Shown here: piece by piece, positions 1-64,000 of the stretch
Layout: each line of letters opens with the position of its first letter
How positions within the stretch are numbered: the first letter of the stretch is position 1
From: a bacterium
GTDB taxonomy: Bacteria; Bacillota_I; Bacilli_A; RF39; UBA660
Direction of reading: 5' to 3'
NCBI GenBank assembly: GCA_029100545.1
Contig: JAQXPH010000012.1
Location: 2,732-66,731 of the forward strand
Length of the DNA stretch: 64,000 bases
Notes under the pieces: model-generated
Seen by the model: the letters and a program-made list of their open reading frames with translations, nothing else
What the model was told of the DNA's origin: nothing
Database searches by the model: none
Translations under genes and position numbers: made by a program

Positions 1-90
1 ATCATCTAAAGCAAGAATTTCATCTGCCATTTTGTCAAATCTATTTAATTCTTTATATTCACTATCTAATAATTTTTTTAAAAAACCCAT
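1..90 (-). CDS. secA: Preprotein translocase ATPase SecA, N-terminal fragment (runs off window)
   Basis: Minus-strand ATG at 90 behind AGGTGAGAAT RBS. Encodes MGFLKKLLDSEYKELNRFDKMADEILALDD, typical of SecA N-termini. hpf-secA order as in B. subtilis. Confidence 0.6.
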   Translation of the reverse strand, partial: MGFLKKLLDSEYKELNRFDKMADEILALDD

Positions 91-136
91 ATTCTCACCT
101 TCGTAGATATTATATCAAAATAAATAAAATAATAAA

Positions 137-163
137 AGGCTTAAATATTTACTACTTAAGCCT
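137..163 (-). terminator. Intrinsic terminator after hpf (bidirectional hairpin)
   Basis: AGGCTTAA-N11-TTAAGCCT hairpin with T-rich runs on both strands, immediately 3' of the hpf stop. Confidence 0.5.
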
Positions 164-168
164 ATTTT

Positions 169-696
169 TTATTTAACATTTAGTATTCCGTATGAACCAT
201 CTTTTCTTTTATATAAAACAGATACGCACTCTTCATTAATATTTTTAAATGCAAAAAAATCATGATTTAATAGTTCCATTTGCATTATTGCTTCGTCTTC
301 ATCCATTGGTTTTATATCTAAATTTTTTCTTTTTACAATTTTTTCATCATTTATTATTTCATCTTCATAATCTAAATTCATTTCAAAAGATTGAACATTT
401 TTATAATGATTATTTAATCTAGTTTTATTTTTTCTAATCATTCTTTCTAACTTATCAACAACTAAATCAATAGATGCATATAAATCTTCATTACTTTCTT
501 CTGCTCTAATATAAAATTTAGAAGTTGGGATAGAAACTTCAATTGTTTCTAAATTATTCTTTACTCTAATTAAAACACTACATTTAATGTCATCACTATT
601 TTTAAAATATTTATCTAGTTTTGTTAATTTCTCCTCAATATAATCCTTTATTGCTTTAGTAACCTTAATTTTGTCTCCACGAATTTGTATTTTCAT
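169..696 (-). CDS. hpf: Ribosome hibernation promoting factor, long form
   Basis: 175 aa. N-terminal sigma54-modulation/S30AE domain (MKIQIRGDKIKVTKAIKDYIEEKL) plus a C-terminal dimerisation domain. AAGGAGATGA RBS. Confidence 0.9.
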   Translation of the reverse strand: MKIQIRGDKIKVTKAIKDYIEEKLTKLDKYFKNSDDIKCSVLIRVKNNLETIEVSIPTSKFYIRAEESNEDLYASIDLVVDKLERMIRKNKTRLNNHYKNVQSFEMNLDYEDEIINDEKIVKRKNLDIKPMDEDEAIMQMELLNHDFFAFKNINEECVSVLYKRKDGSYGILNVK

Positions 697-747
697 TTTT
701 TATCATCTCCTTATAATAATTATAACATTTCATTCATAAAAAAACTA

Positions 748-960
748 CTATACAGTAGTTAATTTTAGTGTTTCAACATCTTGAGCTTGTAAACCTTTAG
801 AAGTTTCAATTAATTTAAAATTTACTATATCGCCTTCATTTAAGGTTTTATATCCATCTTTTTTTATTACAGAGTAATGAACAAAAATATCTGATAAGTT
901 TTCACACTCTATAAAACCATATCCTTTCTCATTATTAAACCACTTTACTTTTCCTTTCAT
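748..960 (-). CDS. Cold-shock domain protein
   Basis: MKGKVKWFNNEKGYGFIE...IFVHYS contains the RNP1/RNP2 cold-shock motifs. Start moved to ATG 960 behind GAAGGAAGGTG; the ORF-track start at 993 has no RBS. Confidence 0.9.
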   Translation of the reverse strand: MKGKVKWFNNEKGYGFIECENLSDIFVHYSVIKKDGYKTLNEGDIVNFKLIETSKGLQAQDVETLKLTTV

Positions 961-1031
961 TTTTACACCTTCCTTCAAGAATAAATTTATCACTTAAATT
1001 AAGGTATAGCAATGAAAATAGTATGCCAAAA

Positions 1032-1038
1032 TTCGACA
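1032..1038 (-). promoter_or_regulatory. Exact Spo0A-box heptamer (TGTCGAA on minus strand) upstream of csp
   Basis: TTCGACA on the plus strand, about 72 bp upstream of the csp start. A 7-mer alone is weak evidence. Confidence 0.25.
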
Positions 1039-1062
1039 AAAATAGGGTTAAAGTATAAATTT

Positions 1063-1650
1063 TTAAGATAATTTAGTATAATAATTTTTTGCAATATTTA
1101 TGAGATATTTTTCATATTCAGAAATTATGAAGAAGTTTTTACTATTAAATTTTTTAATAATACTATCGTTATTAGAAAGAATTATTAGATTTTTTTGAAT
1201 TTTTATATTTACTAAATATAATATTTCTCTTAAAGATAATTCTTTTGTATTTAAAGTTAGCAATTTTTTTGTATTATTTCTAGTAATATATAATAAAGTT
1301 AAATACTCATTTCCTATTAAATATGAATCATTTTTTGTAACATTTAAAAGAGCATAATCCTTCAAAAATTTTATAACTGTAATATTTAAATCAGAAAAAA
1401 TTTCTTCAATTTTATTTTTATCATTAATTGAAATACTTCCATTATAAATAATTATTTTACTATTATTTTTTAATAAACGTTTTAATTTGTTTTTTTTTAA
1501 AAAATTGTTATATTTTATTTCAAATTCATTTTTATTATAGATAATTCCATTATTTATAATATTTTTACTAAATTTTTGTTCATAAAATAATCCCATTGAA
1601 TATTCAATGACTTTATTTTCATAAATATATACTATATTATAAAACTTCAT
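1063..1650 (-). CDS. Hypothetical protein, N/K/I-rich, no recognisable domain
   Basis: 195-aa ORF overlapping the upstream spoIIQ-like gene by 14 nt (translational coupling). No TM segment or motif recognised. Confidence 0.5.
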   Translation of the reverse strand: MKFYNIVYIYENKVIEYSMGLFYEQKFSKNIINNGIIYNKNEFEIKYNNFLKKNKLKRLLKNNSKIIIYNGSISINDKNKIEEIFSDLNITVIKFLKDYALLNVTKNDSYLIGNEYLTLLYITRNNTKKLLTLNTKELSLREILYLVNIKIQKNLIILSNNDSIIKKFNSKNFFIISEYEKYLINIAKNYYTKLS

Positions 1651-2266
1651 TTGGTTTTAAATTATAAAATATTTCTGGATCTATTGATTTACCTTGTTCA
1701 TATACCTCAAAAAGCAAAACATTTTGATTAGAAAATATTTTATTTGAAGTAGCCTTACCAATAATTGTTCCTTTTTTTATTTGTTCGCCTTCTTTAATTA
1801 CTACGTCTTTTAAAGAATAATAAAATGTTGTTAAATTTTCACTATGCATTATTTCAATAACATTGCCTAATATTTCATCTTCTTTAATACTTTTTACTAC
1901 GCCATCATATACTGAAACAACATCAAAATCTTCTTCGCAAGCATAAACAATTCCTGAATTTGGCATATAAGTGCTTTGATACGAAATTAAAGCATTTGTT
2001 TGTTTTTCAGAATCATAATCCTTACTATAATATCCTGATTTTACTTGTACCTTTTCACTTAAATAAGGTTTTTCAAAGTTATCCTCCATAGTTTCACTTA
2101 AAACATTTTGAGTTACTTCTTTCATAAGTGATTTTGAATAATCGTAATTTGTAACATTTTTTAATAACTGATTATTAATTATCGAAACGCTAAAAAAAGT
2201 AACTAGTATAATCAAAATGTATATCGTTGGTAAAACAAAACTTCTTAATTTTCTTTTTTTCATCAT
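1637..2266 (-). CDS. Membrane-anchored degenerate LytM (M23) domain protein, SpoIIQ-like
   Basis: N-terminal TM (FVLPTIYILIILVTFFSV) and a C-terminal LytM fold (GNVIEIMHSENLTTFYYSLKDVVIKEGEQIKKGTIIGKA). The HxH and Y-x-H-L zinc ligands are replaced (YYSL, LLFEV). Lies directly downstream of spoIID. Confidence 0.5.
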   Translation of the reverse strand: MMKKRKLRSFVLPTIYILIILVTFFSVSIINNQLLKNVTNYDYSKSLMKEVTQNVLSETMEDNFEKPYLSEKVQVKSGYYSKDYDSEKQTNALISYQSTYMPNSGIVYACEEDFDVVSVYDGVVKSIKEDEILGNVIEIMHSENLTTFYYSLKDVVIKEGEQIKKGTIIGKATSNKIFSNQNVLLFEVYEQGKSIDPEIFYNLKPNEVL

Positions 2267-2300
2267 TTATCCTCCTATAAAAAAGTATGGATAAAATTAA

Positions 2301-3212
2301 TTATATTATACTAGTAATATTTACCCCTTGATAATAATATTTCAATATTTGTTCATAATTATAGCCTTTCTTTGCAAGATAATTTGCACCATATTGGCTC
2401 ATACCAACTCCATGACCATAACCATAAGTTGTTATATATATGTTATCTGATATTTCTAATATAAAATCAGTTGATCTTAAATTTAAAATTTTTCTAAATT
2501 CTGTACCCTTAAAAGTTTTATTATTAATTGTAATTTCAATAACTCTATTGCTTTTTGATCGAATTACATTATTAATTATAATGTTTTCGCAATTTATATC
2601 TAATTTTTTACAAAATTCTTGTTTAGAAAATGTTACATTTTTTTCAAAATTTCTATTTTCAATTTCATCTAATGAAGAAACACTTTTTAAATAATCTTTT
2701 TTTTCATTAAAAACTAGCATACTATCTTCTGTATAACCATTACTCATAGCAAAATAATAAGATGAAATAATCTTTCCATTATAAGTAATTAATAAATTAT
2801 CAGTTTCTTCTACTGCTTTTTTTATTTTTAAATAATATTTATCATAGTCTTCATGCCAAATTTCTTTCATTTGATTTTCAGTATACATACATTGAGTTGT
2901 TGTATCTGTAGTAATATCTTTTCCAATGCTTTCTAAATAATATGCAAAAGTTCTTGATGCAATTGCCTGTGATTTCAATGCTTCTTCTTCAAATGACGCT
3001 GGCATTTCACACGCTAGAACTCCTATTAAATAATCATTAATATTAATATTTACATTTTTACTTTTTTCATTTCGTACACTAACTATTTCTTCCTTTTTGG
3101 CATTATAAAAATAGGAAGTCTTATTATCTAAACTTCCTACTAAATAAACTACAATTAATATCAATATAAAAATTATAATATTATTTTTCATTTTTTCCTT
3201 ATATGAGTTCAA
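2301..3212 (-). CDS. spoIID: Stage II sporulation protein D (lytic transglycosylase)
   Basis: SpoIID/LytB domain: CEMPASFEEEALKSQAIASRTFAY and GYGHGVGMSQYGANYLA, with an N-terminal TM. murA-spoIID neighbourhood as in B. subtilis. Confidence 0.85.
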   Translation of the reverse strand: MNSYKEKMKNNIIIFILILIVVYLVGSLDNKTSYFYNAKKEEIVSVRNEKSKNVNININDYLIGVLACEMPASFEEEALKSQAIASRTFAYYLESIGKDITTDTTTQCMYTENQMKEIWHEDYDKYYLKIKKAVEETDNLLITYNGKIISSYYFAMSNGYTEDSMLVFNEKKDYLKSVSSLDEIENRNFEKNVTFSKQEFCKKLDINCENIIINNVIRSKSNRVIEITINNKTFKGTEFRKILNLRSTDFILEISDNIYITTYGYGHGVGMSQYGANYLAKKGYNYEQILKYYYQGVNITSII

Positions 3213-3405
3213 TAAAATTTATTATAAATTGCGAAGCAATATAACTAATTCCAAGAGATGTTATTAAAATAAATAATTTAGCCTCTAATTCATGTTTTGT
3301 TTTAAAAAAACCTGTATAATTTATTCCACTTAAACAAAACATTGTAATAAAAAGCATTATTATATAAATAAACACTCTATAATCCATTATATTCTCCATT
3401 TTCAT
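3199..3405 (-). CDS. Small membrane protein, YwzB/DUF1146-like
   Basis: 68-aa, two-TM ORF in the position ywzB occupies near murAA/spoIID in B. subtilis. The true start may be an internal Met (3387 or 3399). Confidence 0.4.
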   Translation of the reverse strand: MKMENIMDYRVFIYIIMLFITMFCLSGINYTGFFKTKHELEAKLFILITSLGISYIASQFIINFIELI

Positions 3406-3832
3406 ATTTTATGATTTTATTAATTCTTTTTTTATGTCGCTCTTCATCTGGACTTTTTGTATTAATAAAAGTATCTACTATTTCACAAATTTGTTTCATA
3501 TCAATACTACTACTAATGCATAAAACATTGCAATCATTATGATTTTTTGCATAATAACTATCATCAGTATTAACACATCTTGCAGCTCTAATTCCTTTAA
3601 CCTTATTTGCGGCAATACTCATCCCTATTCCCGTACCACATATTAATATACCTAATGATTTATCATTCTCTTTAACTTTGTTACAAATATCAAAAGCAAA
3701 ATCAGGATAGTCATCATTTTCATTATGATCCAAACTAGATAAATATACATCTAAACCTAAATCTTTTAAATATATATATAATCTATTTTGTATATCTACG
3801 CCACGATGATCAGTTCCAATAAATATTTTCAT
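3377..3832 (-). CDS. rpiB: Ribose-5-phosphate isomerase B
   Basis: MKIFIGTDHRG...ILICGTGIGMSIAANK, RpiB/LacAB family. Start moved to ATG 3832 behind AGGTGGTGA. Confidence 0.85.
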   Translation of the reverse strand: MKIFIGTDHRGVDIQNRLYIYLKDLGLDVYLSSLDHNENDDYPDFAFDICNKVKENDKSLGILICGTGIGMSIAANKVKGIRAARCVNTDDSYYAKNHNDCNVLCISSSIDMKQICEIVDTFINTKSPDEERHKKRINKIIKYENGEYNGL

Positions 3833-3858
3833 TATATCACCACCTATATTATATAACA

Positions 3859-3897
3859 AAATAAATAAAAAAACAAAAAACTAATTGGTTTTTTGTT
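3859..3897 (-). terminator. Intrinsic terminator after rpmE
   Basis: AACAAAAAAC-loop-GTTTTTTGTT hairpin overlapping the rpmE stop, followed on the minus strand by a T-rich run. Confidence 0.5.
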
Positions 3898-4096
3898 CTT
3901 TTATACCATATTTACGATTAAATTTTTCTACATTTCCTGTTTTTTTAGTTCTTGCTTGTGAACCAGTATAATATGGATGACATTTACTACATACTTCAAC
4001 ATTAATATTATCTTTTGTTGATAAAGTTGTAAATGTTTCACCACAAGCACATTTAACAGTTACTTCTTTCATTTCAGGATGTATATTTGCTTTCAT
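3881..4096 (-). CDS. rpmE: 50S ribosomal protein L31 (Zn-binding type)
   Basis: [22 protein letters not shown]...[10 protein letters not shown]. Confidence 0.95.
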
Positions 4097-4156
4097 AATT
4101 TTTCCCTTCCTTTTTATATTAATTTCTTTAGTATTATATCACAAATTGGAAACTTA

Positions 4157-4792
4157 TCAATCTTTTTTTATAATCATTTTACTAATTTTATAATATGCTT
4201 TACTATTTAAATAAAACTTTCCATTAATATTATAGTAATAATTCATATCTAATTTATTTAAATCTATATATTTAGTATTAAATTCTTTAGAATAACTTAA
4301 CAATTTTTTATTAATTAAATCATATTTATTAGAATCATTAAATATACTAAATAATATTATTTTTCCATCGTTAAGTTTTCTTATATTTTCTAATATTGTG
4401 TAAATGTTATTTAAAAAATCTATAATAATTTCATTAGATAGTTCTTTATAATTATTTAATTCAAAATTTCCTATATTTAAAATAATAATATTTGCATTTT
4501 TTATATAAAAATTTATTTTTGATTCATTATTTTTTATTAAATCTAAAACATTATATGTTGTTAAATCATCTTTACAATATTCTTTCAAAAATAATTTATT
4601 ATTATTTTCTTTTAAATACTTATTATAATTTTTATTATTAGAATATAATATTTTTCCAGTTGAAAGATAATCTCCAATTGAAACAATATATTCCTTTTTA
4701 TGATTTAAAAATTTATATATAATAAAGATACTAGTTATTGAAACAAAAATAATAATTAATAATTTATATCTTCTTTTAATCTTAAACATCAA
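4157..4792 (-). CDS. Membrane-anchored SGNH/GDSL-hydrolase-like protein, catalytic residues not evident
   Basis: N-terminal TM. Block I-like VSIGDYLSTG and block III-like LNIGNFELNN, but no clear DxxH. Overlaps the murA stop. Confidence 0.35.
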   Translation of the reverse strand: MMFKIKRRYKLLIIIFVSITSIFIIYKFLNHKKEYIVSIGDYLSTGKILYSNNKNYNKYLKENNNKLFLKEYCKDDLTTYNVLDLIKNNESKINFYIKNANIIILNIGNFELNNYKELSNEIIIDFLNNIYTILENIRKLNDGKIILFSIFNDSNKYDLINKKLLSYSKEFNTKYIDLNKLDMNYYYNINGKFYLNSKAYYKISKMIIKKD

Positions 4793-6044
4793 TTATTTTA
4801 ATATCTGCTCCTACTTTTGATAATTTGTTTATTAAATTTTCATAACCTCTTAATATATATTCTATATTTGATATTGTAGTTGTACCTTCTGCTATTAATC
4901 CTGCCATAACAAGAGCAGCTCCCCCTCTTAAATCTGTAGCATTGATATGGCATCCTTTTAACTTAGTTGGTCCATTAATAATTGAATGAGTATTATCTTG
5001 TAGTTTAATATTAGCTCCCATCATATTTAAATATTTTACATGTTGCATTCTATTTTCCCAAATTGTTTCCTCGAAATAGGATGTTCCATTTGCTTGCGTT
5101 AATAATACTGATATTGGTTGACCCAAATCTGTTGGAAATCCCGGATATACTAAAGTTTTTATATTGATAGGTAAAATATTATTACATTTTGATATAGTAA
5201 CTTTATCATCAGATATTTTATATTTAATTCCCATATCATCAAATTTATCAAATAATGCTTTTAATTGACTTGGTTCAATGCCACAAACAGATAAATTATC
5301 ACCAATCATTGCACCAATCATTAAATAAGTTCCAGCTTCAATTCGATCTGGTATAACATCAATTGTTGCACCTTTTAATTTTTTAACTCCCTCAATAGTA
5401 ATAGTAGATGTACCAGCTCCCTTAATTTTTGCTCCCATATTATTTAAAAAATCAGCAATATTTATAATTTCTATTTCTTTAGCTGCATTTTCTAATATTG
5501 TTGTACCTGATGCTAAACATGCCGCAAACATAATATTTATAGTAGCTCCAACTGAGGCAAAATCTAATTTTATTCTAGTGCCAATTAATTCTTGAGCATC
5601 TAAAGTATAAATATGTGTTTTTTCATTATGTGATATTTTTGCGCCTAATGCTTCAAATCCTTTTAAATGTAAATCAATTGGTCTTGTACCTATATTACAT
5701 CCACCAGGAAAATACATTTCAACATGTTTAAATTTTGCAAGTAATACTCCCATAAAATAATATGAAGCTCTTAACTTTTGCGATAAATCTTCAGGAATAA
5801 TTGTATTTTTTAAATTAGTTGAATCAATAGTAACGCTTGTATTTTCAAAATTAGTTTTAACATTTAAAATATTTAATATATCAATTAAAGCATCTTTATC
5901 AGATATATTTGGAACTTTATTTATATTGCAAATATCACTTGATAATAATGCTGCTGGTATTAAAGCAACAACACTATTTTTTGCACCGCCTATAGAAATA
6001 TTGCCACTTAAAGTTTTACCACCATTAATTATAATTTCTTTCAT
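4782..6044 (-). CDS. murA: UDP-N-acetylglucosamine 1-carboxyvinyltransferase
   Basis: 420 aa. GAKNS, active-site Cys loop FPGGCNIGTRPIDLHL, full-length EPSP-synthase-like fold. Confidence 0.95.
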   Translation of the reverse strand: MKEIIINGGKTLSGNISIGGAKNSVVALIPAALLSSDICNINKVPNISDKDALIDILNILNVKTNFENTSVTIDSTNLKNTIIPEDLSQKLRASYYFMGVLLAKFKHVEMYFPGGCNIGTRPIDLHLKGFEALGAKISHNEKTHIYTLDAQELIGTRIKLDFASVGATINIMFAACLASGTTILENAAKEIEIINIADFLNNMGAKIKGAGTSTITIEGVKKLKGATIDVIPDRIEAGTYLMIGAMIGDNLSVCGIEPSQLKALFDKFDDMGIKYKISDDKVTISKCNNILPINIKTLVYPGFPTDLGQPISVLLTQANGTSYFEETIWENRMQHVKYLNMMGANIKLQDNTHSIINGPTKLKGCHINATDLRGGAALVMAGLIAEGTTTISNIEYILRGYENLINKLSKVGADIKIIDV

Positions 6045-6196
6045 AAATCACCACTTTATATTTTATTTTCAATTAATTATATTCTACACAAAAAGGTAAT
6101 ATGTATCTCTTTGTAATTAAATCATAAACTATTTTTCAAAAGTAGTCAAATTTATTAATCAATCTAGATATTTTATTTACAAAAAAAAAGATAATA

Positions 6197-6682
6197 TTAT
6201 TTATCATCAATTTTTTGTACTGTTCCTTCAAATTTTGTTACTATTCCTTTTAAAACAGAATAATTTTTATTAATCATTTTATCATTTTTTTCATTTTCTT
6301 TTCGTAATTTATTTAATTTTTCTTTTTCTTTAGTTATTTTTGCAAGTTCATTTTTTTGATAATCATAAAACTCTTTTTGAGCTTGAGATAATCTATTTTT
6401 ATAATCTTCTAAATATTTTTCATATTCTTCAAGGGCTTTTTTCTTGTTTTCATAATCTTTTTTAAGTTTTTCTTTTTGTAAATTTATTTTTTCAATCTCA
6501 TTTTTTACATTAATTTTAAATTGTTTTTTATCATTTTCTAAACTTTCTTTTTTTTCATCAAGTTCTTTATTTAATTTAATGTAATATTCAATAAATTCAT
6601 TTGTATTATTTTCTTCTAGATTTTTTTTTAAAAGATCAGTATTAATGTTTAATTCATAATCTGTATTATCTTTATTATTCAT
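6197..6682 (-). CDS. K/E-rich coiled-coil protein (paralog 1)
   Basis: 161 aa, heptad-like K/E/L/N composition, no TM or signal peptide. C-terminus NYSVLKGIVTKFEG resembles the neighbour's NYSKFQEIVKKFIS. Confidence 0.6.
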   Translation of the reverse strand: MNNKDNTDYELNINTDLLKKNLEENNTNEFIEYYIKLNKELDEKKESLENDKKQFKINVKNEIEKINLQKEKLKKDYENKKKALEEYEKYLEDYKNRLSQAQKEFYDYQKNELAKITKEKEKLNKLRKENEKNDKMINKNYSVLKGIVTKFEGTVQKIDDK

Positions 6683-6683
6683 A

Positions 6684-7241
6684 CTATTCCTTATTATTTA
6701 TTTTAGATATAAATTTTTTTACTATTTCTTGAAATTTAGAATAATTATCTTCCAAATCTTTTTTATTCTTTTCAATTAAATTAATTTGTTCAATTCTATA
6801 TTTTTCAAATTCATTCTTATTTTTGTTTAATTCCTCTCTTTTAGAATCAATATCAGCATAAATTTTTGTTTTTTCTTGTTCAAAATCAATTTTTTCATCA
6901 TTTAGTTTTTGTCTTTCACTTTTCATTTCTTGTTCAAAACTAAATTTTTCATTTGCTAATTTTTTTTCTTCATCAGATAGTTTTAAGGATTTTTGATTCA
7001 ACTCTTCTTTTTGAACAACAAGAGAATTTACAGTACTATCAGCATTGGATACTTGCTTATTTAATTCTGCTAGTAATGATTCAAAATCCATATGTTTATC
7101 TTTTATATTTTTATTATCGCTTAAAAGGTCTTCACTTTCTTTAGACAATGAAAATATCTCTTTTGGAAATTCAAATTTTGGTTCCTCATTAAATAATTCA
7201 AATTCATTATTAATTTCAATATTATCTTTTTTCATAATCAA
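6684..7241 (-). CDS. K/E-rich coiled-coil protein (paralog 2)
   Basis: 185 aa, acidic N-terminus followed by a long coiled coil. A 1-nt gap to the downstream paralog implies co-translation. Confidence 0.6.
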   Translation of the reverse strand: MIMKKDNIEINNEFELFNEEPKFEFPKEIFSLSKESEDLLSDNKNIKDKHMDFESLLAELNKQVSNADSTVNSLVVQKEELNQKSLKLSDEEKKLANEKFSFEQEMKSERQKLNDEKIDFEQEKTKIYADIDSKREELNKNKNEFEKYRIEQINLIEKNKKDLEDNYSKFQEIVKKFISKINNKE

Positions 7242-7293
7242 CCTCTTTATCTTAACTTAATTCTACTACATTTATTTTTTTTTAGCAATATTT

Positions 7294-7827
7294 TTATTTT
7301 ATTAGATGATTAAATGCTAATAATAAGATTATAACTATACCAAATACTTTTGCAATTATACCAAATTTTTTATATGTTAATTTACCTAATAATAAACCAA
7401 TATATGTTATAAAAAATGAACATATCATAAATATTAAGAAACCTAATAAAGGAATTGAAGTAATATTATTTATTCCAATTCCTATAGTAAAGCTATCCAA
7501 ACTTACACTAAAAGCAAAAAAAATCATATTTAGTAATGACATTTTAAAATTATTTTCTTTTTTATTAAATAAATCAACTATCATTTCAATACCTATAAAA
7601 ATAAATAAAGCAAATAATAATTTATTAGAGTCTATATAAACGATATTTCTTAATATATTTCCTAAAACACTTCCTAAAAAAGGCATAATAAAGTGAAAAA
7701 TACCTACTATAAGAGAATATAATAAATAGTCTTTTTTATCATTATAATTTGTTCCTATAGATAATGCCAGTGAAAAAGAATCCATCGAAAGCGAAATTCC
7801 TATTAATAATAAAATATAAATATTCAT
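7294..7827 (-). CDS. mntP: Manganese efflux pump MntP family (YwlD-like)
   Basis: Duplicated DUF204 motifs: SLSMDSFSLALSIG and SVSLDSFTIGIG. Six TM segments. Position matches B. subtilis ywlD. Confidence 0.75.
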   Translation of the reverse strand: MNIYILLLIGISLSMDSFSLALSIGTNYNDKKDYLLYSLIVGIFHFIMPFLGSVLGNILRNIVYIDSNKLLFALFIFIGIEMIVDLFNKKENNFKMSLLNMIFFAFSVSLDSFTIGIGINNITSIPLLGFLIFMICSFFITYIGLLLGKLTYKKFGIIAKVFGIVIILLLAFNHLIK

Positions 7828-7850
7828 AATAAAGTATATAAAATAAAGAC

Positions 7851-8360
7851 CTATTTATGATATTTATTTAATATTTCATTAATATAGAATTTGTATTCAA
7901 TATTTGATAAATCATTTTCTTTTGCGTCAATTAAACATAAAGGTGGAAAAAGTACACACCACCAGTTATCTCCATATCCATTTCCTAAAGTTATGACAAG
8001 TGATTCATAATTTCCTTTTTTATATATAACATCCTTATACTCTTTTTTTGGGAAATAATTATAACCAAAATTTATAGTATAATTAATATTCATTTTATTT
8101 AATTCATCTTCTATATTATTTATATTATTATTAATACTTTTTCTTGCATCATATATATTTGATGATTCTAACATTATATTTGTAATTATAGGTATTATTT
8201 TTGTATTTGCTTCCCATTTATTTTTTTGATCTATTAATGAATTACTATTAGCAATTATTCTATATCTAATAGATTCGTTTGGAATAGTTATTTGCTTTTC
8301 TTTATTTATTGTAATTAAGAAAAAAGTAATAACAAATAATATAATTATAAATTTTTTCAT
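7851..8360 (-). CDS. spoIIR: Stage II sporulation protein R
   Basis: Signal/TM segment, IRYRIIANSNS (LRxHVxANSDS-like) and GDNWWCVLFPPLC signatures. Adjacent to prmC-prfA as in B. subtilis. Confidence 0.8.
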   Translation of the reverse strand: MKKFIIILFVITFFLITINKEKQITIPNESIRYRIIANSNSLIDQKNKWEANTKIIPIITNIMLESSNIYDARKSINNNINNIEDELNKMNINYTINFGYNYFPKKEYKDVIYKKGNYESLVITLGNGYGDNWWCVLFPPLCLIDAKENDLSNIEYKFYINEILNKYHK

Positions 8361-8398
8361 TTCATCACCATTACAATAATGAAAAAAAAATAGATATT

Positions 8399-9118
8399 TT
8401 ATTCATTTATAATGAATATATATCTATCTTTATTATTTAAATCTTTTTCTATTTTTATAATAGCATTTGGATAATACTTTAAAGCCATTGATTTAATGCT
8501 TTCACCTTGACTTTGTCCAATTTCAAAAGCAATAATATTTTTCTTATTTAAAAATCTAATTGATTTTTGTAAAATTATTTTATAAAAATATAAACCATTA
8601 TTTTTAGAAAAAATAGCTAATCTAGGCTCATATTTTATCTTTTCATCAACAGATTCTGAATATGATACATATGGTGGATTTGACACAATTATGTCATACT
8701 TTACATCATTAATATATTTTTCAATACTAGTATGAATAAAGTTTATAATAACATTTGTTTTTAAAGCATTTGTTTTTGCTAAATTTATGGCTTTTTTACT
8801 TTTATCTATAGCAGTTATGTTACATTCTAGATTTTTTTTTAAGTAAATACTTATACATCCACTTCCTGTTCCAATATCTAAAATATTAGGAATATTAAAA
8901 CTATATTGTTTAATTAATTTAGTTAATTTATCTACTAAGCCTTCAGTTTCAAATCTTGGAATTAAAACGTTTTTATTAACATCTATTTCTATGCCAAAAA
9001 AATCTACATTACCTATTATATATTGAACAGGATATCCCTTTTGTAATTTTTTTAATGCTTTTTTTTGTTTTTTTTCAGGAACATATTTTTCTATTAATTT
9101 AATATCAAAATTATCCAT
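8399..9118 (-). CDS. prmC: Release-factor glutamine N5-methyltransferase
   Basis: SAM motif DIGTGSGCI and SNPPYV. Translationally coupled to prfA. Confidence 0.85.
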   Translation of the reverse strand: MDNFDIKLIEKYVPEKKQKKALKKLQKGYPVQYIIGNVDFFGIEIDVNKNVLIPRFETEGLVDKLTKLIKQYSFNIPNILDIGTGSGCISIYLKKNLECNITAIDKSKKAINLAKTNALKTNVIINFIHTSIEKYINDVKYDIIVSNPPYVSYSESVDEKIKYEPRLAIFSKNNGLYFYKIILQKSIRFLNKKNIIAFEIGQSQGESIKSMALKYYPNAIIKIEKDLNNKDRYIFIINE

Positions 9119-10176
9119 TATTTTAAACCTTCAAGTTTTAGTCTCATATCTTCATTAATTAAAGCCTCAATTATTGGATCTAAATAACCATTCATAACTC
9201 TATCTAGTTCCATAATTGTAAAGTTGATTCTATGATCAGTAACTCGATTTTGTGGATAATTATAAGTTCTAATTTTTTCACTTCTATCACCAGAGCCTAT
9301 TTTACTTTTTCTTTCAGACTGTTCTTTATTATTTTTTTCTTCTTCAAGTGCAGAATTTATTTTAATTTTCAATAATTCTAAAGCTTTTTCTTTATTTTTT
9401 AATTGACTTCTTTCATCTTGACATGTTACTACTACTCCAGTTGGCAAATGAGTTATTCTTACTGCAGAATTACTTGTATTAACACTTTGTCCTCCCGCAC
9501 CAGATGAATGATAAACATCTATTTTAAGATCATTTTCATTAATATTTATACTTACATTGTCATATTTAGGCATAACAAGAACTGTTGCAGTTGATGTATG
9601 AACTCTACCTTGATTTTCAGTTTCAGGTACCCTTTGAACACGATGTGACCCACTTTCATACTTTAGTTTTGAATAAACATCTTTACCCTTAACAATATAT
9701 TCAATTTGAGCAAATCCTCCAGAAGTTCCTTCAACTGAATGAATAATTTCAATTTTCCAATGATTTTTTTCAGCATAATATGAATACATTCTAAATAAAT
9801 CTCCAGCAAAAATATTTGCTTCATCACCTCCTGCTGCTCCCCGAATCTCCATTATTACATCTTTTCCATCATTTTCATCTTTAGGTATTAATAAAAATTC
9901 TAATTTATTTTTTAATTCTTTTTCTTGTTCTTCTAAAGAAATTATTTCTTCATTTGCAATATCTTTTAATTCTGGATCTTCAAGCATTATTTTTGTTTCT
10001 TGTATAGATTTTAAAATATTTTTATATTCTTTATATATAGTAACAGTTTCCTCTAAATCACTTTTTTCTTTAGAAATATCTTTAAGTAAATTATAATCAT
10101 TTAAAACCTCCATACTTGTTAATTTTTCAGTTAATTCATTATATTTATTTAGCATTGTTTCAAGTCTATCTATCAT
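9118..10176 (-). CDS. prfA: Peptide chain release factor 1
   Basis: PET-type tripeptide region (VPETE) and GGQ motif SGAGGQSVNT. 352 aa. Confidence 0.95.
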   Translation of the reverse strand: MIDRLETMLNKYNELTEKLTSMEVLNDYNLLKDISKEKSDLEETVTIYKEYKNILKSIQETKIMLEDPELKDIANEEIISLEEQEKELKNKLEFLLIPKDENDGKDVIMEIRGAAGGDEANIFAGDLFRMYSYYAEKNHWKIEIIHSVEGTSGGFAQIEYIVKGKDVYSKLKYESGSHRVQRVPETENQGRVHTSTATVLVMPKYDNVSININENDLKIDVYHSSGAGGQSVNTSNSAVRITHLPTGVVVTCQDERSQLKNKEKALELLKIKINSALEEEKNNKEQSERKSKIGSGDRSEKIRTYNYPQNRVTDHRINFTIMELDRVMNGYLDPIIEALINEDMRLKLEGLK

Positions 10177-10210
10177 TTTTTCACATCCTTTTTAGCACAA
10201 AAAACAAGCA

Positions 10211-10657
10211 TTAAATACTTGTTTCATCTTCTTCATCAACTACCATAAAATCAGATAGTTCATCATCATCTGTATCTACATCATCTTCGTTAGATGAGTT
10301 ATCATAAAAAATATCTTCTTCATCATCTGAAATATCATCTTCATCAATAATTTCTTCATCAATTTCTTCAGGATCTAATTCGTCTTCATCTTCAATAATT
10401 ACATCAGGAGTATGATTTTTTCTTAAATCGCAAAATCCTTTTTCAAGAACTAAGAATTCCTTATTTGTAGAAATTAAATCATAAAAATCCGCTATTTTAT
10501 CTTCAAAATCTTTTTCTGTCATATTTTTTAATTCACATATTTTTTTAAATATATCTATAATTTTCATTTGCTTCTTATTTTCTTGTAAAATTAAATTTGC
10601 AAGTTCATCATAACTTAAAGTATCAATATCTTCATTTGTTAAATTTTTAATGCTCAT
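10211..10657 (-). CDS. rpoE: DNA-directed RNA polymerase delta subunit
   Basis: N-terminal HARE-HTH-like domain (LSYDELANLILQENKK...FYDLISTNKEF) plus a long D/E-rich tail. Start moved to ATG 10657, just after the argS stop. Confidence 0.75.
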   Translation of the reverse strand: MSIKNLTNEDIDTLSYDELANLILQENKKQMKIIDIFKKICELKNMTEKDFEDKIADFYDLISTNKEFLVLEKGFCDLRKNHTPDVIIEDEDELDPEEIDEEIIDEDDISDDEEDIFYDNSSNEDDVDTDDDELSDFMVVDEEDETSI

Positions 10658-10661
10658 TTTC

Positions 10662-12272
10662 TTACATCCTTTCTTTAGGTATAACTCCAATTAAATTCAA
10701 TGAGTTATATAATGTTATCTTAACAGCATAAATTAAATTTAAATTTTCTTTCGTTTTTAACTCATCTTCACAAATTATTTTATTTTTTTCATAATAATTA
10801 TGGAACAATGTGGCAAGTTCATATGAATAATTAGAAATTATATGTGGCAATTTTTTTGTGCACGCACTTTTGACTACATCAGGAAATTTATATAAACATG
10901 CTAACAAATTATATGCAGAATCACCATCTATTGTACTATAATTATTTATTTTTTCGATTGGTTTATTATATTTATTTATTATTGAACAAATTCTTGCATA
11001 AGCATAGCATATATAATAAACCTGATTATCATTTGAACTACTTCTTGCAAGATCTATGTCAAAATCCATTTGAGTATCTAATGAATATTTAGAAAAATAA
11101 TATCTTACTGCGTTTACTGATGTATCCTCCATTAAATCTTTTAAAGTAATTATTTTACCAGTTCTTTTATGCATAGTAACTACTTCTTTATTTTGAATTA
11201 TCCTAACTAATTGAAGTAATTTAACATCAATATATTCATCATTTAATCCCAATGCTTTAATTGCACTTTTTAATCTTGCAACATAACCATGATGATCTGT
11301 TCCAAGAACATCTATTATTTGAGTAAATCCTCTTAAAATTTTATCTTCATGGTAAAGAATATCTGGTAATAAATATGTATTAGTTCCATCATTTTTTATA
11401 AGGACATGGTCTTTATCATCATAAAGTTCACTACTTTTAAACCATATTGCACCATCTTTTTCGTATATGTAACCATTTTTTCTCATTTTTTCAATAGTGT
11501 CATTAAATGAATATTTATTCAAAATTGATTTTTCAGAAGTAATAACATCATATTCTATTCTATATTCTTTTAAATGTTCAAAAATTTTATCAGTTAAATA
11601 TTTTGTTGAATATTCTTTTATAAATTCAAAATCGTTATCTACGTATTTTTTACCAAATTCATTATATAATTTTTCAGCAATATCATAAATTTCTTTTCCT
11701 GGATAACCATTTTCTGGAAATTCATTATCAATGCCACATAATGTTAAGTATCTACTGTAAACAGAATTTGCAAGTTTAGTGATTTGACTTCCTGCATCAT
11801 TCATATAATATTCTTTTGTTACATCAAAGCCACAAAATGACATAATACGAGCTAATGAATCACCATAAGCTCCTCCCCTGGCATTTCCCATATGCAAAAT
11901 TCCTGTTGGATTAGCAGAAACAAATTCAATATTAACTTTCTCATTATTACCAAAATTATTTCTTCCATAATTTTCCTTTAATTGTAATATATTATTTATA
12001 TTATCAATTAAGTAATCTTTTTTAAGGAAAAAATTTATAAATCCTGGTTGTGCAACTTGGATTTCTTTAATATCTTCATCATTAATATTTTCAATAATTT
12101 TATGAGCTAGTTCCATTGGATTCATATTAATTTTTTTACAGTTTTTTAAAGCTATATTTGTACTATAATCACCATTTTCTTTGTTTTTAGGTATTTCCAA
12201 AATAATATTGTCATCAAAAAAACCTAATTCGTTTATTCTATTTTTTAGTATAAAAATAATTTTTTCTTTCAT
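10662..12272 (-). CDS. argS: Arginine--tRNA ligase
   Basis: 536 aa. SANPTGILHMGNARG (HIGH region) and a C-terminal DALR anticodon-binding domain. Confidence 0.95.
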   Translation of the reverse strand: MKEKIIFILKNRINELGFFDDNIILEIPKNKENGDYSTNIALKNCKKINMNPMELAHKIIENINDEDIKEIQVAQPGFINFFLKKDYLIDNINNILQLKENYGRNNFGNNEKVNIEFVSANPTGILHMGNARGGAYGDSLARIMSFCGFDVTKEYYMNDAGSQITKLANSVYSRYLTLCGIDNEFPENGYPGKEIYDIAEKLYNEFGKKYVDNDFEFIKEYSTKYLTDKIFEHLKEYRIEYDVITSEKSILNKYSFNDTIEKMRKNGYIYEKDGAIWFKSSELYDDKDHVLIKNDGTNTYLLPDILYHEDKILRGFTQIIDVLGTDHHGYVARLKSAIKALGLNDEYIDVKLLQLVRIIQNKEVVTMHKRTGKIITLKDLMEDTSVNAVRYYFSKYSLDTQMDFDIDLARSSSNDNQVYYICYAYARICSIINKYNKPIEKINNYSTIDGDSAYNLLACLYKFPDVVKSACTKKLPHIISNYSYELATLFHNYYEKNKIICEDELKTKENLNLIYAVKITLYNSLNLIGVIPKERM

Positions 12273-12380
12273 GTATATTATTCCTTTCTTTACACTTTTC
12301 CTTTTTTTCTAGAACATTATAGCATATATATATTAAAATTGCACTCATAAATTTGTTTTTTTTTATAATAATAAATATAG

Positions 12381-14333
12381 GTGAAAAAATTGCATATATT
12401 GAATAAAATTTATAAGATTATTTTGTTTACTTTTTTGTCTATAATAATTATTATTATAGGTTTATATTCATATGCTTATTTTTCTAAACCTATAATTTTA
12501 AATTCTTACCATACATATGAGTTATATGATAAAAATAATAATATATTTTATGAAGGTACAAATCAAAATAAATGGAGTAAAATTGATAATATTTCTAATA
12601 ATCTAAAAAATGCAGTTATTTCAGTAGAAGATAAAAATTTTTATGAACATGGTGGATTTGATTATTTAAGAATATTAAAAGCATTTATAAAAAATATAAA
12701 AAACAGAAAAATTGTTGAAGGTGGTAGTACAATTTCACAACAATATATAAAAAATGCTTTTTTAGATTTTGATAAAACTTGGTCTAGAAAAATTAAGGAA
12801 GCAATAATGACATTAAATTTAGAAGTGCATTATTCGAAAGATGAGATACTCGAAGCATATTTAAATACAATTAATTATGGATTAGGAAACTATGGTATAG
12901 TTAGTGCTGCATCTTTTTATTTTAATAAAAATGTATCCGATTTAACTCTTGAAGAATCATTAATAATAGCTGGTATACCAAAAAATCCAAGTAATTATAA
13001 TCCAGTATCAAATTATGAAAGGAGTATACAAAGAGCTAAAGTAGTTGCTTTATCAATGCTTAATAATGGTTATTTAACAAAAAATGAATATGATAATTTA
13101 TTTAAAAATAAAATTGAAATTTATGGAAAAAAAAATAATAATAATTTACAAATGATATCTTATTTTGAAGATGCTGTATACCACGAATTAAAAAATAATT
13201 TAGGGTTTAGTGAAGAAACAATTAACTATGGAAATTTAAAAATATATACTTCTTTAGATATGAATGCGCAAAAAATACTTGAAGATGAAATTCTTAATAA
13301 TATATCGGATGAAAATTTACAAGTAGCATCAATTATAGTTTCTCCAGAAACAGGAGAAGTTTTAGCTTTAACTGGTGGGATAAATTATAATAAAAGCGAA
13401 TATAATAGAGCAATAAAATCAAAAAGACAAGTTGGTTCTACAATGAAACCATTTTTATATTATGGCGCCTTAGATAGTGGTATGACATCTTCATCAACAT
13501 TCTTAAGTCAATATACTACCTTTTCTCTTTCAAATGGCAAAACTTATTCTCCAAAAAACTTTGCAAATATATATGCAAATAAAGAAATTACAATGGCTGC
13601 AGCAATTGCCTATTCAGATAACATATATGCTGTTAAAACAAATCTTTTTTTAGGAGTAGATAAATTAATTGAAACAGCTAAATTATGTGGAATTAAAGGT
13701 AATCTTTCTAACGTAACATCACTTGCTCTTGGTACTAGCGAATTAAATATACTAGATTTTGCAAATGGTTATAATACTTTTGCTACCGGTGGCTATAAAA
13801 AAAATATATATTTTATAAATAAAATTGAAGATAAAAATGGAAATATAATATATGAACATCAAAACGAAAATAATTTAGTACTTAACCCAAATTATGTTTA
13901 TATATTAAACGAAATGTTAACTAGTACCACTAATTCAGCATTTATTGACTATAACACACCAACTGCATTAAATATTGCCTCAAAATTAAAGAAAAAATAT
14001 GCATTTAAAACTGGAACAACAGATACAGATTATTGGGCAGTTGGTTATAATAAAGATATATTAATGGTTATATGGACTGGTTATGATGATAATAGTAATA
14101 TTGAATTAAAAGTTGGTAATGAAGTAAAAAACGTATGGGCAAATGTTGTAACATATTTACAAAATGATGAAAATAATTCTTGGTATGATATGCCAAATAA
14201 TGTAATAGGTCTTCCATTAGATTCTATTAGTGGTAAACCAACAAATGATAGTAATCATATGACAATGTTTTATTACTTAAAAGGTAGTGAACCAGAATAT
14301 AATATTAATACATATAAAAAAGAAGATAATTAA
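12381..14333 (+). CDS. Class A penicillin-binding protein (glycosyltransferase + transpeptidase)
   Basis: GT51 motifs EDKNFYEHGG and GGSTISQQ. Transpeptidase motifs STMKP, SDN, KTGTT. N-terminal TM. AGGTGA at 12379-12384 favours a TTG start at 12390 over GTG at 12381. Confidence 0.9.
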   Translation: MKKLHILNKIYKIILFTFLSIIIIIIGLYSYAYFSKPIILNSYHTYELYDKNNNIFYEGTNQNKWSKIDNISNNLKNAVISVEDKNFYEHGGFDYLRILKAFIKNIKNRKIVEGGSTISQQYIKNAFLDFDKTWSRKIKEAIMTLNLEVHYSKDEILEAYLNTINYGLGNYGIVSAASFYFNKNVSDLTLEESLIIAGIPKNPSNYNPVSNYERSIQRAKVVALSMLNNGYLTKNEYDNLFKNKIEIYGKKNNNNLQMISYFEDAVYHELKNNLGFSEETINYGNLKIYTSLDMNAQKILEDEILNNISDENLQVASIIVSPETGEVLALTGGINYNKSEYNRAIKSKRQVGSTMKPFLYYGALDSGMTSSSTFLSQYTTFSLSNGKTYSPKNFANIYANKEITMAAAIAYSDNIYAVKTNLFLGVDKLIETAKLCGIKGNLSNVTSLALGTSELNILDFANGYNTFATGGYKKNIYFINKIEDKNGNIIYEHQNENNLVLNPNYVYILNEMLTSTTNSAFIDYNTPTALNIASKLKKKYAFKTGTTDTDYWAVGYNKDILMVIWTGYDDNSNIELKVGNEVKNVWANVVTYLQNDENNSWYDMPNNVIGLPLDSISGKPTNDSNHMTMFYYLKGSEPEYNINTYKKEDN

Positions 14334-15475
14334 TTCTTTTCAGAAATTGTTATAACATAAGTTATTTTATTGTTATCTTCTTGAATATTTTTTTGTATAA
14401 AATAAGAATTTTCTAATATATTTAAAGAATTATCAATAATATTTTTTGCTATAGAATAATCAATATTTTTTTGATGTTCTTGAATTGGTGGAAGAAAATC
14501 TAAACTATCAACTGCATTAATTGTTTTTTCTTGATTTATTGGATTATTAGTTATTGAATCTTTATTATAAAAATCAATATTATTTTCAGTAAAGGTAGTC
14601 GATTTGTTGCTTTCATTTTCATTATTTAGTGAAGACTGAAAGTCAAAATTTAAATAAGTATTATTTAATGGATTAGTATTTTCATTAATATTCATATTTG
14701 CTTGTTCATCTTCAAGATTATTAAAAAATCTATTAGTTGCCTTCTCACCTAAATTAATTGGTCCCATATTATTTTTATTTGAATTATCAATTGATTGAAT
14801 TAAAGGAATATCAATATCATGAGATTCATTTTTTAACTTATTAATATCTAAATTAAATGTTAAATCATTTGTTCCATATTCTTTTGCAATTTCTCTTTCT
14901 AGATCCTTGACATTTAATTTATTATCAATAATTTTTTTTAACCAAATTATTTGCTCATTACTTTCTTTTAATTTTAATAAACTTCTTGCATGCCTTTCAG
15001 ATATCTTATTATTTAAAAGTGCATCTTGTACTTCTTTAGGCAAAGTTAATAGTTTCAATTTATTTTGTAATACACTCTCAGGAACACCAATTTTTTGTGC
15101 AAGAGCTTGTTTATTCATAAAACCTTGACTTAATAAAGCTTGATATGATTTTGCTTCTTCAATAGGATTTAATTCTTTCCTTTGAATATTTTCACTTATT
15201 GCAACTTCTGCACTAGTTTTATCATCTATATTTGAAAGTATTGCTGGAACAGTTGTAAGTCCAGCCATCATAGCAGCACGATATCTTCTTTCACCTGAGA
15301 CTATTTCATATTTATCACCAAGTCTACGAACTACTAATGGTTGAATTATACCATGTTCTTTTATAGAGGCCGATAAATCATTTAATGAAGCATCATCAAA
15401 AACTAATCGTGGTTGAAAACGATTAGGAATAATATCTTCTATTGCAATATTAATCACACCAGAATCAAAATTCAT
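14330..15475 (-). CDS. parB: Chromosome partitioning protein ParB/Spo0J with a ~175-aa N/D/S-rich C-terminal extension
   Basis: ParB N-domain IIQPLVVRR...YEIVSGERRYRAAMMAG (CTP-binding GERRxR box) and HTH region ...ISERHARSLLKL. Start moved to ATG 15475 behind GAGAAGGGG. No parA/soj on either side. Confidence 0.8.
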   Translation of the reverse strand: MNFDSGVINIAIEDIIPNRFQPRLVFDDASLNDLSASIKEHGIIQPLVVRRLGDKYEIVSGERRYRAAMMAGLTTVPAILSNIDDKTSAEVAISENIQRKELNPIEEAKSYQALLSQGFMNKQALAQKIGVPESVLQNKLKLLTLPKEVQDALLNNKISERHARSLLKLKESNEQIIWLKKIIDNKLNVKDLEREIAKEYGTNDLTFNLDINKLKNESHDIDIPLIQSIDNSNKNNMGPINLGEKATNRFFNNLEDEQANMNINENTNPLNNTYLNFDFQSSLNNENESNKSTTFTENNIDFYNKDSITNNPINQEKTINAVDSLDFLPPIQEHQKNIDYSIAKNIIDNSLNILENSYFIQKNIQEDNNKITYVITISEKN

Positions 15476-15547
15476 ATAAGCCCCTTCTCTATTATATATA
15501 ATAATATATATTATCTTTTTTTTCAAGGAAAAAAAAGATAAAAACTA

Positions 15548-16282
15548 TTATTTTAAATTTAATTTTTTTCTTCTCATTTCACTTTGTTTAAGTAATTTTG
15601 GATAGTTAACTATTTTTGATGTAACTTCATTTTTACTTATAACAATTAAACTGCGATTATTATCATCAGATAATATTTTATAATTTATAATATTAAAATT
15701 AGAAATATGAAGTTCATTTTTATAAGTATTTAATATTTTAAGTTCATCTTGATAATTTCCTTTCATTAATATAACACTACCATCTGCTTTTATAAATGGT
15801 AAAGATAAAGATGTAATTATATCTATATATGCAACTGCTCTTGATATACAAACATCATACTCATTTAAATGATATTTCATATATTCTTCAGCTCGTAAAT
15901 TTATAACTTCAATATCTTTTAAATCTAATTTAATTATTAATTCGTTTAAAAAATTAGTTTTTTTATTATTAGAATCTAAAAGAGTTATTTTAATATTTGG
16001 AAAAAATATTTTTAATACAATTCCAGGAAATCCAGCACCCGACCCAATATCAATTAAATTATTAATATGATTTAAATCAATTGATTTTGTTACCATTAAA
16101 GAATCTAAAAAATGTTTAATGTAAACATCATCTTTTTTTGTAATCGCTGTAATATTGGTATGTTCATTATATTGAATTAAAAAATTATAATATTGTTCAA
16201 GTAAATCTAATTTTTTTTTAGTTATATCAATATTTAATTTAGATAATTCACTTATAAAAATATCATTTATCATTTTTTGCAT
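15548..16282 (-). CDS. rsmG: 16S rRNA (guanine527-N7)-methyltransferase
   Basis: GidB family, DIGSGAGFPGI SAM motif. mnmE-mnmG-rsmG order. Confidence 0.9.
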   Translation of the reverse strand: MQKMINDIFISELSKLNIDITKKKLDLLEQYYNFLIQYNEHTNITAITKKDDVYIKHFLDSLMVTKSIDLNHINNLIDIGSGAGFPGIVLKIFFPNIKITLLDSNNKKTNFLNELIIKLDLKDIEVINLRAEEYMKYHLNEYDVCISRAVAYIDIITSLSLPFIKADGSVILMKGNYQDELKILNTYKNELHISNFNIINYKILSDDNNRSLIVISKNEVTSKIVNYPKLLKQSEMRRKKLNLK

Positions 16283-18134
16283 ATTCCTTCTTTAAATAAA
16301 TAAGAATTAAAGAAATATCCACAGGATTTACTCCACTTATTCGAGAAGCTTGAGCAATATTTTCAGGTCTTACCAATGAAAGTTTTTGTCTTGCTTCACT
16401 AGCAATATTTTTTATTTTATTGTAATCAATATCCACAGGAATTTTCTTTTTTTCTAATTTTAACATTTTTTCTTTTTCTATATACTCTTTTTTAATATAT
16501 CCTTCATATTTAACTTCAATAGTAACTTCTTCTTTTACATCACTAGTAAATGAATTTAAATTTATAAAATTACTTATAAAATCAAGCGATATTTCCGGCC
16601 TTTTTAAAAGAGTAATAAATTTAATATTATTCTTTGGAATAGAAATATTATTATTTTGAAAATAATCAATTATATCGTTATTAATTTCTAATTTATTATC
16701 ATTTAATAGTTGTTTTAATTTTAAAATATTATCTACTCTTTTTTTATAAATATTAAATTTTTTTTCGGATACACTTCCAACTTCATAACCTAATTCAGTT
16801 AACCTTAAATCAGCATTATCATGTCTTAATAATAATCTAAATTCTGCTCTTGAAGTAAGCATACGATATGGATCTGTTATACCTTTTGTAACTAAATCAT
16901 CAATAAGCACACCTATATAAGCATCAGATCTTTTTAAAATAAGAGGATCTTTATTATTAATTTTTAAACTAGCATTTATTCCAGCTATTAAACCTTGTCC
17001 TGCTGCTTCTTCATATCCTGATGTACCATTTATTTGTCCTGCAGTAAATAGGTTTTCAAGAATTTTTGATTCTAAATTAGCTTTAATTTGTATAGAATCA
17101 ATAGCATCATATTCAATTGCATAAGCGTATTTTGTAATTTCAGCTTTTTCTAAACCTTCTAAAGAATGAACCATTTGTTCTTGTATATCTCTTGGCATTG
17201 ATGTAGAAAAACCTTGTAAATACCATTCATCATAATAAATACTTTCTGGTTCTAAAAAAAGTTGATGTCTTTCTTTATCTGAAAATCTTACAATTTTATC
17301 TTCAATTGATGGACAATATCTTGGTCCTACACCAGTTGCATATCCCCCATACATAGCACTGAGTTTTAAATTATTTCTTATTATTTCATGAGTTTTATTA
17401 TTGGTATATACAAGATAACATTTTTGTTGTTTATTAATATTATATAATGGTTTTGTGTCAAATGAAAAAGTCCAATAAGTATCATCACCTTTTTCTTCTT
17501 TTAATTTGCTAAAATCAATACTATTTGCTTTAATTCTTGGTGGTGTACCAGTTTTTAATCTTTTTATATTAAAACCTAATTTTTTTAAATTATTTGAGAG
17601 TTCATTACTTCTTTTTTCACCATGAGGACCGCTTGGAGTATTTTCAGAACCAATTAAAATATTAGCATTCAAATAAGTACCTGTAGTTAATATTACAGAT
17701 TTTGAATAAATTTTTTCATTATTTGAAAGAATAACACCAACTACTTTATTATCTTCAACAATTAAATTTTCAACCATATTTTCTATAATTGTTAAGTTTT
17801 TTGTGTTTTCTAAGTATTCTTTCATTATTTTAGGATAAACCTTTTTGTCAGCTTGGGCTCTTAAACTTCTAACAGCTGGTCCTTTGGAATTATTTAACAT
17901 TTTTATTTGAAAATGTGATTTATCAGCTACTATACCCATTAAGCCACCTAACGCATCTATTTCTCTTACAATAATTCCTTTTGCACTTCCTCCAATAGAA
18001 GGATTACATGGCATATCAGCAATATTATTTATATTAGATGTTATAAGTAATGTTTTATTACCCATAAAGGCACTTATATGAGATGCTTCACAACCAGCAT
18101 GACCACCACCTACTACGATTATATCATATATCAT
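16263..18134 (-). CDS. mnmG: tRNA uridine 5-carboxymethylaminomethyl modification enzyme MnmG
   Basis: 623 aa. FAD motif VVGGGHAGCEA and conserved GQINGTSGYEEAA. Confidence 0.95.
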   Translation of the reverse strand: MIYDIIVVGGGHAGCEASHISAFMGNKTLLITSNINNIADMPCNPSIGGSAKGIIVREIDALGGLMGIVADKSHFQIKMLNNSKGPAVRSLRAQADKKVYPKIMKEYLENTKNLTIIENMVENLIVEDNKVVGVILSNNEKIYSKSVILTTGTYLNANILIGSENTPSGPHGEKRSNELSNNLKKLGFNIKRLKTGTPPRIKANSIDFSKLKEEKGDDTYWTFSFDTKPLYNINKQQKCYLVYTNNKTHEIIRNNLKLSAMYGGYATGVGPRYCPSIEDKIVRFSDKERHQLFLEPESIYYDEWYLQGFSTSMPRDIQEQMVHSLEGLEKAEITKYAYAIEYDAIDSIQIKANLESKILENLFTAGQINGTSGYEEAAGQGLIAGINASLKINNKDPLILKRSDAYIGVLIDDLVTKGITDPYRMLTSRAEFRLLLRHDNADLRLTELGYEVGSVSEKKFNIYKKRVDNILKLKQLLNDNKLEINNDIIDYFQNNNISIPKNNIKFITLLKRPEISLDFISNFINLNSFTSDVKEEVTIEVKYEGYIKKEYIEKEKMLKLEKKKIPVDIDYNKIKNIASEARQKLSLVRPENIAQASRISGVNPVDISLILIYLKKEYAKNDK

Positions 18135-18171
18135 ATTTTATCACGTCTTTCATTTATTTTTTATATAAATC

Positions 18172-19524
18172 CTACTTTCCTAAACAAAAATTTCTAAAAA
18201 TTTCATCTATTAATTCATCTTGATATGAATCTCCAATAATTTTACCTAAATACTCCCATGCAGACTTTAAATCAATTTCAATTATATCTATTGGCATTCC
18301 ATTTGCAAGAGCATTATTAGCATTTTCAATTGATGAATTAGCTTTATTAACTAAATCTATTTGACGAATATTTGATAAATAACTCATATCTTTACTTACG
18401 ATACTTTCTAGATTAAGTTTTTCACTGATTGTCTTTTTTAATATATCTAAACCATCAACATCAATAGTATTTCCATAAATAATTTTACTTTTAAATTCTT
18501 CAGGAACAACAAGTTTATTAATTAAATCATTTTTATTTATAAAAATAATTAATCTATCACTATTATACTTATTTAATAATTCTTTTTCTTCATTAGATAA
18601 TTCTTCATTATTATTTAAAACTAAAAGTATTAAATCAGAATTATCTGCAGTTTTTTGACTTTTGTCAACACCAATTTTTTCAACTATATCTTCAGTTTTT
18701 CTAATTCCAGCAGTATCAATAAAATTAATTGCTACTCCATTTAAAGTAATACTACCTTCAACAATATCTCTAGTTGTTCCTGGAATATCTGTTACTATTG
18801 CTTTTTCTTCATCTAAAAGGTGATTTAAAATACTACTTTTACCAACGTTTGGTTTACCAATAATTGCAACAGAAACTCCATCTTTAATAATTCTTCCATT
18901 TTTTGCACCTTCTACTAATTTATTTAGTTCAGTAGTTATATCACTAAGATAATCATACATTAAATTACTAGTTACTTGAAGTTCATCAGTATATTCAGGG
19001 TAATCAATATTTACTTCAATATTAGTTAAAATTTTAGAAATTTTTTCACGAATGTTTCTAATTTTTTTAGTAAGAATTCCATCAACATTGTTGATTGCCA
19101 TATTTCTTGCAGCATCATTTTTAGCAATTATTAAGTCATTTACTGATTCAGCTTCTAAAAGATTAATTCTCCCATTTAAATATGCTCTTTTAGTAAATTC
19201 TCCTGGTTCAGCAAGACGACAACCTATTTCAAGTAATATTTCAAATACTTTTTTTGTAGTATTTATTCCACCATGACAATTTATTTCAATAATATCTTCA
19301 GTTGTATAAGTCTTAGGACTACGCATTAACATAACTAATACTTCATCTATTACTTCATTTTTATATTTGATATGACCATAAGTAATAGTGTGTGTTTTAG
19401 CATTTTTTAAATCACCAGAAAAAATACTATCAACATAAAAAATTGCTTTTGGTCCACTTACTCTAATAATTGAAATAGCACCAATACTTAAAGATGTAGA
19501 TATAGCACATATAGTATCTTCCAT
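18172..19524 (-). CDS. mnmE: tRNA modification GTPase MnmE
   Basis: G-domain GKPNVGKSS, DTAGIR, NKND, and C-terminal FCLGK. Start moved to ATG 19524 behind AAAGGGAGAAAA. Confidence 0.95.
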   Translation of the reverse strand: MEDTICAISTSLSIGAISIIRVSGPKAIFYVDSIFSGDLKNAKTHTITYGHIKYKNEVIDEVLVMLMRSPKTYTTEDIIEINCHGGINTTKKVFEILLEIGCRLAEPGEFTKRAYLNGRINLLEAESVNDLIIAKNDAARNMAINNVDGILTKKIRNIREKISKILTNIEVNIDYPEYTDELQVTSNLMYDYLSDITTELNKLVEGAKNGRIIKDGVSVAIIGKPNVGKSSILNHLLDEEKAIVTDIPGTTRDIVEGSITLNGVAINFIDTAGIRKTEDIVEKIGVDKSQKTADNSDLILLVLNNNEELSNEEKELLNKYNSDRLIIFINKNDLINKLVVPEEFKSKIIYGNTIDVDGLDILKKTISEKLNLESIVSKDMSYLSNIRQIDLVNKANSSIENANNALANGMPIDIIEIDLKSAWEYLGKIIGDSYQDELIDEIFRNFCLGK

Positions 19525-19607
19525 AGTTATTTTTCTCCCTTTCAATTTTTGATATTATAACATTTTTTTTTTATATTGTAAATCAAAAAAATCCCAAAGG
19601 TATGGGA

Positions 19608-20222
19608 TTATTTTTCTTCGATATAACTTATAACAACATGTCTATTTGGTTCCTCACCTGTACTTTTTGAAGATATATTTTTAAAATTTGCAAGTGCATT
19701 ATGTACAACTCTTCTTTCATAAGAATTCATATTTTCTAAATGCACTTCAATTTTAGTTTTAAGCACTTCTTTAGCTGTTTGTTTTGCTAGTTTTTCAAGT
19801 TTTGCTATTTTTTTATCTTTATAATTTTCAACATCCAATGAAATTACAAAATACATACCAGTTTCTAATTGTATTTTTTGTCTAACCAAGTTTTCTAAAG
19901 ATTTTAATGTATTTCCATTATGCCCTATTAAAACACTATTATTATTTGAGTACATTTTAATAATTGTTCTATCATCTACTTTTTTAGTTTCAAAAGTTAC
20001 TTCTAAACCTAAGTTATTAATTACCTGTTTTAAAAATTCTTTTGCAAAATCATATATATCATTTTTTTTATAAACAATAACTTCTACTGTTCCAGATTTA
20101 AACAATCCTTTTTTCATTGTTCCAGTTTTATATATAACCTCATCTTGGGTTAAATTATTTTCTTCGAGTATACTTGCTAATATATCTTCAAAATTTTTAC
20201 CAGTTTTACTTATTTTTTCCAT
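19608..20222 (-). CDS. jag: Jag/KhpB RNA-binding protein (KH + R3H domains)
   Basis: Jag_N, KH (IGHNGNTLKSLE) and R3H (YERRVVHNAL) domains. Overlaps the yidC stop. Confidence 0.85.
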   Translation of the reverse strand: MEKISKTGKNFEDILASILEENNLTQDEVIYKTGTMKKGLFKSGTVEVIVYKKNDIYDFAKEFLKQVINNLGLEVTFETKKVDDRTIIKMYSNNNSVLIGHNGNTLKSLENLVRQKIQLETGMYFVISLDVENYKDKKIAKLEKLAKQTAKEVLKTKIEVHLENMNSYERRVVHNALANFKNISSKSTGEEPNRHVVISYIEEK

Positions 20223-21276
20223 ACTTTAATCCTTCCTTTATTTTTAATTTTTCTTTAATAGTTTTGACTTTCTTAACAGATTTTTTTTCATCATGTTTTT
20301 GAAGAAGTTTAATAACATATGATTGAAGGAACATAAATGAATAAGTTACTACCCAATAAAGTGCTATTGCTGTTGGTAAACTAAATGAAGCAAAACCAAT
20401 AAATACAGTCATAAAGATTAGCATCATTTTTGATTGTTTTTCTGCACCAGGAATTGCACTATTAGCATTGGCACTTTGTTTCATTGTAAGTTTAAAAGAA
20501 AAATATGTTGATAAAATAATTAATACTACTAATATTAAAAATGAATATTGATGATTTTTAAATATTCCAATACTTGGTGTTGTACCTAAATTCCATCCAA
20601 ATATTTTTCCTTCATAAATTGTTGGTATTTTATAAATTGCTTCAAGGAAAGCAAAAAATACAGGTAATTGAATTAAAGATAATAAACAACTTGTTGTAGG
20701 ATTTACTTTATACTTCTTATATATTGCCATCATTTCTTGTTGTTTTAAAAGCATAGCTTCATTTGAAGAATCATTAGCATATTTCTTTTCTAACTTTTGA
20801 ATCTCAGGAGTTGCTTTTTTAATATTTTCACTTTGTTTTTGATTTTTTATAGAAAAAGGTAATAATATTAATCTGATTAATAAACCAATTAACATAACTG
20901 AAATTCCCAAATATGAATTAGTTAAACCTATATTTTTAAATAAACTACCTACTTTTAATATAATATAAGCAAGTGGTTTTACAAATAAAAATTGCCATAA
21001 ACTATTTGTTTTATTAGAATTTAATTTAAATTCGTCACAACTAGGTAATTTAGATAACTTAATATCCATTTGATCTTCGTATTTTTCATATAAATTATAT
21101 GTTTCATCACCTTCACTTGGCTTACAATAAATATTTTTTTGTAAACTTTGACCAGTCTTTTCATTTGTTACAATTTTTCCTTTATCATCTTTTATATAAT
21201 TATTTGATCCACAACCTGTTGTTAATAGTATAACTATTATTAGTATTATAGATAAATACTTTTTCTTTTTTTGCAT
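20206..21276 (-). CDS. yidC: Membrane protein insertase YidC/SpoIIIJ-type lipoprotein
   Basis: Lipobox LLTTGCGS and the 60-kDa IMP core (MMAIYKKYKVNP...QLPVFFA). ~90-aa extra N-terminal domain. Confidence 0.9.
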   Translation of the reverse strand: MQKKKKYLSIILIIVILLTTGCGSNNYIKDDKGKIVTNEKTGQSLQKNIYCKPSEGDETYNLYEKYEDQMDIKLSKLPSCDEFKLNSNKTNSLWQFLFVKPLAYIILKVGSLFKNIGLTNSYLGISVMLIGLLIRLILLPFSIKNQKQSENIKKATPEIQKLEKKYANDSSNEAMLLKQQEMMAIYKKYKVNPTTSCLLSLIQLPVFFAFLEAIYKIPTIYEGKIFGWNLGTTPSIGIFKNHQYSFLILVVLIILSTYFSFKLTMKQSANANSAIPGAEKQSKMMLIFMTVFIGFASFSLPTAIALYWVVTYSFMFLQSYVIKLLQKHDEKKSVKKVKTIKEKLKIKEGLKYGKNK

Positions 21277-21611
21277 TATATACCTCCTAATAAATCAATT
21301 AATGATAATTCGTTTTGTTTAAAAGAATTTAATAAAAAACCCTTCCTTATAATTATAATATAATTATTATATTTTTTAAATAATAAATTATTTAAGTAAA
21401 CCATATTTCTCACTTGTCTCTTACATTTATTTCTTATTACAGCATTACCAATTTTCTTTGGAGCGGTAATACCAAATTTAGGAGTCATTTCGTTTTTTTG
21501 TTTATAAAATATAATAAATTCACTATTTGAAATTTTTTTCCCATTATTTATTATTTCATTAAATTTTGTATTATCCTTAACTATATATTCTTTATTCATA
21601 CATACCTTCAT
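21276..21611 (-). CDS. rnpA: Ribonuclease P protein component
   Basis: Basic ~110-aa protein (GNAVIRNKCKRQVRN) between rpmH and yidC. Alternative start at ATG 21599. Confidence 0.85.
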   Translation of the reverse strand: MKVCMNKEYIVKDNTKFNEIINNGKKISNSEFIIFYKQKNEMTPKFGITAPKKIGNAVIRNKCKRQVRNMVYLNNLLFKKYNNYIIIIRKGFLLNSFKQNELSLIDLLGGI

Positions 21612-21640
21612 TTAAAAAAAACCACAACAAAGTGGTCTTT
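21612..21640 (-). terminator. Hairpin plus T-run between rpmH and rnpA (partial terminator/attenuator)
   Basis: Minus strand reads ACCAC-TTTGTT-GTGGT followed by TTTTTTTT. Confidence 0.4.
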
Positions 21641-21762
21641 TATTTACTTAAAACTTTTCTACCTTTTCTACGACGATTTGATAATACTTTACCATTTTTT
21701 CTTGAAAAAAATCCATGAGTCTTTTTCATTTTTCTATTATTTGGTTGATATGTTCTTTTCAT
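21640..21762 (-). CDS. rpmH: 50S ribosomal protein L34
   Basis: Not in the ORF track (40 aa). Hand translation gives [40 protein letters not shown]. Sits upstream of rnpA. Confidence 0.9.
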
Positions 21763-21849
21763 ATTAATACACTTTCTCCTTTTCTATAGCGTAAATATTA
21801 TAATATTAAAAATAATATTTAGTCAAGTAAAAAGAAACAATAAAAATAA

Positions 21850-22013
21850 TTTTCAACATTTTATCAACAAATTACCAACAATAAATTAACATATTCAACA
21901 ACCAATTAACAACAAATAAAAAGTTATCAACATTTAAATTTTGTTGAAACTGTTGATAACTTGTGATATCCTAGTAAACAAAAGAAAAAAATGTTGATAA
22001 TTTGTGTGGAAAA
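21850..22013. promoter_or_regulatory. oriC part 1: DnaA-box cluster upstream of dnaA
   Basis: Exact TTATCAACA at 21861 and 21924. Complement TGTTGATAA at 21951 and 21992. Near-variants: TTTTCAACA 21850, TTACCAACA 21872, TATTCAACA 21892, GTTTCAACA (complement) 21943, TTTTCCACA (complement) 22005. Confidence 0.75.
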
Positions 22014-22095
22014 AATGTTATTAGTTTTTTTTACTTTAACTTTTATAAAAAATGAAGTAAAATAAGGTTGTAAAAAATTATATGTGGGGTAAGGT

Positions 22096-23463
22096 ATGAA
22101 AATAGAAGAACTATATAATACTTTTTTAGAAGAAATTGAACAAATTGTTAGCATTAATGTATATAATGTTTGGTTTTCTAAAATTAAGTTTTTATCAATA
22201 GATGATAATAATTTAGAAATACTGGTACCAATGAGTATTCATAAACAAATGCTTTCAGAAAACTATAAAGATATAATTGATAATATTCTTCTTAATATAA
22301 CGGGTAAAACTTATAATATTAAATACTTAACTGAGGAAGAATATAAAGAAATAGAAAATCAAAATAATGATAACTTACAAAATAATATAAATAAAGATTA
22401 TAATGTTGATGAAATGTGGGAAACAAATTTAAATCCCAAATTCACTTTTGAAAATTTTGTTGTTGGTGATTCAAATAGATTAGCCGTTGTTTCAGCTCAT
22501 GCTGTCGCAGAAAATCCAGGCTCAATTCATAATCCATTATTTTTATACGGAAAAAGTGGAATAGGTAAAACACATTTAATGCATGCAATAGGTAATTATA
22601 TTATAAATCATTCTAACAAAAAAGTTTTATATGTTACTAGTAATGATTTTGTTGAAGATTATACAGGAATAGCATATTTAGAAAAAGGCATTAATTCAAT
22701 AAATTATGCAAAAAACTTTAAAGATAAATATAAAAATGTTGATGTATTAATAATTGACGATATACAATTTTTAGTAGGAGCAGATAAATCTCAACAAGAA
22801 TTTTTTCATACATTTAATGCTTTATATCAGTCAAATAAACAAATTATAATTAGTTCCGATAGATCACCTGATGATTTAAAAAGAATAGAAGATAGATTAC
22901 GAAGTAGGTTTATGTGGGGATTACCTGTTGATATTTATCCACCTGATTTTGCTTTAAGATGTAAAATTATTCGTACAAAAATCAAAAATTCTTCGTTAGA
23001 AAATCGTTTAAATGATGAGGTTATTGAATACATTGCAAATTCGTGTCAAAATGATATTAGATTTATAGAAGGTACAATAAATAGATTAATGGCATACACA
23101 GCTATGATGGTACCTGAAAAAATTGATTTAAATTTTGCCATTGAAGCTTTAAAAGATTATTTAAGTGTTAATATATATGCTGATAATTCAATTAGTAAAA
23201 TTCAAAAAACTGTTGCAGACTATTTTGGAATAACAGTGAGTGACTTAAAAAGTAAGAAAAAGGTATCCAATATTAGTAAACCAAGACATATTGCAATTTA
23301 TTTATGTCGGGTTGAGACCGATGAAAAACTTGAAAGAATTGGATTAGAATTTGGAGGGAGGGATCATTCAACAATATCTTCGTCATATGATAAAATGGTA
23401 AATGATTTAAAAAAAGATGAAAAATTAAATACTATAATCAAAGAAATAAAAAACAAGTTATAA
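22096..23463 (+). CDS. dnaA: Chromosomal replication initiator protein DnaA
   Basis: 455 aa. AAA+ motif GKSGIGKTHL, box VII/sensor regions, and a domain IV HTH (IGLEFGGRDHSTI). Confidence 0.97.
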   Translation: MKIEELYNTFLEEIEQIVSINVYNVWFSKIKFLSIDDNNLEILVPMSIHKQMLSENYKDIIDNILLNITGKTYNIKYLTEEEYKEIENQNNDNLQNNINKDYNVDEMWETNLNPKFTFENFVVGDSNRLAVVSAHAVAENPGSIHNPLFLYGKSGIGKTHLMHAIGNYIINHSNKKVLYVTSNDFVEDYTGIAYLEKGINSINYAKNFKDKYKNVDVLIIDDIQFLVGADKSQQEFFHTFNALYQSNKQIIISSDRSPDDLKRIEDRLRSRFMWGLPVDIYPPDFALRCKIIRTKIKNSSLENRLNDEVIEYIANSCQNDIRFIEGTINRLMAYTAMMVPEKIDLNFAIEALKDYLSVNIYADNSISKIQKTVADYFGITVSDLKSKKKVSNISKPRHIAIYLCRVETDEKLERIGLEFGGRDHSTISSSYDKMVNDLKKDEKLNTIIKEIKNKL

Positions 23464-23466
23464 ATT

Positions 23467-23536
23467 TGTTGATAACTTTTTTAATTATTTTAGTAAAAAA
23501 ACTACTAAATTAATAAAAAAAAACAATTTATCAACA
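23467..23536. promoter_or_regulatory. oriC part 2: two DnaA boxes and an AT-rich tract between dnaA and dnaN
   Basis: TGTTGATAA at 23467-23475 and TTATCAACA at 23528-23536, flanking and followed by A/T-only runs (candidate unwinding element). Confidence 0.55.
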
Positions 23537-23597
23537 TTATTAACCTTATAAGTATAATAATAATTATTTAATAATAAAAGAAAGAAGGAATGAAAAT

Positions 23598-24713
23598 ATG
23601 AAATTTACAATTAAAAAAAATATAATTTTAGAAGCATTATCAAATGCAGTTAGAGCAATATCAACAAAAATAACTATACCAGTTCTTAATGGAATATTAT
23701 TTAATTTAACTGAGTTAGGTTTAGAAATTCAAGCAAGTGATAGTGAACTTACAATTAAAACAACAATTGATAATAAAGATATTATTAATATTGAGCAATG
23801 TGGAAGTGCTGTTTTACAGAGCAGATGTTTAATAGATATTATCAGAAAAATGCCTAATGATATTATTAATTTTGAATTAACAGAAAATAATAATATAAAA
23901 ATTTATTCACAAATAAATGAATATATTATCGAATGTTATAATATATTAGAATACCCAAATATAAATTTGGAAAAAAGTGAAAATATTATTAAAATTAAAT
24001 CAAAATTAATTAAAGAAATGATTAATCAAACATCATATGCTATGTCAACACAAGAAGTTAGACCATTATTAACAGGGCTTAACCTAAAAATAAATGGGGA
24101 TATTCTTGAATGTACTGGTACTGATTCATATAGATTAGCTAAAAAAGTTGTAAAATTAGATGAACCTATTTATAATAGTATAAATATCGTTATTCCCGGA
24201 AAAAGTGTTAATGAATTAGTTAATATATTAAAAGAAGATGGAGATGTTGAAATAAATTTATTTAAAAATAAAGTATTATTTATTTATGATAATATTTTAT
24301 TTCAAACTTCTTTATTAAATGGCGCTTATCCTGATACTAGTAACTATATTCCGAAGGATTTTAGCTATATGATTAATTTAAATTTAAAAGAATTTTATAG
24401 TGCTATTGATAGAGCATCAACAATAATGCTTGGAAAAGATAAAAATATAATAAAAATGCAAATTGATAATAAGAAAATGACATTATATGGATCATCTTCA
24501 GATAGTAAATGCAAAGAAGAACTAAGTATAGATTGTAATAATAAAGAAAAACTTGAAATAAGTTATTCATCAAAATATATGTTAGATGCATTAAAAGTTT
24601 TAGATAGTGAAAATATAATATTATTAATTAATGGAGATGATAAACCAATTATTATTAATAGTGTTTCTGATGATACAATAATTGAATTAATTTTACCAAT
24701 TAAAACATATTAA
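23598..24713 (+). CDS. dnaN: DNA polymerase III beta sliding clamp
   Basis: 371 aa, three-domain clamp (PVLNGILF, TGTDSYRLA). Follows dnaA. Confidence 0.95.
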   Translation: MKFTIKKNIILEALSNAVRAISTKITIPVLNGILFNLTELGLEIQASDSELTIKTTIDNKDIINIEQCGSAVLQSRCLIDIIRKMPNDIINFELTENNNIKIYSQINEYIIECYNILEYPNINLEKSENIIKIKSKLIKEMINQTSYAMSTQEVRPLLTGLNLKINGDILECTGTDSYRLAKKVVKLDEPIYNSINIVIPGKSVNELVNILKEDGDVEINLFKNKVLFIYDNILFQTSLLNGAYPDTSNYIPKDFSYMINLNLKEFYSAIDRASTIMLGKDKNIIKMQIDNKKMTLYGSSSDSKCKEELSIDCNNKEKLEISYSSKYMLDALKVLDSENIILLINGDDKPIIINSVSDDTIIELILPIKTY

Positions 24714-24723
24714 TATTTCAATA

Positions 24724-24730
24724 TTCGACA
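24724..24730 (+). promoter_or_regulatory. Exact Spo0A-box heptamer (TTCGACA) upstream of the comK-like gene
   Basis: Lies 46 bp upstream of the ATG at 24776 and just upstream of a TATGATAAT -10-like element. Confidence 0.3.
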
Positions 24731-24775
24731 TTATTTATGTATTTTTTATGATAATTATATATTTGTGGGGGAATT

Positions 24776-25219
24776 ATGGACAAATATATAATTAATATAA
24801 ATACTTTGGTTTTAATGGATAATGGAGATAATTCTACAAAAATAATAGAAAAATATATTACTTTTAATATAAATAATAATATTTACAATATTATTGACGA
24901 AAGTTGTAAATTTTATGGTAGCTCATTTAAAGGGAGATGTAAAAGTACTGAATATTTATTAGGTATAAAATTAAAAGTACCAATTATAATAAGTGAAAGC
25001 AAAAAAATAATATTTTTTCCTACTATGTCAATTCAAAATAAAAATTGTGTTTGGTTTAATTTAAATTCCGTTGATAAATATTATACTATTGACAATTTAT
25101 TTTTAAATATTTCTTTAATAAATGATTTACAAATTAAAATTAAATGTTCAAATTATACATTTAATAATCAATATTTAAAAGCAATGCGATTAAAATCAAT
25201 TTTAAAAAAGAATTTGTAA
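24776..25219 (+). CDS. ComK-family transcription factor (short, 147 aa)
   Basis: By-eye alignment to B. subtilis ComK: KIIEK, IIDESCKFYGSSFKGR (vs IVDRSCRFFGSSYAGR), KVPIII...IIFFPTMS (vs KPPIMV...IFLFPTLS), C-x-W, and F-NQ...A--L. RBS GTGGGGGA. Confidence 0.7.
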   Translation: MDKYIININTLVLMDNGDNSTKIIEKYITFNINNNIYNIIDESCKFYGSSFKGRCKSTEYLLGIKLKVPIIISESKKIIFFPTMSIQNKNCVWFNLNSVDKYYTIDNLFLNISLINDLQIKIKCSNYTFNNQYLKAMRLKSILKKNL

Positions 25220-25320
25220 ATAATTCTTTTTTTTAGGTTAAATTTATGATATAATATCCTTGTGTGTAGGAGTACGAAAAAGGGTATAATTTTAATAATT
25301 TTATCTTAAAAGAGGCAAAA

Positions 25321-26400
25321 ATGGAAATCACTAATTTAAAACTAGTAAATTATCGTAATTATAATCAAATTAATATTAATTTTTCTAAAAATATTAATAT
25401 TATATATGGAAATAATGGAACTGGGAAGTCAAATTTAATTGAAGCAATATATTTATTATCATTGACTAAATCTTTTAGAACTCTTGATGATAAAAATTTG
25501 ATAAAAAAAGGTAATAATACAGCTTTAGTAAAAGGTATTATAGATAATATAGTATATTTTATTGAACTTAGTACAACAATGAAAAAAACATTTATTAATA
25601 ATAAAAAAATAAATAAAATTGGAGACTATATATCAAAAGTAAATATTGTTCTTTTTAATCCTCTTGACACAAAAATTTTGACTGATTCACCAAGTGTACG
25701 TAGGAAAATGTTAAACATTGAAATTTCTCAAATTAATAAAGATTATATTAATTTATTAAGTAATTATAATAGAGTATTAAAACATAGAAATGCATATTTA
25801 AAACAGTTATTTTTAAATGGAAATTCATCACTAGATTATCTTAATATTTTAACAACAAAACTTATTGATTTAGGAATAGAATTATATAATATTAGAAGTA
25901 ATTATATTGAACAGATTAACAATAACTTAACTGATATTTATAAAAAAATATTTGATTATGGCGAATTAAAGATTAAATATATTACTAATTTTAATAAAAA
26001 TAAAGATGATATATTAAAATTATTTCAAAAAAATTATAAGAAAGAAATATCATATGGAAAAACAATTTTTGGTGTACATCATGATGATATAGAATTTGTT
26101 TTAGATGATTACAATATTAAAGAATATGGCAGTGTTGGTCAACAAAAAAATTCTATTATATCATTTAAATTAGCAGAATTACCTATTATTAAGAAAATAA
26201 ATGGGACTTACCCTATATTAATTTTAGATGATTTATTTAGTGAATTGGATAATAAAAAAATAAATAATATAATAAATATGTTAAATAATGAAGTACAAAC
26301 TTTTATAACGACAACTGATATAGATAAAGTAGATAAAAATTTATTAAAAGATAGTTATATATATTGTACAAATAATGAAAAAATTGAAAGGATTGATTAA
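25321..26400 (+). CDS. recF: DNA replication and repair protein RecF
   Basis: Walker [14 protein letters not shown], signature SVGQQK, Walker [12 protein letters not shown]. Confidence 0.95.
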
Positions 26401-26402
26401 AT

Positions 26403-28322
26403 ATGGCAGAACATTATAATGCTTCGGATATTCAAGTGCTTGAAGGTTTAGAAGCAGTAAGAAAAAGACCTGGAATGTATATAGGTACTACTGATGTAAA
26501 AGGATTACATCATTTAGTTTGGGAAATTGTTGATAATTCAATAGATGAAGCTTTAGCAGGTTATTGTAAAAATATTGAAGTTATTGTAAATAAAGATAAC
26601 TCAGTTACAGTAAGAGATGATGGACGTGGAATTCCTGTTGAAATACATCCTAAAACTGGATTATCTACAGTAGAAACAGTATATACTGTTTTACATGCTG
26701 GAGGTAAATTTGGTGGAGGAGGCTACAAAGTTTCTGGTGGTCTTCATGGTGTTGGTGCATCTGTTGTTAATGCTTTATCATCTTGGGTTGAAGTTAAAGT
26801 TTACAAAAATGGTAAAGTTTATTTTGTTAGATTTGAAAATGGTGGACATACAGTTGAAAAATTACATGAAATTGGTGATTGTGAATCAAATAGAACTGGA
26901 ACTTCCGTTACTTTTAAACCGGATTCTGAAATATTTGATACTACTATTTATGACTATGAAACTTTAAAAGTTAGAATAAGAGAACTTGCTTTTTTAAATC
27001 GTGGTTTAAGAATAACATTAAGAGATGATAGAGATGAAGAAGATACAACAGGAGATACATTTTTATATGAGGGTGGAATTTCTGAATATGTAAAATTTAT
27101 TAATAAAAATAAAACTCCAATACATGAAGATATTATTCATTTAGAGGGTAGTGAGGATGGTGTATTTTTTGAAGTTGCACTACAATATAATGATGGTTAT
27201 AACGATAATATTTACTCTTTTGTTAATAATATTAATACTCATGATGGAGGAACACATGAAGAAGGAGTAAGAAGGGCATTAACTAGAGTAGTAAATAATT
27301 ATGCAAGAAAAGCAAATATTTTAAAAGAAAAAGATGAGTCTTTAACTGGTGATGATGTTAAGGAAGGTTTAACAATGATTATATCGTGTAAACATCCTAA
27401 CCCACAGTTTGAAGGTCAAACTAAAGGAAGATTAGGTAATTCAGAAGTAAGAAAACTAGCGGATAATGTATTTGCGGAGGGATTTGAAAAATTTTTATTA
27501 GAAAATCCAAGTGATGCTAAAGTCATTGTTGAAAAAGCTATGCTTGCTTGTAGAGCTAGAAATGCTGCGAAAAAAGCAAGAGAAATAACTAGAAAAACTG
27601 ACTTAGCTGTTTCAAATTTTTTTGGAAAATTATGTGATTGTAAAAGTAAGGATCCAAAAGAAAGTGAAATATTTATAGTCGAGGGAGATAGTGCTGGTGG
27701 ATCTGCCAAAAAAGGAAGAGATTCAATGACACAAGCTATTCTTCCATTAAGAGGAAAAATACTTAATGTAGAAAAAAATCGATTGGATAGAGCATTAAAT
27801 AATGCTGAAATAAGGTCTATTATTACTGCATTTGGTACAGGTATAGGTGATGAGTTTAATTTAGATAAACTAAGATATGACAAAATTATTATTATGACAG
27901 ATGCAGATGTTGACGGAGCTCATATTAGAATATTATTGTTAACATTATTTTATCGTTTTTTTAGACCAATTGTTGAAAATGGCCATGTTTATGCTGCTCA
28001 ACCACCTTTATTTAGAATAAGATATGGTAAGACAAGAAAATATGTATTAGATGAAAAAGAAAAAGATGCATATTTAAATACTTTACCTGAAAATGTAAGA
28101 AATAGAGTAGAAATAACAAGAATGAAAGGATTAGGTGAAATGGATCCTGAAGAATTAAATGAAACAACAATGGATATTGAAAAAAGAACTTTAAGAAAGA
28201 TTGTAGTTGACGATTGCATGGCAGCAGATGAAATATTTAGTAAACTTATGGGTGATGAAGTCGAACCACGTAGACAATTTATTGAAGAAAATGCCATAAA
28301 TGTTCAAAATTTAGATATTTAA
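26403..28322 (+). CDS. gyrB: DNA gyrase subunit B
   Basis: GHKL ATPase ([29 protein letters not shown]) and Toprim ([25 protein letters not shown]). Confidence 0.98.
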
Positions 28323-28332
28323 GGAGGTACTT

Positions 28333-30864
28333 ATGGATAATAAAGATGATATATTAGATAATATAGAGGAAATTAATAGTGAAAATGAGTGTAATTTAGT
28401 TTCCGATGATGATTTTAATGGTACTTTTCATGAAAAAGATAAATTAACAGAAAATAATATTGTTAGTGAAGTAAAAACATCATTTATAGATTATTCAATG
28501 AGTGTAATAACATCTCGTGCAATTCCCGATTTAAGAGATGGGTTAAAGCCCGTTCATCGTCGCATTTTATGGTCAATGTATGAGGAAGGTAATACACCTG
28601 ATAAACCTCATAAAAAATCCGCAACTACTGTTGGTTACGTAATGGGACATTATCATCCACATGGTGATTCATCTATATATGATGCAATGGTTCGTTTAGC
28701 ACAAGATTTTAATGAACGTTATATGTTAGTTGATGGTCATGGTAATTTTGGTAACATTGAAGGTGATGGTGCAGCTGCATATCGTTATACTGAAGCAAGA
28801 CTTTCAAAAATATCTCTAGAATTATTAAGGGATATTAATAAAAATACTGTTGATATGACTGATAATTATACTGCAACAGAAAAAGAACCTACAGTTTTAC
28901 CAAGTAGATTTCCTAATATTTTAGTAAATGGTTCAATGGGAATTGCTGTTGGTATGGCGACAAACATCCCACCTCATAATCTTGGAGAAGTAATTGATGG
29001 ATGTATAGCTTATATAGATAATCCAGATATTGATACTCTTGGATTAATGAAATTTATTAAAGGTCCAGATTTTCCAACAGGTGGAATTATTTTAGGTAAT
29101 TCTGGTATAAAAAAAGCATATGAAACTGGTAGAGGTACAATTACTATTCGTAGTAGAGCCGTTATAGAAGAGAATAATGGTCATAATGTTATTATTATTA
29201 CTGAAGTTCCTTATGGTGTTAATACTGCTGAATTAAAAGATAAAGTAGCAGAACTTGTTCATAATAAAATATTAGATGGAATATCTGATTATCATACTGA
29301 TTTAAAAGATGGAATTAAAATTACTATTACATTAAAAAGAGATGCAAATCCACAAGTTGTTTTAAATAATTTATATAAACATACAGCCTTTCAAGTATCA
29401 TATGGAATAATATTTTTAATGTTAGATGGATTAACTCCAAAAACATTATGTTTAAAAGATATTATTTCTAAATATATTGATTTCCAAAGGGAAATTATTA
29501 TTAGAAGAACTAAATTTGATTTAGAAAAAGCACAATCAAGAGTTCATATATTAAATGGTTTAAAAATAGCTTTAGATAATATTGATGAAGTTATTAAAAT
29601 AATTAAATCTTCAAAAACTGATGATATAGCAAAAAAAGAATTGAATTTAAAATTTGGGTTAGATGATATTCAATCTGATGCAATACTTGAAATGAAACTT
29701 AAAAGACTTACTGGTCTTGAAAGAGATAAGATCGAACAAGAATTAATAGAATTATTAAAATTAATTGATGAATTAAATTCAATTTTAGCAAGTAGTGCTA
29801 AAGTTGATGAAATAATAAAACAAGAGTTAATTGAAATAAAAAGCAAATATAGTGATGAAAGAAGAACTTCAATTGATATGTCTGCTATAGATTATATTGA
29901 TGATGAATCTTTAATTCCTGAAGAACAAACAATGATTGTTTTGACTAAAAAAGGATACATAAAAAGAACAAAACCTGATATTTTTAGAACACAAAATCGT
30001 GGTGGAATGGGTGTTAAAGGTATAACAACTAATGAGGAAGATTTTGTTGATCAGGCAATTAGCATTTCCACACACGATCACATATTATTTTTTAGTAACA
30101 AAGGTAAAGTATATAGAATGAAAGGTTATGAAATACCTGAATTTGCTAGAACTTCCAAGGGGTTACCTATAATTAATTTATTACAACTTGAAAAAAATGA
30201 ATATATTACTTCTATAATTTCAATTGACAAAAATACAAAAAAAGAATATTTATTTTTTGCTACAAAAATGGGCATAGTTAAAAAGACAGGTATTAATGAA
30301 TTTGAAAATATTAGAACTTCAGGTAAAATATGCATTAGTTTAAAAGATAATGATGAATTAATTGGTGTTAAACTTACTTCAGAAAATGATCTTATTCTTT
30401 TAGGATCAAGTACTGGAAAACTAGTTAAATTTAATGAAAGCGAAATAAGATCTATGGGTCGAACTGCTTCAGGTGTAAGAGGAATTAACTTAGATGGGGG
30501 AAGTTGTATTTGTCTTGAAGTAGTTAATGAAAATAATACTATTTTAGTTGTAACTGAATTAGGATATGGAAAACAAACTTTAGTTTCAGAATATAGACAA
30601 ACTAAGAGAGGAAGTAAAGGTGTTAAAGCATTAAATGTTACAGAAAAAAATGGTATGCTAGTTTCTGTTAAACTTTCTGATAATAATAAAGATTTAATTT
30701 TAATGACAAATATTGGTACAACCATTAAAATACCTATTAATCAAATTTCTAAATTAGGAAGAAATACACAAGGAACGAGATTAATTAATTTAAAAGAAAA
30801 TCAAAAAGTTTCTACAATAAGTATTGTAGATAAAAATGAAAATATTGATTTAGATGATAATTAA
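28333..30864 (+). CDS. gyrA: DNA gyrase subunit A
   Basis: DGLKPVHRRIL, catalytic Tyr in AAAYRYTEARL, GyrA-box/beta-pinwheel CTD. ~40-aa acidic N-terminal extension. Confidence 0.98.
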   Translation: MDNKDDILDNIEEINSENECNLVSDDDFNGTFHEKDKLTENNIVSEVKTSFIDYSMSVITSRAIPDLRDGLKPVHRRILWSMYEEGNTPDKPHKKSATTVGYVMGHYHPHGDSSIYDAMVRLAQDFNERYMLVDGHGNFGNIEGDGAAAYRYTEARLSKISLELLRDINKNTVDMTDNYTATEKEPTVLPSRFPNILVNGSMGIAVGMATNIPPHNLGEVIDGCIAYIDNPDIDTLGLMKFIKGPDFPTGGIILGNSGIKKAYETGRGTITIRSRAVIEENNGHNVIIITEVPYGVNTAELKDKVAELVHNKILDGISDYHTDLKDGIKITITLKRDANPQVVLNNLYKHTAFQVSYGIIFLMLDGLTPKTLCLKDIISKYIDFQREIIIRRTKFDLEKAQSRVHILNGLKIALDNIDEVIKIIKSSKTDDIAKKELNLKFGLDDIQSDAILEMKLKRLTGLERDKIEQELIELLKLIDELNSILASSAKVDEIIKQELIEIKSKYSDERRTSIDMSAIDYIDDESLIPEEQTMIVLTKKGYIKRTKPDIFRTQNRGGMGVKGITTNEEDFVDQAISISTHDHILFFSNKGKVYRMKGYEIPEFARTSKGLPIINLLQLEKNEYITSIISIDKNTKKEYLFFATKMGIVKKTGINEFENIRTSGKICISLKDNDELIGVKLTSENDLILLGSSTGKLVKFNESEIRSMGRTASGVRGINLDGGSCICLEVVNENNTILVVTELGYGKQTLVSEYRQTKRGSKGVKALNVTEKNGMLVSVKLSDNNKDLILMTNIGTTIKIPINQISKLGRNTQGTRLINLKENQKVSTISIVDKNENIDLDDN

Positions 30865-30870
30865 AGATAA

Positions 30871-30886
30871 TGTTTCACGTGAAACA
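30871..30886. promoter_or_regulatory. parS site 1 (perfect TGTTTCACGTGAAACA), within the 26-bp palindrome 30866-30891
   Basis: 16/16 match to the consensus. GATAATGTTTCACGTGAAACATTATC followed by a T-run also looks like the gyrA terminator. Confidence 0.85.
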
Positions 30887-30948
30887 TTATCTTTTTTTCT
30901 AGTAAATATCTAAAATAATTACGTATTTTATTTTTAATTTATGATGTA

Positions 30949-30964
30949 TGTTTCACGTGAAACA
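30949..30964. promoter_or_regulatory. parS site 2 (perfect)
   Basis: TGTTTCACGTGAAACA. Confidence 0.85.
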
Positions 30965-31024
30965 TTGCCATTTTTTTAGTAAATACCTAATAAAACATAT
31001 ATTTTATTTTTAATTTATGATGTA

Positions 31025-31040
31025 TATTTCATGTGAAACA
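31025..31040. promoter_or_regulatory. parS site 3 (degenerate, 14/16)
   Basis: TATTTCATGTGAAACA, with G2A and C8T relative to the neighbouring copies. Confidence 0.6.
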
Positions 31041-31102
31041 TTGCTTGTTTTTCTTTGTAAATATCTAAAAAAATATATATTTTATTTTTTATTTATGACT
31101 TA

Positions 31103-31118
31103 TGTTTCACGTGAAACA
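31103..31118. promoter_or_regulatory. parS site 4 (perfect)
   Basis: TGTTTCACGTGAAACA. Confidence 0.85.
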
Positions 31119-31181
31119 TTGTTTATTTTTTTAGTAAATATCTAAAAAATCATATATTTTATTTTTTCTAAATATGATGTA

Positions 31182-31197
31182 TGTTTCACGTGAAACA
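31182..31197. promoter_or_regulatory. parS site 5 (perfect)
   Basis: TGTTTCACGTGAAACA. Confidence 0.85.
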
Positions 31198-31265
31198 TTG
31201 AAAATTATTATTTATTATTTTAATTTACATTTTTCTTATAAATAAAATATATTTAAATTAAATTA

Positions 31266-31294
31266 TTGCAAAAAATGAATTATTTTGATATTAT
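31266..31294 (+). promoter_or_regulatory. SigA-type promoter of the SRP RNA
   Basis: TTGCAA (31266-31271), 17-nt spacer, TATTAT (31289-31294). Confidence 0.5.
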
Positions 31295-31300
31295 GTATGA

Positions 31301-31377
31301 GTGCGACAAATATATTGTAAACTGGTCAGATTTGGAAAAAAGCAGCCATATCAATCCCTATTTGTGTGCACTTTTTT
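31301..31377 (+). ncRNA. ffs: Small (4.5S-type, Alu-less) signal recognition particle RNA
   Basis: CUGGUCAGAUUUGGAAAAAAGCAGCC matches the domain IV core (GGUCAG...GGAA tetraloop...AGCAGCC). The ends pair (GUGCGACAAAUA / UAUUUGUGUGCAC) and a U-run follows. Sits next to tadA/dnaX, as scr does in B. subtilis. Confidence 0.7.
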
Positions 31378-31399
31378 AATTTAAAAGGAAAATGTAATT

Positions 31400-31819
31400 A
31401 TGAATGAAAAAATAGTAAAAACTCTTATAAAAGAAAGTATAAAATCTTATAAAAAAAATGAAGTTCCAGTTGGCTGTGTAATAGTAAAAAATAATAAGAT
31501 TATATCAAAAGGTCATAATACGAAAGAAAAAAATAATTGTGCAATATATCATGCTGAAGTAAATGCAATTTTAAAAGCATGCAAAAAGAATAAAGATTGG
31601 AGATTAGATAATTGTACTTTATATGTTAGTTTAGAACCGTGTAATATGTGCAGAGAAATTATTCGTCAATCTAGAATACATCATATTTATTATTTAATTA
31701 AGTCAAATTTTAATAATGAAAATTATAATAATTTAAATATAAAAGAAATAGATGGATACAGTTTAGAAAAAGAAAAATATTTGATAAAATTAAAAAAATT
31801 TTTTGCTAATAAAAGATAG
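31400..31819 (+). CDS. tadA: tRNA-specific adenosine deaminase
   Basis: CMP/dCMP deaminase Zn motifs HAEVNAI and PCNMC. Confidence 0.9.
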   Translation: MNEKIVKTLIKESIKSYKKNEVPVGCVIVKNNKIISKGHNTKEKNNCAIYHAEVNAILKACKKNKDWRLDNCTLYVSLEPCNMCREIIRQSRIHHIYYLIKSNFNNENYNNLNIKEIDGYSLEKEKYLIKLKKFFANKR

Positions 31820-31861
31820 AATAAATAAATAATTATTGATATAATTTAGTTGGGAGGAAAA

Positions 31862-33406
31862 ATGAATTATAAAGTTTTATATAGAAAATATAGACCAAAT
31901 AATTTTGATGAACTTGTTGGACAGGAAACTGTTAAAACTTTATTAAAAGATAGCATTATAAATAATAAAATTTCTCATGCTTATATTTTTTCTGGACCTC
32001 GTGGAACAGGAAAAACAAGTACTGCAAAAATATTTGCTAAAGCAATTAATTGTCAAAATCTTAATAATGGAAATCCATGTGGTATTTGTAGCTCATGTAT
32101 AAATTTTAAAAATAGCAATGATATTTATGAAATAGATGCTGCTTCTAATACCGGAGTTGATCAAATAAGAGAAATTATTGATAATGTAAAATTAACACCA
32201 ATAAATTCTAAATATAAAATATATATAATTGATGAAGTCCATATGTTAAGTACAAGCGCTTTTAATGCATTATTATTAACTTTAGAAGAACCCCCAAGCC
32301 ATGCAATTTTTATTCTTGCAACAACAAATATTGAAGCTGTTCCAATAACAGTATTATCAAGATGTCAAAGACTTGATTTTAAAAAAATTAACACAGAAAA
32401 TATTATTAATCAATTAAAAATAATTGCAAATAATGAAAATATTGATATAGATGAAGATGCAATTAAAGAAATTGCAATATATTCTGAAGGTGGATTACGA
32501 GATGCTTTAAGTATATTAGATCAAATATCAAAATTAAATCAGCATATTTCATATAGTGATGTTTTAAATAATTTAGGCTCTATTTCTACAGATAATATTG
32601 ATAAACTTTTAGATGATATTAATAATAATAATGTATCAGAAATAATTAATTTTATTAGTAATGTTGAATCTTTGTCAATTGATTATAAAACCTTAATTAA
32701 GAAACTTATTAATTTAATAAAAACTAGAGCATTAAATATTAAAAATAATCAAAAAAATGATAGATTATCGTATGATGATTATAAAAAAATGTGTTTTGAA
32801 TTATCTGATACATTATATAAAATAAATGTTAATGTAAATTTATATTCATTATTAGAATTAATATTACTTGATTATGTTATTACAGAAGAAAATTTAAATG
32901 TTGATAAAAAAATATTTGAAGAAAAAAAAGAAGTAAATAATAAAAATAATATAAATAATATAAATAATACATACTATGAAGAACTCGTGAAAATTAGAAT
33001 TAATAATTGTTTTGTAGATGCTTCAAAAAAATATAAAATAGAAAATACTAATAATTGGAGTAATTTTATTAATTTAGTTGAAGATAAAAAAATTAAAGGT
33101 TTAATTGAAGATACTATCGTAGTTCTTTCTTCAAATTCAATAATAGTTTTAACAACAAAACTTGAAAATATGGTTAATGAAATAAATAAAAATATTAATA
33201 TAATTGAAAATAATTTTAATAATATGTATAATACTAATTATGAACTAATTGCTACAAGTAATGAAAATTGGGAAAATAAAATGAATGAATATAAAATTAA
33301 TTTATCAAAAAAAATTAGTTATAGTTATATGAAAGAACCAGTATTGAGTAGTAATTATGATGATATTAGTGATATTTTTGATATTGCTAAAATTGAGGAA
33401 AAATAA
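31862..33406 (+). CDS. dnaX: DNA polymerase III subunits gamma/tau
   Basis: YRKYRP, GPRGTGKTS, DEVHMLS, SRCQRLDF. Start moved to ATG 31862 behind GGGAGG. Confidence 0.95.
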   Translation: MNYKVLYRKYRPNNFDELVGQETVKTLLKDSIINNKISHAYIFSGPRGTGKTSTAKIFAKAINCQNLNNGNPCGICSSCINFKNSNDIYEIDAASNTGVDQIREIIDNVKLTPINSKYKIYIIDEVHMLSTSAFNALLLTLEEPPSHAIFILATTNIEAVPITVLSRCQRLDFKKINTENIINQLKIIANNENIDIDEDAIKEIAIYSEGGLRDALSILDQISKLNQHISYSDVLNNLGSISTDNIDKLLDDINNNNVSEIINFISNVESLSIDYKTLIKKLINLIKTRALNIKNNQKNDRLSYDDYKKMCFELSDTLYKINVNVNLYSLLELILLDYVITEENLNVDKKIFEEKKEVNNKNNINNINNTYYEELVKIRINNCFVDASKKYKIENTNNWSNFINLVEDKKIKGLIEDTIVVLSSNSIIVLTTKLENMVNEINKNINIIENNFNNMYNTNYELIATSNENWENKMNEYKINLSKKISYSYMKEPVLSSNYDDISDIFDIAKIEEK

Positions 33407-33419
33407 AGGAGGAAAAATT

Positions 33420-33716
33420 ATGAATATGCAACAAATAATGGCTCAAGCACAAAAAATGCAAAAAGACATTATGGCTAAAAAAAATGAAATTGATTCATTA
33501 GATTTTGTTGGTAAATCAAATTGGATTGAAATTACATTTAAAGGAAGTAAAGAGGTTTCAAAAGTTAATATTATAAATGATGAAGCATTAAAAATTGAAA
33601 ATAAAGAAATATTATGTGATATGATTTTCTTAGCTATTAAGGATGCAATGGAACAAATCGATAATAAAACTGAAGAAAAACTAGGATCATACTCTAAAAT
33701 GAATGGACTTTTCTAA
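33420..33716 (+). CDS. ybaB: Nucleoid-associated protein YbaB/EbfC
   Basis: MNMQQIMAQAQKMQKDI... in the dnaX-ybaB-recR order. Start moved to ATG 33420 behind AAGGAGGA. Confidence 0.9.
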   Translation: MNMQQIMAQAQKMQKDIMAKKNEIDSLDFVGKSNWIEITFKGSKEVSKVNIINDEALKIENKEILCDMIFLAIKDAMEQIDNKTEEKLGSYSKMNGLF

Positions 33717-33717
33717 G

Positions 33718-34317
33718 ATGATTTACCCTAAAGTTTTAGAAGAATTGATAAATAATTTTAAAAAGTATCCTACTATTGGTGAAAAATCCGCAGAAAGACT
33801 TGCTTTAGCAACATTAGATTTAACTGATGAAGAAGTTTTTAATTTTTCTCAATCTATTTTAAATGCGAAAAAATGTTTGTGTCCATGCAAAATTTGTAAT
33901 AGTTTAACAGATAAAGATATTTGTGATATTTGTAGTGATGAAAATAGAGATCATAATATTATTTGCGTTGTTGAAGACTATAGAAGTCTTTTATCATTTG
34001 AAAAAGCTGGTAACTTCAAAGGTGTTTATCATATTTTAAATGGATTAATTTCTCCAATTGATGATATTTCTCCAGAAGATATTAATATTTCTTCATTAGT
34101 AAAAAGAGTTGATAACTTAGATAATCCAGAATTAATATTAGCTTTAAAATCATCTATTGAAGGGCAAACTACAACATTATATATAAAAAAGATATTTGAA
34201 AATAAAAATGTATCAATTTCGCGATTATCATATGGTATTCCTATGGGAGCTGAGATAGATTATCTTGACGTATTAACACTAGATAAAGCATTAGATGATC
34301 GCAAAAAAATATCATAA
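33718..34317 (+). CDS. recR: Recombination protein RecR
   Basis: MIYPKVLEELINNFKKYPTIGEKSAERLA aligns with RecR N-termini. C4 zinc finger CPCKICNSLTDKDICDIC and a Toprim domain. The ORF-track start at 33703 is an alternative. Confidence 0.95.
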   Translation: MIYPKVLEELINNFKKYPTIGEKSAERLALATLDLTDEEVFNFSQSILNAKKCLCPCKICNSLTDKDICDICSDENRDHNIICVVEDYRSLLSFEKAGNFKGVYHILNGLISPIDDISPEDINISSLVKRVDNLDNPELILALKSSIEGQTTTLYIKKIFENKNVSISRLSYGIPMGAEIDYLDVLTLDKALDDRKKIS

Positions 34318-34353
34318 ATTAAATTGTTTATCATAAATATTAATGAGGACAAT

Positions 34354-34545
34354 ATGATAAAAAAAATATTTAACATAGTAAAAAAAATAGTTTTTGCTTT
34401 TTTAATACTTTATGGGCTTAATTTAACATTAAATTCTACATCATTAAATATTATCATTCCCATTAATATTATAACTATTTTATTAGTTTCTTTTCTTGGT
34501 TTTCCAGGTTTATGTGCCATAATAATATTATTTTTAATAATTTAA
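34354..34545 (+). CDS. bofA: Pro-sigma-K processing inhibitor BofA-like small membrane protein
   Basis: 63 aa, two TM segments, FLGFPGL motif. Post-recR position as in B. subtilis. Start at ATG 34354 behind GAGGA. Confidence 0.55.
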   Translation: MIKKIFNIVKKIVFAFLILYGLNLTLNSTSLNIIIPINIITILLVSFLGFPGLCAIIILFLII

Positions 34546-34554
34546 GGAGAAAAT

Positions 34555-35349
34555 ATGCAGTTGAATAGTACGTTTGAAGACTTATTAAAATTATATAATG
34601 AGAATAGATTTTCTCATTGTTATTTATTTGAAACAAATAATATAGAAATGTGTTTCAATAGTTTAAAAAATTTTATAAAGATTATTTGTAATGATGTGCC
34701 TAATATTAATGAACTTATTGATAAAAATTGTTATCCAAGCTTAAAAATAATAGAACCAACAAATGGTACAATAAAAAAAGATGAAATTGATAATTTAAAG
34801 CAGTCTTTTGCTTTATCTTCAATTTATTCATCTAATAAAATATATATTATAAAAAATCCTGAATTAATGAATTCATCAGCATATAATAAGTTACTTAAAT
34901 TTTTAGAAGAACCAGAAGATAATATTATAGGATTTTTTATTACTAATTCAAAGGAAAATATAGCTCCCACTATAATAAGTAGATGCGAAATAATTAGAGA
35001 TATATATAGTGAAGATTTAGATAAAAATTTGCTAAATAATTTAGATTATGAAAAATATATAAATAATGCAAAAAAATATATTGAGATATTAGAACTAGAT
35101 TATAATAATATTTTTATGTATAATTATAATGTAATTTTAAAGGAGTTTAATGAAAAAAAACAAATCATTTGCTTTTTAAAAGTATTATATGAATTATATG
35201 AAAGCGATTTTAATTTAGATAAAAAATTTAAGAATATTCAAAAAAAATTAAAAATATTATTAAAATATTTATATCAAATTCAATATAATGTAAATTTAAA
35301 TTTAATGCTTGATTCAATGGCTATAGAAATAGGAGAAATTAATGAATAG
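34555..35349 (+). CDS. holB: DNA polymerase III delta' subunit (short)
   Basis: Clamp-loader fold with SRC motif (TIISRCEII) and LLKFLEEP. holB-ricT order. Confidence 0.75.
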   Translation: MQLNSTFEDLLKLYNENRFSHCYLFETNNIEMCFNSLKNFIKIICNDVPNINELIDKNCYPSLKIIEPTNGTIKKDEIDNLKQSFALSSIYSSNKIYIIKNPELMNSSAYNKLLKFLEEPEDNIIGFFITNSKENIAPTIISRCEIIRDIYSEDLDKNLLNNLDYEKYINNAKKYIEILELDYNNIFMYNYNVILKEFNEKKQIICFLKVLYELYESDFNLDKKFKNIQKKLKILLKYLYQIQYNVNLNLMLDSMAIEIGEINE

Positions 35350-36127
35350 TTATGCAGTTTCTTATAAAGATAGTAATAAAAGTTATTTTTTTAAATCATC
35401 AGAAAAATATGAAATTAATGATGAAGTAATAGTTGATACTGATAAAGGTTTACAATATGGTAAAATTGTAAAATTAGTTGAAGTAGAAAATTTAGATAAT
35501 TTAAAAATTATATTAAGAAAAGCTACAAAAGAAGATACAGATTCTTTTTATACAAATTTAAAAGATGCAGATATTGCATTAAAAAATGCTAGAAATATTG
35601 TAAATGATTTAAAATTAGATATGCATATTATTAATGCAAGTTATAATTTAGAAAGAACACAACTATTATTTAATTTTTATGCTGATGAAAGAATTGATTT
35701 TAGAAATCTTGCTAAAAAATTAGCAAGTATATATAGAACTAGAATAGAACTTAGACAAATAGGTGCAAGAGATAAGGCTAAACAGGTTTCTGGTATAGGT
35801 ATATGTGGTGAGCAATTATGTTGCTCAAGATTTTTGAAACAATTTGACTCGATAACTATGAATATGGCAAAAAACCAAAATATAGCATTAAATCCAAATA
35901 AAATTAATGGTTCTTGTGGAAGACTATTATGTTGTTTAAATTATGAAGATGAAGAATATACTACATGTAGTAAAAATTTATTATCTATTGGCACTATTAT
36001 TAAGTATAATGGAGAAGATGCTACTATTATTGGTGTTGATATTTTAAATAGAAAATATAAAATATTATGTGGTGATCAAAAGATTTTAATTGATTCTAAG
36101 CAGGTAGAAAATGATAGTGAAAAATGA
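35342..36127 (+). CDS. ricT: PSP1-domain regulator RicT (YaaT)
   Basis: PSP1 C-terminal domain with Cys clusters: CGEQLCCSRF and CGRLLCCLNYE. Confidence 0.85.
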   Translation: MNSYAVSYKDSNKSYFFKSSEKYEINDEVIVDTDKGLQYGKIVKLVEVENLDNLKIILRKATKEDTDSFYTNLKDADIALKNARNIVNDLKLDMHIINASYNLERTQLLFNFYADERIDFRNLAKKLASIYRTRIELRQIGARDKAKQVSGIGICGEQLCCSRFLKQFDSITMNMAKNQNIALNPNKINGSCGRLLCCLNYEDEEYTTCSKNLLSIGTIIKYNGEDATIIGVDILNRKYKILCGDQKILIDSKQVENDSEK

Positions 36128-36821
36128 TTTATTTGATTATCAGAATAGATATATATATCAAGATTCTGATTTTTTTAAATTTTCTGTTGATTCAATTTTA
36201 CTTTCAGAATTTGTAAATAAATATCCACTTAATGGAAAAATTTTAGATATTTGTACTGGTAATGCAGTAATTCCTTTAATATTATCTAAATATACATCAA
36301 ATACTATTTATTGCTTTGAAATTCAAGAGTCAGTTGCAAAATTAGCTGAATTATCAATTAAAGAAAATAAACTATCTAATCAAATTAAATTAATAAATGA
36401 TGATATTAAAAATATAGGAAAATACTATCAAAAAAATTATTTTAATATTATTACATGTAATCCTCCTTATTTTGAATATAATGGCAATATGGTTAATAAT
36501 TCTAAAGAGAAAATGATTGCAAGACATGAAGTTACATTAAATTTAGAACAAATTTTTGAAATAGCTTCAAATTATCTTGAAAATAATGGTATTATGTATA
36601 TAATAAATAGGTCTGAAAGATTAGATGAATTAATTAATTTAGGGTTTAAATACAAAATTGGTGTTAAAGAAATTCAATTAATAAAAACAAAGGAAAATGG
36701 TAATCCTACTTTAGTTATTGTAAAATGCATTAAAAATTGCAAAAAACATGTTAAAATCAATGATATTAAATGTATTCAAAATTTTTGTTCATATCAAAAT
36801 ATTTTTAAGGAGGAAAAATGA
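36111..36821 (+). CDS. tRNA (adenine-N6)-methyltransferase, YabB/TrmN6-like
   Basis: SAM motif LDICTGNA and CNPPYF. Position equivalent to B. subtilis yabB. Confidence 0.7.
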   Translation: MIVKNDLFDYQNRYIYQDSDFFKFSVDSILLSEFVNKYPLNGKILDICTGNAVIPLILSKYTSNTIYCFEIQESVAKLAELSIKENKLSNQIKLINDDIKNIGKYYQKNYFNIITCNPPYFEYNGNMVNNSKEKMIARHEVTLNLEQIFEIASNYLENNGIMYIINRSERLDELINLGFKYKIGVKEIQLIKTKENGNPTLVIVKCIKNCKKHVKINDIKCIQNFCSYQNIFKEEK

Positions 36822-37369
36822 AATTAATTGTGGGTTTAGGAAATCCGGGAAAAAACTATGATAAAACTTACCATAATGTTGGCTTTATCATTTTAGATAA
36901 TTATATAGCTAATGTACAGTGGAATATTAAAGATAATTATGCTTATAATATCTTAACTATTGAAAATGAAAAAGTAATGTTTCTTAAACCATTAACTTAT
37001 ATGAATTTATCTGGTTTAGCGGTATCAAAAGTTGTTAATTTTTATAAAATACAACCCAAAAATATTTTAGTAATACACGATGATATAAATTTATTATTTG
37101 GAAACTATAAGTTTAAATATAATTCTTCTTCCGGAGGACATAATGGAATTAAATCAATAATATCATCTTTAGGTACACAAGAGTTTTGTCAATTAAAAAT
37201 AGGAATTAATAATAATAGTAATGTTTCATTAAAAGATTATGTTTTATCTTCACTATCACCTTCAGAAATAGAAGATTTAAAAAATAAAAAGTATAATGAT
37301 ATGATAAATTACTATATTAAAAATGGAATAGATATGACTATGAATAAATTTAATTCTAATGAGGTATAA
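36818..37369 (+). CDS. pth: Peptidyl-tRNA hydrolase
   Basis: MKLIVGLGNPG...THHNVGF-like YHNVGF, and GGHNGIKS. Confidence 0.95.
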   Translation: MKLIVGLGNPGKNYDKTYHNVGFIILDNYIANVQWNIKDNYAYNILTIENEKVMFLKPLTYMNLSGLAVSKVVNFYKIQPKNILVIHDDINLLFGNYKFKYNSSSGGHNGIKSIISSLGTQEFCQLKIGINNNSNVSLKDYVLSSLSPSEIEDLKNKKYNDMINYYIKNGIDMTMNKFNSNEV

Positions 37370-40300
37370 ATGGATTATTTAGATAATTATTTTTCATATA
37401 AAAATAATGATGTAATATATGGTTTAACTTCAGAGTTAAATGTTTTTTTTGTGTTAAATTTATTTAAAAAACAAAAGAAAAATATAATTGTTTTAACAAG
37501 TAGTTTGTATGAAGCTAATAATTATTATAATCTTTTTCAAACTTATACAACAGATGTGTTGCTTTTTATAACTGATGATTTTTTAATTACTAATGCAATT
37601 TCTTCTCCAGAACTTAAACTTACTAGATTAAATACTTTAGATAAATTAGGTCTATCAAATTATATTATTATATGTAATTTAAGAGCATATTTAATGTTTT
37701 TGCCAAATAAGGAAGAAAAAAATAAAATAAAAATAAGTATAAATGATCAAATTAATAGAGTCGAATTTATTGATAAATTAATGAGTTTTGGTTATAGTAA
37801 AGAATCAATAACAACTACGACAGGAGATTTTTCTGTAAGAGGTATGATTATTGACATTTTTTTAATTAATGAGATTCATCCTATTAGAATTGAATTTGAT
37901 GATAATATTATAGTGGGAATAAGATATTTTGATGAAATTTCACAAACTACTATTAATAAAATTGATACTATAATAATAAAACCTATTTCTGAAATAAAAA
38001 CTATTAAACCTTCTTCTTTGTATGATTATTGTGGGGATTCAATACTAATTAACATAGATAAACCACAAATAGAGGCATCATTTAAAAAACTATCAGAGGA
38101 GGCTATATATTATAATACTCAAAATAATATAACAGAGAAAAATTTTTTTTCTTTAGATGAAATTCAGCCTAGATTTGAGATATCTTTAAATAATTTTAAA
38201 ACAAATATAAAAGATATTGAGATATATTCTGAACAAATGCAAAATTTTAATAATGACTTAGAACTTTTACAAAATAAAGTAAATAATTGGCAAAAAGAAG
38301 GTAAAGAAGTTATTTTTTATTTATCTAACAATAATGAGATAAATAAAATAAAACAAATTATTCCAAATGTTAAAATAATAAAACAAAAAATTAATCATGG
38401 ATTTATTATTAATAATTTAGTTATTATTGGAGAATATGATATTGATAATATAAAAAGAGATTATAAATATCAAAATAATTTATATGGTGGGAAAAAAATA
38501 TTGGATTATAATGAATTACAAAAAGGTGATTATGTCGTTCATATAAATCATGGAATAGGAATATATAATGGAATTGTTAGTCTTACAAGTGGGAATATTA
38601 CTAAAGATTATATTCAAATTATATACTTAGATAATGATAAAATATACGTGCCAGTACAAAAAATTGAAAATATTTATAAGTATTCTGATAAAGATGGTAT
38701 TAAACCAAAACTAAATAAATTAAATTCTTCAAGTTGGTTAAAAACAAGAAAATATGTTGAATCTAAAGTTAAAGATATAACTAAGGAATTGATAGATTTA
38801 TATAAAAAAAGAATTTCTATAAAAGTATTACCTTATAAATATTATGAAGAAGAAGAAATATTTGCTAAAGAATTTGCTTATGAATTAACAAAAGATCAAC
38901 AGCGTGCAATAAATGATATTACAGATGACCTATCAAAAAATGTTCCTATGGATAGATTACTATGTGGTGATGTTGGATTTGGTAAAACAGAAATAGCACT
39001 TAGAACTATGTTTAAAGCTATCTTAAATGATAAACAAGTTATATATTTATGTCCTACAACAATTTTATCTAAACAGCAATATAATGTTGCTTTAAAAAGG
39101 TTTGCTTCTTGGCCAGTCAATATAAAATTATATAATAGATTTACAACACCAAAAGAAGAAAAAAACATAATAGATGGTCTAAAAAAAGGAACAATTGATA
39201 TTGTATTTGGTACTCATAAATTATTAAATAATAATTTAGTTTATAAAAAATTAGGTCTTCTTATAATTGATGAAGAACAAAGATTTGGTGTAAAACATAA
39301 AGAGCTAATAAAAGAAATGAAAAAGGATATAAATGTTTTAACTTTATCTGCAACTCCAATACCTAGGACATTAAAGATGGCTCTTTCTGGTTTAAGAAGT
39401 TTATCAATCATTGAAACAGCTCCTAATAACAGATATCCAGTACAGACATATGTTGTAAGTGAAGATGAATTAATTATTAAAAATGCTATCTATAAAGAAT
39501 TAGGTCGTAATGGGCAAATATTTATTTTATATAATAATATTTCTGATTTAGAAAATAAAACAAATCATTTAAAGTTACTTTTACCTGAAGCAAAGATACG
39601 ATATGCTCATGGCCAAATGAATAAAGATGAACTTGATTATATAATGAATGATTTTATTCAACATAATTTTGATATTTTAATTTGCACTACAATTATAGAA
39701 AATGGTATAGATATTGCTAATGCTAACACTTTAATAGTATATAATGCAGACTATTTTGGATTATCACAACTTTATCAATTAAGAGGAAGAGTTGGACGTA
39801 GTGAAAGAGTTGGTTATGCATCTTTTCTTTATAATAAAAATAAAATGTTAAATGAAATAGCAATAAAAAGACTTCAATCAATTAAAGAATTTACAGCTTT
39901 AGGTAGTGGATATAAAATCGCTATGAGAGATTTATCTCTGCGTGGTTCAGGAGATATATTTGGCTCATCTCAAGCAGGTTTTGTTGATAGTGTTGGAGTA
40001 AGTTTATATACAAAAATGATAGAAGATGAACTTAAAAAAATTAAAGGTGAATATGTATGTGAAGAAGAAGATGACGAAAAAGCATTAATTAATATAGATA
40101 CTCATATTGATGATAGTTACGTTAGTGATGAAGATATTAAAATAGAAATTCACAAATTAATAAATGAAATAGATTCATATGATAAATTAATTGAGATTAA
40201 AGATATTATTCAAGATAGATTTGGAAAAATTAGTAATAAAATAGAAGATTATATGTATGAAGAATGGTTTGAGAAAATTGCTAAAAAATTAGGTATAAAA

Positions 40301-40516
40301 AAAGTTTTACAAACTGATAGAATGGTCCAAATTGATTTACCAAAAGAATTATCTTCTAAAGTTAAGGGAGATAAATTATTATATAACGCACTTAGTATTT
40401 CAAATAACTTTAAATTATCATATCATCATGAAATTATAAGTATAACTTTATTTTATAAAAATTTACCAGAACATTTTGTTCGATATTTAGTTAGATTATT
40501 AAATACATTAGTATAG
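37370..40516 (+). CDS. mfd: Transcription-repair coupling factor
   Basis: CarD/RID domain (GDYVVHINHGIG), SF2 helicase (GDVGFGKTE, DEEQRFG, QLRGRVGRS) and TRCF C-terminal domain. 1048 aa. Confidence 0.95.
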   Translation: MDYLDNYFSYKNNDVIYGLTSELNVFFVLNLFKKQKKNIIVLTSSLYEANNYYNLFQTYTTDVLLFITDDFLITNAISSPELKLTRLNTLDKLGLSNYIIICNLRAYLMFLPNKEEKNKIKISINDQINRVEFIDKLMSFGYSKESITTTTGDFSVRGMIIDIFLINEIHPIRIEFDDNIIVGIRYFDEISQTTINKIDTIIIKPISEIKTIKPSSLYDYCGDSILINIDKPQIEASFKKLSEEAIYYNTQNNITEKNFFSLDEIQPRFEISLNNFKTNIKDIEIYSEQMQNFNNDLELLQNKVNNWQKEGKEVIFYLSNNNEINKIKQIIPNVKIIKQKINHGFIINNLVIIGEYDIDNIKRDYKYQNNLYGGKKILDYNELQKGDYVVHINHGIGIYNGIVSLTSGNITKDYIQIIYLDNDKIYVPVQKIENIYKYSDKDGIKPKLNKLNSSSWLKTRKYVESKVKDITKELIDLYKKRISIKVLPYKYYEEEEIFAKEFAYELTKDQQRAINDITDDLSKNVPMDRLLCGDVGFGKTEIALRTMFKAILNDKQVIYLCPTTILSKQQYNVALKRFASWPVNIKLYNRFTTPKEEKNIIDGLKKGTIDIVFGTHKLLNNNLVYKKLGLLIIDEEQRFGVKHKELIKEMKKDINVLTLSATPIPRTLKMALSGLRSLSIIETAPNNRYPVQTYVVSEDELIIKNAIYKELGRNGQIFILYNNISDLENKTNHLKLLLPEAKIRYAHGQMNKDELDYIMNDFIQHNFDILICTTIIENGIDIANANTLIVYNADYFGLSQLYQLRGRVGRSERVGYASFLYNKNKMLNEIAIKRLQSIKEFTALGSGYKIAMRDLSLRGSGDIFGSSQAGFVDSVGVSLYTKMIEDELKKIKGEYVCEEEDDEKALINIDTHIDDSYVSDEDIKIEIHKLINEIDSYDKLIEIKDIIQDRFGKISNKIEDYMYEEWFEKIAKKLGIKKVLQTDRMVQIDLPKELSSKVKGDKLLYNALSISNNFKLSYHHEIISITLFYKNLPEHFVRYLVRLLNTLV

Positions 40517-40555
40517 AAAATTTAAAATATAACACACTATTAAAGAGGTGTGTTT

Positions 40556-41044
40556 TTGAAAAGTACAGGTATTATAAGAAGAATAGATGATTTAGGTAGA
40601 ATTGTAATTCCAAAAGAAATAAGAAATCTTTTAAATATTCAAAATGATGATAATATTGAAATTTATATTGAAAATAAAAATATTATCTTATCTAAATATG
40701 ATAAGGCTATGGATTTAAAAAGTTATGCTGATAAATTAGTTGATATAATTACAGATAATTCTGATATTAGATTATTTATAACTAATAAAGAAATATTTAT
40801 TACTAAAGGTATATTAGAAAATAATAAAATAGATAATTCATTGCAAAATCTTATAATTGAACGAAAAAAATATGAAAGTAGTACTGAAGATATAATAAAT
40901 AATTTAAAAGGTTATTTTATTATTTATCCAATAATTATTGATAGTGATTTATTAGGCCTATTTATTTTTTTTAAAGAAAAAGAGTTTAATAATCAAGACA
41001 AAAATTTTGCAAATATTATCTTAAAAATTCTTGAAAATAGATAA
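40556..41044 (+). CDS. spoVT: Stage V sporulation protein T (AbrB-type swapped hairpin + GAF-like domain)
   Basis: A TTG start at 40556 behind AGAGGTG gives MKSTGIIRRIDDLGRIVIPKEIR, near-identical to SpoVT/AbrB N-termini. Follows mfd as in B. subtilis. Confidence 0.75.
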   Translation: MKSTGIIRRIDDLGRIVIPKEIRNLLNIQNDDNIEIYIENKNIILSKYDKAMDLKSYADKLVDIITDNSDIRLFITNKEIFITKGILENNKIDNSLQNLIIERKKYESSTEDIINNLKGYFIIYPIIIDSDLLGLFIFFKEKEFNNQDKNFANIILKILENR

Positions 41045-41059
41045 TTATTATGCTAATAT
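41031..41059 (+). promoter_or_regulatory. Candidate SigA promoter for the T-box leader
   Basis: TTGAAA (41031-41036), 17-nt spacer, TAATAT (41054-41059) with an upstream TGC. Confidence 0.4.
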
Positions 41060-41065
41060 TTACTT

Positions 41066-41262
41066 GTAAATACGTTGATGGAAAAGATTTATAGTAATAA
41101 TTATTTTTAGAAAGCATTTGATTGATGAAAAAATGTAATAATAGACTATAATGTGGGTTCCGAAGTTTTTACGGGTAATACCCTTATATATAAAGAGCAT
41201 GTTAAACATGAATTAAGGTGGTACCGCGGGTATATCTCGTCCTTTAGTTCATGTTTTTTTAT
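41066..41262 (+). promoter_or_regulatory. T-box riboswitch leader (probable Met specificity) with terminator
   Basis: Canonical T-box sequence AATTAAGGTGGTACCGCGG...CTCGTCC at 41211-41242. Terminator AACATGAA...TTCATGTTTTTTT. Stem I elements (GATGG K-turn-like, AGTA, AGAAAG) and AUG triplets in candidate specifier positions. Confidence 0.8.
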
Positions 41263-41277
41263 GAAAGGAAGAAATAT

Positions 41278-41760
41278 ATGGAAAGAAAATTTGAAAAAAT
41301 AAGTTTTAAAGAATTTGCAAAGGATATAAAAGATGATAAAGATCTTTATGATGATGTAATTTTACCTATTAGAAAAACAAGTCAAAGTGCGGGATATGAT
41401 TTTGTTGCATATGATAAAGTAATTATACATCCTGGAGAAATTGTTAAAATACCATCATCTTATAAAGTTAAATTAAATGCTAACGAAGTACTATTTATTG
41501 TGGTAAGAAGTAGTATGGGCTTTAAATATAATATTAGATTATGTAATCAAGTTGGAATAATTGATGCTGATTATTATAATAATGATACAAATGAAGGACA
41601 TATTTATATAGCACTTCAAAATGAAGGGAATAAAGATTTTGTTATTGAAAAAGGAGATGCTTATGCTCAGGGGATAATATTAAATTATTTAACCTGTGGA
41701 GATGAAAATAATAATAAACGTAGTGGGGGAATTGGAAGTACTAATACGGAGGAAATATGA
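41278..41760 (+). CDS. dut: dUTP diphosphatase (trimeric Dut)
   Basis: SAGYDF, RSSMG, GIIDADY, and C-terminal RSGGIGST. Start moved to ATG 41278 behind AAAGGAAG; the ORF-track start lies inside the T-box terminator. Confidence 0.85.
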   Translation: MERKFEKISFKEFAKDIKDDKDLYDDVILPIRKTSQSAGYDFVAYDKVIIHPGEIVKIPSSYKVKLNANEVLFIVVRSSMGFKYNIRLCNQVGIIDADYYNNDTNEGHIYIALQNEGNKDFVIEKGDAYAQGIILNYLTCGDENNNKRSGGIGSTNTEEI

Positions 41761-43289
41761 AAGAGAAAAAATTTTATTTAACAACACCAATTTATTATCC
41801 ATCTGATAATTTTCATATTGGACATTGCTATACAACAATAATTGCTGATGCAATAGCAAGATTTAAAAGACTTGATGGATATGATACATTTTTTTTAACT
41901 GGAACTGATGAGCATGGTCAAAAAATAGAAAAGAAGGCATTAGAAAATGGTATTACACCTAAAGAATATGTTGATAAAATTGTAGACAATGCTAAAGACT
42001 TATGGAAACATCTTAATATTAGTTATGACAAATTTATTAGAACAACAGATAAATATCATGAAGAAGTTGTTCAAAAAATATTTAAAAAATTGTATGATCA
42101 AGGAGATATTTATAAAGGTGAATATAAAGGTTTATATTGTACTCCATGTGAATCATTTTGGACACAAACTCAACTTGATGAAAATGGTTGTTGTCCAGAC
42201 TGTCATAGAGAAGTTCACGAGGTTAAAGAGGAAGCATACTTTTTTAAATTATCAAAATACCAAAAACCTTTAGAAAAATTTTTGGAAGATAATCCAGATT
42301 TTATTGAACCTATTTCCAGAAAAAATGAAATGATTAATAATTTTATAAAACCTGGGTTAGAGGATTTATGTGTCTCAAGAACATCATTTAAATGGGGAGT
42401 ACCAGTTTCTTTCGATGAAAAGCATGTAGTATATGTATGGATTGATGCTCTTTCAAATTATATTTCAGCTTTAGGTTATTTAACAGATGATGACTCTTTA
42501 TTTAAAAAATATTGGCCTGCTGATTTACATATTGTTGGAAAAGAAATAATTCGTTTTCATACAATTATTTGGCCTATTATATTAATGGCTTTAGGTTTAC
42601 CTTTACCAAAGAAGATTTTTGGCCATGGATGGTTAATTGTAGATGGTGGAAAAATATCTAAAAGTTTAGGAAATTATAAAGATCCAAGAGAATATATAAA
42701 TGCCTATGGAGTTGATGCAGTAAGGTATTATGCTTTAAGAGAAGTACCTTTTGGAAGTGATGGTAATTTTTCTGAAGAAGCATTAATAATAAGAACAAAT
42801 TCTGATCTTGCTAATATTTTAGGCAATCTTGTTAATCGAACTATTGGAATGATAAATAAGTATTTTGAAGGAAATGTATGCAATAAAAAAATTAATGAAG
42901 AACTTGATGAAAATTTAATAAATTATGCTTTAAATTTAAAAGAAATAGTAACAAATTATATGGATAAACTTGATATTTCAAATGCTATTGATTGTATATT
43001 TGAACTATTTAGAAAATGTAATAAATATATTGATGATACTACACCTTGGATACTTGCTAAAAGTGAAGAAAATAATGATAGGCTTCAAACAGTTCTTTAT
43101 AACATTATTGAAAGTATAAGAATTGGAACAGTTTTATTACAAGCCTTTTTACCTACAACTGCGGAGAAAATATTTAGTCAATTAAATACTAAACAAACTA
43201 CATTTGATACAATTACTTCATTTGGTAATTATGAATCTCCAAACAAAGTAGGAAAACCAGAAGTATTATTTGCAAGGATTGAAAAATAA
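41757..43289 (+). CDS. metG: Methionine--tRNA ligase (no C-terminal Trbp111 domain)
   Basis: HIGH region (NFHIGHCY), KMSKS (KISKS), Zn knuckles CTPCE and CPDCH. 4-nt overlap with dut. Confidence 0.95.
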   Translation: MKEKKFYLTTPIYYPSDNFHIGHCYTTIIADAIARFKRLDGYDTFFLTGTDEHGQKIEKKALENGITPKEYVDKIVDNAKDLWKHLNISYDKFIRTTDKYHEEVVQKIFKKLYDQGDIYKGEYKGLYCTPCESFWTQTQLDENGCCPDCHREVHEVKEEAYFFKLSKYQKPLEKFLEDNPDFIEPISRKNEMINNFIKPGLEDLCVSRTSFKWGVPVSFDEKHVVYVWIDALSNYISALGYLTDDDSLFKKYWPADLHIVGKEIIRFHTIIWPIILMALGLPLPKKIFGHGWLIVDGGKISKSLGNYKDPREYINAYGVDAVRYYALREVPFGSDGNFSEEALIIRTNSDLANILGNLVNRTIGMINKYFEGNVCNKKINEELDENLINYALNLKEIVTNYMDKLDISNAIDCIFELFRKCNKYIDDTTPWILAKSEENNDRLQTVLYNIIESIRIGTVLLQAFLPTTAEKIFSQLNTKQTTFDTITSFGNYESPNKVGKPEVLFARIEK

Positions 43290-43291
43290 TT

Positions 43292-44044
43292 ATGTTTGTT
43301 GATTCACATTGTCATTTATACTCGGAATATTATGATAATATAAATGAAATAATTAATTTATCTAAGAAAGATAACATTTGTTATTTTATTAATGCAGGCT
43401 GTGATAAAACATCAAATTTAGAAGTAATAACACTCATGAATAATAAAGACATATTTGGAGTAATAGGATATCATCCTGAATATGCAGATGTAATTACAAA
43501 AAAAGATTTAATCCTTTTGGAAGAACAAATAAAATTAAATGAAGTTATTGGAATAGGTGAAATTGGATTAGATTTTCATTATGATGTTTATGATAAAGAA
43601 AAACAAAAATATTTATTTAATTACCAACTTAATCTTGCTGAAAAGTATAATTTACCAGTTGTAATTCATTCCCGTGATGCAACTCAAGATACAATTGAAA
43701 TATTAAAAAAACATAAAATAAAGGGAATAATTCATTCTTTTTCTGGATCTTTAGATACTGCACAAATATATATAAAAATGGGTTTTAAATTAGGAATTAA
43801 TGGTACTATAACATTTAAAAATTGTAAATTGATTAATACTATAAAGGATATTGGAATAAATAATATTGTTTTTGAAACTGATTGTCCGTATTTAACTCCA
43901 GTTCCTTTAAGAGGTAAAAAAAATTATCCTGGCAATATTAAATATATTGTGGAATTTATTTCACAAAATTTAAACATACCTATTGAAAAGTTATCTAATA
44001 TTACTAATGATAATTTAAAAAAAATATTTAATATTAATATATGA
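43292..44044 (+). CDS. tatD: TatD-family metal-dependent DNase/hydrolase (YabD)
   Basis: DSHCHL, GEIGLD, VIHSR, ETDCPYL. Follows metG as in B. subtilis. Confidence 0.9.
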   Translation: MFVDSHCHLYSEYYDNINEIINLSKKDNICYFINAGCDKTSNLEVITLMNNKDIFGVIGYHPEYADVITKKDLILLEEQIKLNEVIGIGEIGLDFHYDVYDKEKQKYLFNYQLNLAEKYNLPVVIHSRDATQDTIEILKKHKIKGIIHSFSGSLDTAQIYIKMGFKLGINGTITFKNCKLINTIKDIGINNIVFETDCPYLTPVPLRGKKNYPGNIKYIVEFISQNLNIPIEKLSNITNDNLKKIFNINI

Positions 44045-44114
44045 TTAGTTTCATATATTTTTTTTAAATATTTACATGATTTTTTATAAATGCTATAATT
44101 TATATGATGATATT

Positions 44115-44639
44115 ATGAAAAAGGTATTTAAAATAATAAAAATATTTATTTTAATTTTTGTAATTTGTATTTCTTTTACAAGTAGTTTTATTTATGAATC
44201 AAAAATATATAATAATAATCCTAATAAAAAAGTAGATGAAGTTGCAATGGCATTGAAAATAAATGAATTTGACTATGAATCTTTATATGGAGCAAAAGAT
44301 ACGTTAGTTGGGGATCTTACAGGTTATGCATATAATTGTCCATTATGTAGTGGTAAACTTGCTTGTTTAGGTAATTATAATATAACTAATGGTACTACAA
44401 CGTTTAATGACGAAACATATGGAAATGTGATGATAGTTGCATCAAGTACAAATTTAGCATGTGGAACTATAGTTAGGTTTTCTGTTGATAAATTATCAAG
44501 TGAGCCAATACTTGCAATAGTTCTTGATCGTGGGGTAAGAGGTAATAATTTAGATCTTCTTTCTATTAGTGAAGAATATGCAATAAATAATATTGGTAGA
44601 GTAGAAATAACATATGACGTATTAAGAAAAGGATGGTAA
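44115..44639 (+). CDS. 3D-domain (RlpA/MltA-like double-psi barrel) cell-wall protein, YabE-like
   Basis: Signal/TM segment plus the C-terminal GYAYNCPLCSG...GTIVRF...VLDRG pattern of 3D domains. Start moved to ATG 44115. Confidence 0.6.
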   Translation: MKKVFKIIKIFILIFVICISFTSSFIYESKIYNNNPNKKVDEVAMALKINEFDYESLYGAKDTLVGDLTGYAYNCPLCSGKLACLGNYNITNGTTTFNDETYGNVMIVASSTNLACGTIVRFSVDKLSSEPILAIVLDRGVRGNNLDLLSISEEYAINNIGRVEITYDVLRKGW

Positions 44640-44640
44640 T

Positions 44641-45405
44641 ATGCTTGCAAAAAAAAAATACGGTCAAAACTTTTTAATTAATGAAAAAATTATTCAAGAC
44701 ATAGTTCAATTAATTGATAATGTTCAAAAAAATGATTTAATTATTGAAATTGGCCCAGGAAAAGGAGCTTTAACAAAATATTTAATAAATAAACCATGTA
44801 ATATTAAGTGTATCGAAATAGATAAAGATATGCATAAATATTTGGATAAATACCAAAGTGAAAATTGTAATATTATTTATAACGATATATTACAAGTTGA
44901 TTTAAAAAATTTGATATGTAATTATGATAATATATATGTTATTGGAAATTTACCTTATTACATTACAACGCCAATTATTGACTATTTAATTAAAAATATA
45001 AAAGCTAAAAAAATGGTTTTTATGGTTCAAAAAGAAGTAGCAGATCGTTTAACAGCTAAACCGAATACAAAAAATTATGGTTATTATACTCTGTATTTAA
45101 ATTATTATTATAATGTTTATAATGAAATATTTGTATGTAGAAATAATTTTAATCCAATACCTAAAGTAGATAGTGAAGTAATAAGTTTAAATGTTCGTGA
45201 AAATATACCTATTGTTGATAAAGAAAAATATTTTAAATTATTAAAAGATGCTTTTTCACATAAAAGGAAGACATTGAAAAATAATTTGATTAATTATGAT
45301 TTTAATAAGATTCAAAATATATTAAATAAATATAAATTAGATGAAAATGTCCGTGCTGAACAAATTAGTGAAGAAGTTTTTATTGAAATTAGTAAAATAA
45401 TTTAA
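44641..45405 (+). CDS. rsmA: 16S rRNA (adenine1518/1519-N6)-dimethyltransferase
   Basis: KKYGQNFL, EIGPGKGALT, GNLPYYITTPI. Confidence 0.95.
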   Translation: MLAKKKYGQNFLINEKIIQDIVQLIDNVQKNDLIIEIGPGKGALTKYLINKPCNIKCIEIDKDMHKYLDKYQSENCNIIYNDILQVDLKNLICNYDNIYVIGNLPYYITTPIIDYLIKNIKAKKMVFMVQKEVADRLTAKPNTKNYGYYTLYLNYYYNVYNEIFVCRNNFNPIPKVDSEVISLNVRENIPIVDKEKYFKLLKDAFSHKRKTLKNNLINYDFNKIQNILNKYKLDENVRAEQISEEVFIEISKII

Positions 45406-45451
45406 CTTATGATATAATACTTTTACTTTTTTATGAAAGGGGATAAGTAGA

Positions 45452-46177
45452 ATGAATAAAGTTGTATTAATTACAGGCGCTTCTCGTGGTATTGGGGCTG
45501 CATGTGCTACAATTTTTGCTAAAAATGGTTTTAATATTATTATAAATTATTTAAATAGTGAAAAACAGGCTATTTCATTAAAAAAAAGTATAATAAAAAA
45601 ATACAATGTGAAGTGTGATATATTTAAATGTGATATTTCAAGAGAAGAAGATGTTATTAAAATGTATGATTTTGCAAAAAGTAAATATAATCATATTGAT
45701 GTTTTAATTAATAATGCAGCAATTAGTAATGATATGGTTATTGAATATAAAAAAACTAGTGATTTCAAAAAAGTTATAGATATTAATTTAATAGGCACAT
45801 ACATTGTAACAAAAATATTTGCCAAAATGATGAATAATGGTTCAATTATTAATTTAAGTTCCACAAATGGAATTGATACTTATTATCCAGAAAGTATTGA
45901 TTATGATGCTTCAAAAGCTGGTATTATATCACTAACTCATAATTTTGCTAAATATTTTGCACCAAATATTAGAGTCAATGCTATATGTCCAGGTTGGGTA
46001 GAAACAGATCAAAATGCAATGCTTGATGATCTTCAACGGAAAGAAATAAATAATAACATATTACTTAAAAGATTTGGATTACCAACTGAAATAGCAAAAG
46101 TAATATATTTTATAGCTGTAGAAGCAAGTTATGTTAATAATTCAATTATTAGAGTAGATGGTGGAGAGTTATGTTAA
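45452..46177 (+). CDS. Short-chain dehydrogenase/reductase (FabG-like)
   Basis: TGASRGIG Rossmann motif, NNAA, catalytic Y-x3-K (YDASKAG). Confidence 0.8.
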   Translation: MNKVVLITGASRGIGAACATIFAKNGFNIIINYLNSEKQAISLKKSIIKKYNVKCDIFKCDISREEDVIKMYDFAKSKYNHIDVLINNAAISNDMVIEYKKTSDFKKVIDINLIGTYIVTKIFAKMMNNGSIINLSSTNGIDTYYPESIDYDASKAGIISLTHNFAKYFAPNIRVNAICPGWVETDQNAMLDDLQRKEINNNILLKRFGLPTEIAKVIYFIAVEASYVNNSIIRVDGGELC

Positions 46178-47415
46178 AAATAAATAAAGATGTTTATAAA
46201 CTATGCGATGAAGCAGAAAATAATTTAAAATCAATATATTCTAAAATAGATAATATTTCTTTTTTTAATAGTAAAAAAGTATTAAATGCATTTATAGAAA
46301 ATAATATTTCCGAAAGTGATTTTGTTTCTTCAACAGGTTATGGATATAATGATTTTGGTAGAGATAAAATAGAAAAAGTTTATGCAACTATTTTTAAAAG
46401 TGAAGATGCTTTAGTTAGAAATCAATTTATATCTGGTTCGCATGCATTAACTATTACTTTATTTGCACTTTTAAGACCCAATGATACACTTTTAAGTATT
46501 ACTGGTAAACCTTATGATACCCTTGATGAAGTTATTGGTATTAAGGAAAACGATAGTTCTTTAAAGTCTTTTAATATAAATTATGAACAAATTGAACTTA
46601 AAAATAATGATTTTGATTATGAAAAAATTAAAGAAGTTATATCTTCTAAATATTATAAGGTAATTGAAATACAAAGATCTAAAGGTTATTCAACTAGAAA
46701 AAGTCTATCAATTGAAAAACTTGAAAAAGTTATAAAAGAAATAAGAAAATATAGTCCAAATTCGATAGTTATGGTTGATAATTGTTATTGTGAATTTGTT
46801 AGTGAAAAAGAACCAATAGAAATTGGTGCTGATATAGCTGTTGGTTCATTAATTAAAAATCTTGGTGGAGGTATAGCTTCAAACGGAGCATACATAGTTG
46901 GGAAAGCAAAATTAATAAAATTATGTGCTGAAAGATTAAATCTTCCCGGAGAAGGAAAAGATGTTGGACCTTCTTTAGGTGCCAATAAATTTATTTTGCA
47001 AGGATTATATTTTGCTCCTAATGTTGTAAGTAATGCTGTAAAAGTTGCTATTTTAACAAGTTATTTACTAGAAAAAATTGGTTATGATGTTGAACCAAAA
47101 TTTAATGAAGAAAGAGTTGATATAGTTCAAAGTATTATTTTTAATAACGAAAAAGATTTAATTAATTATGCTAGGATAATTCAAAATTCAAGTGCAATTG
47201 ATTCAAATGCATTTATTGAAAAAACTGATATGCCAGGATATAGTGACAAAATTATTATGGCAAGCGGAAATTTTACACAGGGTTCTTCTATTGAATTATC
47301 ATGTGATGGTCCAATAAGAAATCCATATATTTTATATCAACAGGGTTCATTAACATATGATTATGGTAAAATTGCTGTTTTAAATGCAATTAGTTTTTTA
47401 TTAAATAATAAATAA
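46171..47415 (+). CDS. PLP-dependent Met-gamma-lyase-family protein (YnbB / aluminium-resistance family)
   Basis: 414 aa, GSLIKNLGGGIASNGAYIVG motif characteristic of the YnbB family. Confidence 0.7.
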   Translation: MLKINKDVYKLCDEAENNLKSIYSKIDNISFFNSKKVLNAFIENNISESDFVSSTGYGYNDFGRDKIEKVYATIFKSEDALVRNQFISGSHALTITLFALLRPNDTLLSITGKPYDTLDEVIGIKENDSSLKSFNINYEQIELKNNDFDYEKIKEVISSKYYKVIEIQRSKGYSTRKSLSIEKLEKVIKEIRKYSPNSIVMVDNCYCEFVSEKEPIEIGADIAVGSLIKNLGGGIASNGAYIVGKAKLIKLCAERLNLPGEGKDVGPSLGANKFILQGLYFAPNVVSNAVKVAILTSYLLEKIGYDVEPKFNEERVDIVQSIIFNNEKDLINYARIIQNSSAIDSNAFIEKTDMPGYSDKIIMASGNFTQGSSIELSCDGPIRNPYILYQQGSLTYDYGKIAVLNAISFLLNNK

Positions 47416-47448
47416 GTTCATTTTTTCAACCTTTTTTCATATATTTTA

Positions 47449-48225
47449 TTGGTGATATTATTGAATATAGAAGTTGGTGATTATGTTACAAGAAAATCAT
47501 ATAATAATGATCTTATCTTTAAAGTGCTATCAATTTCCGAAGATAAAGTATATTTAAAAGGTGTATTTGATAGATTATATGCAGATAGTGATATTTTAGA
47601 CTTAGTAAAAGTAGATAAATGTGATGATAATTTTAACGTTGATTTAGATATAAATAATGATCGTAGTAATTATTTTTATTTACCAGGTAAAATTCTTCAT
47701 ATTGATGGTGATAGTGAATATTTAGAAAAATGTTTAAAATTTTATAAAAATTTAAACATTTATGCTATAGGAAAAAAAATAAATGAAGATAATATAGCAA
47801 GTCAATTATCAATATTATTAAAAGAGTTTAAACCAGATATTCTTGTTATTACTGGTCATGATGCATATTATTCAAAGAAGGGTAATAAAGATAATATAAA
47901 TAATTATAAAAATTCCAAAAATTTTGTTAAAGCAATTAGAGTAGCAAGAAATTATGAAAAAAATCATGAAAAACTTGTAATTATTGCAGGGGCCTGTCAA
48001 AGTGATTATGAAGCACTGATTAAAGCTGGAGCAAATTTTGCATCAAGTCCCAAAAGAGTTAACATTCATGCTTTAGATCCTGCTATAATAGCAAGTACAA
48101 TTGCACTTACAAAAACATCTGAAGAAATTAATGTTATTGATTTAATTAATAAAACAAAATATGGTTCCTCAGGCATAGGTGGAATTATAACTAATGGGCT
48201 TATGTATGTGGGGTATCCAAGATGA
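47449..48225 (+). CDS. yabG: Sporulation-specific protease YabG
   Basis: VGDYVTRKSY N-terminus, LHIDGD, ILVITGHDAY, ACQS. The rsmA-yabG-veg neighbourhood is retained. A TTG start at 47458 behind GGTGAT is likely the true start. Confidence 0.75.
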   Translation: MVILLNIEVGDYVTRKSYNNDLIFKVLSISEDKVYLKGVFDRLYADSDILDLVKVDKCDDNFNVDLDINNDRSNYFYLPGKILHIDGDSEYLEKCLKFYKNLNIYAIGKKINEDNIASQLSILLKEFKPDILVITGHDAYYSKKGNKDNINNYKNSKNFVKAIRVARNYEKNHEKLVIIAGACQSDYEALIKAGANFASSPKRVNIHALDPAIIASTIALTKTSEEINVIDLINKTKYGSSGIGGIITNGLMYVGYPR

Positions 48226-48437
48226 ACATTAATTTTATAAAAGAAAAGTTAAAAGATAACATAGGAAAAAAAGTAAGAGTAACTGTATATGGTCTAAGAA
48301 ATAAAATAAATTACTATGAAGGATATATATATAAACTTTATCCTAATATATTTACAATCAAAATTAATAATGAAGAAAAAAGTTTTGCTTATAGGGATAT
48401 AATTACAAAAGATATAAGTTTAAAATATTTTAATTAA
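48222..48437 (+). CDS. veg: Veg (DUF1021) protein
   Basis: 71 aa, IKEKLKDNIGKKVRV...YPNIFTIKI...SFAYRDIIT aligns with B. subtilis Veg. Confidence 0.75.
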   Translation: MNINFIKEKLKDNIGKKVRVTVYGLRNKINYYEGYIYKLYPNIFTIKINNEEKSFAYRDIITKDISLKYFN

Positions 48438-48518
48438 AAATGTTCAATTTTACTTGAAAATAATATAATAGTAAGGTAAAATAAAATTGTGAATAAGATA
48501 AAGGAGTAGTGATAAGAT

Positions 48519-48788
48519 ATGGAAATTACATCAGTAAAAGTTCACAAAACTGAAAGAGAAGGTTCTAGAATGAAAGGATATGCAACAGTAACATTAGATG
48601 ATTGCTTTGTTGTAAGAAATATCCGTATAATTGAAGGAGACGAAAAACTTTTTATTGCAATGCCAAGTAAAAAAGTAAGTGATGATCGTTATGAAGATAT
48701 AGCTCATCCAATTAATGCAGAAACAAGAAAAATGTTTGAAGATAAAATTCTAGAAGAATATAATAACCCTTCATCTGAAGAAGAATAA
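48519..48788 (+). CDS. spoVG: Septation protein SpoVG
   Basis: MEITSVKVHK...GYATVTLDDCFVVRNIRIIEG...FIAMPSKK. Confidence 0.95.
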   Translation: MEITSVKVHKTEREGSRMKGYATVTLDDCFVVRNIRIIEGDEKLFIAMPSKKVSDDRYEDIAHPINAETRKMFEDKILEEYNNPSSEEE

Positions 48789-48794
48789 TGTAAT

Positions 48795-48818
48795 AAAAAG
48801 CGAATATCGCTTTTTTTA
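48795..48818 (+). terminator. Intrinsic terminator after spoVG
   Basis: AAAAAGCGA-ATA-TCGCTTTTTTT. Confidence 0.6.
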
Positions 48819-48864
48819 TTTCTAAAAATATATGTAATTCATATATTTTAATGGAGGGTATTAT

Positions 48865-49146
48865 ATGAATGATAAAATTGTTGGTGTAACACATGAAGTA
48901 AAAATGATTGATAGAAATATTCTTTCTATTACTGGAATAAAAAGAATAATAAATTTTGATAGTAAAGAGTTTATATTAGAAAGTATTATGGGACCTATTC
49001 ATATAAAAGGAAATTCCATGGAATTACTATCTTTAGATACTGGAAGTGGTCTTATTAAAATTAAAGGTAAAATAGATAGTTATAATTATATTGATAAAAA
49101 TGTTAAAAATAAAGAAGAAAGTTTAATAAGCAAACTTTTTAAATGA
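48865..49146 (+). CDS. yabP: Sporulation protein YabP
   Basis: YabP family pattern (ILSITGIKRIINFDSKEFILES...IKGNSMEL). Coupled to yabQ. Confidence 0.8.
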   Translation: MNDKIVGVTHEVKMIDRNILSITGIKRIINFDSKEFILESIMGPIHIKGNSMELLSLDTGSGLIKIKGKIDSYNYIDKNVKNKEESLISKLFK

Positions 49147-49442
49147 CATCTTTTAAAATATTATTTATATTTTTATTAAATTTTTTATATGGAATATTAT
49201 TTTTGTTTTTATCATTATTAAATTACAAATTATTTTCAAGTGAAGACAAAATAATTAAATCAATTATATATATTTTATTTATTTTTGATAATGCAATTAT
49301 TTACTTAATTATATTATATAAAATTAATTATGGAGTATTTCATATTTATTATTTTATTTATTTTATAATTGGTTTAATTTTTGCATATTATATAAAAAAT
49401 AAAGTGTTAAGTTTATGTAAAAAAATAAAAAATAAAAAATGA
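49143..49442 (+). CDS. yabQ: Spore cortex biosynthesis protein YabQ-like membrane protein
   Basis: 99 aa, multi-TM. 4-nt overlap with yabP; yabP-yabQ-divIC order. Confidence 0.55.
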   Translation: MTSFKILFIFLLNFLYGILFLFLSLLNYKLFSSEDKIIKSIIYILFIFDNAIIYLIILYKINYGVFHIYYFIYFIIGLIFAYYIKNKVLSLCKKIKNKK

Positions 49443-49498
49443 TTAGTTGACTTAAATATTCCAAAATACTATGATATAGTTATAAGGGTAGATATAGT

Positions 49499-49780
49499 AT
49501 GAGAACAAAAAAAGAAAACAAAAGATTATTTTTTATATCATTTATTATAATTGGACTTGTTTTTTTATTAGGTTTTACTGTGTATAAAGATTTTATTATA
49601 ATCAGTAAAAACAGAAATCAAACTAATAAATTAACAAAAGAATATGAACAATTATTAGATGAAAAAAAATTATTAACTTCTCAAGTTACTAAAATGCAAG
49701 ACCCTGAGTATTTAGCAAGATATGCTAAAGAAAAATATTTATATTCTAAAGAAGATGAAGTTATCATAAGGATAGATTAA
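49499..49780 (+). CDS. divIC: Septum formation initiator (DivIC/FtsB family)
   Basis: N-terminal TM plus a short coiled coil and the DPEYLARYAKEKY motif. Confidence 0.65.
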   Translation: MRTKKENKRLFFISFIIIGLVFLLGFTVYKDFIIISKNRNQTNKLTKEYEQLLDEKKLLTSQVTKMQDPEYLARYAKEKYLYSKEDEVIIRID

Positions 49781-50364
49781 TCTTCTTTTTTTATTATTTC
49801 ATCAATAATGCCATAGTTTTTTGCTTCTTTACTTGACATATAATAGTCTATTAAAGTATCTTTTTCTATTTTTTGCTTTTTTTGGTTTGTATTTTTTGCA
49901 AGAATTGTGTTTATTTTATCTTTTAATTTAATTATTCTTTCTGTTTGAATTTTTATATTACTTGCTTTTCCTTCATAACCACCAAGTGGCTCATGTATCA
50001 TTATTTCAGTATTTTCAAGTGCATATCTTTTATGACCACTAGAAAGTAAAAAAGCACCCATACTTGCACAAAGTCCAATGCCAATTGTTATAACATTACT
50101 TTTTATATAATTCATAGTATCATATATTGCAAGACCAGATGAAATACTTCCTCCAGGAGAATTAATGTATAAATATATATCGTTATTATTTTCTTTATCT
50201 AAATATAAAAGCTCACTTACAATTATATTGGCATTACTATCATTAATTTCACCAGTTAAAAAGATTATTCTATATGTTAAAAGAAAAGAATAAATATCAT
50301 ATGAATATTCATGATTATTTTTTTGCTTTAAAATCATAGGTATATTAAACATAATTTTTATCAC
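49777..50364 (-). CDS. clpP: ATP-dependent Clp protease proteolytic subunit
   Basis: YLYINSPGGS, catalytic Ser in GLCASMGAFLL, His in IMIHEP. Confidence 0.9.
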   Translation of the reverse strand: MIKIMFNIPMILKQKNNHEYSYDIYSFLLTYRIIFLTGEINDSNANIIVSELLYLDKENNNDIYLYINSPGGSISSGLAIYDTMNYIKSNVITIGIGLCASMGAFLLSSGHKRYALENTEIMIHEPLGGYEGKASNIKIQTERIIKLKDKINTILAKNTNQKKQKIEKDTLIDYYMSSKEAKNYGIIDEIIKKED

Positions 50365-50457
50365 CTATAAATATAATAAGATTATCAAAATAATTTTATT
50401 CATATTTTTTATAGATTTATTAAACAAAATATGATATTGTTATTAATATAAGGGGTA

Positions 50458-52113
50458 ATGATAATGGACGAAATAATTATTTCATTAAATGATGGCACAA
50501 AAATTAATGCCATGAAAAATACTACATATTATGAATTGAGTAAAAAATGTAAAAATGCCGATAATATAATTGGTGTTTTAGTAAATAATAAAATAGCTTC
50601 ATTAAATGATAAAATTGTTAAAAATGAAAATGTTTCTTTTATAGATATTACAAATTCACTTGGTAATAGAATATATGTTGCTGGTCTTAAAATGGCTTTT
50701 GAATGTGCTGTATATAAAACTTTTCCTCAAGTTAAGTTAAGTTATGCATATAGTGTTCCAAAAGGTATTATAGCATATTTAAATTATGATAAATTACTTC
50801 TTAATGAAGATATTGATTTAATACGAAAAAAACTAAAAGACATAATTAATCAAAATTTGAAATTTCAAAAATTAATTATCAAAAATTCAGATGCAATTAG
50901 TTATTATGAAGATGTTGGTAACTTAGTAAAAGCATGTAATATAAAAAATATAGTTGATCCAACAGTAGTTTTATACCAACTTGACGATTTAATTAATTAT
51001 TATTATTCTGAAATGCCATATTCTACTGGATCTTTAACAAAGTATGATATTAAATATTTAGGAAAAAATATGGTTGTTATTATATATCCTGAAGAAAATT
51101 CTAGTGGAAATGTCCCAGAATATATTAATTATAAAGGAATAATAGATTCATATGTAAATAGTCAAAAGTGGCTTGACATAATGAAAGTTCCATATATTAA
51201 AGATGTAAATAATGAAATAAGTAATGGTAAAATAGCAGATTTTATAAAATCATGTGAATTAAATTTTAATATTGAGATTAATGAAACTGCTAAAGAGATA
51301 TCTAAAAACTCTAATATTAAATGTGTTTTAATATCTGGCCCATCTTCAAGTGGTAAAACGACAATTACTAAAAGATTAGCATCATATTTTAAAATATATG
51401 GATTAGATCCAATAGTAATATCTATAGATGATTATTATCATGAAAGAGTTGATAGCCCTAAAGATGAAAATGGAGAATATGATTTTGAATGTTTAGAGGC
51501 AACAGATATAAATTATTTAACAAATGATATAGTTAAATTATTTAATGGCGAATTAATTACATTACCTAAATTTAATTTTGTTACAGGAACTAAAGAATTA
51601 TCTTCGAAAAAGATTCAAATTAAAGATAATAGTATAATTTTATTTGAAGGATTACATGCTATAAATGATAAACTATTATCTTTTATACCAAAGGAAATGA
51701 AATATAAAATTTATGTTAGTCCTTTTATACCAATAAATATAGACCAACAAAATTATATTTCAAGTAGTGATTTAAGATTACTTCGAAGAATAGTTAGAGA
51801 TTTTAGAACAAGAGGATATGACGTTGGTTCAACAATAAAAAATGCAACAAAGGTTAAACGTGGGGAAGATAAATATATAATTCCTTTAATACCTACAGCA
51901 GATAAAATAATTAATACTTCTTTATCATACGAAGTAGGTGTTTTAAAGGTATACATTGAACCATTATTATATTCAGTTCCGATTAGTTCACCTTATTATG
52001 GCGAAGCAAGAAGATTTTTAAGTTTTTTAAAACAGTTTTATACAATTAGTAGTGAGTATATTCCAAAAGACTCAATATTAAGAGAATTTATAGGAGGAAA
52101 TGAAGATGATTAA
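50458..52113 (+). CDS. Uridine-kinase-family P-loop protein with an N-terminal TGS/ThrRS-like domain
   Basis: P-loop ISGPSSSGKTT, DDYY, FEGLHA (PRK/udk fold), preceded by a ~270-aa TGS plus ThrRS second-additional-domain-like region. Confidence 0.6.
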   Translation: MIMDEIIISLNDGTKINAMKNTTYYELSKKCKNADNIIGVLVNNKIASLNDKIVKNENVSFIDITNSLGNRIYVAGLKMAFECAVYKTFPQVKLSYAYSVPKGIIAYLNYDKLLLNEDIDLIRKKLKDIINQNLKFQKLIIKNSDAISYYEDVGNLVKACNIKNIVDPTVVLYQLDDLINYYYSEMPYSTGSLTKYDIKYLGKNMVVIIYPEENSSGNVPEYINYKGIIDSYVNSQKWLDIMKVPYIKDVNNEISNGKIADFIKSCELNFNIEINETAKEISKNSNIKCVLISGPSSSGKTTITKRLASYFKIYGLDPIVISIDDYYHERVDSPKDENGEYDFECLEATDINYLTNDIVKLFNGELITLPKFNFVTGTKELSSKKIQIKDNSIILFEGLHAINDKLLSFIPKEMKYKIYVSPFIPINIDQQNYISSSDLRLLRRIVRDFRTRGYDVGSTIKNATKVKRGEDKYIIPLIPTADKIINTSLSYEVGVLKVYIEPLLYSVPISSPYYGEARRFLSFLKQFYTISSEYIPKDSILREFIGGNEDD

Positions 52114-53125
52114 AGTAGCAATAAATGGATTTGGAAGAATAGGAAGACTTGCTTTTAGGCAAATGATAACTTCTACAGATTATGATATAGTAGCTATTAA
52201 TAATAAGGATTTAACTGCTGATGAAGCAGCGTATTTAATCAAATATGATACTGTACATAATACATTTCATGAAAATGAAATTACTTTTGATGGTAATGAA
52301 CTTGTTATAGCTGGTGTTAAAAGAGTAAAATTATTTTCTGAACTTGATCCTACTAAACTTCCTTGGAAAGAATTAGAAGTAGATTTAGTTTTAGAATGTA
52401 CTGGTGCTTTTACAAATTATGAAGGAGCTTACAAACATATTTTAGCAGGTGCTAAAAAAGTTTTAATTTCTGCTCCTGGAAAAGATGAAATGCCAACAAT
52501 AGTAAGTGGCGTAAATGAAAACATTTTAAAACCTACTGATATTATTGTAAGTGCGGCCAGTTGTACAACTAATTGTTTAGCGCCTTTATTAAAGATTATT
52601 GAAGATAATTTTGGAATTGAAAAAGGCTTTATGAGTACAATACATGCCTTAACGGCAGATCAAAATAGTTTAGATAATTTTCATAAGAAAGGTATTAATT
52701 CACGCAGAGGCAGAGCAAGTATTCAAAATATTGTACCTACATCAACAGGTGCTGCAAAAGCAATTGGTCTTGTTATTCCATCTTTAAATGGTAAAATGGA
52801 TGGCATAGCATATAGAGTTCCATGCATCGATGGTTCTATGATAGATGTTACGTTGGAATTAAAAAGAAATACTTCAAAAGAAGAGATTAATGAAGTTATC
52901 AAAAAAAATCAAAGTTCTGCATTAATATATACTGAAGCACCATTGGTATCAAGTGATGTAATTGGAAAAAAATGTGGTTGTTTATTTGATAGTTTATTAA
53001 CAAATGTTATTGAAGTAGATGGAAAACAACTTGTTAAACTTACTGCTTGGTATGATAATGAATATGGATATACTGCTCAAATGTTAAGAACTGCTGTTAA
53101 TATGTTTAAGGGTGTTGATAAATGA
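52106..53125 (+). CDS. gap: Glyceraldehyde-3-phosphate dehydrogenase
   Basis: INGFGRIGR, active site ASCTTNCLAP, WYDNEYGY. Start ATG 52106 is better spaced from GGAGGA than 52100. Confidence 0.95.
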   Translation: MIKVAINGFGRIGRLAFRQMITSTDYDIVAINNKDLTADEAAYLIKYDTVHNTFHENEITFDGNELVIAGVKRVKLFSELDPTKLPWKELEVDLVLECTGAFTNYEGAYKHILAGAKKVLISAPGKDEMPTIVSGVNENILKPTDIIVSAASCTTNCLAPLLKIIEDNFGIEKGFMSTIHALTADQNSLDNFHKKGINSRRGRASIQNIVPTSTGAAKAIGLVIPSLNGKMDGIAYRVPCIDGSMIDVTLELKRNTSKEEINEVIKKNQSSALIYTEAPLVSSDVIGKKCGCLFDSLLTNVIEVDGKQLVKLTAWYDNEYGYTAQMLRTAVNMFKGVDK

Positions 53126-54252
53126 AATTTATAGATGAAGTTGAAATAAAAGATAAAAAGATCATTTTAAGATGTGATTTTAATGTTCCTATTGAAAATG
53201 GAAATATTAAAGATAATACAAAAATAAAAAAAAGTATTAAAACAATTAATTATTTATTAGAAAATAATAATGCAATTATTTTATTAAGCCATCTAGGTAG
53301 AGTTAAAACGAGAGAAGATAAAATTAATAATACATTATTACCAGTTGCAAAAGAACTAAGTAAATTTCTTAATAAAGAAGTAACATTTATTAATGAACCA
53401 GTTGGTATGAAAGTTTTAAATGCAGTAAAAAATTTGAACTATGGTGAAATTATTTTGCTAGAAAATACTCGTTTTTGTGATTATCCTGAAAAACTTGAAA
53501 GTCATAATGATTTGAATTTGGCAAAATATTGGTCAGTTTTAGCGGATATTTTTGTTGTTGATGCTTTTGCTACATTACATAGAAACCATTCTTCAGTTGC
53601 AGGAATATCAAAATATTTACCAACATATTATGGATTACTCGTTAAAGAAGAAATTATAAATTTAAATCCTCTTGTTGAAAATATTCAAAGACCTTTTACT
53701 GTATTTATGGGGGGAGCTAAAGTTGATGATAAATTAATATATATTAAAAATTTATTAAAAAAATGCGATTACCTTCTTATTGGAGGTGGTATTGCAAATT
53801 CATTTTTATTTGCATGTGGATTTGATGTGATGGATAGTTTGTGTACCACAGATGAAATTACGATTTCAGAAATAAAAGAATTAATTAAAGAGTATAAAGA
53901 AAAAATAATATTACCTATTGATTTTGTAATTGAGGATAATAAAATATTAGATTTAAATACTAAATCAGTTAATAAATACATTAGTTACTTTCAAAAGAGT
54001 AAAACAATTTTTATTAATGGTACATGTGGTGTATTTGAAAATAAAAGATATGCAAATGGTACTATTAAATTATTTCAATCTTTAAGAGACATTGATGCAT
54101 ACAAAGTTGCTGGAGGAGGAGATACTCTTAATGCAATTCATATGTATAATTTGACAAATTATTTTTCTTTTTTATCAAGTGGTGGTGGAGCGTCATTAGA
54201 ATATATTAGTAGTGATCATTTAAAAGCAATAGATTATATTGAAAAAGTATAA
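53122..54252 (+). CDS. pgk: Phosphoglycerate kinase
   Basis: RCDFNVP, SHLGR, GGAKV.DK, GGGDT, GGGASLE. Confidence 0.95.
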   Translation: MKFIDEVEIKDKKIILRCDFNVPIENGNIKDNTKIKKSIKTINYLLENNNAIILLSHLGRVKTREDKINNTLLPVAKELSKFLNKEVTFINEPVGMKVLNAVKNLNYGEIILLENTRFCDYPEKLESHNDLNLAKYWSVLADIFVVDAFATLHRNHSSVAGISKYLPTYYGLLVKEEIINLNPLVENIQRPFTVFMGGAKVDDKLIYIKNLLKKCDYLLIGGGIANSFLFACGFDVMDSLCTTDEITISEIKELIKEYKEKIILPIDFVIEDNKILDLNTKSVNKYISYFQKSKTIFINGTCGVFENKRYANGTIKLFQSLRDIDAYKVAGGGDTLNAIHMYNLTNYFSFLSSGGGASLEYISSDHLKAIDYIEKV

Positions 54253-54266
54253 TTTATTGCTTTTTT
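54224..54266 (+). terminator. Long hairpin terminator overlapping the pgk 3' end
   Basis: AAGCAATAGATTATA-loop-TATAATTTATTGCTT (one G-T pair) followed by TTTT. Confidence 0.5.
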
Positions 54267-54272
54267 ACAATT

Positions 54273-54279
54273 TTCGACA
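54273..54279 (+). promoter_or_regulatory. Exact Spo0A-box heptamer (TTCGACA) upstream of the spo0A promoter
   Basis: Complement of TGTCGAA, about 40 bp upstream of the -35 element. Confidence 0.4.
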
Positions 54280-54319
54280 AAAATTTACGTAAATTTTCAA
54301 TAATTTACAAAAAAAATTC

Positions 54320-54348
54320 TTGCATTTTGTTAAAAAATAGGGTATTAT
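54320..54348 (+). promoter_or_regulatory. SigA-type promoter of spo0A
   Basis: TTGCAT (54320-54325), 17-nt spacer, TATTAT (54343-54348). Confidence 0.5.
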
Positions 54349-54387
54349 CTAATTGCGTGTTGGCTGTATATTTAGAAAGAGGAGATT

Positions 54388-55140
54388 ATGAATACTAGCA
54401 TCAGAGCTATAGTAGTAGATGACAATACTGTGGCAGTAAACAACTTAAGAAAATATTTTAATCAAAATGATCGAATAAAGATTGTCGCATCTTTTTCTAA
54501 TGGAGAAGAAGCATTAGAATATTTGATTAACAATAATGGCGAAATTGATTTAGTAATATTGGAATTGCTAATCCCAAGACTTGACGGAGCTACTTTACTC
54601 GAGGAAATAAAAAGTAGAAAATTGACTCCAAAAATTATAGTTACATCTGGATATAAAGATAATAATATAATTAACGACTGTGCATTCTACAATGTATGTT
54701 ATTATTTAATAAAACCATTTAGTATATTATCTTTAGAAAAAAGAATTAATGAAGTATTTGAATCCAAAAATTTATCTTTTAGCAAAAATAATAGTTTAGA
54801 TCTTGAAATAAGTCAATTACTTCATAATTTGGGTATTCCGTCACATATAAGAGGATATAAATATATTAGGGATGGTATTTTAATAATTTATAATAACGAA
54901 TCGGTTTCACTTGTTACTAAAGAAATATATCCACAAATTGCATTAAAATACGAAACTACGCCATCAAGAGTCGAAAGGGCAATAAGGCATGCAATTGAAG
55001 TTAGTTGGATCAGGGGGGACATTAATTTAATGGAAGATTTATTCGGATTTAGTGTCAGCTGTGAAAAATCTAAACCAACTAATTCTGAGTTTTTAACTAC
55101 AATTGCAGATCGTATTAAACTAGACAGTAAAGCTTTTTAG
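54388..55140 (+). CDS. spo0A: Sporulation master regulator Spo0A (atypical receiver: Glu at the phospho-acceptor position)
   Basis: Receiver domain plus a Spo0A-specific C-terminal domain (GIPSHIRGYKYIRDGI, SRVERAIRHAIEVSWIRG, KPTNSEF). Codon 59 is GAA (LVILELLIPRLDG vs B. subtilis LVLDIIMPHLDG). Confidence 0.95.
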   Translation: MNTSIRAIVVDDNTVAVNNLRKYFNQNDRIKIVASFSNGEEALEYLINNNGEIDLVILELLIPRLDGATLLEEIKSRKLTPKIIVTSGYKDNNIINDCAFYNVCYYLIKPFSILSLEKRINEVFESKNLSFSKNNSLDLEISQLLHNLGIPSHIRGYKYIRDGILIIYNNESVSLVTKEIYPQIALKYETTPSRVERAIRHAIEVSWIRGDINLMEDLFGFSVSCEKSKPTNSEFLTTIADRIKLDSKAF

Positions 55141-55167
55141 AAAACTACTTTTAAAGTAGTTTTTTTA
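55141..55167 (+). terminator. Intrinsic terminator after spo0A
   Basis: AAAACTACTTT-TAAAGTAGTTTTTTT. Confidence 0.6.
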
Positions 55168-55227
55168 TGACTAAATTTGCACTTCTTTACTTATTATGTT
55201 ATTATTTTTATGGAGATTTATAATTAT

Positions 55228-56730
55228 ATGAAAAAAGTATTAACAATAATTTTAGATGGTTTTGGATTTAGACAAGAAGAAACAGGAAATGCTATAAAGA
55301 AAGCTAATATGGTAAATTTTAATAAATTTTATAATGAAAATCCTCATACAACACTTCATGCTTCTGGACATTATGTTGGCCTTAATGATGGTCAATTTGG
55401 TAATAGTGAAATTGGCCATATGACTATAGGTGCTGGGAGATTAATAAAATCAAGAGAAGTTCTTGTTGATGAATTTTTAGAAAATATTAACAATAATGAA
55501 TCAGAAATAATTCAAAAATTAAAATTATCAGTAGAAAAAAATATACATATTATGGGTTTATGTAGTGATGGAAATGTTCATGCTGGAATTGATGATTTTA
55601 TTAAAATGTACGAGTTTTTAATTAAAAATGGTTGTAAAAATATATATTTTCATTTAATTACAGATGGTAGAGATACTGAAATTAATTCTGCATATAAATA
55701 TATAAAAAATATTGAGGATTTAATTAATAAAAATAAAGTTGGAACTATTGCAACTATATGTGGAAGATATTATGCAATGGATAGAGATGAGAATTATGAT
55801 AGAACTTTAGTATATTATGATTTAATAACAAAAGGTAAAGGAATTAATATATTAAATATTCAAAATGCTATTAATGCTTATTATAATAAAAATGTTTATG
55901 ATGAATTTTTGAAACCAATGGTAGTAGATGAAAAAGGATTAATTAAAGATGATGATGTACTTTTATGGATGAATTATAGAACTGATAGAAGTAAGCAAAT
56001 ATTGCTTTCATTATCTAGTCCAAAATTTGATAAATTTAATACTTTAAATCTTAATAAATTAGAAATTTATACTTTTTTTAATCATGATAAACAAATTAAT
56101 GCAAATATTTTAATTGAAGAACCGAAAATAGATAATAGTTTGGGATTATATTTAGCTAAACTTGGCATAAAACAAGCAAGAATAGCTGAAAGTGAAAAAT
56201 ATCCTCATGTAACATATTTTTTTGATGAAGGAATAGATGGTAAGATTGCAAATGTTGATAAATTTCATATACCTTCACCGGAAGTAGCTACATACGATTT
56301 AAAACCTGAAATGAGTATTGTTGCTGTTACAAAAAAAATTATAACTTGTATGGAACAAGATTATGATTTTATACTTGCTAATTTTGCAAATCCAGATATG
56401 GTTGGACATACAGGAAATTTTGATGCTACTGTTAATGCTTGTATGGCAATTGATATATGTCTTGCAAAAATATTTGAATATGCGGAAAATAATTTTTATA
56501 AAGTTATTATTTTAGCTGATCATGGCAATGCAGATACTATGTTAAATGAAGACGGTAGTGTTTGCACTACTCATAGTATGAGTGATGTTCCATTTGTAAT
56601 AAATGATAGTAAAATATCTTTAAAAGATGGAGGAGACTTAACAAATGTTGCACCAACAATATTAGATTATATGGATATTTCTATTCCAGAAGAAATGACT
56701 AGTGAATCATTAATTATTGAGGAAGCATAA
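55228..56730 (+). CDS. gpmI: 2,3-bisphosphoglycerate-independent phosphoglycerate mutase
   Basis: MKKVLTIILDGFG, catalytic Ser in GNSEIGHMT, ADHGNAD. Start moved to ATG 55228. Confidence 0.95.
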   Translation: MKKVLTIILDGFGFRQEETGNAIKKANMVNFNKFYNENPHTTLHASGHYVGLNDGQFGNSEIGHMTIGAGRLIKSREVLVDEFLENINNNESEIIQKLKLSVEKNIHIMGLCSDGNVHAGIDDFIKMYEFLIKNGCKNIYFHLITDGRDTEINSAYKYIKNIEDLINKNKVGTIATICGRYYAMDRDENYDRTLVYYDLITKGKGINILNIQNAINAYYNKNVYDEFLKPMVVDEKGLIKDDDVLLWMNYRTDRSKQILLSLSSPKFDKFNTLNLNKLEIYTFFNHDKQINANILIEEPKIDNSLGLYLAKLGIKQARIAESEKYPHVTYFFDEGIDGKIANVDKFHIPSPEVATYDLKPEMSIVAVTKKIITCMEQDYDFILANFANPDMVGHTGNFDATVNACMAIDICLAKIFEYAENNFYKVIILADHGNADTMLNEDGSVCTTHSMSDVPFVINDSKISLKDGGDLTNVAPTILDYMDISIPEEMTSESLIIEEA

Positions 56731-56748
56731 AAATATTATGCTTTTTTT
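56725..56748 (+). terminator. Intrinsic terminator after gpmI
   Basis: GCATAA-AAATA-TTATGC followed by TTTTTTT, overlapping the stop codon. Confidence 0.6.
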
Positions 56749-56771
56749 GTGAAAAAATATCAAAAAAATGC

Positions 56772-56801
56772 TTGATATTTCATGTAATAATGTGGTATTA
56801 T
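56772..56801 (+). promoter_or_regulatory. SigA-type promoter of the S10 ribosomal-protein operon
   Basis: TTGATA (56772-56777), 18-nt spacer ending in TGG, TATTAT (56796-56801). A ~130-nt leader follows. Confidence 0.55.
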
Positions 56802-56936
56802 TATCTTTGTATGACTGCGGTGATGTGCAAGGTTGCTGATACACTAGGAATAGTTGGTAAATATATTTCAAATTGTATTAGGTAATTTGTACGGAGCAAG
56901 CCTATATTTAATATAGACGAAAGGAGAAAATAAAAA

Positions 56937-57245
56937 ATGGCAAAACAAGAAATTCGTATTACTTTAAAAGCATATGATCATCGTATATTAGATGTAGCAG
57001 CTGGAAAAATATGTGAAACAGTAAAAAGAACTGGTGGTGAAATATCTGGACCTGTACCTCTTCCTACTGAAATTGAAAAATTTACTGTATTAAGAGCGGT
57101 TCACAAATATAAGGATTCTCGTGAACAATTTGAAAGAAGAACTCACAAAAGACTTATAGATATTAAAAATCCAAGCAAAGAAACTGTTGATGCGCTAACT
57201 CATTTAGATTTACCAAGTGGCGTACAAATTAATATTAAATTATAA
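56937..57245 (+). CDS. rpsJ: 30S ribosomal protein S10
   Basis: [14 protein letters not shown]...RTHKRLIDI. First gene of the S10 operon. Confidence 0.97.
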
Positions 57246-57265
57246 AAAAAGGAAGGAAGGAAAAT

Positions 57266-58000
57266 ATGAAAGGAATCTTAGGACGCAAAGTTGGAATGAC
57301 TAGTGTTTTTTCTAAAGATGGTAAGTTAATACCTGTTACTGTTGTTGAAATATTACCTAATAAAGTAATGCAAGTAAAAACAGTTGAAAAAGATGGTTAT
57401 AATGCAATTCAACTTGGCGTAATTGACAAAAAAGAAAAAAATGCAACTAAAGCAGAAATCGGAAGTGCAAAAAAAGCAAATACAACTCCTAAGCGCTTCT
57501 TAAAAGAAATAAGAGATTATGATGGCTCTTATAATATAGGAGATGAAATTACGGCTGATATCTTTACAGTTGGAGAAATTGTTGATGTAACAGGTACTAC
57601 AAAAGGTAAAGGATTTGCAGGTGTAATTAAAAGACATAATCAATCTAGAGGTCCTATGGGACATGGTTCACATTATCATAGAAGACCTGGTTCACTTGGA
57701 ACAATGCTTCCAAAAAGAGTATTAAAGGGTAAAAAATTAGCTGGACATATGGGTGTTGAAACAGTTACAATTCAAAACCTTGAAATTATTGAATCTAATG
57801 CTAATGAAAATTATATATTAGTTAGTGGTAATGTACCAGGAGCAAAAAATTCATTAGTTTTAATTAAAACAGCTGTTAAAGGTAACAAAAAAGTTAATCC
57901 TAAAGAAATAATTTCTTATGTTGAAGAAACAGTAGTAGATACTCAAGAAGTTGTTTCAGAAGTTAATCAAGAAGTTACTGAAGTAAAGGAAGACAAGTAG
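57266..58000 (+). CDS. rplC: 50S ribosomal protein L3 (acidic C-terminal extension)
   Basis: [12 protein letters not shown]...[12 protein letters not shown]. Operon order. Confidence 0.97.
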
Positions 58001-58019
58001 TCTTTTAAAGGAGGATAAA

Positions 58020-58643
58020 ATGACAAAAGTAAGTATTAATAATTTAAAAGGCGAAAAAGTTGGCGATTTAACATTAAAATCAACTATTTGGACAGTAGAT
58101 ATAAATGCAAATGCAATGAAAAAAATGGTTAGACTTCAACTTGATTCTTCAAGACAAGGAACTGCAAAAACAAAGACTCGTGCTGAGGTATCTGGTGGTG
58201 GAAGAAAACCATGGAAACAAAAAGGAACTGGTAGAGCAAGACAAGGTTCTATTCGTGCTACACAATGGCGTGGTGGTGGAATAGCTTTAGGTGTAAATCC
58301 AAGAGATTATTCATTTAAAATTAATCGTAAAGAAAGAGTTCTTGCGTTAAAAAGTGCTCTTGTTTCAAAATTAAATGACAAAAAAATATTAGTTGTTGAT
58401 AGCCTTAAACTTAATGATTTAAAAACAAAAACTGGTGTTCAACTATTAAAAGATTTAAAACTTGAAGGAAAAGTATTATTTGTTGCTAATGAAGATGCTG
58501 AAAATCTTTATATGGCTACAAGAAATTTAAATAATGTACTTGTATTATTCCCAGATGAAATCAATGTTTATGATATTTTAAACGCTGATGAATTAGTATT
58601 TGATGAAGCAAGTATTAAAATGGTAGAGGAGGCTCTTAAATAA
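58020..58643 (+). CDS. rplD: 50S ribosomal protein L4
   Basis: GGGRKPWKQKGTGRARQGSIR. Confidence 0.97.
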   Translation: MTKVSINNLKGEKVGDLTLKSTIWTVDINANAMKKMVRLQLDSSRQGTAKTKTRAEVSGGGRKPWKQKGTGRARQGSIRATQWRGGGIALGVNPRDYSFKINRKERVLALKSALVSKLNDKKILVVDSLKLNDLKTKTGVQLLKDLKLEGKVLFVANEDAENLYMATRNLNNVLVLFPDEINVYDILNADELVFDEASIKMVEEALK

Positions 58644-58918
58644 TGAGACATTATTCTGATATTATTATTGCTCCGGTTGTTACTGAAAAAACAATGACTT
58701 TAAGAAATGAAAATGTTTATACATTTAAAGTAGCCAAGGATGCAAGCAAAGATGAAATTAAAAATGCTGTTGAAAATGCATTTAATGTAAAAGTAGCAAG
58801 TGTTAATACACTTAATACTAAATCTAAAAAAAGAAGAGTTGGAAAGTATCAAGGAAGAACTAAAACTTATAAAAAAGCTATCGTTACTTTAAAAGATGGT
58901 TCTTCTATCGATCTTTAG
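58643..58918 (+). CDS. rplW: 50S ribosomal protein L23
   Basis: IIIAPVVTEKT...YTFKV, 91 aa. Operon order. Confidence 0.95.
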   Translation: MRHYSDIIIAPVVTEKTMTLRNENVYTFKVAKDASKDEIKNAVENAFNVKVASVNTLNTKSKKRRVGKYQGRTKTYKKAIVTLKDGSSIDL

Positions 58919-58933
58919 TAGAAAGGAGAAATT

Positions 58934-59764
58934 ATGGCTATAAAACATTATAAACCAGTTACAAATGGTAGAAGAGGCATGAGCACTCTAGCAAATGACG
59001 AAATAACTAGCAAAACTCCTACTAAAGGTTTACTTAAAAAAGTTAAAAAAACTGGTGGTAGAAATAATCAAGGTAAAATGACAGTTAGACATATTGGTGG
59101 CGGCTCTAAAAGAAAATATCGTGTTATTGATTATAAAAGAGATAAAATTGGTGTTTCAGGAAAAGTTGCAACTATTGAATATGATCCAAATAGAACTGCT
59201 AATATTGCTTTAATTAATTATAAAGATGGAGAAAAAAGATATATTATTGCTCCAAAAGATTTAAAAGTTGGCGCTATTATTGAAAATGGTGAAAATGCTG
59301 ATATTAAAGTTGGAAATTCTTTACCACTTAAAAATATACCAGTTGGTACTTTAGTTCATTGCATTGAATTAAAACCAGGCAAAGGTGCTGAACTTTGTCG
59401 TAGTGCTGGAGCATCTGCTCAAATACTAGGTAGAGAAGGAAAATATGTTTTAGTTAGACTTCAATCAGGAGAAACAAGAAAAGTTCTTGATACATGTAAA
59501 GCTACAATTGGTGTTGTTGGTAATGAAGATGCTAATCTTGTTAATATTGGTAAAGCTGGTAGAACTAGACATATGGGAATAAGACCAACAAATAGAGGTT
59601 CAGTAATGAATCCTAATGATCACCCTCATGGTGGTGGTGAAGGTAGAGCTCCAATTGGTAGAAAGAGTCCAATGACTCCTTGGGGTAAACCTGCTCTTGG
59701 CGTTAAAACAAGAAAACCTAAAAAGGCTTCTAGCAAGTTAATTGTTAGTAGGAAAACTAAATAG
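58934..59764 (+). CDS. rplB: 50S ribosomal protein L2
   Basis: [17 protein letters not shown]...[12 protein letters not shown]. Confidence 0.98.
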
Positions 59765-59772
59765 GAGGAAAT

Positions 59773-60036
59773 ATGGCAAGAAGTTTAAAAAAAGGTGCTT
59801 TTGTTGATGAAAGCATTTACAATAAAATAGTTAAAATGAATAATGAAAATAAAAAATCAGTTATAAAAACTTGGTCAAGAAGAAGTACTATTTATCCTGA
59901 ATTTGTAGGACATACAATTGCAGTTCATAATGGTAAAGATTTTATCCCAGTTTATATTACTGAAGAGATGGTAGGCCACAAATTAGGCGAATTTTCACAA
60001 ACTCGTAAATTTACTGGTCATGCAGGAAATAAATAG
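59773..60036 (+). CDS. rpsS: 30S ribosomal protein S19
   Basis: [12 protein letters not shown]...IAVHNGK...GHKLGEF. Confidence 0.97.
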
Positions 60037-60044
60037 GAGGTAAA

Positions 60045-60392
60045 ATGGAAACTTATGCAAAACATAATACTGCAATGATTAAACCTAGACTTGCAAGGAT
60101 GACTATGGATTTAATTCGTGGAAAAGATGTTGAAACTGCAAGAGGTATACTTGAAAATACAAATACAAAAGCAAGTAGATTAATTATAAAGGTTTTAAAT
60201 TCTGCAGTCGCAAATGCTGTTAATAATTTTGGTGCTAATGAAAGTGATTTAGTAATTAGTAAATGCTTTATTAATCCAGGACCTATTTATAAAAGAATTC
60301 AATTTGCATCTCGTGGTAATGTTGATAGACATGATAAAAGAACAAGTCATATAGTTGTATATGTAACTGATAATAAGGAGGAAACGAAATAG
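60045..60392 (+). CDS. rplV: 50S ribosomal protein L22
   Basis: [11 protein letters not shown]...[16 protein letters not shown]. Confidence 0.95.
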
Positions 60393-60393
60393 T

Positions 60394-61071
60394 ATGGGAC
60401 AAAAAGTAAATCCTATAGGATATCGTATTGGAGTTAATAAAGATTGGGATTCTAAATGGTATGCTGAAAAAGATTATTCAACTAAATTAATTAACGATAT
60501 TAAAATAAGAGAATATATTGAAAAAAATCTTAAGAGTGCTTCTATTTCAAAAGTTATAATTGAAAGAAGGAAAAATAAAGTTGAACTTACAATTTATACA
60601 GCAAGACCTGGTGTAATAATCGGCCGTGGTGGTGAAGATATTGAAAAACTTAGAAAGAAAATTTCTAAATTAGTAAATGAAGATGTTTACATTAATATTG
60701 TTGAAGAAAAAAATCCTGACTTAAATGCACAATTAGTAGCTGATAACATTGCTATGCAAATTGAAAATAGAGCACCATTTAGAAGTGTTCAAAAAAGAGC
60801 AATAAGAAATACTATGAAGGCTGGTGCTAAAGGAATAAAAACAGCTGTTTCTGGTAGACTTGGTGGAGCTGAAATGGCTAGAACTGAAGGCTATACTGAA
60901 GGAACGGTTCCTTTACATACAATAAGAGCTGATGTTGATTATGCAACTAGTGAAGCAAATACTATTTATGGTAAAATTGGTGTAAAAGTATGGATCTATA
61001 AAGACGAAATTCTTGACACTAAAAAAGTAAAGAAGGGGGAGATTAAAAATGTTAATGCCAAAAAGAACTAA
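60394..61071 (+). CDS. rpsC: 30S ribosomal protein S3
   Basis: [15 protein letters not shown] domain, [10 protein letters not shown]. Confidence 0.97.
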
Positions 61072-61474
61072 ATATCGTAAAAGTCATAGATTAAGTTACG
61101 AAGGCAAGGCAAAAGGAAATCTTACTCTAACTAATGGTGAATATGGTCTTCAAGCAATTGAAGGTGGATGGATTTCTGCTCGTCAAATTGAAGCTGCCCG
61201 TATTGCAATGACACGTTATATGAAAAGAGGAGGAAAAGTTTATATAAATATTTTCCCACATATGCCTAGAACAAGAAAACCACTTGAAACTAGACAAGGT
61301 AAAGGTAAAGGTAACGTAGAAGAATGGGTTGCAGTTGTTAAAAATGGTAAAATTATGTTTGAAGTTAGTGATGTTTCTGAAGAAATAGCTAGAGAAGCTT
61401 TAAGACTTGCTTCACACAAATTACCAATTAAAACAAAATTTGTTATGAAGGAGAGTGAAACTCTTGGAAATTAA
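61049..61474 (+). CDS. rplP: 50S ribosomal protein L16
   Basis: [11 protein letters not shown]...RMGKGKG-like RQGKGKGN. 23-nt overlap with rpsC. Confidence 0.97.
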
Positions 61475-61664
61475 TGAAATTAGAAAAATGTCTAAACAAG
61501 ATATTTTAAAGAAAATTAATGAAGATAAAGAAGAATTATTTAGAAAAAGAATGGCTCAATCTTCTGGAACTTTAGAAAATCCTGCAGTACTTAGAACTTT
61601 AAGAAGAGAAATTGCAAGATTAAAAACAATATTAAAAGAAAAAGAAATGGATGGTGAAAAATAA
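61455..61664 (+). CDS. rpmC: 50S ribosomal protein L29
   Basis: 69 aa with [18 protein letters not shown]. Non-ATG start. Operon order. Confidence 0.9.
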
Positions 61665-61921
61665 TGGAAAACAGAAAACAAGAATTAGTTGGAAAAGTTG
61701 TTAGTGATAAAAATAATAAAACTATTACTGTTTTAGTTGAAACTTATAAAAAACATCCATTATATGGCAAAAGAGTTAAATACTCTAAAAAATATGCAGC
61801 TCATGATGAAAAAAATGAAGCAAAAGTTGGAGATACAGTTAGAATTTCAATGACTAGACCTCTTTCTAAATCAAAAAGATATGAATTAGTTGAAGTTGTT
61901 GAAAAAGCTGTAATTTTATAG
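61664..61921 (+). CDS. rpsQ: 30S ribosomal protein S17
   Basis: [17 protein letters not shown]...HPLYGKRV...AHDE. Confidence 0.95.
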
Positions 61922-61931
61922 GAGGCTAATT

Positions 61932-62300
61932 ATGGTAATGCAAGAAAGTAGATTAAAAGTTGCTGATAATAGTGGTGCACGTGAACTTTTAGTAATCCGT
62001 GTTATGGGTGGAAGTAAAGTTAAAAGTGCTAATATTGGTGATGTAGTAGTCGGTACAGTAAAAAAAGCTATACCTAATAGTCCTGTAAAAGAGGGTAAAG
62101 TAGTAAAAGCTGTAATTGTTAGAACAGTTGAAGGTGTAAGAAGAAAAGATGGAAGTTATATCAAATTTGATGATAACGCATGTGTTCTTATTAAAGATGA
62201 TAAATCACCTATTGGTACAAGAGTTCTTGGCCCAGTAGCAAGAGAACTACGTGAAAAGGAATATAACAAAATTATATCTTTAGCACCAGAGGTTTTATAG
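61932..62300 (+). CDS. rplN: 50S ribosomal protein L14
   Basis: [14 protein letters not shown]...RELRE. Start at 61932 or 61938. Confidence 0.97.
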
Positions 62301-62308
62301 GAGGATGT

Positions 62309-62620
62309 ATGAAGGTTAAAGTCGGAGATACAGTTAAAATTATTGCTGGTAAAGACAAAGGCAAAGAAGGCAAAGTAATTAAAACATACAAAAAATTAGA
62401 TAAAGTTGTTGTTGAAGGATTAAATATTGTAAAGAAACATTCAAAACCTAGAACTAATCAAGATAAGGGCGGAATATTTGATGTTGAAGCTCCAATTCAT
62501 ATATCTAATGTAAAAGTTATTTCTAATACTAAAGAGGATAAAGCAAAAGTTAAAGAAGTAAAAAATAGTGAAGAAAAGGTAACTAAGAAAAATACTTCTA
62601 AAAAAAAGGAAACAAAGTAG
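62309..62620 (+). CDS. rplX: 50S ribosomal protein L24 (Lys-rich C-terminal extension)
   Basis: [20 protein letters not shown] (KOW motif). Confidence 0.95.
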
Positions 62621-62627
62621 GTGAGTT

Positions 62628-63167
62628 ATGAGTAATTTTAAAACTTTATATGAAAAAGAAATTAAAGATAGTCTAATGAAGGAATATAATTACACAACTG
62701 TTATGCAAGTACCTAAAATAACAAAAATTGTTATTAATATGGGTGTTGGCGAAGGTAGTAATGATTCTAAATTTATTGATGCTGCTGTTAAAGATTTAAC
62801 TTTAATAACAGGTCAAAAACCTATTGTTACAAAAGCTCGTAAATCAATTGCTGGTTTTAAATTAAGAGAGGGACAACCAATAGGTGTTAAAGTTACACTT
62901 CGTGGTGAAAAAATGTATGCTTTCTTTGAAAAATTAATTAAAATTGCACTTCCTCGTGTTAGAGATTTTAGAGGTGTATCACCAAAAAGTTTTGATGGAA
63001 AAGGAAATTATACATTAGGTGTTAAAGAACAATTTATTTTTCCAGAAATTAATTATGATGATGTTTTAAAAATTAGAGGTATGGATATTGTTATTGTAAC
63101 AACAGCTAACACTAATGATGAAGCACGTAGTTTACTAAAAGCATTTGGAATGCCTTTTAGAGGATAA
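62628..63167 (+). CDS. rplE: 50S ribosomal protein L5
   Basis: [14 protein letters not shown]...[21 protein letters not shown]. Confidence 0.97.
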
Positions 63168-63178
63168 GGAGAGAAAAT

Positions 63179-63364
63179 ATGGCAAAAAAGAGTATGGTTG
63201 TAAAAAACAATCGTAAACCTAAATTTCAAGTTAGAGCTTATACTAGATGCAAAAGATGTGGTAGACCTCATGGTGTACTAAGAAAATTTGGCTTATGTCG
63301 TATTTGCTTTAGAGAACTTGCTAATAAAGGACAAATTCCAGGCGTTAAAAAATCTAGTTGGTAG
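63179..63364 (+). CDS. rpsN: 30S ribosomal protein S14 type Z (zinc-binding)
   Basis: 61 aa with CKRCGRPHG...CRICFRELA. Confidence 0.95.
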
Positions 63365-63378
63365 AAAGGAAGATATAT

Positions 63379-63777
63379 ATGTTTGTACAAGATAAAATAG
63401 CAGATATGCTAACAAGAATAAGAAATGCAAATCAAATGAAATATACTGAAGTTGAAGTTGAAGGAACTAAAATCACTAAAGGTATTGCTCAAATCTTAAA
63501 AGATGAAGGTTATATCGAAGATTATAAATATACAAAAAAATCAACTGGTGATAAAATGACTTTAACACTTAAGTATGGTTCTAAAAAAGAAAGAGTAATA
63601 ACTGGTCTTAAAAGAGTAAGTAAATCTGGACTTAGAGTTTATGCACAAGCTGATAAACTTCCTAAAGTATTAAATGGACTAGGTATTGCAATTATTTCTA
63701 CTTCTAAAGGTTTAATGACTGATAAAGAAGCTAGAGAAAATGGGTTAGGAGGTGAAGTACTTGCCTATATCTGGTAA
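63379..63777 (+). CDS. rpsH: 30S ribosomal protein S8
   Basis: [11 protein letters not shown]...GGEVLAYIW. Start moved to ATG 63379 behind GAAAGGAAG. Confidence 0.95.
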
Positions 63778-63784
63778 GTAATTT

Positions 63785-64000
63785 ATGAGTAGAATTGGTA
63801 ATAGAAGACTTTCTATCCCAGAAGGCGTAGAAGTAAAAGTTCAAGATAATATGGTTACAGTAAAAGGTCCAAAAGGAGAATTATTACTTGAAATAAGCCC
63901 ATTAATAAAAGTTGTTGTTGAAAATAATGAAGTACTAACTGAAAAAGTTCAAGATACTAAAGAATCAAATATCCTTTCTGGTACTACTAATTCAAATATT
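63785..64000 (+). CDS. rplF: 50S ribosomal protein L6, N-terminal fragment (runs off window)
   Basis: Hand translation gives MSRIGNRRLSIPEGVEVKVQDNMVTVKGPKGEL. Follows rpsH. Confidence 0.9.
   Translation, partial: MSRIGNRRLSIPEGVEVKVQDNMVTVKGPKGELLLEISPLIKVVVENNEVLTEKVQDTKESNILSGTTNSNI

Follow-up and report, generated by a model that had tools for sequence, protein, structure and literature searches.

The window analysed here, a 64-kb stretch of bacterial DNA with 24% G+C that uses the standard genetic code, carries a classical Firmicute origin block. On its plus strand, the order is dnaA, dnaN, an ORF of the ComK family, recF, gyrB, gyrA, a tandem array of parS sites, the small SRP RNA gene, tadA, dnaX, ybaB and recR; rsmG, mnmG, mnmE, jag, yidC and rnpA are encoded on the minus strand of the block. 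The GC skew has its minimum and changes sign at about 22 kb, near the DnaA-box clusters. The array begins 2 bp past the gyrA stop codon, ends 93 bp short of the SRP RNA gene, occupies most of the 535-bp intergenic spacer between gyrA and tadA and lies 8.8 kb from dnaA (start 22096) and oriC, in agreement with an earlier, sequence-only reading of this DNA that had placed it 3' of gyrA and about 9 kb from dnaA. The features to which we refer are as follows.

14330–15478, minus strand: the only ParB-family gene in the window, a Noc-type CTPase with a GERRYRA box, next to rsmG, with E-K-T-R at the specificity positions
21850–22013, no strand: cluster of DnaA boxes of the TTATCAACA type upstream of dnaA, part of oriC
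23467–23536 (box positions): second, small DnaA-box cluster
28333–30864, plus strand: gyrA (Pfam DNA_topoisoIV and DNA_gyraseA_C), the 3' end and terminator of which abut the array
30870–31200, no strand: tandem array, about 4.3 copies of a unit of about 78 bp that consists of one parS and an AT-rich spacer of 60–63 bp
30871–30886, no strand: parS-1, perfect TGTTTCACGTGAAACA, in the stem of the gyrA terminator-like hairpin
30949–30964, no strand: parS-2, perfect, from the motif search
31025–31040, no strand: parS-3, degenerate TATTTCATGTGAAACA, with two mismatches, left half-site
31103–31118, no strand: parS-4, perfect, from the motif search
31182–31197, no strand: parS-5, perfect, the last copy; unique DNA and the promoter region of the SRP RNA come next
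31291–31384, plus strand: small SRP RNA gene (ffs/scr; Rfam RF00169, 52.3 bits), the downstream boundary of the spacer

The gene content also says something about the organism. Genes for Spo0A (54388–55140), SpoIIR (7851–8360), SpoIID (2301–3212), YabG (47449–48225) and a SpoVT/AbrB-like protein (40550–41044) are present in the window, as is one for a class A penicillin-binding protein. Spo0A, SpoIIR, SpoIID and YabG, together with the penicillin-binding protein, indicate a walled, spore-former-like member of the Bacilli, and the organism looks like an endospore former. The relatives discussed below carry the label 'Bacilli bacterium' and derive from gut metagenomes of pigs and humans.

Compared with the 16-bp palindromic parS consensus TGTTNCACGTGAAACA, the array contains four perfect copies and one with two mismatches. 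Exact matching across the 64-kb window finds the perfect 16-mer at 30871, 30949, 31103 and 31182, and the five sites start 78/76/78/79 bp apart, so that the number, positions and spacing given in the sequence-only reading were all reproduced. Its assignment of the sites to the canonical chromosomal parS also stands: with up to three mismatches allowed, seven parS-like matches occur in the window, against 0.38 expected from dinucleotide-preserving shuffles (n = 100), and none of the 100 shuffles reaches seven. Two of these matches lie beyond the array (2090 and 57688) with three mismatches each, which is the chance level, and therefore the search at up to three mismatches reveals no further parS in the 64 kb, as had been stated. 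The repeated entity is the whole unit of about 78 bp, again as proposed. Tandem Repeats Finder returned a period of 78 with 4.3 copies and 83% matches over 30870–31200, a second repeat-search method gave the same 76/78/79 register, and the inter-site spacers within the array are 81–84% identical to one another. Within 30887–31181, and likewise in the units of five related loci (L126, L133, L134, L137 and L021), each parS is followed by TTG, by a T-run about 8–14 nt downstream and by a loosely conserved CTAAnnTAT..AAAA stretch; this pattern may be the legacy of a founder terminator unit or may reflect a second constraint. Promoters inside the units were considered and rejected, the sigma-70-like matches being at chance (19 versus 15.7 expected).

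The first site differs from the others in its setting. A hairpin at 30863–30894, directly after the gyrA stop codon, comprises 14 pairs followed by TTTTTTT (−15.2 kcal/mol, z = −5.0) and is the only terminator-like match in the region. Copy 1 thus combines the features of an intrinsic terminator (a GC-containing hairpin, an abutting T-run and a location at the 3' end of a gene), and copies 2–5 do not. By eye, an extended palindrome with a T-run also occurs at the first site right after the gyrA stop codon in L126, L133, L134 and L137. It could be argued that the repeat is mainly a transcription terminator or a structural AT-rich repeat, the palindromes being kept as RNA hairpins and not as protein-binding sites; the strong terminator-like hairpin of copy 1 would fit this, as would the T-run that lies a few bases downstream of most copies both in the window and in relatives. 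Nevertheless, the folding of copies 2–5 is weak (z = −0.45 to −1.68), and in none of them does the T-run directly adjoin the stem. A hairpin would moreover allow compensatory changes, yet the exact parS is invariant across species, and clusters of the same 16-mer adjoin parB, rsmG and mnmG in unrelated phyla. We therefore regard a mainly terminator or structural role as very improbable.

To place the array among its relatives, the gyrA–SRP RNA spacers were retrieved via the GyrA proteins. Contig-end breaks aside, this spacer carries three to five perfect parS sites in every relative examined (GyrA 85–99%). Among seven contigs of the same species (GyrA 99%), six hold three perfect parS each, spaced at 77/72 bp, and the remaining one, L132, is cut off after two sites. 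In L142 (GyrA 98%), which belongs to the same species and was assembled independently from pig gut, five sites at 77/79/78/72 bp all match parS perfectly, whereas parS-3 of the window is degenerate; in L141 (same species, GyrA 99%) the contig breaks inside the array. Farther away, three sites at 78/56 bp are found at GyrA 95%, three at 162/169 bp in a repeated unit of about 165 bp at GyrA 92%, three at 90/102 bp in L021 (GyrA 86%) and five at 175/167/139/170 bp at GyrA 85%. The copy number is thus polymorphic within the species, three versus five in independent assemblies. Because L142 was assembled independently with five parS, the array is not an assembly artefact of a single site, an outcome against which the sequence-only reading had cautioned. 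The three- and five-copy alleles (L126–L131 and L142, respectively) coexist in pig-gut metagenomes; given this coexistence and the contig break in L141, short-read assemblies may under-report the copy number. A search of JGI metagenomes for the exact first unit, made to find more alleles of the same species, gave no matches. The three-versus-five polymorphism in one species offers a natural dosage series for any effect of parS number in vivo.

What is conserved in these spacers is the site. Across six loci (GyrA 85–100%), 20 of the 22 sites are perfect parS, to which L142 adds five of five. Spacer identity between species falls to 45–71%, and the site spacing ranges from 56 to 175 bp; since spacer length and sequence drift while parS stays, selection acts on the 16-mer itself. 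Helical phasing of the sites was rejected for the same reason, the spacing not being conserved between relatives (56–175 bp), which fits independently acting sites and speaks against a higher-order structure that depends on phasing. At greater distance (GyrA 61–71%), low-GC Bacilli and Mycoplasmatota have between one and ten parS around gyrA, ffs and tadA, with perfect tandem amplifications in L040 (4 × 44 bp), L048 (3 × 42 bp) and L113 (5 × 63 bp). The tandem arrays 3' of gyrA in L040, L048, L113, L137 and L142, all MAGs of uncultured low-GC Bacilli or Mycoplasmatota, lie in the orthologous gyrA–ffs–tadA position, share the consensus, comprise 3–10 copies and show unit amplification, but the unit differs among the gyrA-linked arrays in sequence and in length (42, 44, 63, about 78 and about 165–175 bp). 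These amplifications have therefore recurred in separate lineages and do not go back to a single inherited repeat. The gyrA–ffs spacer is therefore a lineage-conserved centromere position at which copy number and spacing change via recurrent unit duplication and loss, that is, a clade-wide hot spot of repeated parS unit amplification and contraction. The array of the window arose, and keeps changing, via tandem duplication and deletion, and its founder unit is the gyrA terminator hairpin containing parS.

Closely iterated sites had been taken in the sequence-only reading as typical of plasmid and phage partition loci and not of chromosomes, a premise that does not survive comparison with other genomes. 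B. subtilis has origin-proximal parS sites, P. aeruginosa has parS1–4 and S. pneumoniae has four sites. Among published clusters, M. xanthus carries 22 parS within 3 kb (PMC3899335) and C. glutamicum ten within 35 kb (PMC7083940). In a scan for two parS 45–75 nt apart that took one genome from each of 185,579 species, we obtained at least 120 loci; those listed include Actinomycetota, Acidobacteriota, Bacteroidota, Pseudomonadota, Planctomycetota, Patescibacteria and many Bacillota, and most of them adjoin chromosomal origin genes (parB, rsmG, mnmG/E or gyrA/B). When a run is defined by a start-to-start spacing of at most 120 bp, 61 of the 120 loci listed have at least three sites, 13 at least four and seven at least five. 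True unit amplification, with spacers at least 70% identical, is seen in six of the 61 runs of three or more sites among these loci (about 10%). A regular array of five copies lies near the top of a range that is common on chromosomes.

This bears directly on whether the array could be a centromere acquired from a plasmid or phage, or a dispersed REP/MITE-like element, that inserted beside gyrA. Centromeres such as sopC of the F plasmid and the type Ib/II iteron centromeres consist of a head-to-tail iterated unit carrying one binding site, and the direct tandem repeats described here, each with its own site, resemble them. The same trait is seen at many chromosomal loci, however, and so does not discriminate for plasmids. 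Unlike the plasmid and phage arrays, the present one is chromosomal, is built from the universal chromosomal parS and has no partition operon next to it. Neither parAB nor any mobile-element gene is adjacent, core-gene synteny is retained on both sides, no deviant Walker A motif of a ParA was found in any of the six frames of the window, and the array has no DNA match in plasmid or phage collections. As for a dispersed element, spacer matches with E < 1e-4 in the 64-kb window fall solely inside the array, so that the unit is not dispersed within this stretch, and in relatives it is confined to the same intergenic spacer; the scattered REP/MITE-like copies that the sequence-only reading had named as a reason to abandon its view were not seen. 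The locus is, in addition, orthologously conserved across the clade. A mobile partition centromere and, on the strength of the 64 kb and the relatives, a dispersed repeat were both rejected, and we give an origin of this kind almost no credence.

Set beside the chromosomal ParABS/SMC clusters of B. subtilis, C. glutamicum, M. xanthus, P. aeruginosa and S. pneumoniae, the array has the identical 16-bp consensus, is origin-proximal and comprises several redundant intergenic sites, here in a conserved Firmicute origin gene block. Nevertheless, there are differences. The first is the regular head-to-tail amplification of a unit of about 78 bp within one 535-bp intergenic spacer. Another is the position of the first site, which is also the stem of the gyrA terminator. 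Furthermore, no ParB, ParA or SMC gene is in view within the 64 kb. As a parS cluster the locus adds little that is new, dense origin-proximal runs being common on chromosomes; it does have a tidy tandem architecture and a dual-use first site.

The ParB-family gene of the window had been read as a canonical parB, an assignment that has to be revised to a Noc-type gene. It encodes 381 residues, with 16 residues before the PNxxQPR motif, a segment into which a Noc-like N-terminal membrane-targeting helix presumably would not fit, and an N/D/S-rich tail of about 165 residues. By structure-linked similarity, the protein is closest to Noc (PDB 7NG0, 195 bits; 7OL9, 170 bits), ahead of Spo0J (6SDK, 156 bits; 1VZ0, 164 bits); on the NCBIfam Noc model TIGR04285 it scores 248 bits, where the cut-off is 315 bits. 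The specificity of the two proteins has been assigned to four positions, 173, 179, 184 and 201 in Caulobacter ParB numbering, which read R-T-A-G in ParB and Q-K-K-R in Noc (PMC7383237). Extant ParB orthologues conserve both R173 and G201, and in a deep mutational scan of Caulobacter ParB every parS-specific variant carried R173; on this scaffold, parS-specific variants have a small residue at position 201, whereas R201 favours the cytosine of the Noc-binding site (NBS) (PMC7383237). The window protein has E173, K179, T184 and R201 in place of the canonical R173/G201 pair and is without further conserved DNA-contact residues (K171V, S172P and Q162K). No fitness values for EKTR, QKTR, VKTR, LKTR, QKNR or QKSR were found in two supplementary files of Jalal et al. 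(2020).

The protein belongs to a very large Noc-like family with the consensus Q-K-N-R, in which about 16 residues precede PNxxQPR and the C-terminal tails are long and variable. Q173 is present in 142 of 150 representatives at 50% identity, K179 in 145 and R201 in 147, a Noc-type signature; in the subclade of the window, position 173 has drifted from the family Q to E, V or L. As a control, we examined the ParB genes beside tandem parS in the scanned genomes, of which 45/46 encode R173 with G or S at position 201 (43 R..G and two R..S). The exception, in L018, is a Q-K-N-R paralogue that adjoins a canonical ParB and holds the same rsmG-adjacent position as the window gene, which is that of noc in B. 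subtilis. Synteny of rsmG, the noc-like gene, a penicillin-binding protein gene and argS, without soj-spo0J, is conserved in the relatives examined, and this uncharacterised family, with its short N-terminus and long tails, replaces noc-soj-spo0J beside rsmG in these genomes.

Likeness to the Noc/NBS system is thus found in the rsmG-adjacent location, in the similarity to Noc (PDB 7NG0/7NFU) and in K179 and R201. The array, in contrast, consists of parS (G1/A6) and not of NBS (A1/C6), and the protein departs from Noc in having E173 and not Q, T184, a short N-terminal segment and a long low-complexity tail. Since 45/46 array-linked ParBs combine R173 with G/S201 and the window protein combines E with R, we conclude that the gene is a Noc-type paralogue and probably not the parS binder. 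It follows that the argument from a parB without an adjacent ParA fails, and the related points, that no parS lies inside parB and that the array compensates for a reduced partition system, rest on the same misassigned gene. Firmicutes that partition with ParB alone are known anyway, S. pneumoniae being without parA (PMC7022226).

Neither a canonical ParB (R173/G201) nor ParA or SMC genes are visible in the 64-kb window, and the canonical ParB of the clade was not found in the related contigs examined. The soj-spo0J locus of L073, at 25.5% GC the only very low-GC parS locus, was followed as a lead to it and discarded, L073 belonging to the Lachnospirales (Tyzzerella / C. colinum). As the window gene is Noc-type and the 64 kb hold no canonical ParB, we infer that the binder is encoded outside the window.

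The NBS themselves were also sought. The core ATTTCCCGGGAAAT has no match at up to two mismatches in the 64 kb. Among more distant relatives in the low-GC Bacilli and Mycoplasmatota, parS arrays 3' of gyrA have perfect or near-perfect NBS of the form TATTTCCCGGGAAATA right beside them: L001, 2987–3166; L090, 3570, 3660 and 7248; L058, 1453; L100, 3692; L024, 5229; and L113, 85. Five of them in L001 are about 30 bp apart, the last one lying between two parS sites. We know of no description of origin-proximal NBS arrays for B. subtilis Noc. The Noc-like family co-occurs with NBS arrays beside parS arrays in some relatives, and because perfect NBS and perfect parS occur together in distant relatives, two separate binders with their own specificities are indicated in the wider clade.

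A different assignment of the binder would be that the lineage has lost soj-spo0J and that its sole ParB-family CTPase, the Noc-lineage E-K-T-R protein beside rsmG, itself loads at the conserved parS array, recognizing it without R173. It is the only gene of its family in the window and, by Pfam annotation, in the origin regions of relatives that were read; it retains the CTP-binding GERRYRA box; soj-spo0J is missing from its usual place after noc; NBS are absent from the 64 kb; and residue 173 has drifted from Q to E, V or L in the subclade, the sort of drift that a relaxed reading of NBS would leave. Against this stand the parS-specific Caulobacter ParB variants, all with R173 and a small residue 201, the preference of R201 for the NBS cytosine (PMC7383237), and the loss of the other DNA-contact residues noted above. 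Residue 173 also varies among E, Q, V and L where parS is invariant, unlike a base-reading residue, the distant relatives with both kinds of site imply two binders, and L018 carries its QKNR paralogue alongside a canonical ParB. We consider such a takeover unlikely. If true, the switch in specificity from ParB to Noc would have been reversed in nature, without the R173 that is supposedly indispensable, and the amplified array might offset weaker site recognition.

Overall, it is likely that the array is an origin-proximal chromosomal centromere, a parS cluster of spore-former-like gut Bacilli with about 24% GC, served by a canonical ParB encoded outside the window. A multi-site ParB loading pad, as the sequence-only reading had suggested, is the most reasonable predicted function. 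Each 16-bp palindrome would be an independent entry site at which a dimer of the canonical ParB/Spo0J, presumably encoded beyond the 64 kb, binds, closes as a CTP-bound clamp and slides off, and having five of them within 330 bp would speed up ParB loading and make the partition complex robust. Partition complexes typically extend over 10–30 kb in model species; the one formed here would reach across oriC, which is 8.8 kb distant, and could act as a zone of SMC loading. Origin-proximal runs of parS are established as redundant ParB loading sites in several model species. A single parS suffices in several model species. ParB loading and condensation force scale with parS number in vitro (PMC8299390), and the clustered parS of C. 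glutamicum are redundant and thought to add robustness (PMC7083940). Since three-copy alleles exist, five copies are not required, and any benefit of having five is putative.

Some minor features of the window were also recorded. Upstream of dnaA, at 21848–21917, DnaA-box-like TTATCAACA motifs recur with an 11-bp period as 6.3 copies of AATTATCAACA. The ComK-family ORF (24776–25219, plus strand; 147 residues) lies between dnaN and recF, a position that is kept in relatives. A T-box leader at 41066–41247 (Rfam RF00230, barely above the gathering score) precedes an ORF of the dUTPase family (41251–41760), which is followed by the gene for methionyl-tRNA synthetase.

Follow-up and report, generated by a model that had tools for sequence, protein, structure and literature searches.

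In an uncultured, low-GC (22-29%) clade of gut Bacilli, the sporulation regulator Spo0A carries a Glu in place of the phospho-acceptor Asp. The substitution is fixed in the lineage and recurrent, the domain that carries it is under selection, the locus is conserved together with its 0A box, and sporulation genes are present in the 64-kb stretch of DNA that was analyzed (the window). We consider, with moderate confidence, that the gene encodes a functional, aspartate-less Spo0A in which the Glu would act as a built-in partial phosphomimic and in which activity would be set by the expression level. The Spo0A switch in this very AT-rich gut lineage is probably not operated by phosphorylation. More specifically, we infer phosphomimicry, a constitutive (or semiconstitutive) activity that is independent of phosphorylation, regulation via protein abundance, and loss of its cognate kinase. 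To our knowledge, phosphorylation of the conserved Spo0A Asp is regarded as the universal starting signal for endospore formation, and all models of the sporulation decision in Bacilli and Clostridia that we know of (phosphorelay, orphan kinases, and Spo0E/Rap phosphatases) act on that Asp; for reduced-genome gut Bacilli, we know of no sporulation kinase. A natural, fixed, and recurrent Glu in the orthologous Spo0A of gut bacteria that are abundant and have retained sporulation genes implies that the sporulation decision can be wired differently.

The open reading frame at positions 54388-55140 is a genuine Spo0A ortholog. It scores 229 bits against the NCBIfam equivalog model for Spo0A (TIGR02875, cut-off 200), covering profile positions 2-261 of 262, and consists of a receiver domain (PF00072 Response_reg, residues 8-120, E-value 1.6e-19) followed by the Spo0A-type DNA-binding domain (PF08769 Spo0A_C, E-value 1.1e-36). 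The C-terminal domain aligns with the structures 1lq1 (E-value 3e-38) and 1fc3 (E-value 7e-38), and many of its columns are invariant in the homolog alignment (A1). Within it, the DNA-recognition region SRVERAIRHAIEV, which in Spo0A reads the 0A box, is mostly invariant among 56 homologs. The near-identity to known Spo0A proteins claimed in the earlier note is supported. The protein thus resembles canonical Spo0A of Bacillus, Geobacillus, and Clostridia (receiver structures 1qmp and 1dz3; DNA-binding domain structures 1lq1 and 1fc3) in its two-domain architecture, its DNA-recognition region, the 0A box in its own promoter, and the presence of sporulation genes in the window. It differs from canonical Spo0A in three respects: Glu replaces the acceptor Asp throughout the clade, the conserved hydroxyl residue of the receiver is Ser instead of Thr, and the gene lies between pgk and gpmI instead of beside spoIVB. 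The coordinates of all features are given in Table 1.

Table 1. Spo0A gene, its regulatory elements, and sporulation genes in the 64-kb window
Feature	Position	Strand	Basis
spoIIQ-like gene (engulfment)	1637-2266	-	SpoIIQ model, 118 bits, under its cut-off
spoIID (engulfment)	2301-3212	-	TIGR02870, 264 bits (cut-off 235)
spoIIR-like gene	7851-8360	-	TIGR02837, 115 bits (cut-off 152); best and sole match
spoVT-like AbrB-family regulator, downstream of mfd	40550-41044	+	TIGR02851, 74 bits, under cut-off; AbrB domain
yabG (Peptidase_U57), veg, spoVG, yabP, yabQ-like	47449-49442	+	Pfam families on the identical contig L001
Perfect 0A box TGTCGAA (TTCGACA on + strand)	54273-54279	-	about 115 nt upstream of the spo0A ATG
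Putative sigma-A type spo0A promoter (TTGCAT 54320-54325, 17-nt spacer, TATTAT 54343-54348)	54320-54348	+	read from sequence
spo0A coding sequence, 250 aa plus stop	54388-55140	+	open reading frame listing; full-length
Receiver domain, residues 5-124, (β-α)5 fold	54400-54759	+	Pfam PF00072; AlphaFold2 secondary structure
D11-D12 acidic pair (GAT GAC), retained	54418-54423	+	sequence; column table
Codon 59 GAA (Glu), phospho-acceptor position (B. subtilis D56)	54562-54564	+	sequence; HMMER alignment; AlphaFold2 model
S87 (TCT), conserved Thr/Ser position	54646-54648	+	1dz3 alignment; column table
K109 (AAA), active-site Lys, followed by P110	54712-54714	+	invariant in alignment A1; column table
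Spo0A_C DNA-binding domain, residues 141-243, with SRVERAIRHAIEV	54808-55116	+	PF08769; 1lq1/1fc3 alignment
Possible terminator, 12-bp AT-rich hairpin just after the stop, then U-rich	55139-55165	+	-9.5 kcal/mol, z = -3.4 (folding)

The GAA codon sits within IDLVILELLIPRLDG. In HMMER alignments with the Spo0A receiver structures 1dz3 and 1qmp and with 9phz, E59 falls on the acceptor Asp ('dlvilelliprldg' over 'd+++l++++p+ldg'), and in an AlphaFold2 model (pLDDT 84.6) it forms the C-terminal end of strand β3 (residues 55-59). The proposed equivalence of E59 and B. subtilis D56 is therefore borne out by alignment and model alike. D54 was considered as an alternative acceptor and rejected, as it aligns with B. 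subtilis D51 and lies at the start of β3. A phosphorylatable Asp, which characterizes Spo0A and canonical receivers, is hence replaced by Glu at the end of β3, while the remaining features of a canonical active site are in place: the acidic pair D11/D12 follows β1, S87 ends β4, and K109 follows β5. The retention of the acidic pair and the Lys, as read earlier from the letters, agrees with both alignment and model. For the conserved Thr, which had been located in the motif 'IVTSGY', a hydroxyl residue is indeed kept, but the assignment was off by one position: S87 aligns with B. subtilis T86 and shows over 90% conservation in alignment A1, and the Thr of the motif (T86, positions 54643-54645) is the residue preceding it. 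The acidic pair (as DD), S87, and K109 are present in every clade-1 member, and three clade-2 members have ED instead of DD.

Glu at this position is not confined to the window. The GAA codon was also found in six other genomes (L005, L006, L007, L013, L023, and L030), whose Spo0A proteins range from 97% down to about 60% identity, and Glu occurs in 19 of the 120 closest homologs as well as in five GTDB species representatives. The Spo0A search as a whole yielded about 800 clusters at E <= 1e-30. Glu-type metagenome-assembled genomes (MAGs) include JBJFGY01, CAKONC01, CAKORX01, CAKOMR01, CAKOOO01, and the source of P0060, their Asp-type sisters include JAFSGC01, SVBH01, JAEEKI01, and JAFYER01, and some of the Glu-type homolog clusters are large (e.g., P0070 with 249 members). 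The Glu-type proteins fall into a clade 1, which uses GAA, and a clade 2, which uses GAG with unchanged synteny. In a neighbor-joining tree with the acceptor column masked, clade 2 and its Asp-type sisters were grouped with 100% bootstrap support, whereas a group of all Glu types received 0%. This topology indicates that Glu was acquired independently in clade 2, with at least two origins in all. The ortholog comparison that had been suggested along with the original observation accordingly finds Glu lineage-wide, under purifying selection, and of at least two origins.

The genomic surroundings of spo0A are conserved, too. The Glu-type locus reads yabG-veg-spoVG-yabP-...-gap-pgk-spo0A-gpmI-rpsJ, the same as in Asp-type relatives. 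Every Glu-type genome examined, and most of the Asp-type relatives, has an 0A box between -113 and -124, with a TCGACA core that is invariant in an alignment of 12 loci. The box is conserved among the Glu types while synonymous sites have reached saturation in the more distant comparisons, such as the window versus L006 and L023; by sequence, the gene thus has the 0A box in its own promoter that is typical of spo0A. Across the 64-kb window, perfect 0A boxes are not significantly enriched (three found versus 1.98 expected; 33 of 100 shuffles reached three), and only the positions and the conservation of the boxes are therefore informative. The TTGCAT and TATTAT blocks are conserved among the Glu-type loci (alignment A2). 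Because this promoter was not among the results of a consensus promoter scan of the sequence, it is treated as putative. The hairpin behind the stop codon was likewise not flagged by a terminator scan requiring GC, and is listed as a possible terminator on the basis of its predicted folding.

How would such a Spo0A work? In the reading that we favor, a one-base change from GAT to GAA would have swapped the acceptor Asp for Glu and then become fixed. Spo0A would still be a working transcription factor, as suggested by the conservation of its DNA-binding domain and of the 0A box upstream of the gene, and its receiver keeps the remaining pocket (D11, D12, S87, K109, and Y106). Since the acceptor Asp is replaced by Glu, canonical His-to-Asp phosphotransfer would not be available; instead, the longer Glu carboxylate may engage S87 and K109 in the pocket as a partial phosphomimic and bias the receiver to its active, dimerizing state. 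Entry into sporulation would then be set not by a kinase or phosphorelay but by the amount of Spo0A made from an autoregulated promoter embedded in a glycolytic gene cluster, with proteolysis or a binding partner possibly contributing. We entertain a wider proposal tentatively, as possible but somewhat doubtful: that at least two endospore-forming lineages of gut Bacilli have dispensed with phosphotransfer for sporulation and rely on a Glu-phosphomimic regulator whose output is set purely by concentration from the autoregulated promoter in the glycolysis cluster, which would make sporulation entry kinase-free and possibly coupled to metabolism.

Several known systems provide points of comparison. 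Spo0A-Sad67, reportedly described by Ireton et al. in 1993, is said to be a phosphorelay-bypass allele of B. subtilis with a deletion inside the receiver. Like this and other bypass alleles, the Glu-type Spo0A is proposed to have its activity uncoupled from the phosphorelay, with dose governing the output; unlike in Sad67, its receiver is intact and under purifying selection. Engineered D-to-E receivers (NtrC D54E and others, as well as B. subtilis Spo0A D56E) carry this substitution at the equivalent position and have an intact Thr/Ser and Lys, two residues that have been suggested in the literature to enable Glu to stabilize the active receiver conformation. Those are laboratory mutants, whereas the form described here is natural, fixed, and recurrent. 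PMC4395418 cites Green et al. 1991 as reporting that D56E alone is insufficient for constitutive activity of Spo0A in B. subtilis. The phosphomimic reading in its simple form therefore depends on the sequence background of this lineage, and either this background differs from that of B. subtilis or the activity requirement is lower here.

In aspartate-less receivers (ALRs), Glu is the most frequent replacement of the Asp (PMC4395418). A pseudo-receiver has been defined as a receiver fold (PF00072) without at least one of five conserved residues (10.1101/2025.06.23.661182), and the protein described here, with its PF00072 match, its (β-α)5 model, and Glu replacing the acceptor Asp, belongs to this class. 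It shares with natural Glu-type pseudo-receivers, such as Chlamydia ChxR, the plant PRRs, and fungal Rim15p, a receiver fold in which Glu replaces the phosphorylatable Asp, and the expectation that regulation occurs via abundance, dimerization, or partners; their output domains and biology are different. In typical ALRs the second acidic residue is often lost and was kept in only 29% (PMC4395418), whereas the Spo0A described here keeps all four other active-site residues. A Spo0A example is absent from the ALR survey and from the 2025 pseudo-receiver perspective. In the literature searched, no description of a natural Glu-type or Asp-less Spo0A and no D56E study was found, the sole relevant item being the Green et al. 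1991 citation in PMC4395418.

The completeness of the pocket has a second side. The retention of the pocket and of helix α1 fits a phosphomimic, and equally fits continued phospho-chemistry or a docking partner. A covalent modification or a kinase-like partner might still switch Spo0A, a possibility that we regard as unlikely. Possible routes include acyl-phosphorylation or methylation of Glu59, phosphorylation of T86 or S87 (e.g., by a Hanks-type Ser/Thr kinase), or binding of a former kinase or phosphotransferase to the α1 face without phosphotransfer. The catalytic pocket (DD, S, and K) and helix α1 are as conserved as in Asp types, and Glu can be phosphorylated or methylated in other systems, but glutamyl-phosphate signaling is known for no bacterial receiver (PMC4395418). 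T86 is fixed in both Glu clades and rare (9%) among Asp types, which would suit a modified residue, yet the Asp-type sisters of clade 2 have it as well, and the Glu singleton P0009 lacks it. Finally, neither in the window nor in about 20 kb of syntenic flank in the relatives was a kinase gene found; within the 64 kb of the window there is no histidine kinase, the sole HATPase_c match being GyrB. A search for Glu-specific compensatory substitutions among Glu- versus Asp-type homologs returned none; Leu at D+1 ('DLL'), T86, and I212 were rejected as co-substitutions because each of them occurs already in Asp-type sisters of either one Glu clade or the other, and they form at most a permissive background.

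We judge it unlikely, and a little more so, that the regulator is decaying or co-opted. By this account, sporulation, or at least the use of Spo0A for it, has been lost in the lineage, Glu59 traps the receiver in a state that is inactive or irrelevant, and the protein has drifted to a different function or is being lost. It is true that many Spo0A-encoding Firmicutes are not known sporulators (bioRxiv 10.1101/2022.02.25.481979), that sporulation was lost repeatedly in related reduced Bacilli orders (PMC10868615), and that several of the sporulation matches in the window fall under their NCBIfam cut-offs. The patterns of selection, however, speak against decay of either domain. Among unsaturated Glu-Glu pairs, the receiver has a dN/dS ratio of 0.06-0.11, and the ratio of Spo0A_C is 0-0.04 in the Glu clade, which indicates strong purifying selection on the receiver as well as on the DNA-binding domain. 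The mean pairwise identity of the receiver is 0.65 in the Glu clade versus 0.61 in the Asp group, whereas the C-terminal domain is more diverged in the Glu clade (0.76 versus 0.86). Conservation of the active-site loops in the Glu clade equals or exceeds that in the Asp group, and tests of the Glu clade detected no relaxation of constraint, either in the receiver or in its α1 docking face. The conservation of the pocket residues and of the upstream 0A box across the clade points in the same direction. Both the window and the flanks of relatives contain sporulation genes: the spoIID, spoIIR-like, spoIIQ-like, yabG, yabP, and spoVT-like open reading frames are intact and conserved in Glu-type relatives, in which the block from yabG to the yabQ-like gene recurs with 79-87% identity for yabG. 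As the organisms are uncultured, their ability to sporulate is deduced from this gene content.

A division of labor between paralogs, in which the Glu-type copy would be auxiliary and a canonical Asp-type Spo0A encoded elsewhere in the genome would run sporulation, appears very unlikely to us. Two to three spo0A copies are present in some Clostridiales, and in other lineages, Spo0A-like proteins of the Glu and Asn types frequently show degeneration of the acidic pair, which is what one expects of diverged copies. A Glu-type Spo0A was also observed in a Clostridia MAG (Ca. Scatomorpha), where its locus carries no information on paralogy. Against an auxiliary role, the Glu-type gene stands at precisely the position that the Asp-type gene has in sister genomes and is thus its ortholog and no extra copy. 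Moreover, a GTDB scan with query-specific peptide patterns returned one spo0A locus per Glu-type MAG, and the genomes are very AT-rich and may also be small, which would make paralogs less likely.

Finally, there is next to no chance that a sequencing or assembly error, or a mutation private to a single strain, conceals a Spo0A with Asp: GAT and GAA do differ by one third-position base, and the earlier note had asked for both causes to be excluded, but the identical 250-aa protein is encoded on contigs from four independent samples that show 0-6 nucleotide differences from the window, all synonymous, and read GAA throughout, and the six further genomes and the Glu-type homologs refute a private mutation in the same way.

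Closely related Asp- and Glu-type orthologs at one locus constitute a natural experiment on what makes a D-to-E receiver active, and their pairing also addresses sporulation control in reduced-genome gut Bacilli. Some caution is warranted for genome annotation, as an automated 'Spo0A' label does not establish a canonical sporulation trigger. The existence of Asp-less Spo0A-like proteins (with Glu, Asn, or other residues) in other uncultured Firmicutes suggests that the loss of the acceptor could be a general evolutionary route.

The spo0A gene of the window encodes a protein whose codon 59 is GAA, that is, Glu (surrounding protein sequence GEIDLVILELLIPRLDGATLLEE). Pfam assigns residues 8-120 to a receiver domain and residues 141-243 to Spo0A_C, and the protein scores 229 bits against the NCBIfam equivalog TIGR02875 (cut-off 200). 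The earlier note's placement of Glu at the phospho-acceptor position was borne out, as E59 pairs in a HMMER alignment with the acceptor Asp of the solved Spo0A receivers (1dz3/1qmp and 9phz). An AlphaFold2 model (pLDDT 84.6) shows the (beta-alpha)5 fold expected of a receiver, with D11 and D12 after beta1, E59 at the C-terminal end of beta3, S87 at the end of beta4, and K109 after beta5. D54, which had been raised as a possible alternative acceptor, pairs with B. subtilis D51, where beta3 begins, and the conserved Thr/Ser position is S87 and not T86 of the IVTSGY motif, the preceding residue that had been taken for it. The protein has the architecture, score, DNA-binding region, and 0A box of a Spo0A and lacks the acceptor Asp, which makes it by definition a pseudo-receiver (aspartate-less receiver) version. 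Sequence comparison argues with high confidence for a functional, selected, aspartate-less Spo0A ortholog.

Features of the window discussed in the text
Feature	Position	Strand	Remark
hpf (ribosome hibernation factor)	169-696	-	
Perfect 0A box	1032-1038		in 366-nt intergenic region upstream of hpf
Five unmatched ORFs	1063-1650, 4157-4792, 6197-7241, 44076-44639		161-211 aa
spoIIQ-like	1637-2266		118 bits; NCBIfam equivalog cut-off 250
Weak YtaF-like match	7294-7827		
spoIIR-like	7851-8360		115 bits; NCBIfam equivalog cut-off 152
GC-skew sign switch	21600-22100		near 22 kb
Perfect 0A box	24724-24730		46 nt upstream of ComK-family gene start
ComK-family gene	24776-25219		between dnaN and recF; PF06338, 6.5e-35
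spoVT-like	40550-41044		74 bits; NCBIfam equivalog cut-off 236
PRK protein	50458-52113		551 aa; overlaps gap
gap-pgk-spo0A-gpmI	52100-56730		glycolytic cluster
Perfect 0A box	54273-54279		115 nt upstream of spo0A ATG
Near-consensus -35	54320-54325		spo0A promoter
spo0A	54388-55140	+	250 aa
spo0A codon 59	54562-54564		GAA

Perfect 0A boxes (the Spo0A DNA site, TGTCGAA) occur only three times in the whole window, each time between genes. The box ahead of spo0A lies ~41 nt upstream of a putative TTGCAT-17-TATTAT promoter and recurs at -113 to -124 in every genome examined with Glu at the acceptor position (Glu-type) and in most relatives with Asp (Asp-type). Its TCGACA core is invariant among 12 aligned loci, and in most of the Glu-type loci of 16-21 kb it is the sole perfect 0A box. 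In B. subtilis, spo0A is autoregulated; because the upstream box is conserved, this autoregulation appears to persist. A 12-bp hairpin directly 3' of the stop codon suggests that spo0A forms its own transcription unit between pgk and gpmI. The -35 elements of Glu-type spo0A promoters are TTGCAT or TTGCTT, whereas the Asp-type relatives read ATAGAT or TAGATT in the corresponding columns (~78-86 of the upstream alignment) and have extra GACA/TGTC repeats upstream, a difference that may reflect altered control of spo0A transcription coincident with the D-to-E change.

For unsaturated pairs in the Glu clade, dN/dS was 0.06-0.11 in the receiver and 0-0.04 in the DNA-binding domain. Among the loci that share the upstream 0A box, synonymous sites are saturated in the more distant comparisons (e.g., the window versus relatives L006 and L023). 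Mean pairwise identity of the receiver was 0.65 in the Glu clade versus 0.61 in a comparable Asp-type set, indicating that the Glu-clade receiver is not relaxed, and that of the C-terminal domain was 0.76 versus 0.86. Conservation of the active-site loops and of the alpha1 helix equals or exceeds that in Asp-type proteins, and every member of the clade holding the window protein (clade 1) keeps D11, D12, S87, Y106, and K109. No substitution uniquely accompanying Glu was found when Glu- and Asp-type Spo0A were compared. For each origin, the Asp-type sisters already have Leu at D+1 ("DLL"), which may have provided a permissive background.

In the mechanism that we favour, at about even odds, Glu59 would be a built-in partial phosphomimic that S87 and K109 hold in place, and Spo0A activity would be governed by the level of the protein supplied from its autoregulated promoter. 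Phosphomimicry through the conserved Thr/Ser and Lys is the receiver field's explanation for active D-to-E proteins (PMC4395418). The chief reservation is a report that in B. subtilis Spo0A the D56E change by itself is not sufficient (Green et al. 1991, as relayed in PMC4395418). Switching by a non-canonical modification or by a partner would also fit, as the fully conserved pocket and alpha1 face are compatible with continued modification or a docking partner as well. Decay or co-option of Spo0A in a non-sporulating lineage, on the other hand, is argued against by the evidence for selection on the Glu-type protein.

In Glu- and Asp-type genomes alike, the gene lies in the block yabG-veg-spoVG-yabP-yabQ-divIC-clpP(-)-PRK-gap-pgk-spo0A-gpmI-rpsJ, and the substitution thus arose in place in the spo0A ortholog. 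This orthologous position also speaks against a hidden Asp-type paralog. As read in the window and in loci L005-L023, L030, and L031 of relatives, spo0A sits in a glycolytic cluster just 5' of the S10 ribosomal protein operon and does not adjoin spoIVB, a layout kept across this whole group of uncultured low-GC Bacilli, in both types. The protein directly upstream of gap, present in all relatives, carries a PRK/uridine-kinase domain in its C-terminal half only (residues 292-486), the N-terminal half having no family match, and occupies the position of cggR in Bacillus.

The earlier note had asked that sequencing error and a strain-specific mutation be excluded, and both were: contigs from four independent samples encode an identical protein, all with GAA and with 0, 3, 5, and 6 nucleotide differences within spo0A, every one synonymous. 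Error is further refuted by GAA in related genomes. Glu proved to be lineage-wide, occurring in five GTDB species-representative MAGs labelled "Bacilli bacterium" (L005, L006, L007, L013, and L023; four from the Hadza human gut) at 97% to 70% identity to the window protein and in a deeper relative at ~60% (P0060/L030). All six use GAA, against GAT or GAC in the Asp-type relatives. Among the 120 nearest homologs in a collection of 5.8 billion proteins, 19 have Glu and 101 have Asp.

Three Glu groups were found in a neighbour-joining tree: the large clade 1, a second clade (clade 2; P0074, P0075, P0087, P0089, P0092, and P0094), and the singleton P0009. When the tree was bootstrapped with the acceptor column masked, clade 1 received 77%, clade 2 96%, clade 2 with its Asp-type sisters 100%, and all Glu types as one group 0%. 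Clade 2, seen in three assemblies, shares the pgk-spo0A-gpmI-rpsJ synteny of clade 1, and its Glu codon is GAG, not GAA. From the grouping of clade 2 with Asp-type sisters, the failure of the Glu types to group together, and the different codons, we firmly infer that Glu arose independently at least twice. P0009, known from one 3-kb contig, would be a third origin.

In a wider alignment of 131 full-length sequences (the window protein and 130 others, each representing one Spo0A-like cluster at 50% identity), the acceptor column holds Asp in 104, Glu in 11 (10 without the window protein), Asn in 7, and a few Ser, Thr, Gly, or Cys, so that ~20% of the representatives (proteins P0125-P0261) lack the acceptor Asp. 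Nine Glu types from other lineages were scored against TIGR02875: seven exceed the cut-off (226-291 bits), and two fall below it (164 and 192 bits). One of the seven matches the protein annotated as Spo0A in Candidatus Scatomorpha stercorigallinarum. The second acidic residue, kept in the window's clade, is also lost in most of these outside Glu types.

Glu is the commonest replacement at the receiver Asp position (PMC4395418), and the natural pseudo-receivers ChxR, plant PRRs, and Rim15p carry it like the window Spo0A. Full-text literature searches brought up no description of a naturally Asp-less Spo0A; the survey of aspartate-less receivers cites Spo0A solely for the B. subtilis D-to-E mutant (PMC4395418), and Spo0A goes unmentioned in a 2025 perspective on pseudo-receivers. 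An Asp-less Spo0A would surprise sporulation specialists, and the paired Asp- and Glu-type orthologs make it directly testable.

The 64-kb window encodes neither a histidine kinase nor Spo0F or Spo0B. Erysipelotrichales are reported to have no Bacillus-type sporulation sensor kinase, yet some sporulate, and the genome survey covering them takes in related uncultured orders (PMC10868615). The GC content of the window is 21-30%, and the GC skew switches sign between rnpA-yidC-jag-mnmE-mnmG-rsmG-noc/parB on the minus strand and dnaA-dnaN-recF-gyrB-gyrA on the plus strand, which places the chromosomal replication origin in the window. Sporulation-related genes include spoIID (above its NCBIfam cut-off), yabG, veg, spoVG, yabP, and ricT/yaaT. 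The SpoIIQ, SpoIIR, and SpoVT homologs score well below their cut-offs, which shows the distance between this lineage's sporulation machinery and the models from Bacillus and Clostridium. Five ORFs lack a credible match in Pfam and NCBIfam, and only that at 6197-6682 gave a weak, sub-threshold Pfam match. Some lie amid sporulation genes, beside spoIIQ-like/spoIID or near the YtaF-like match, and these ORFs could be divergent sporulation proteins. The 0A box ahead of the ComK-family gene suggests that Spo0A directly controls a competence-type regulator.
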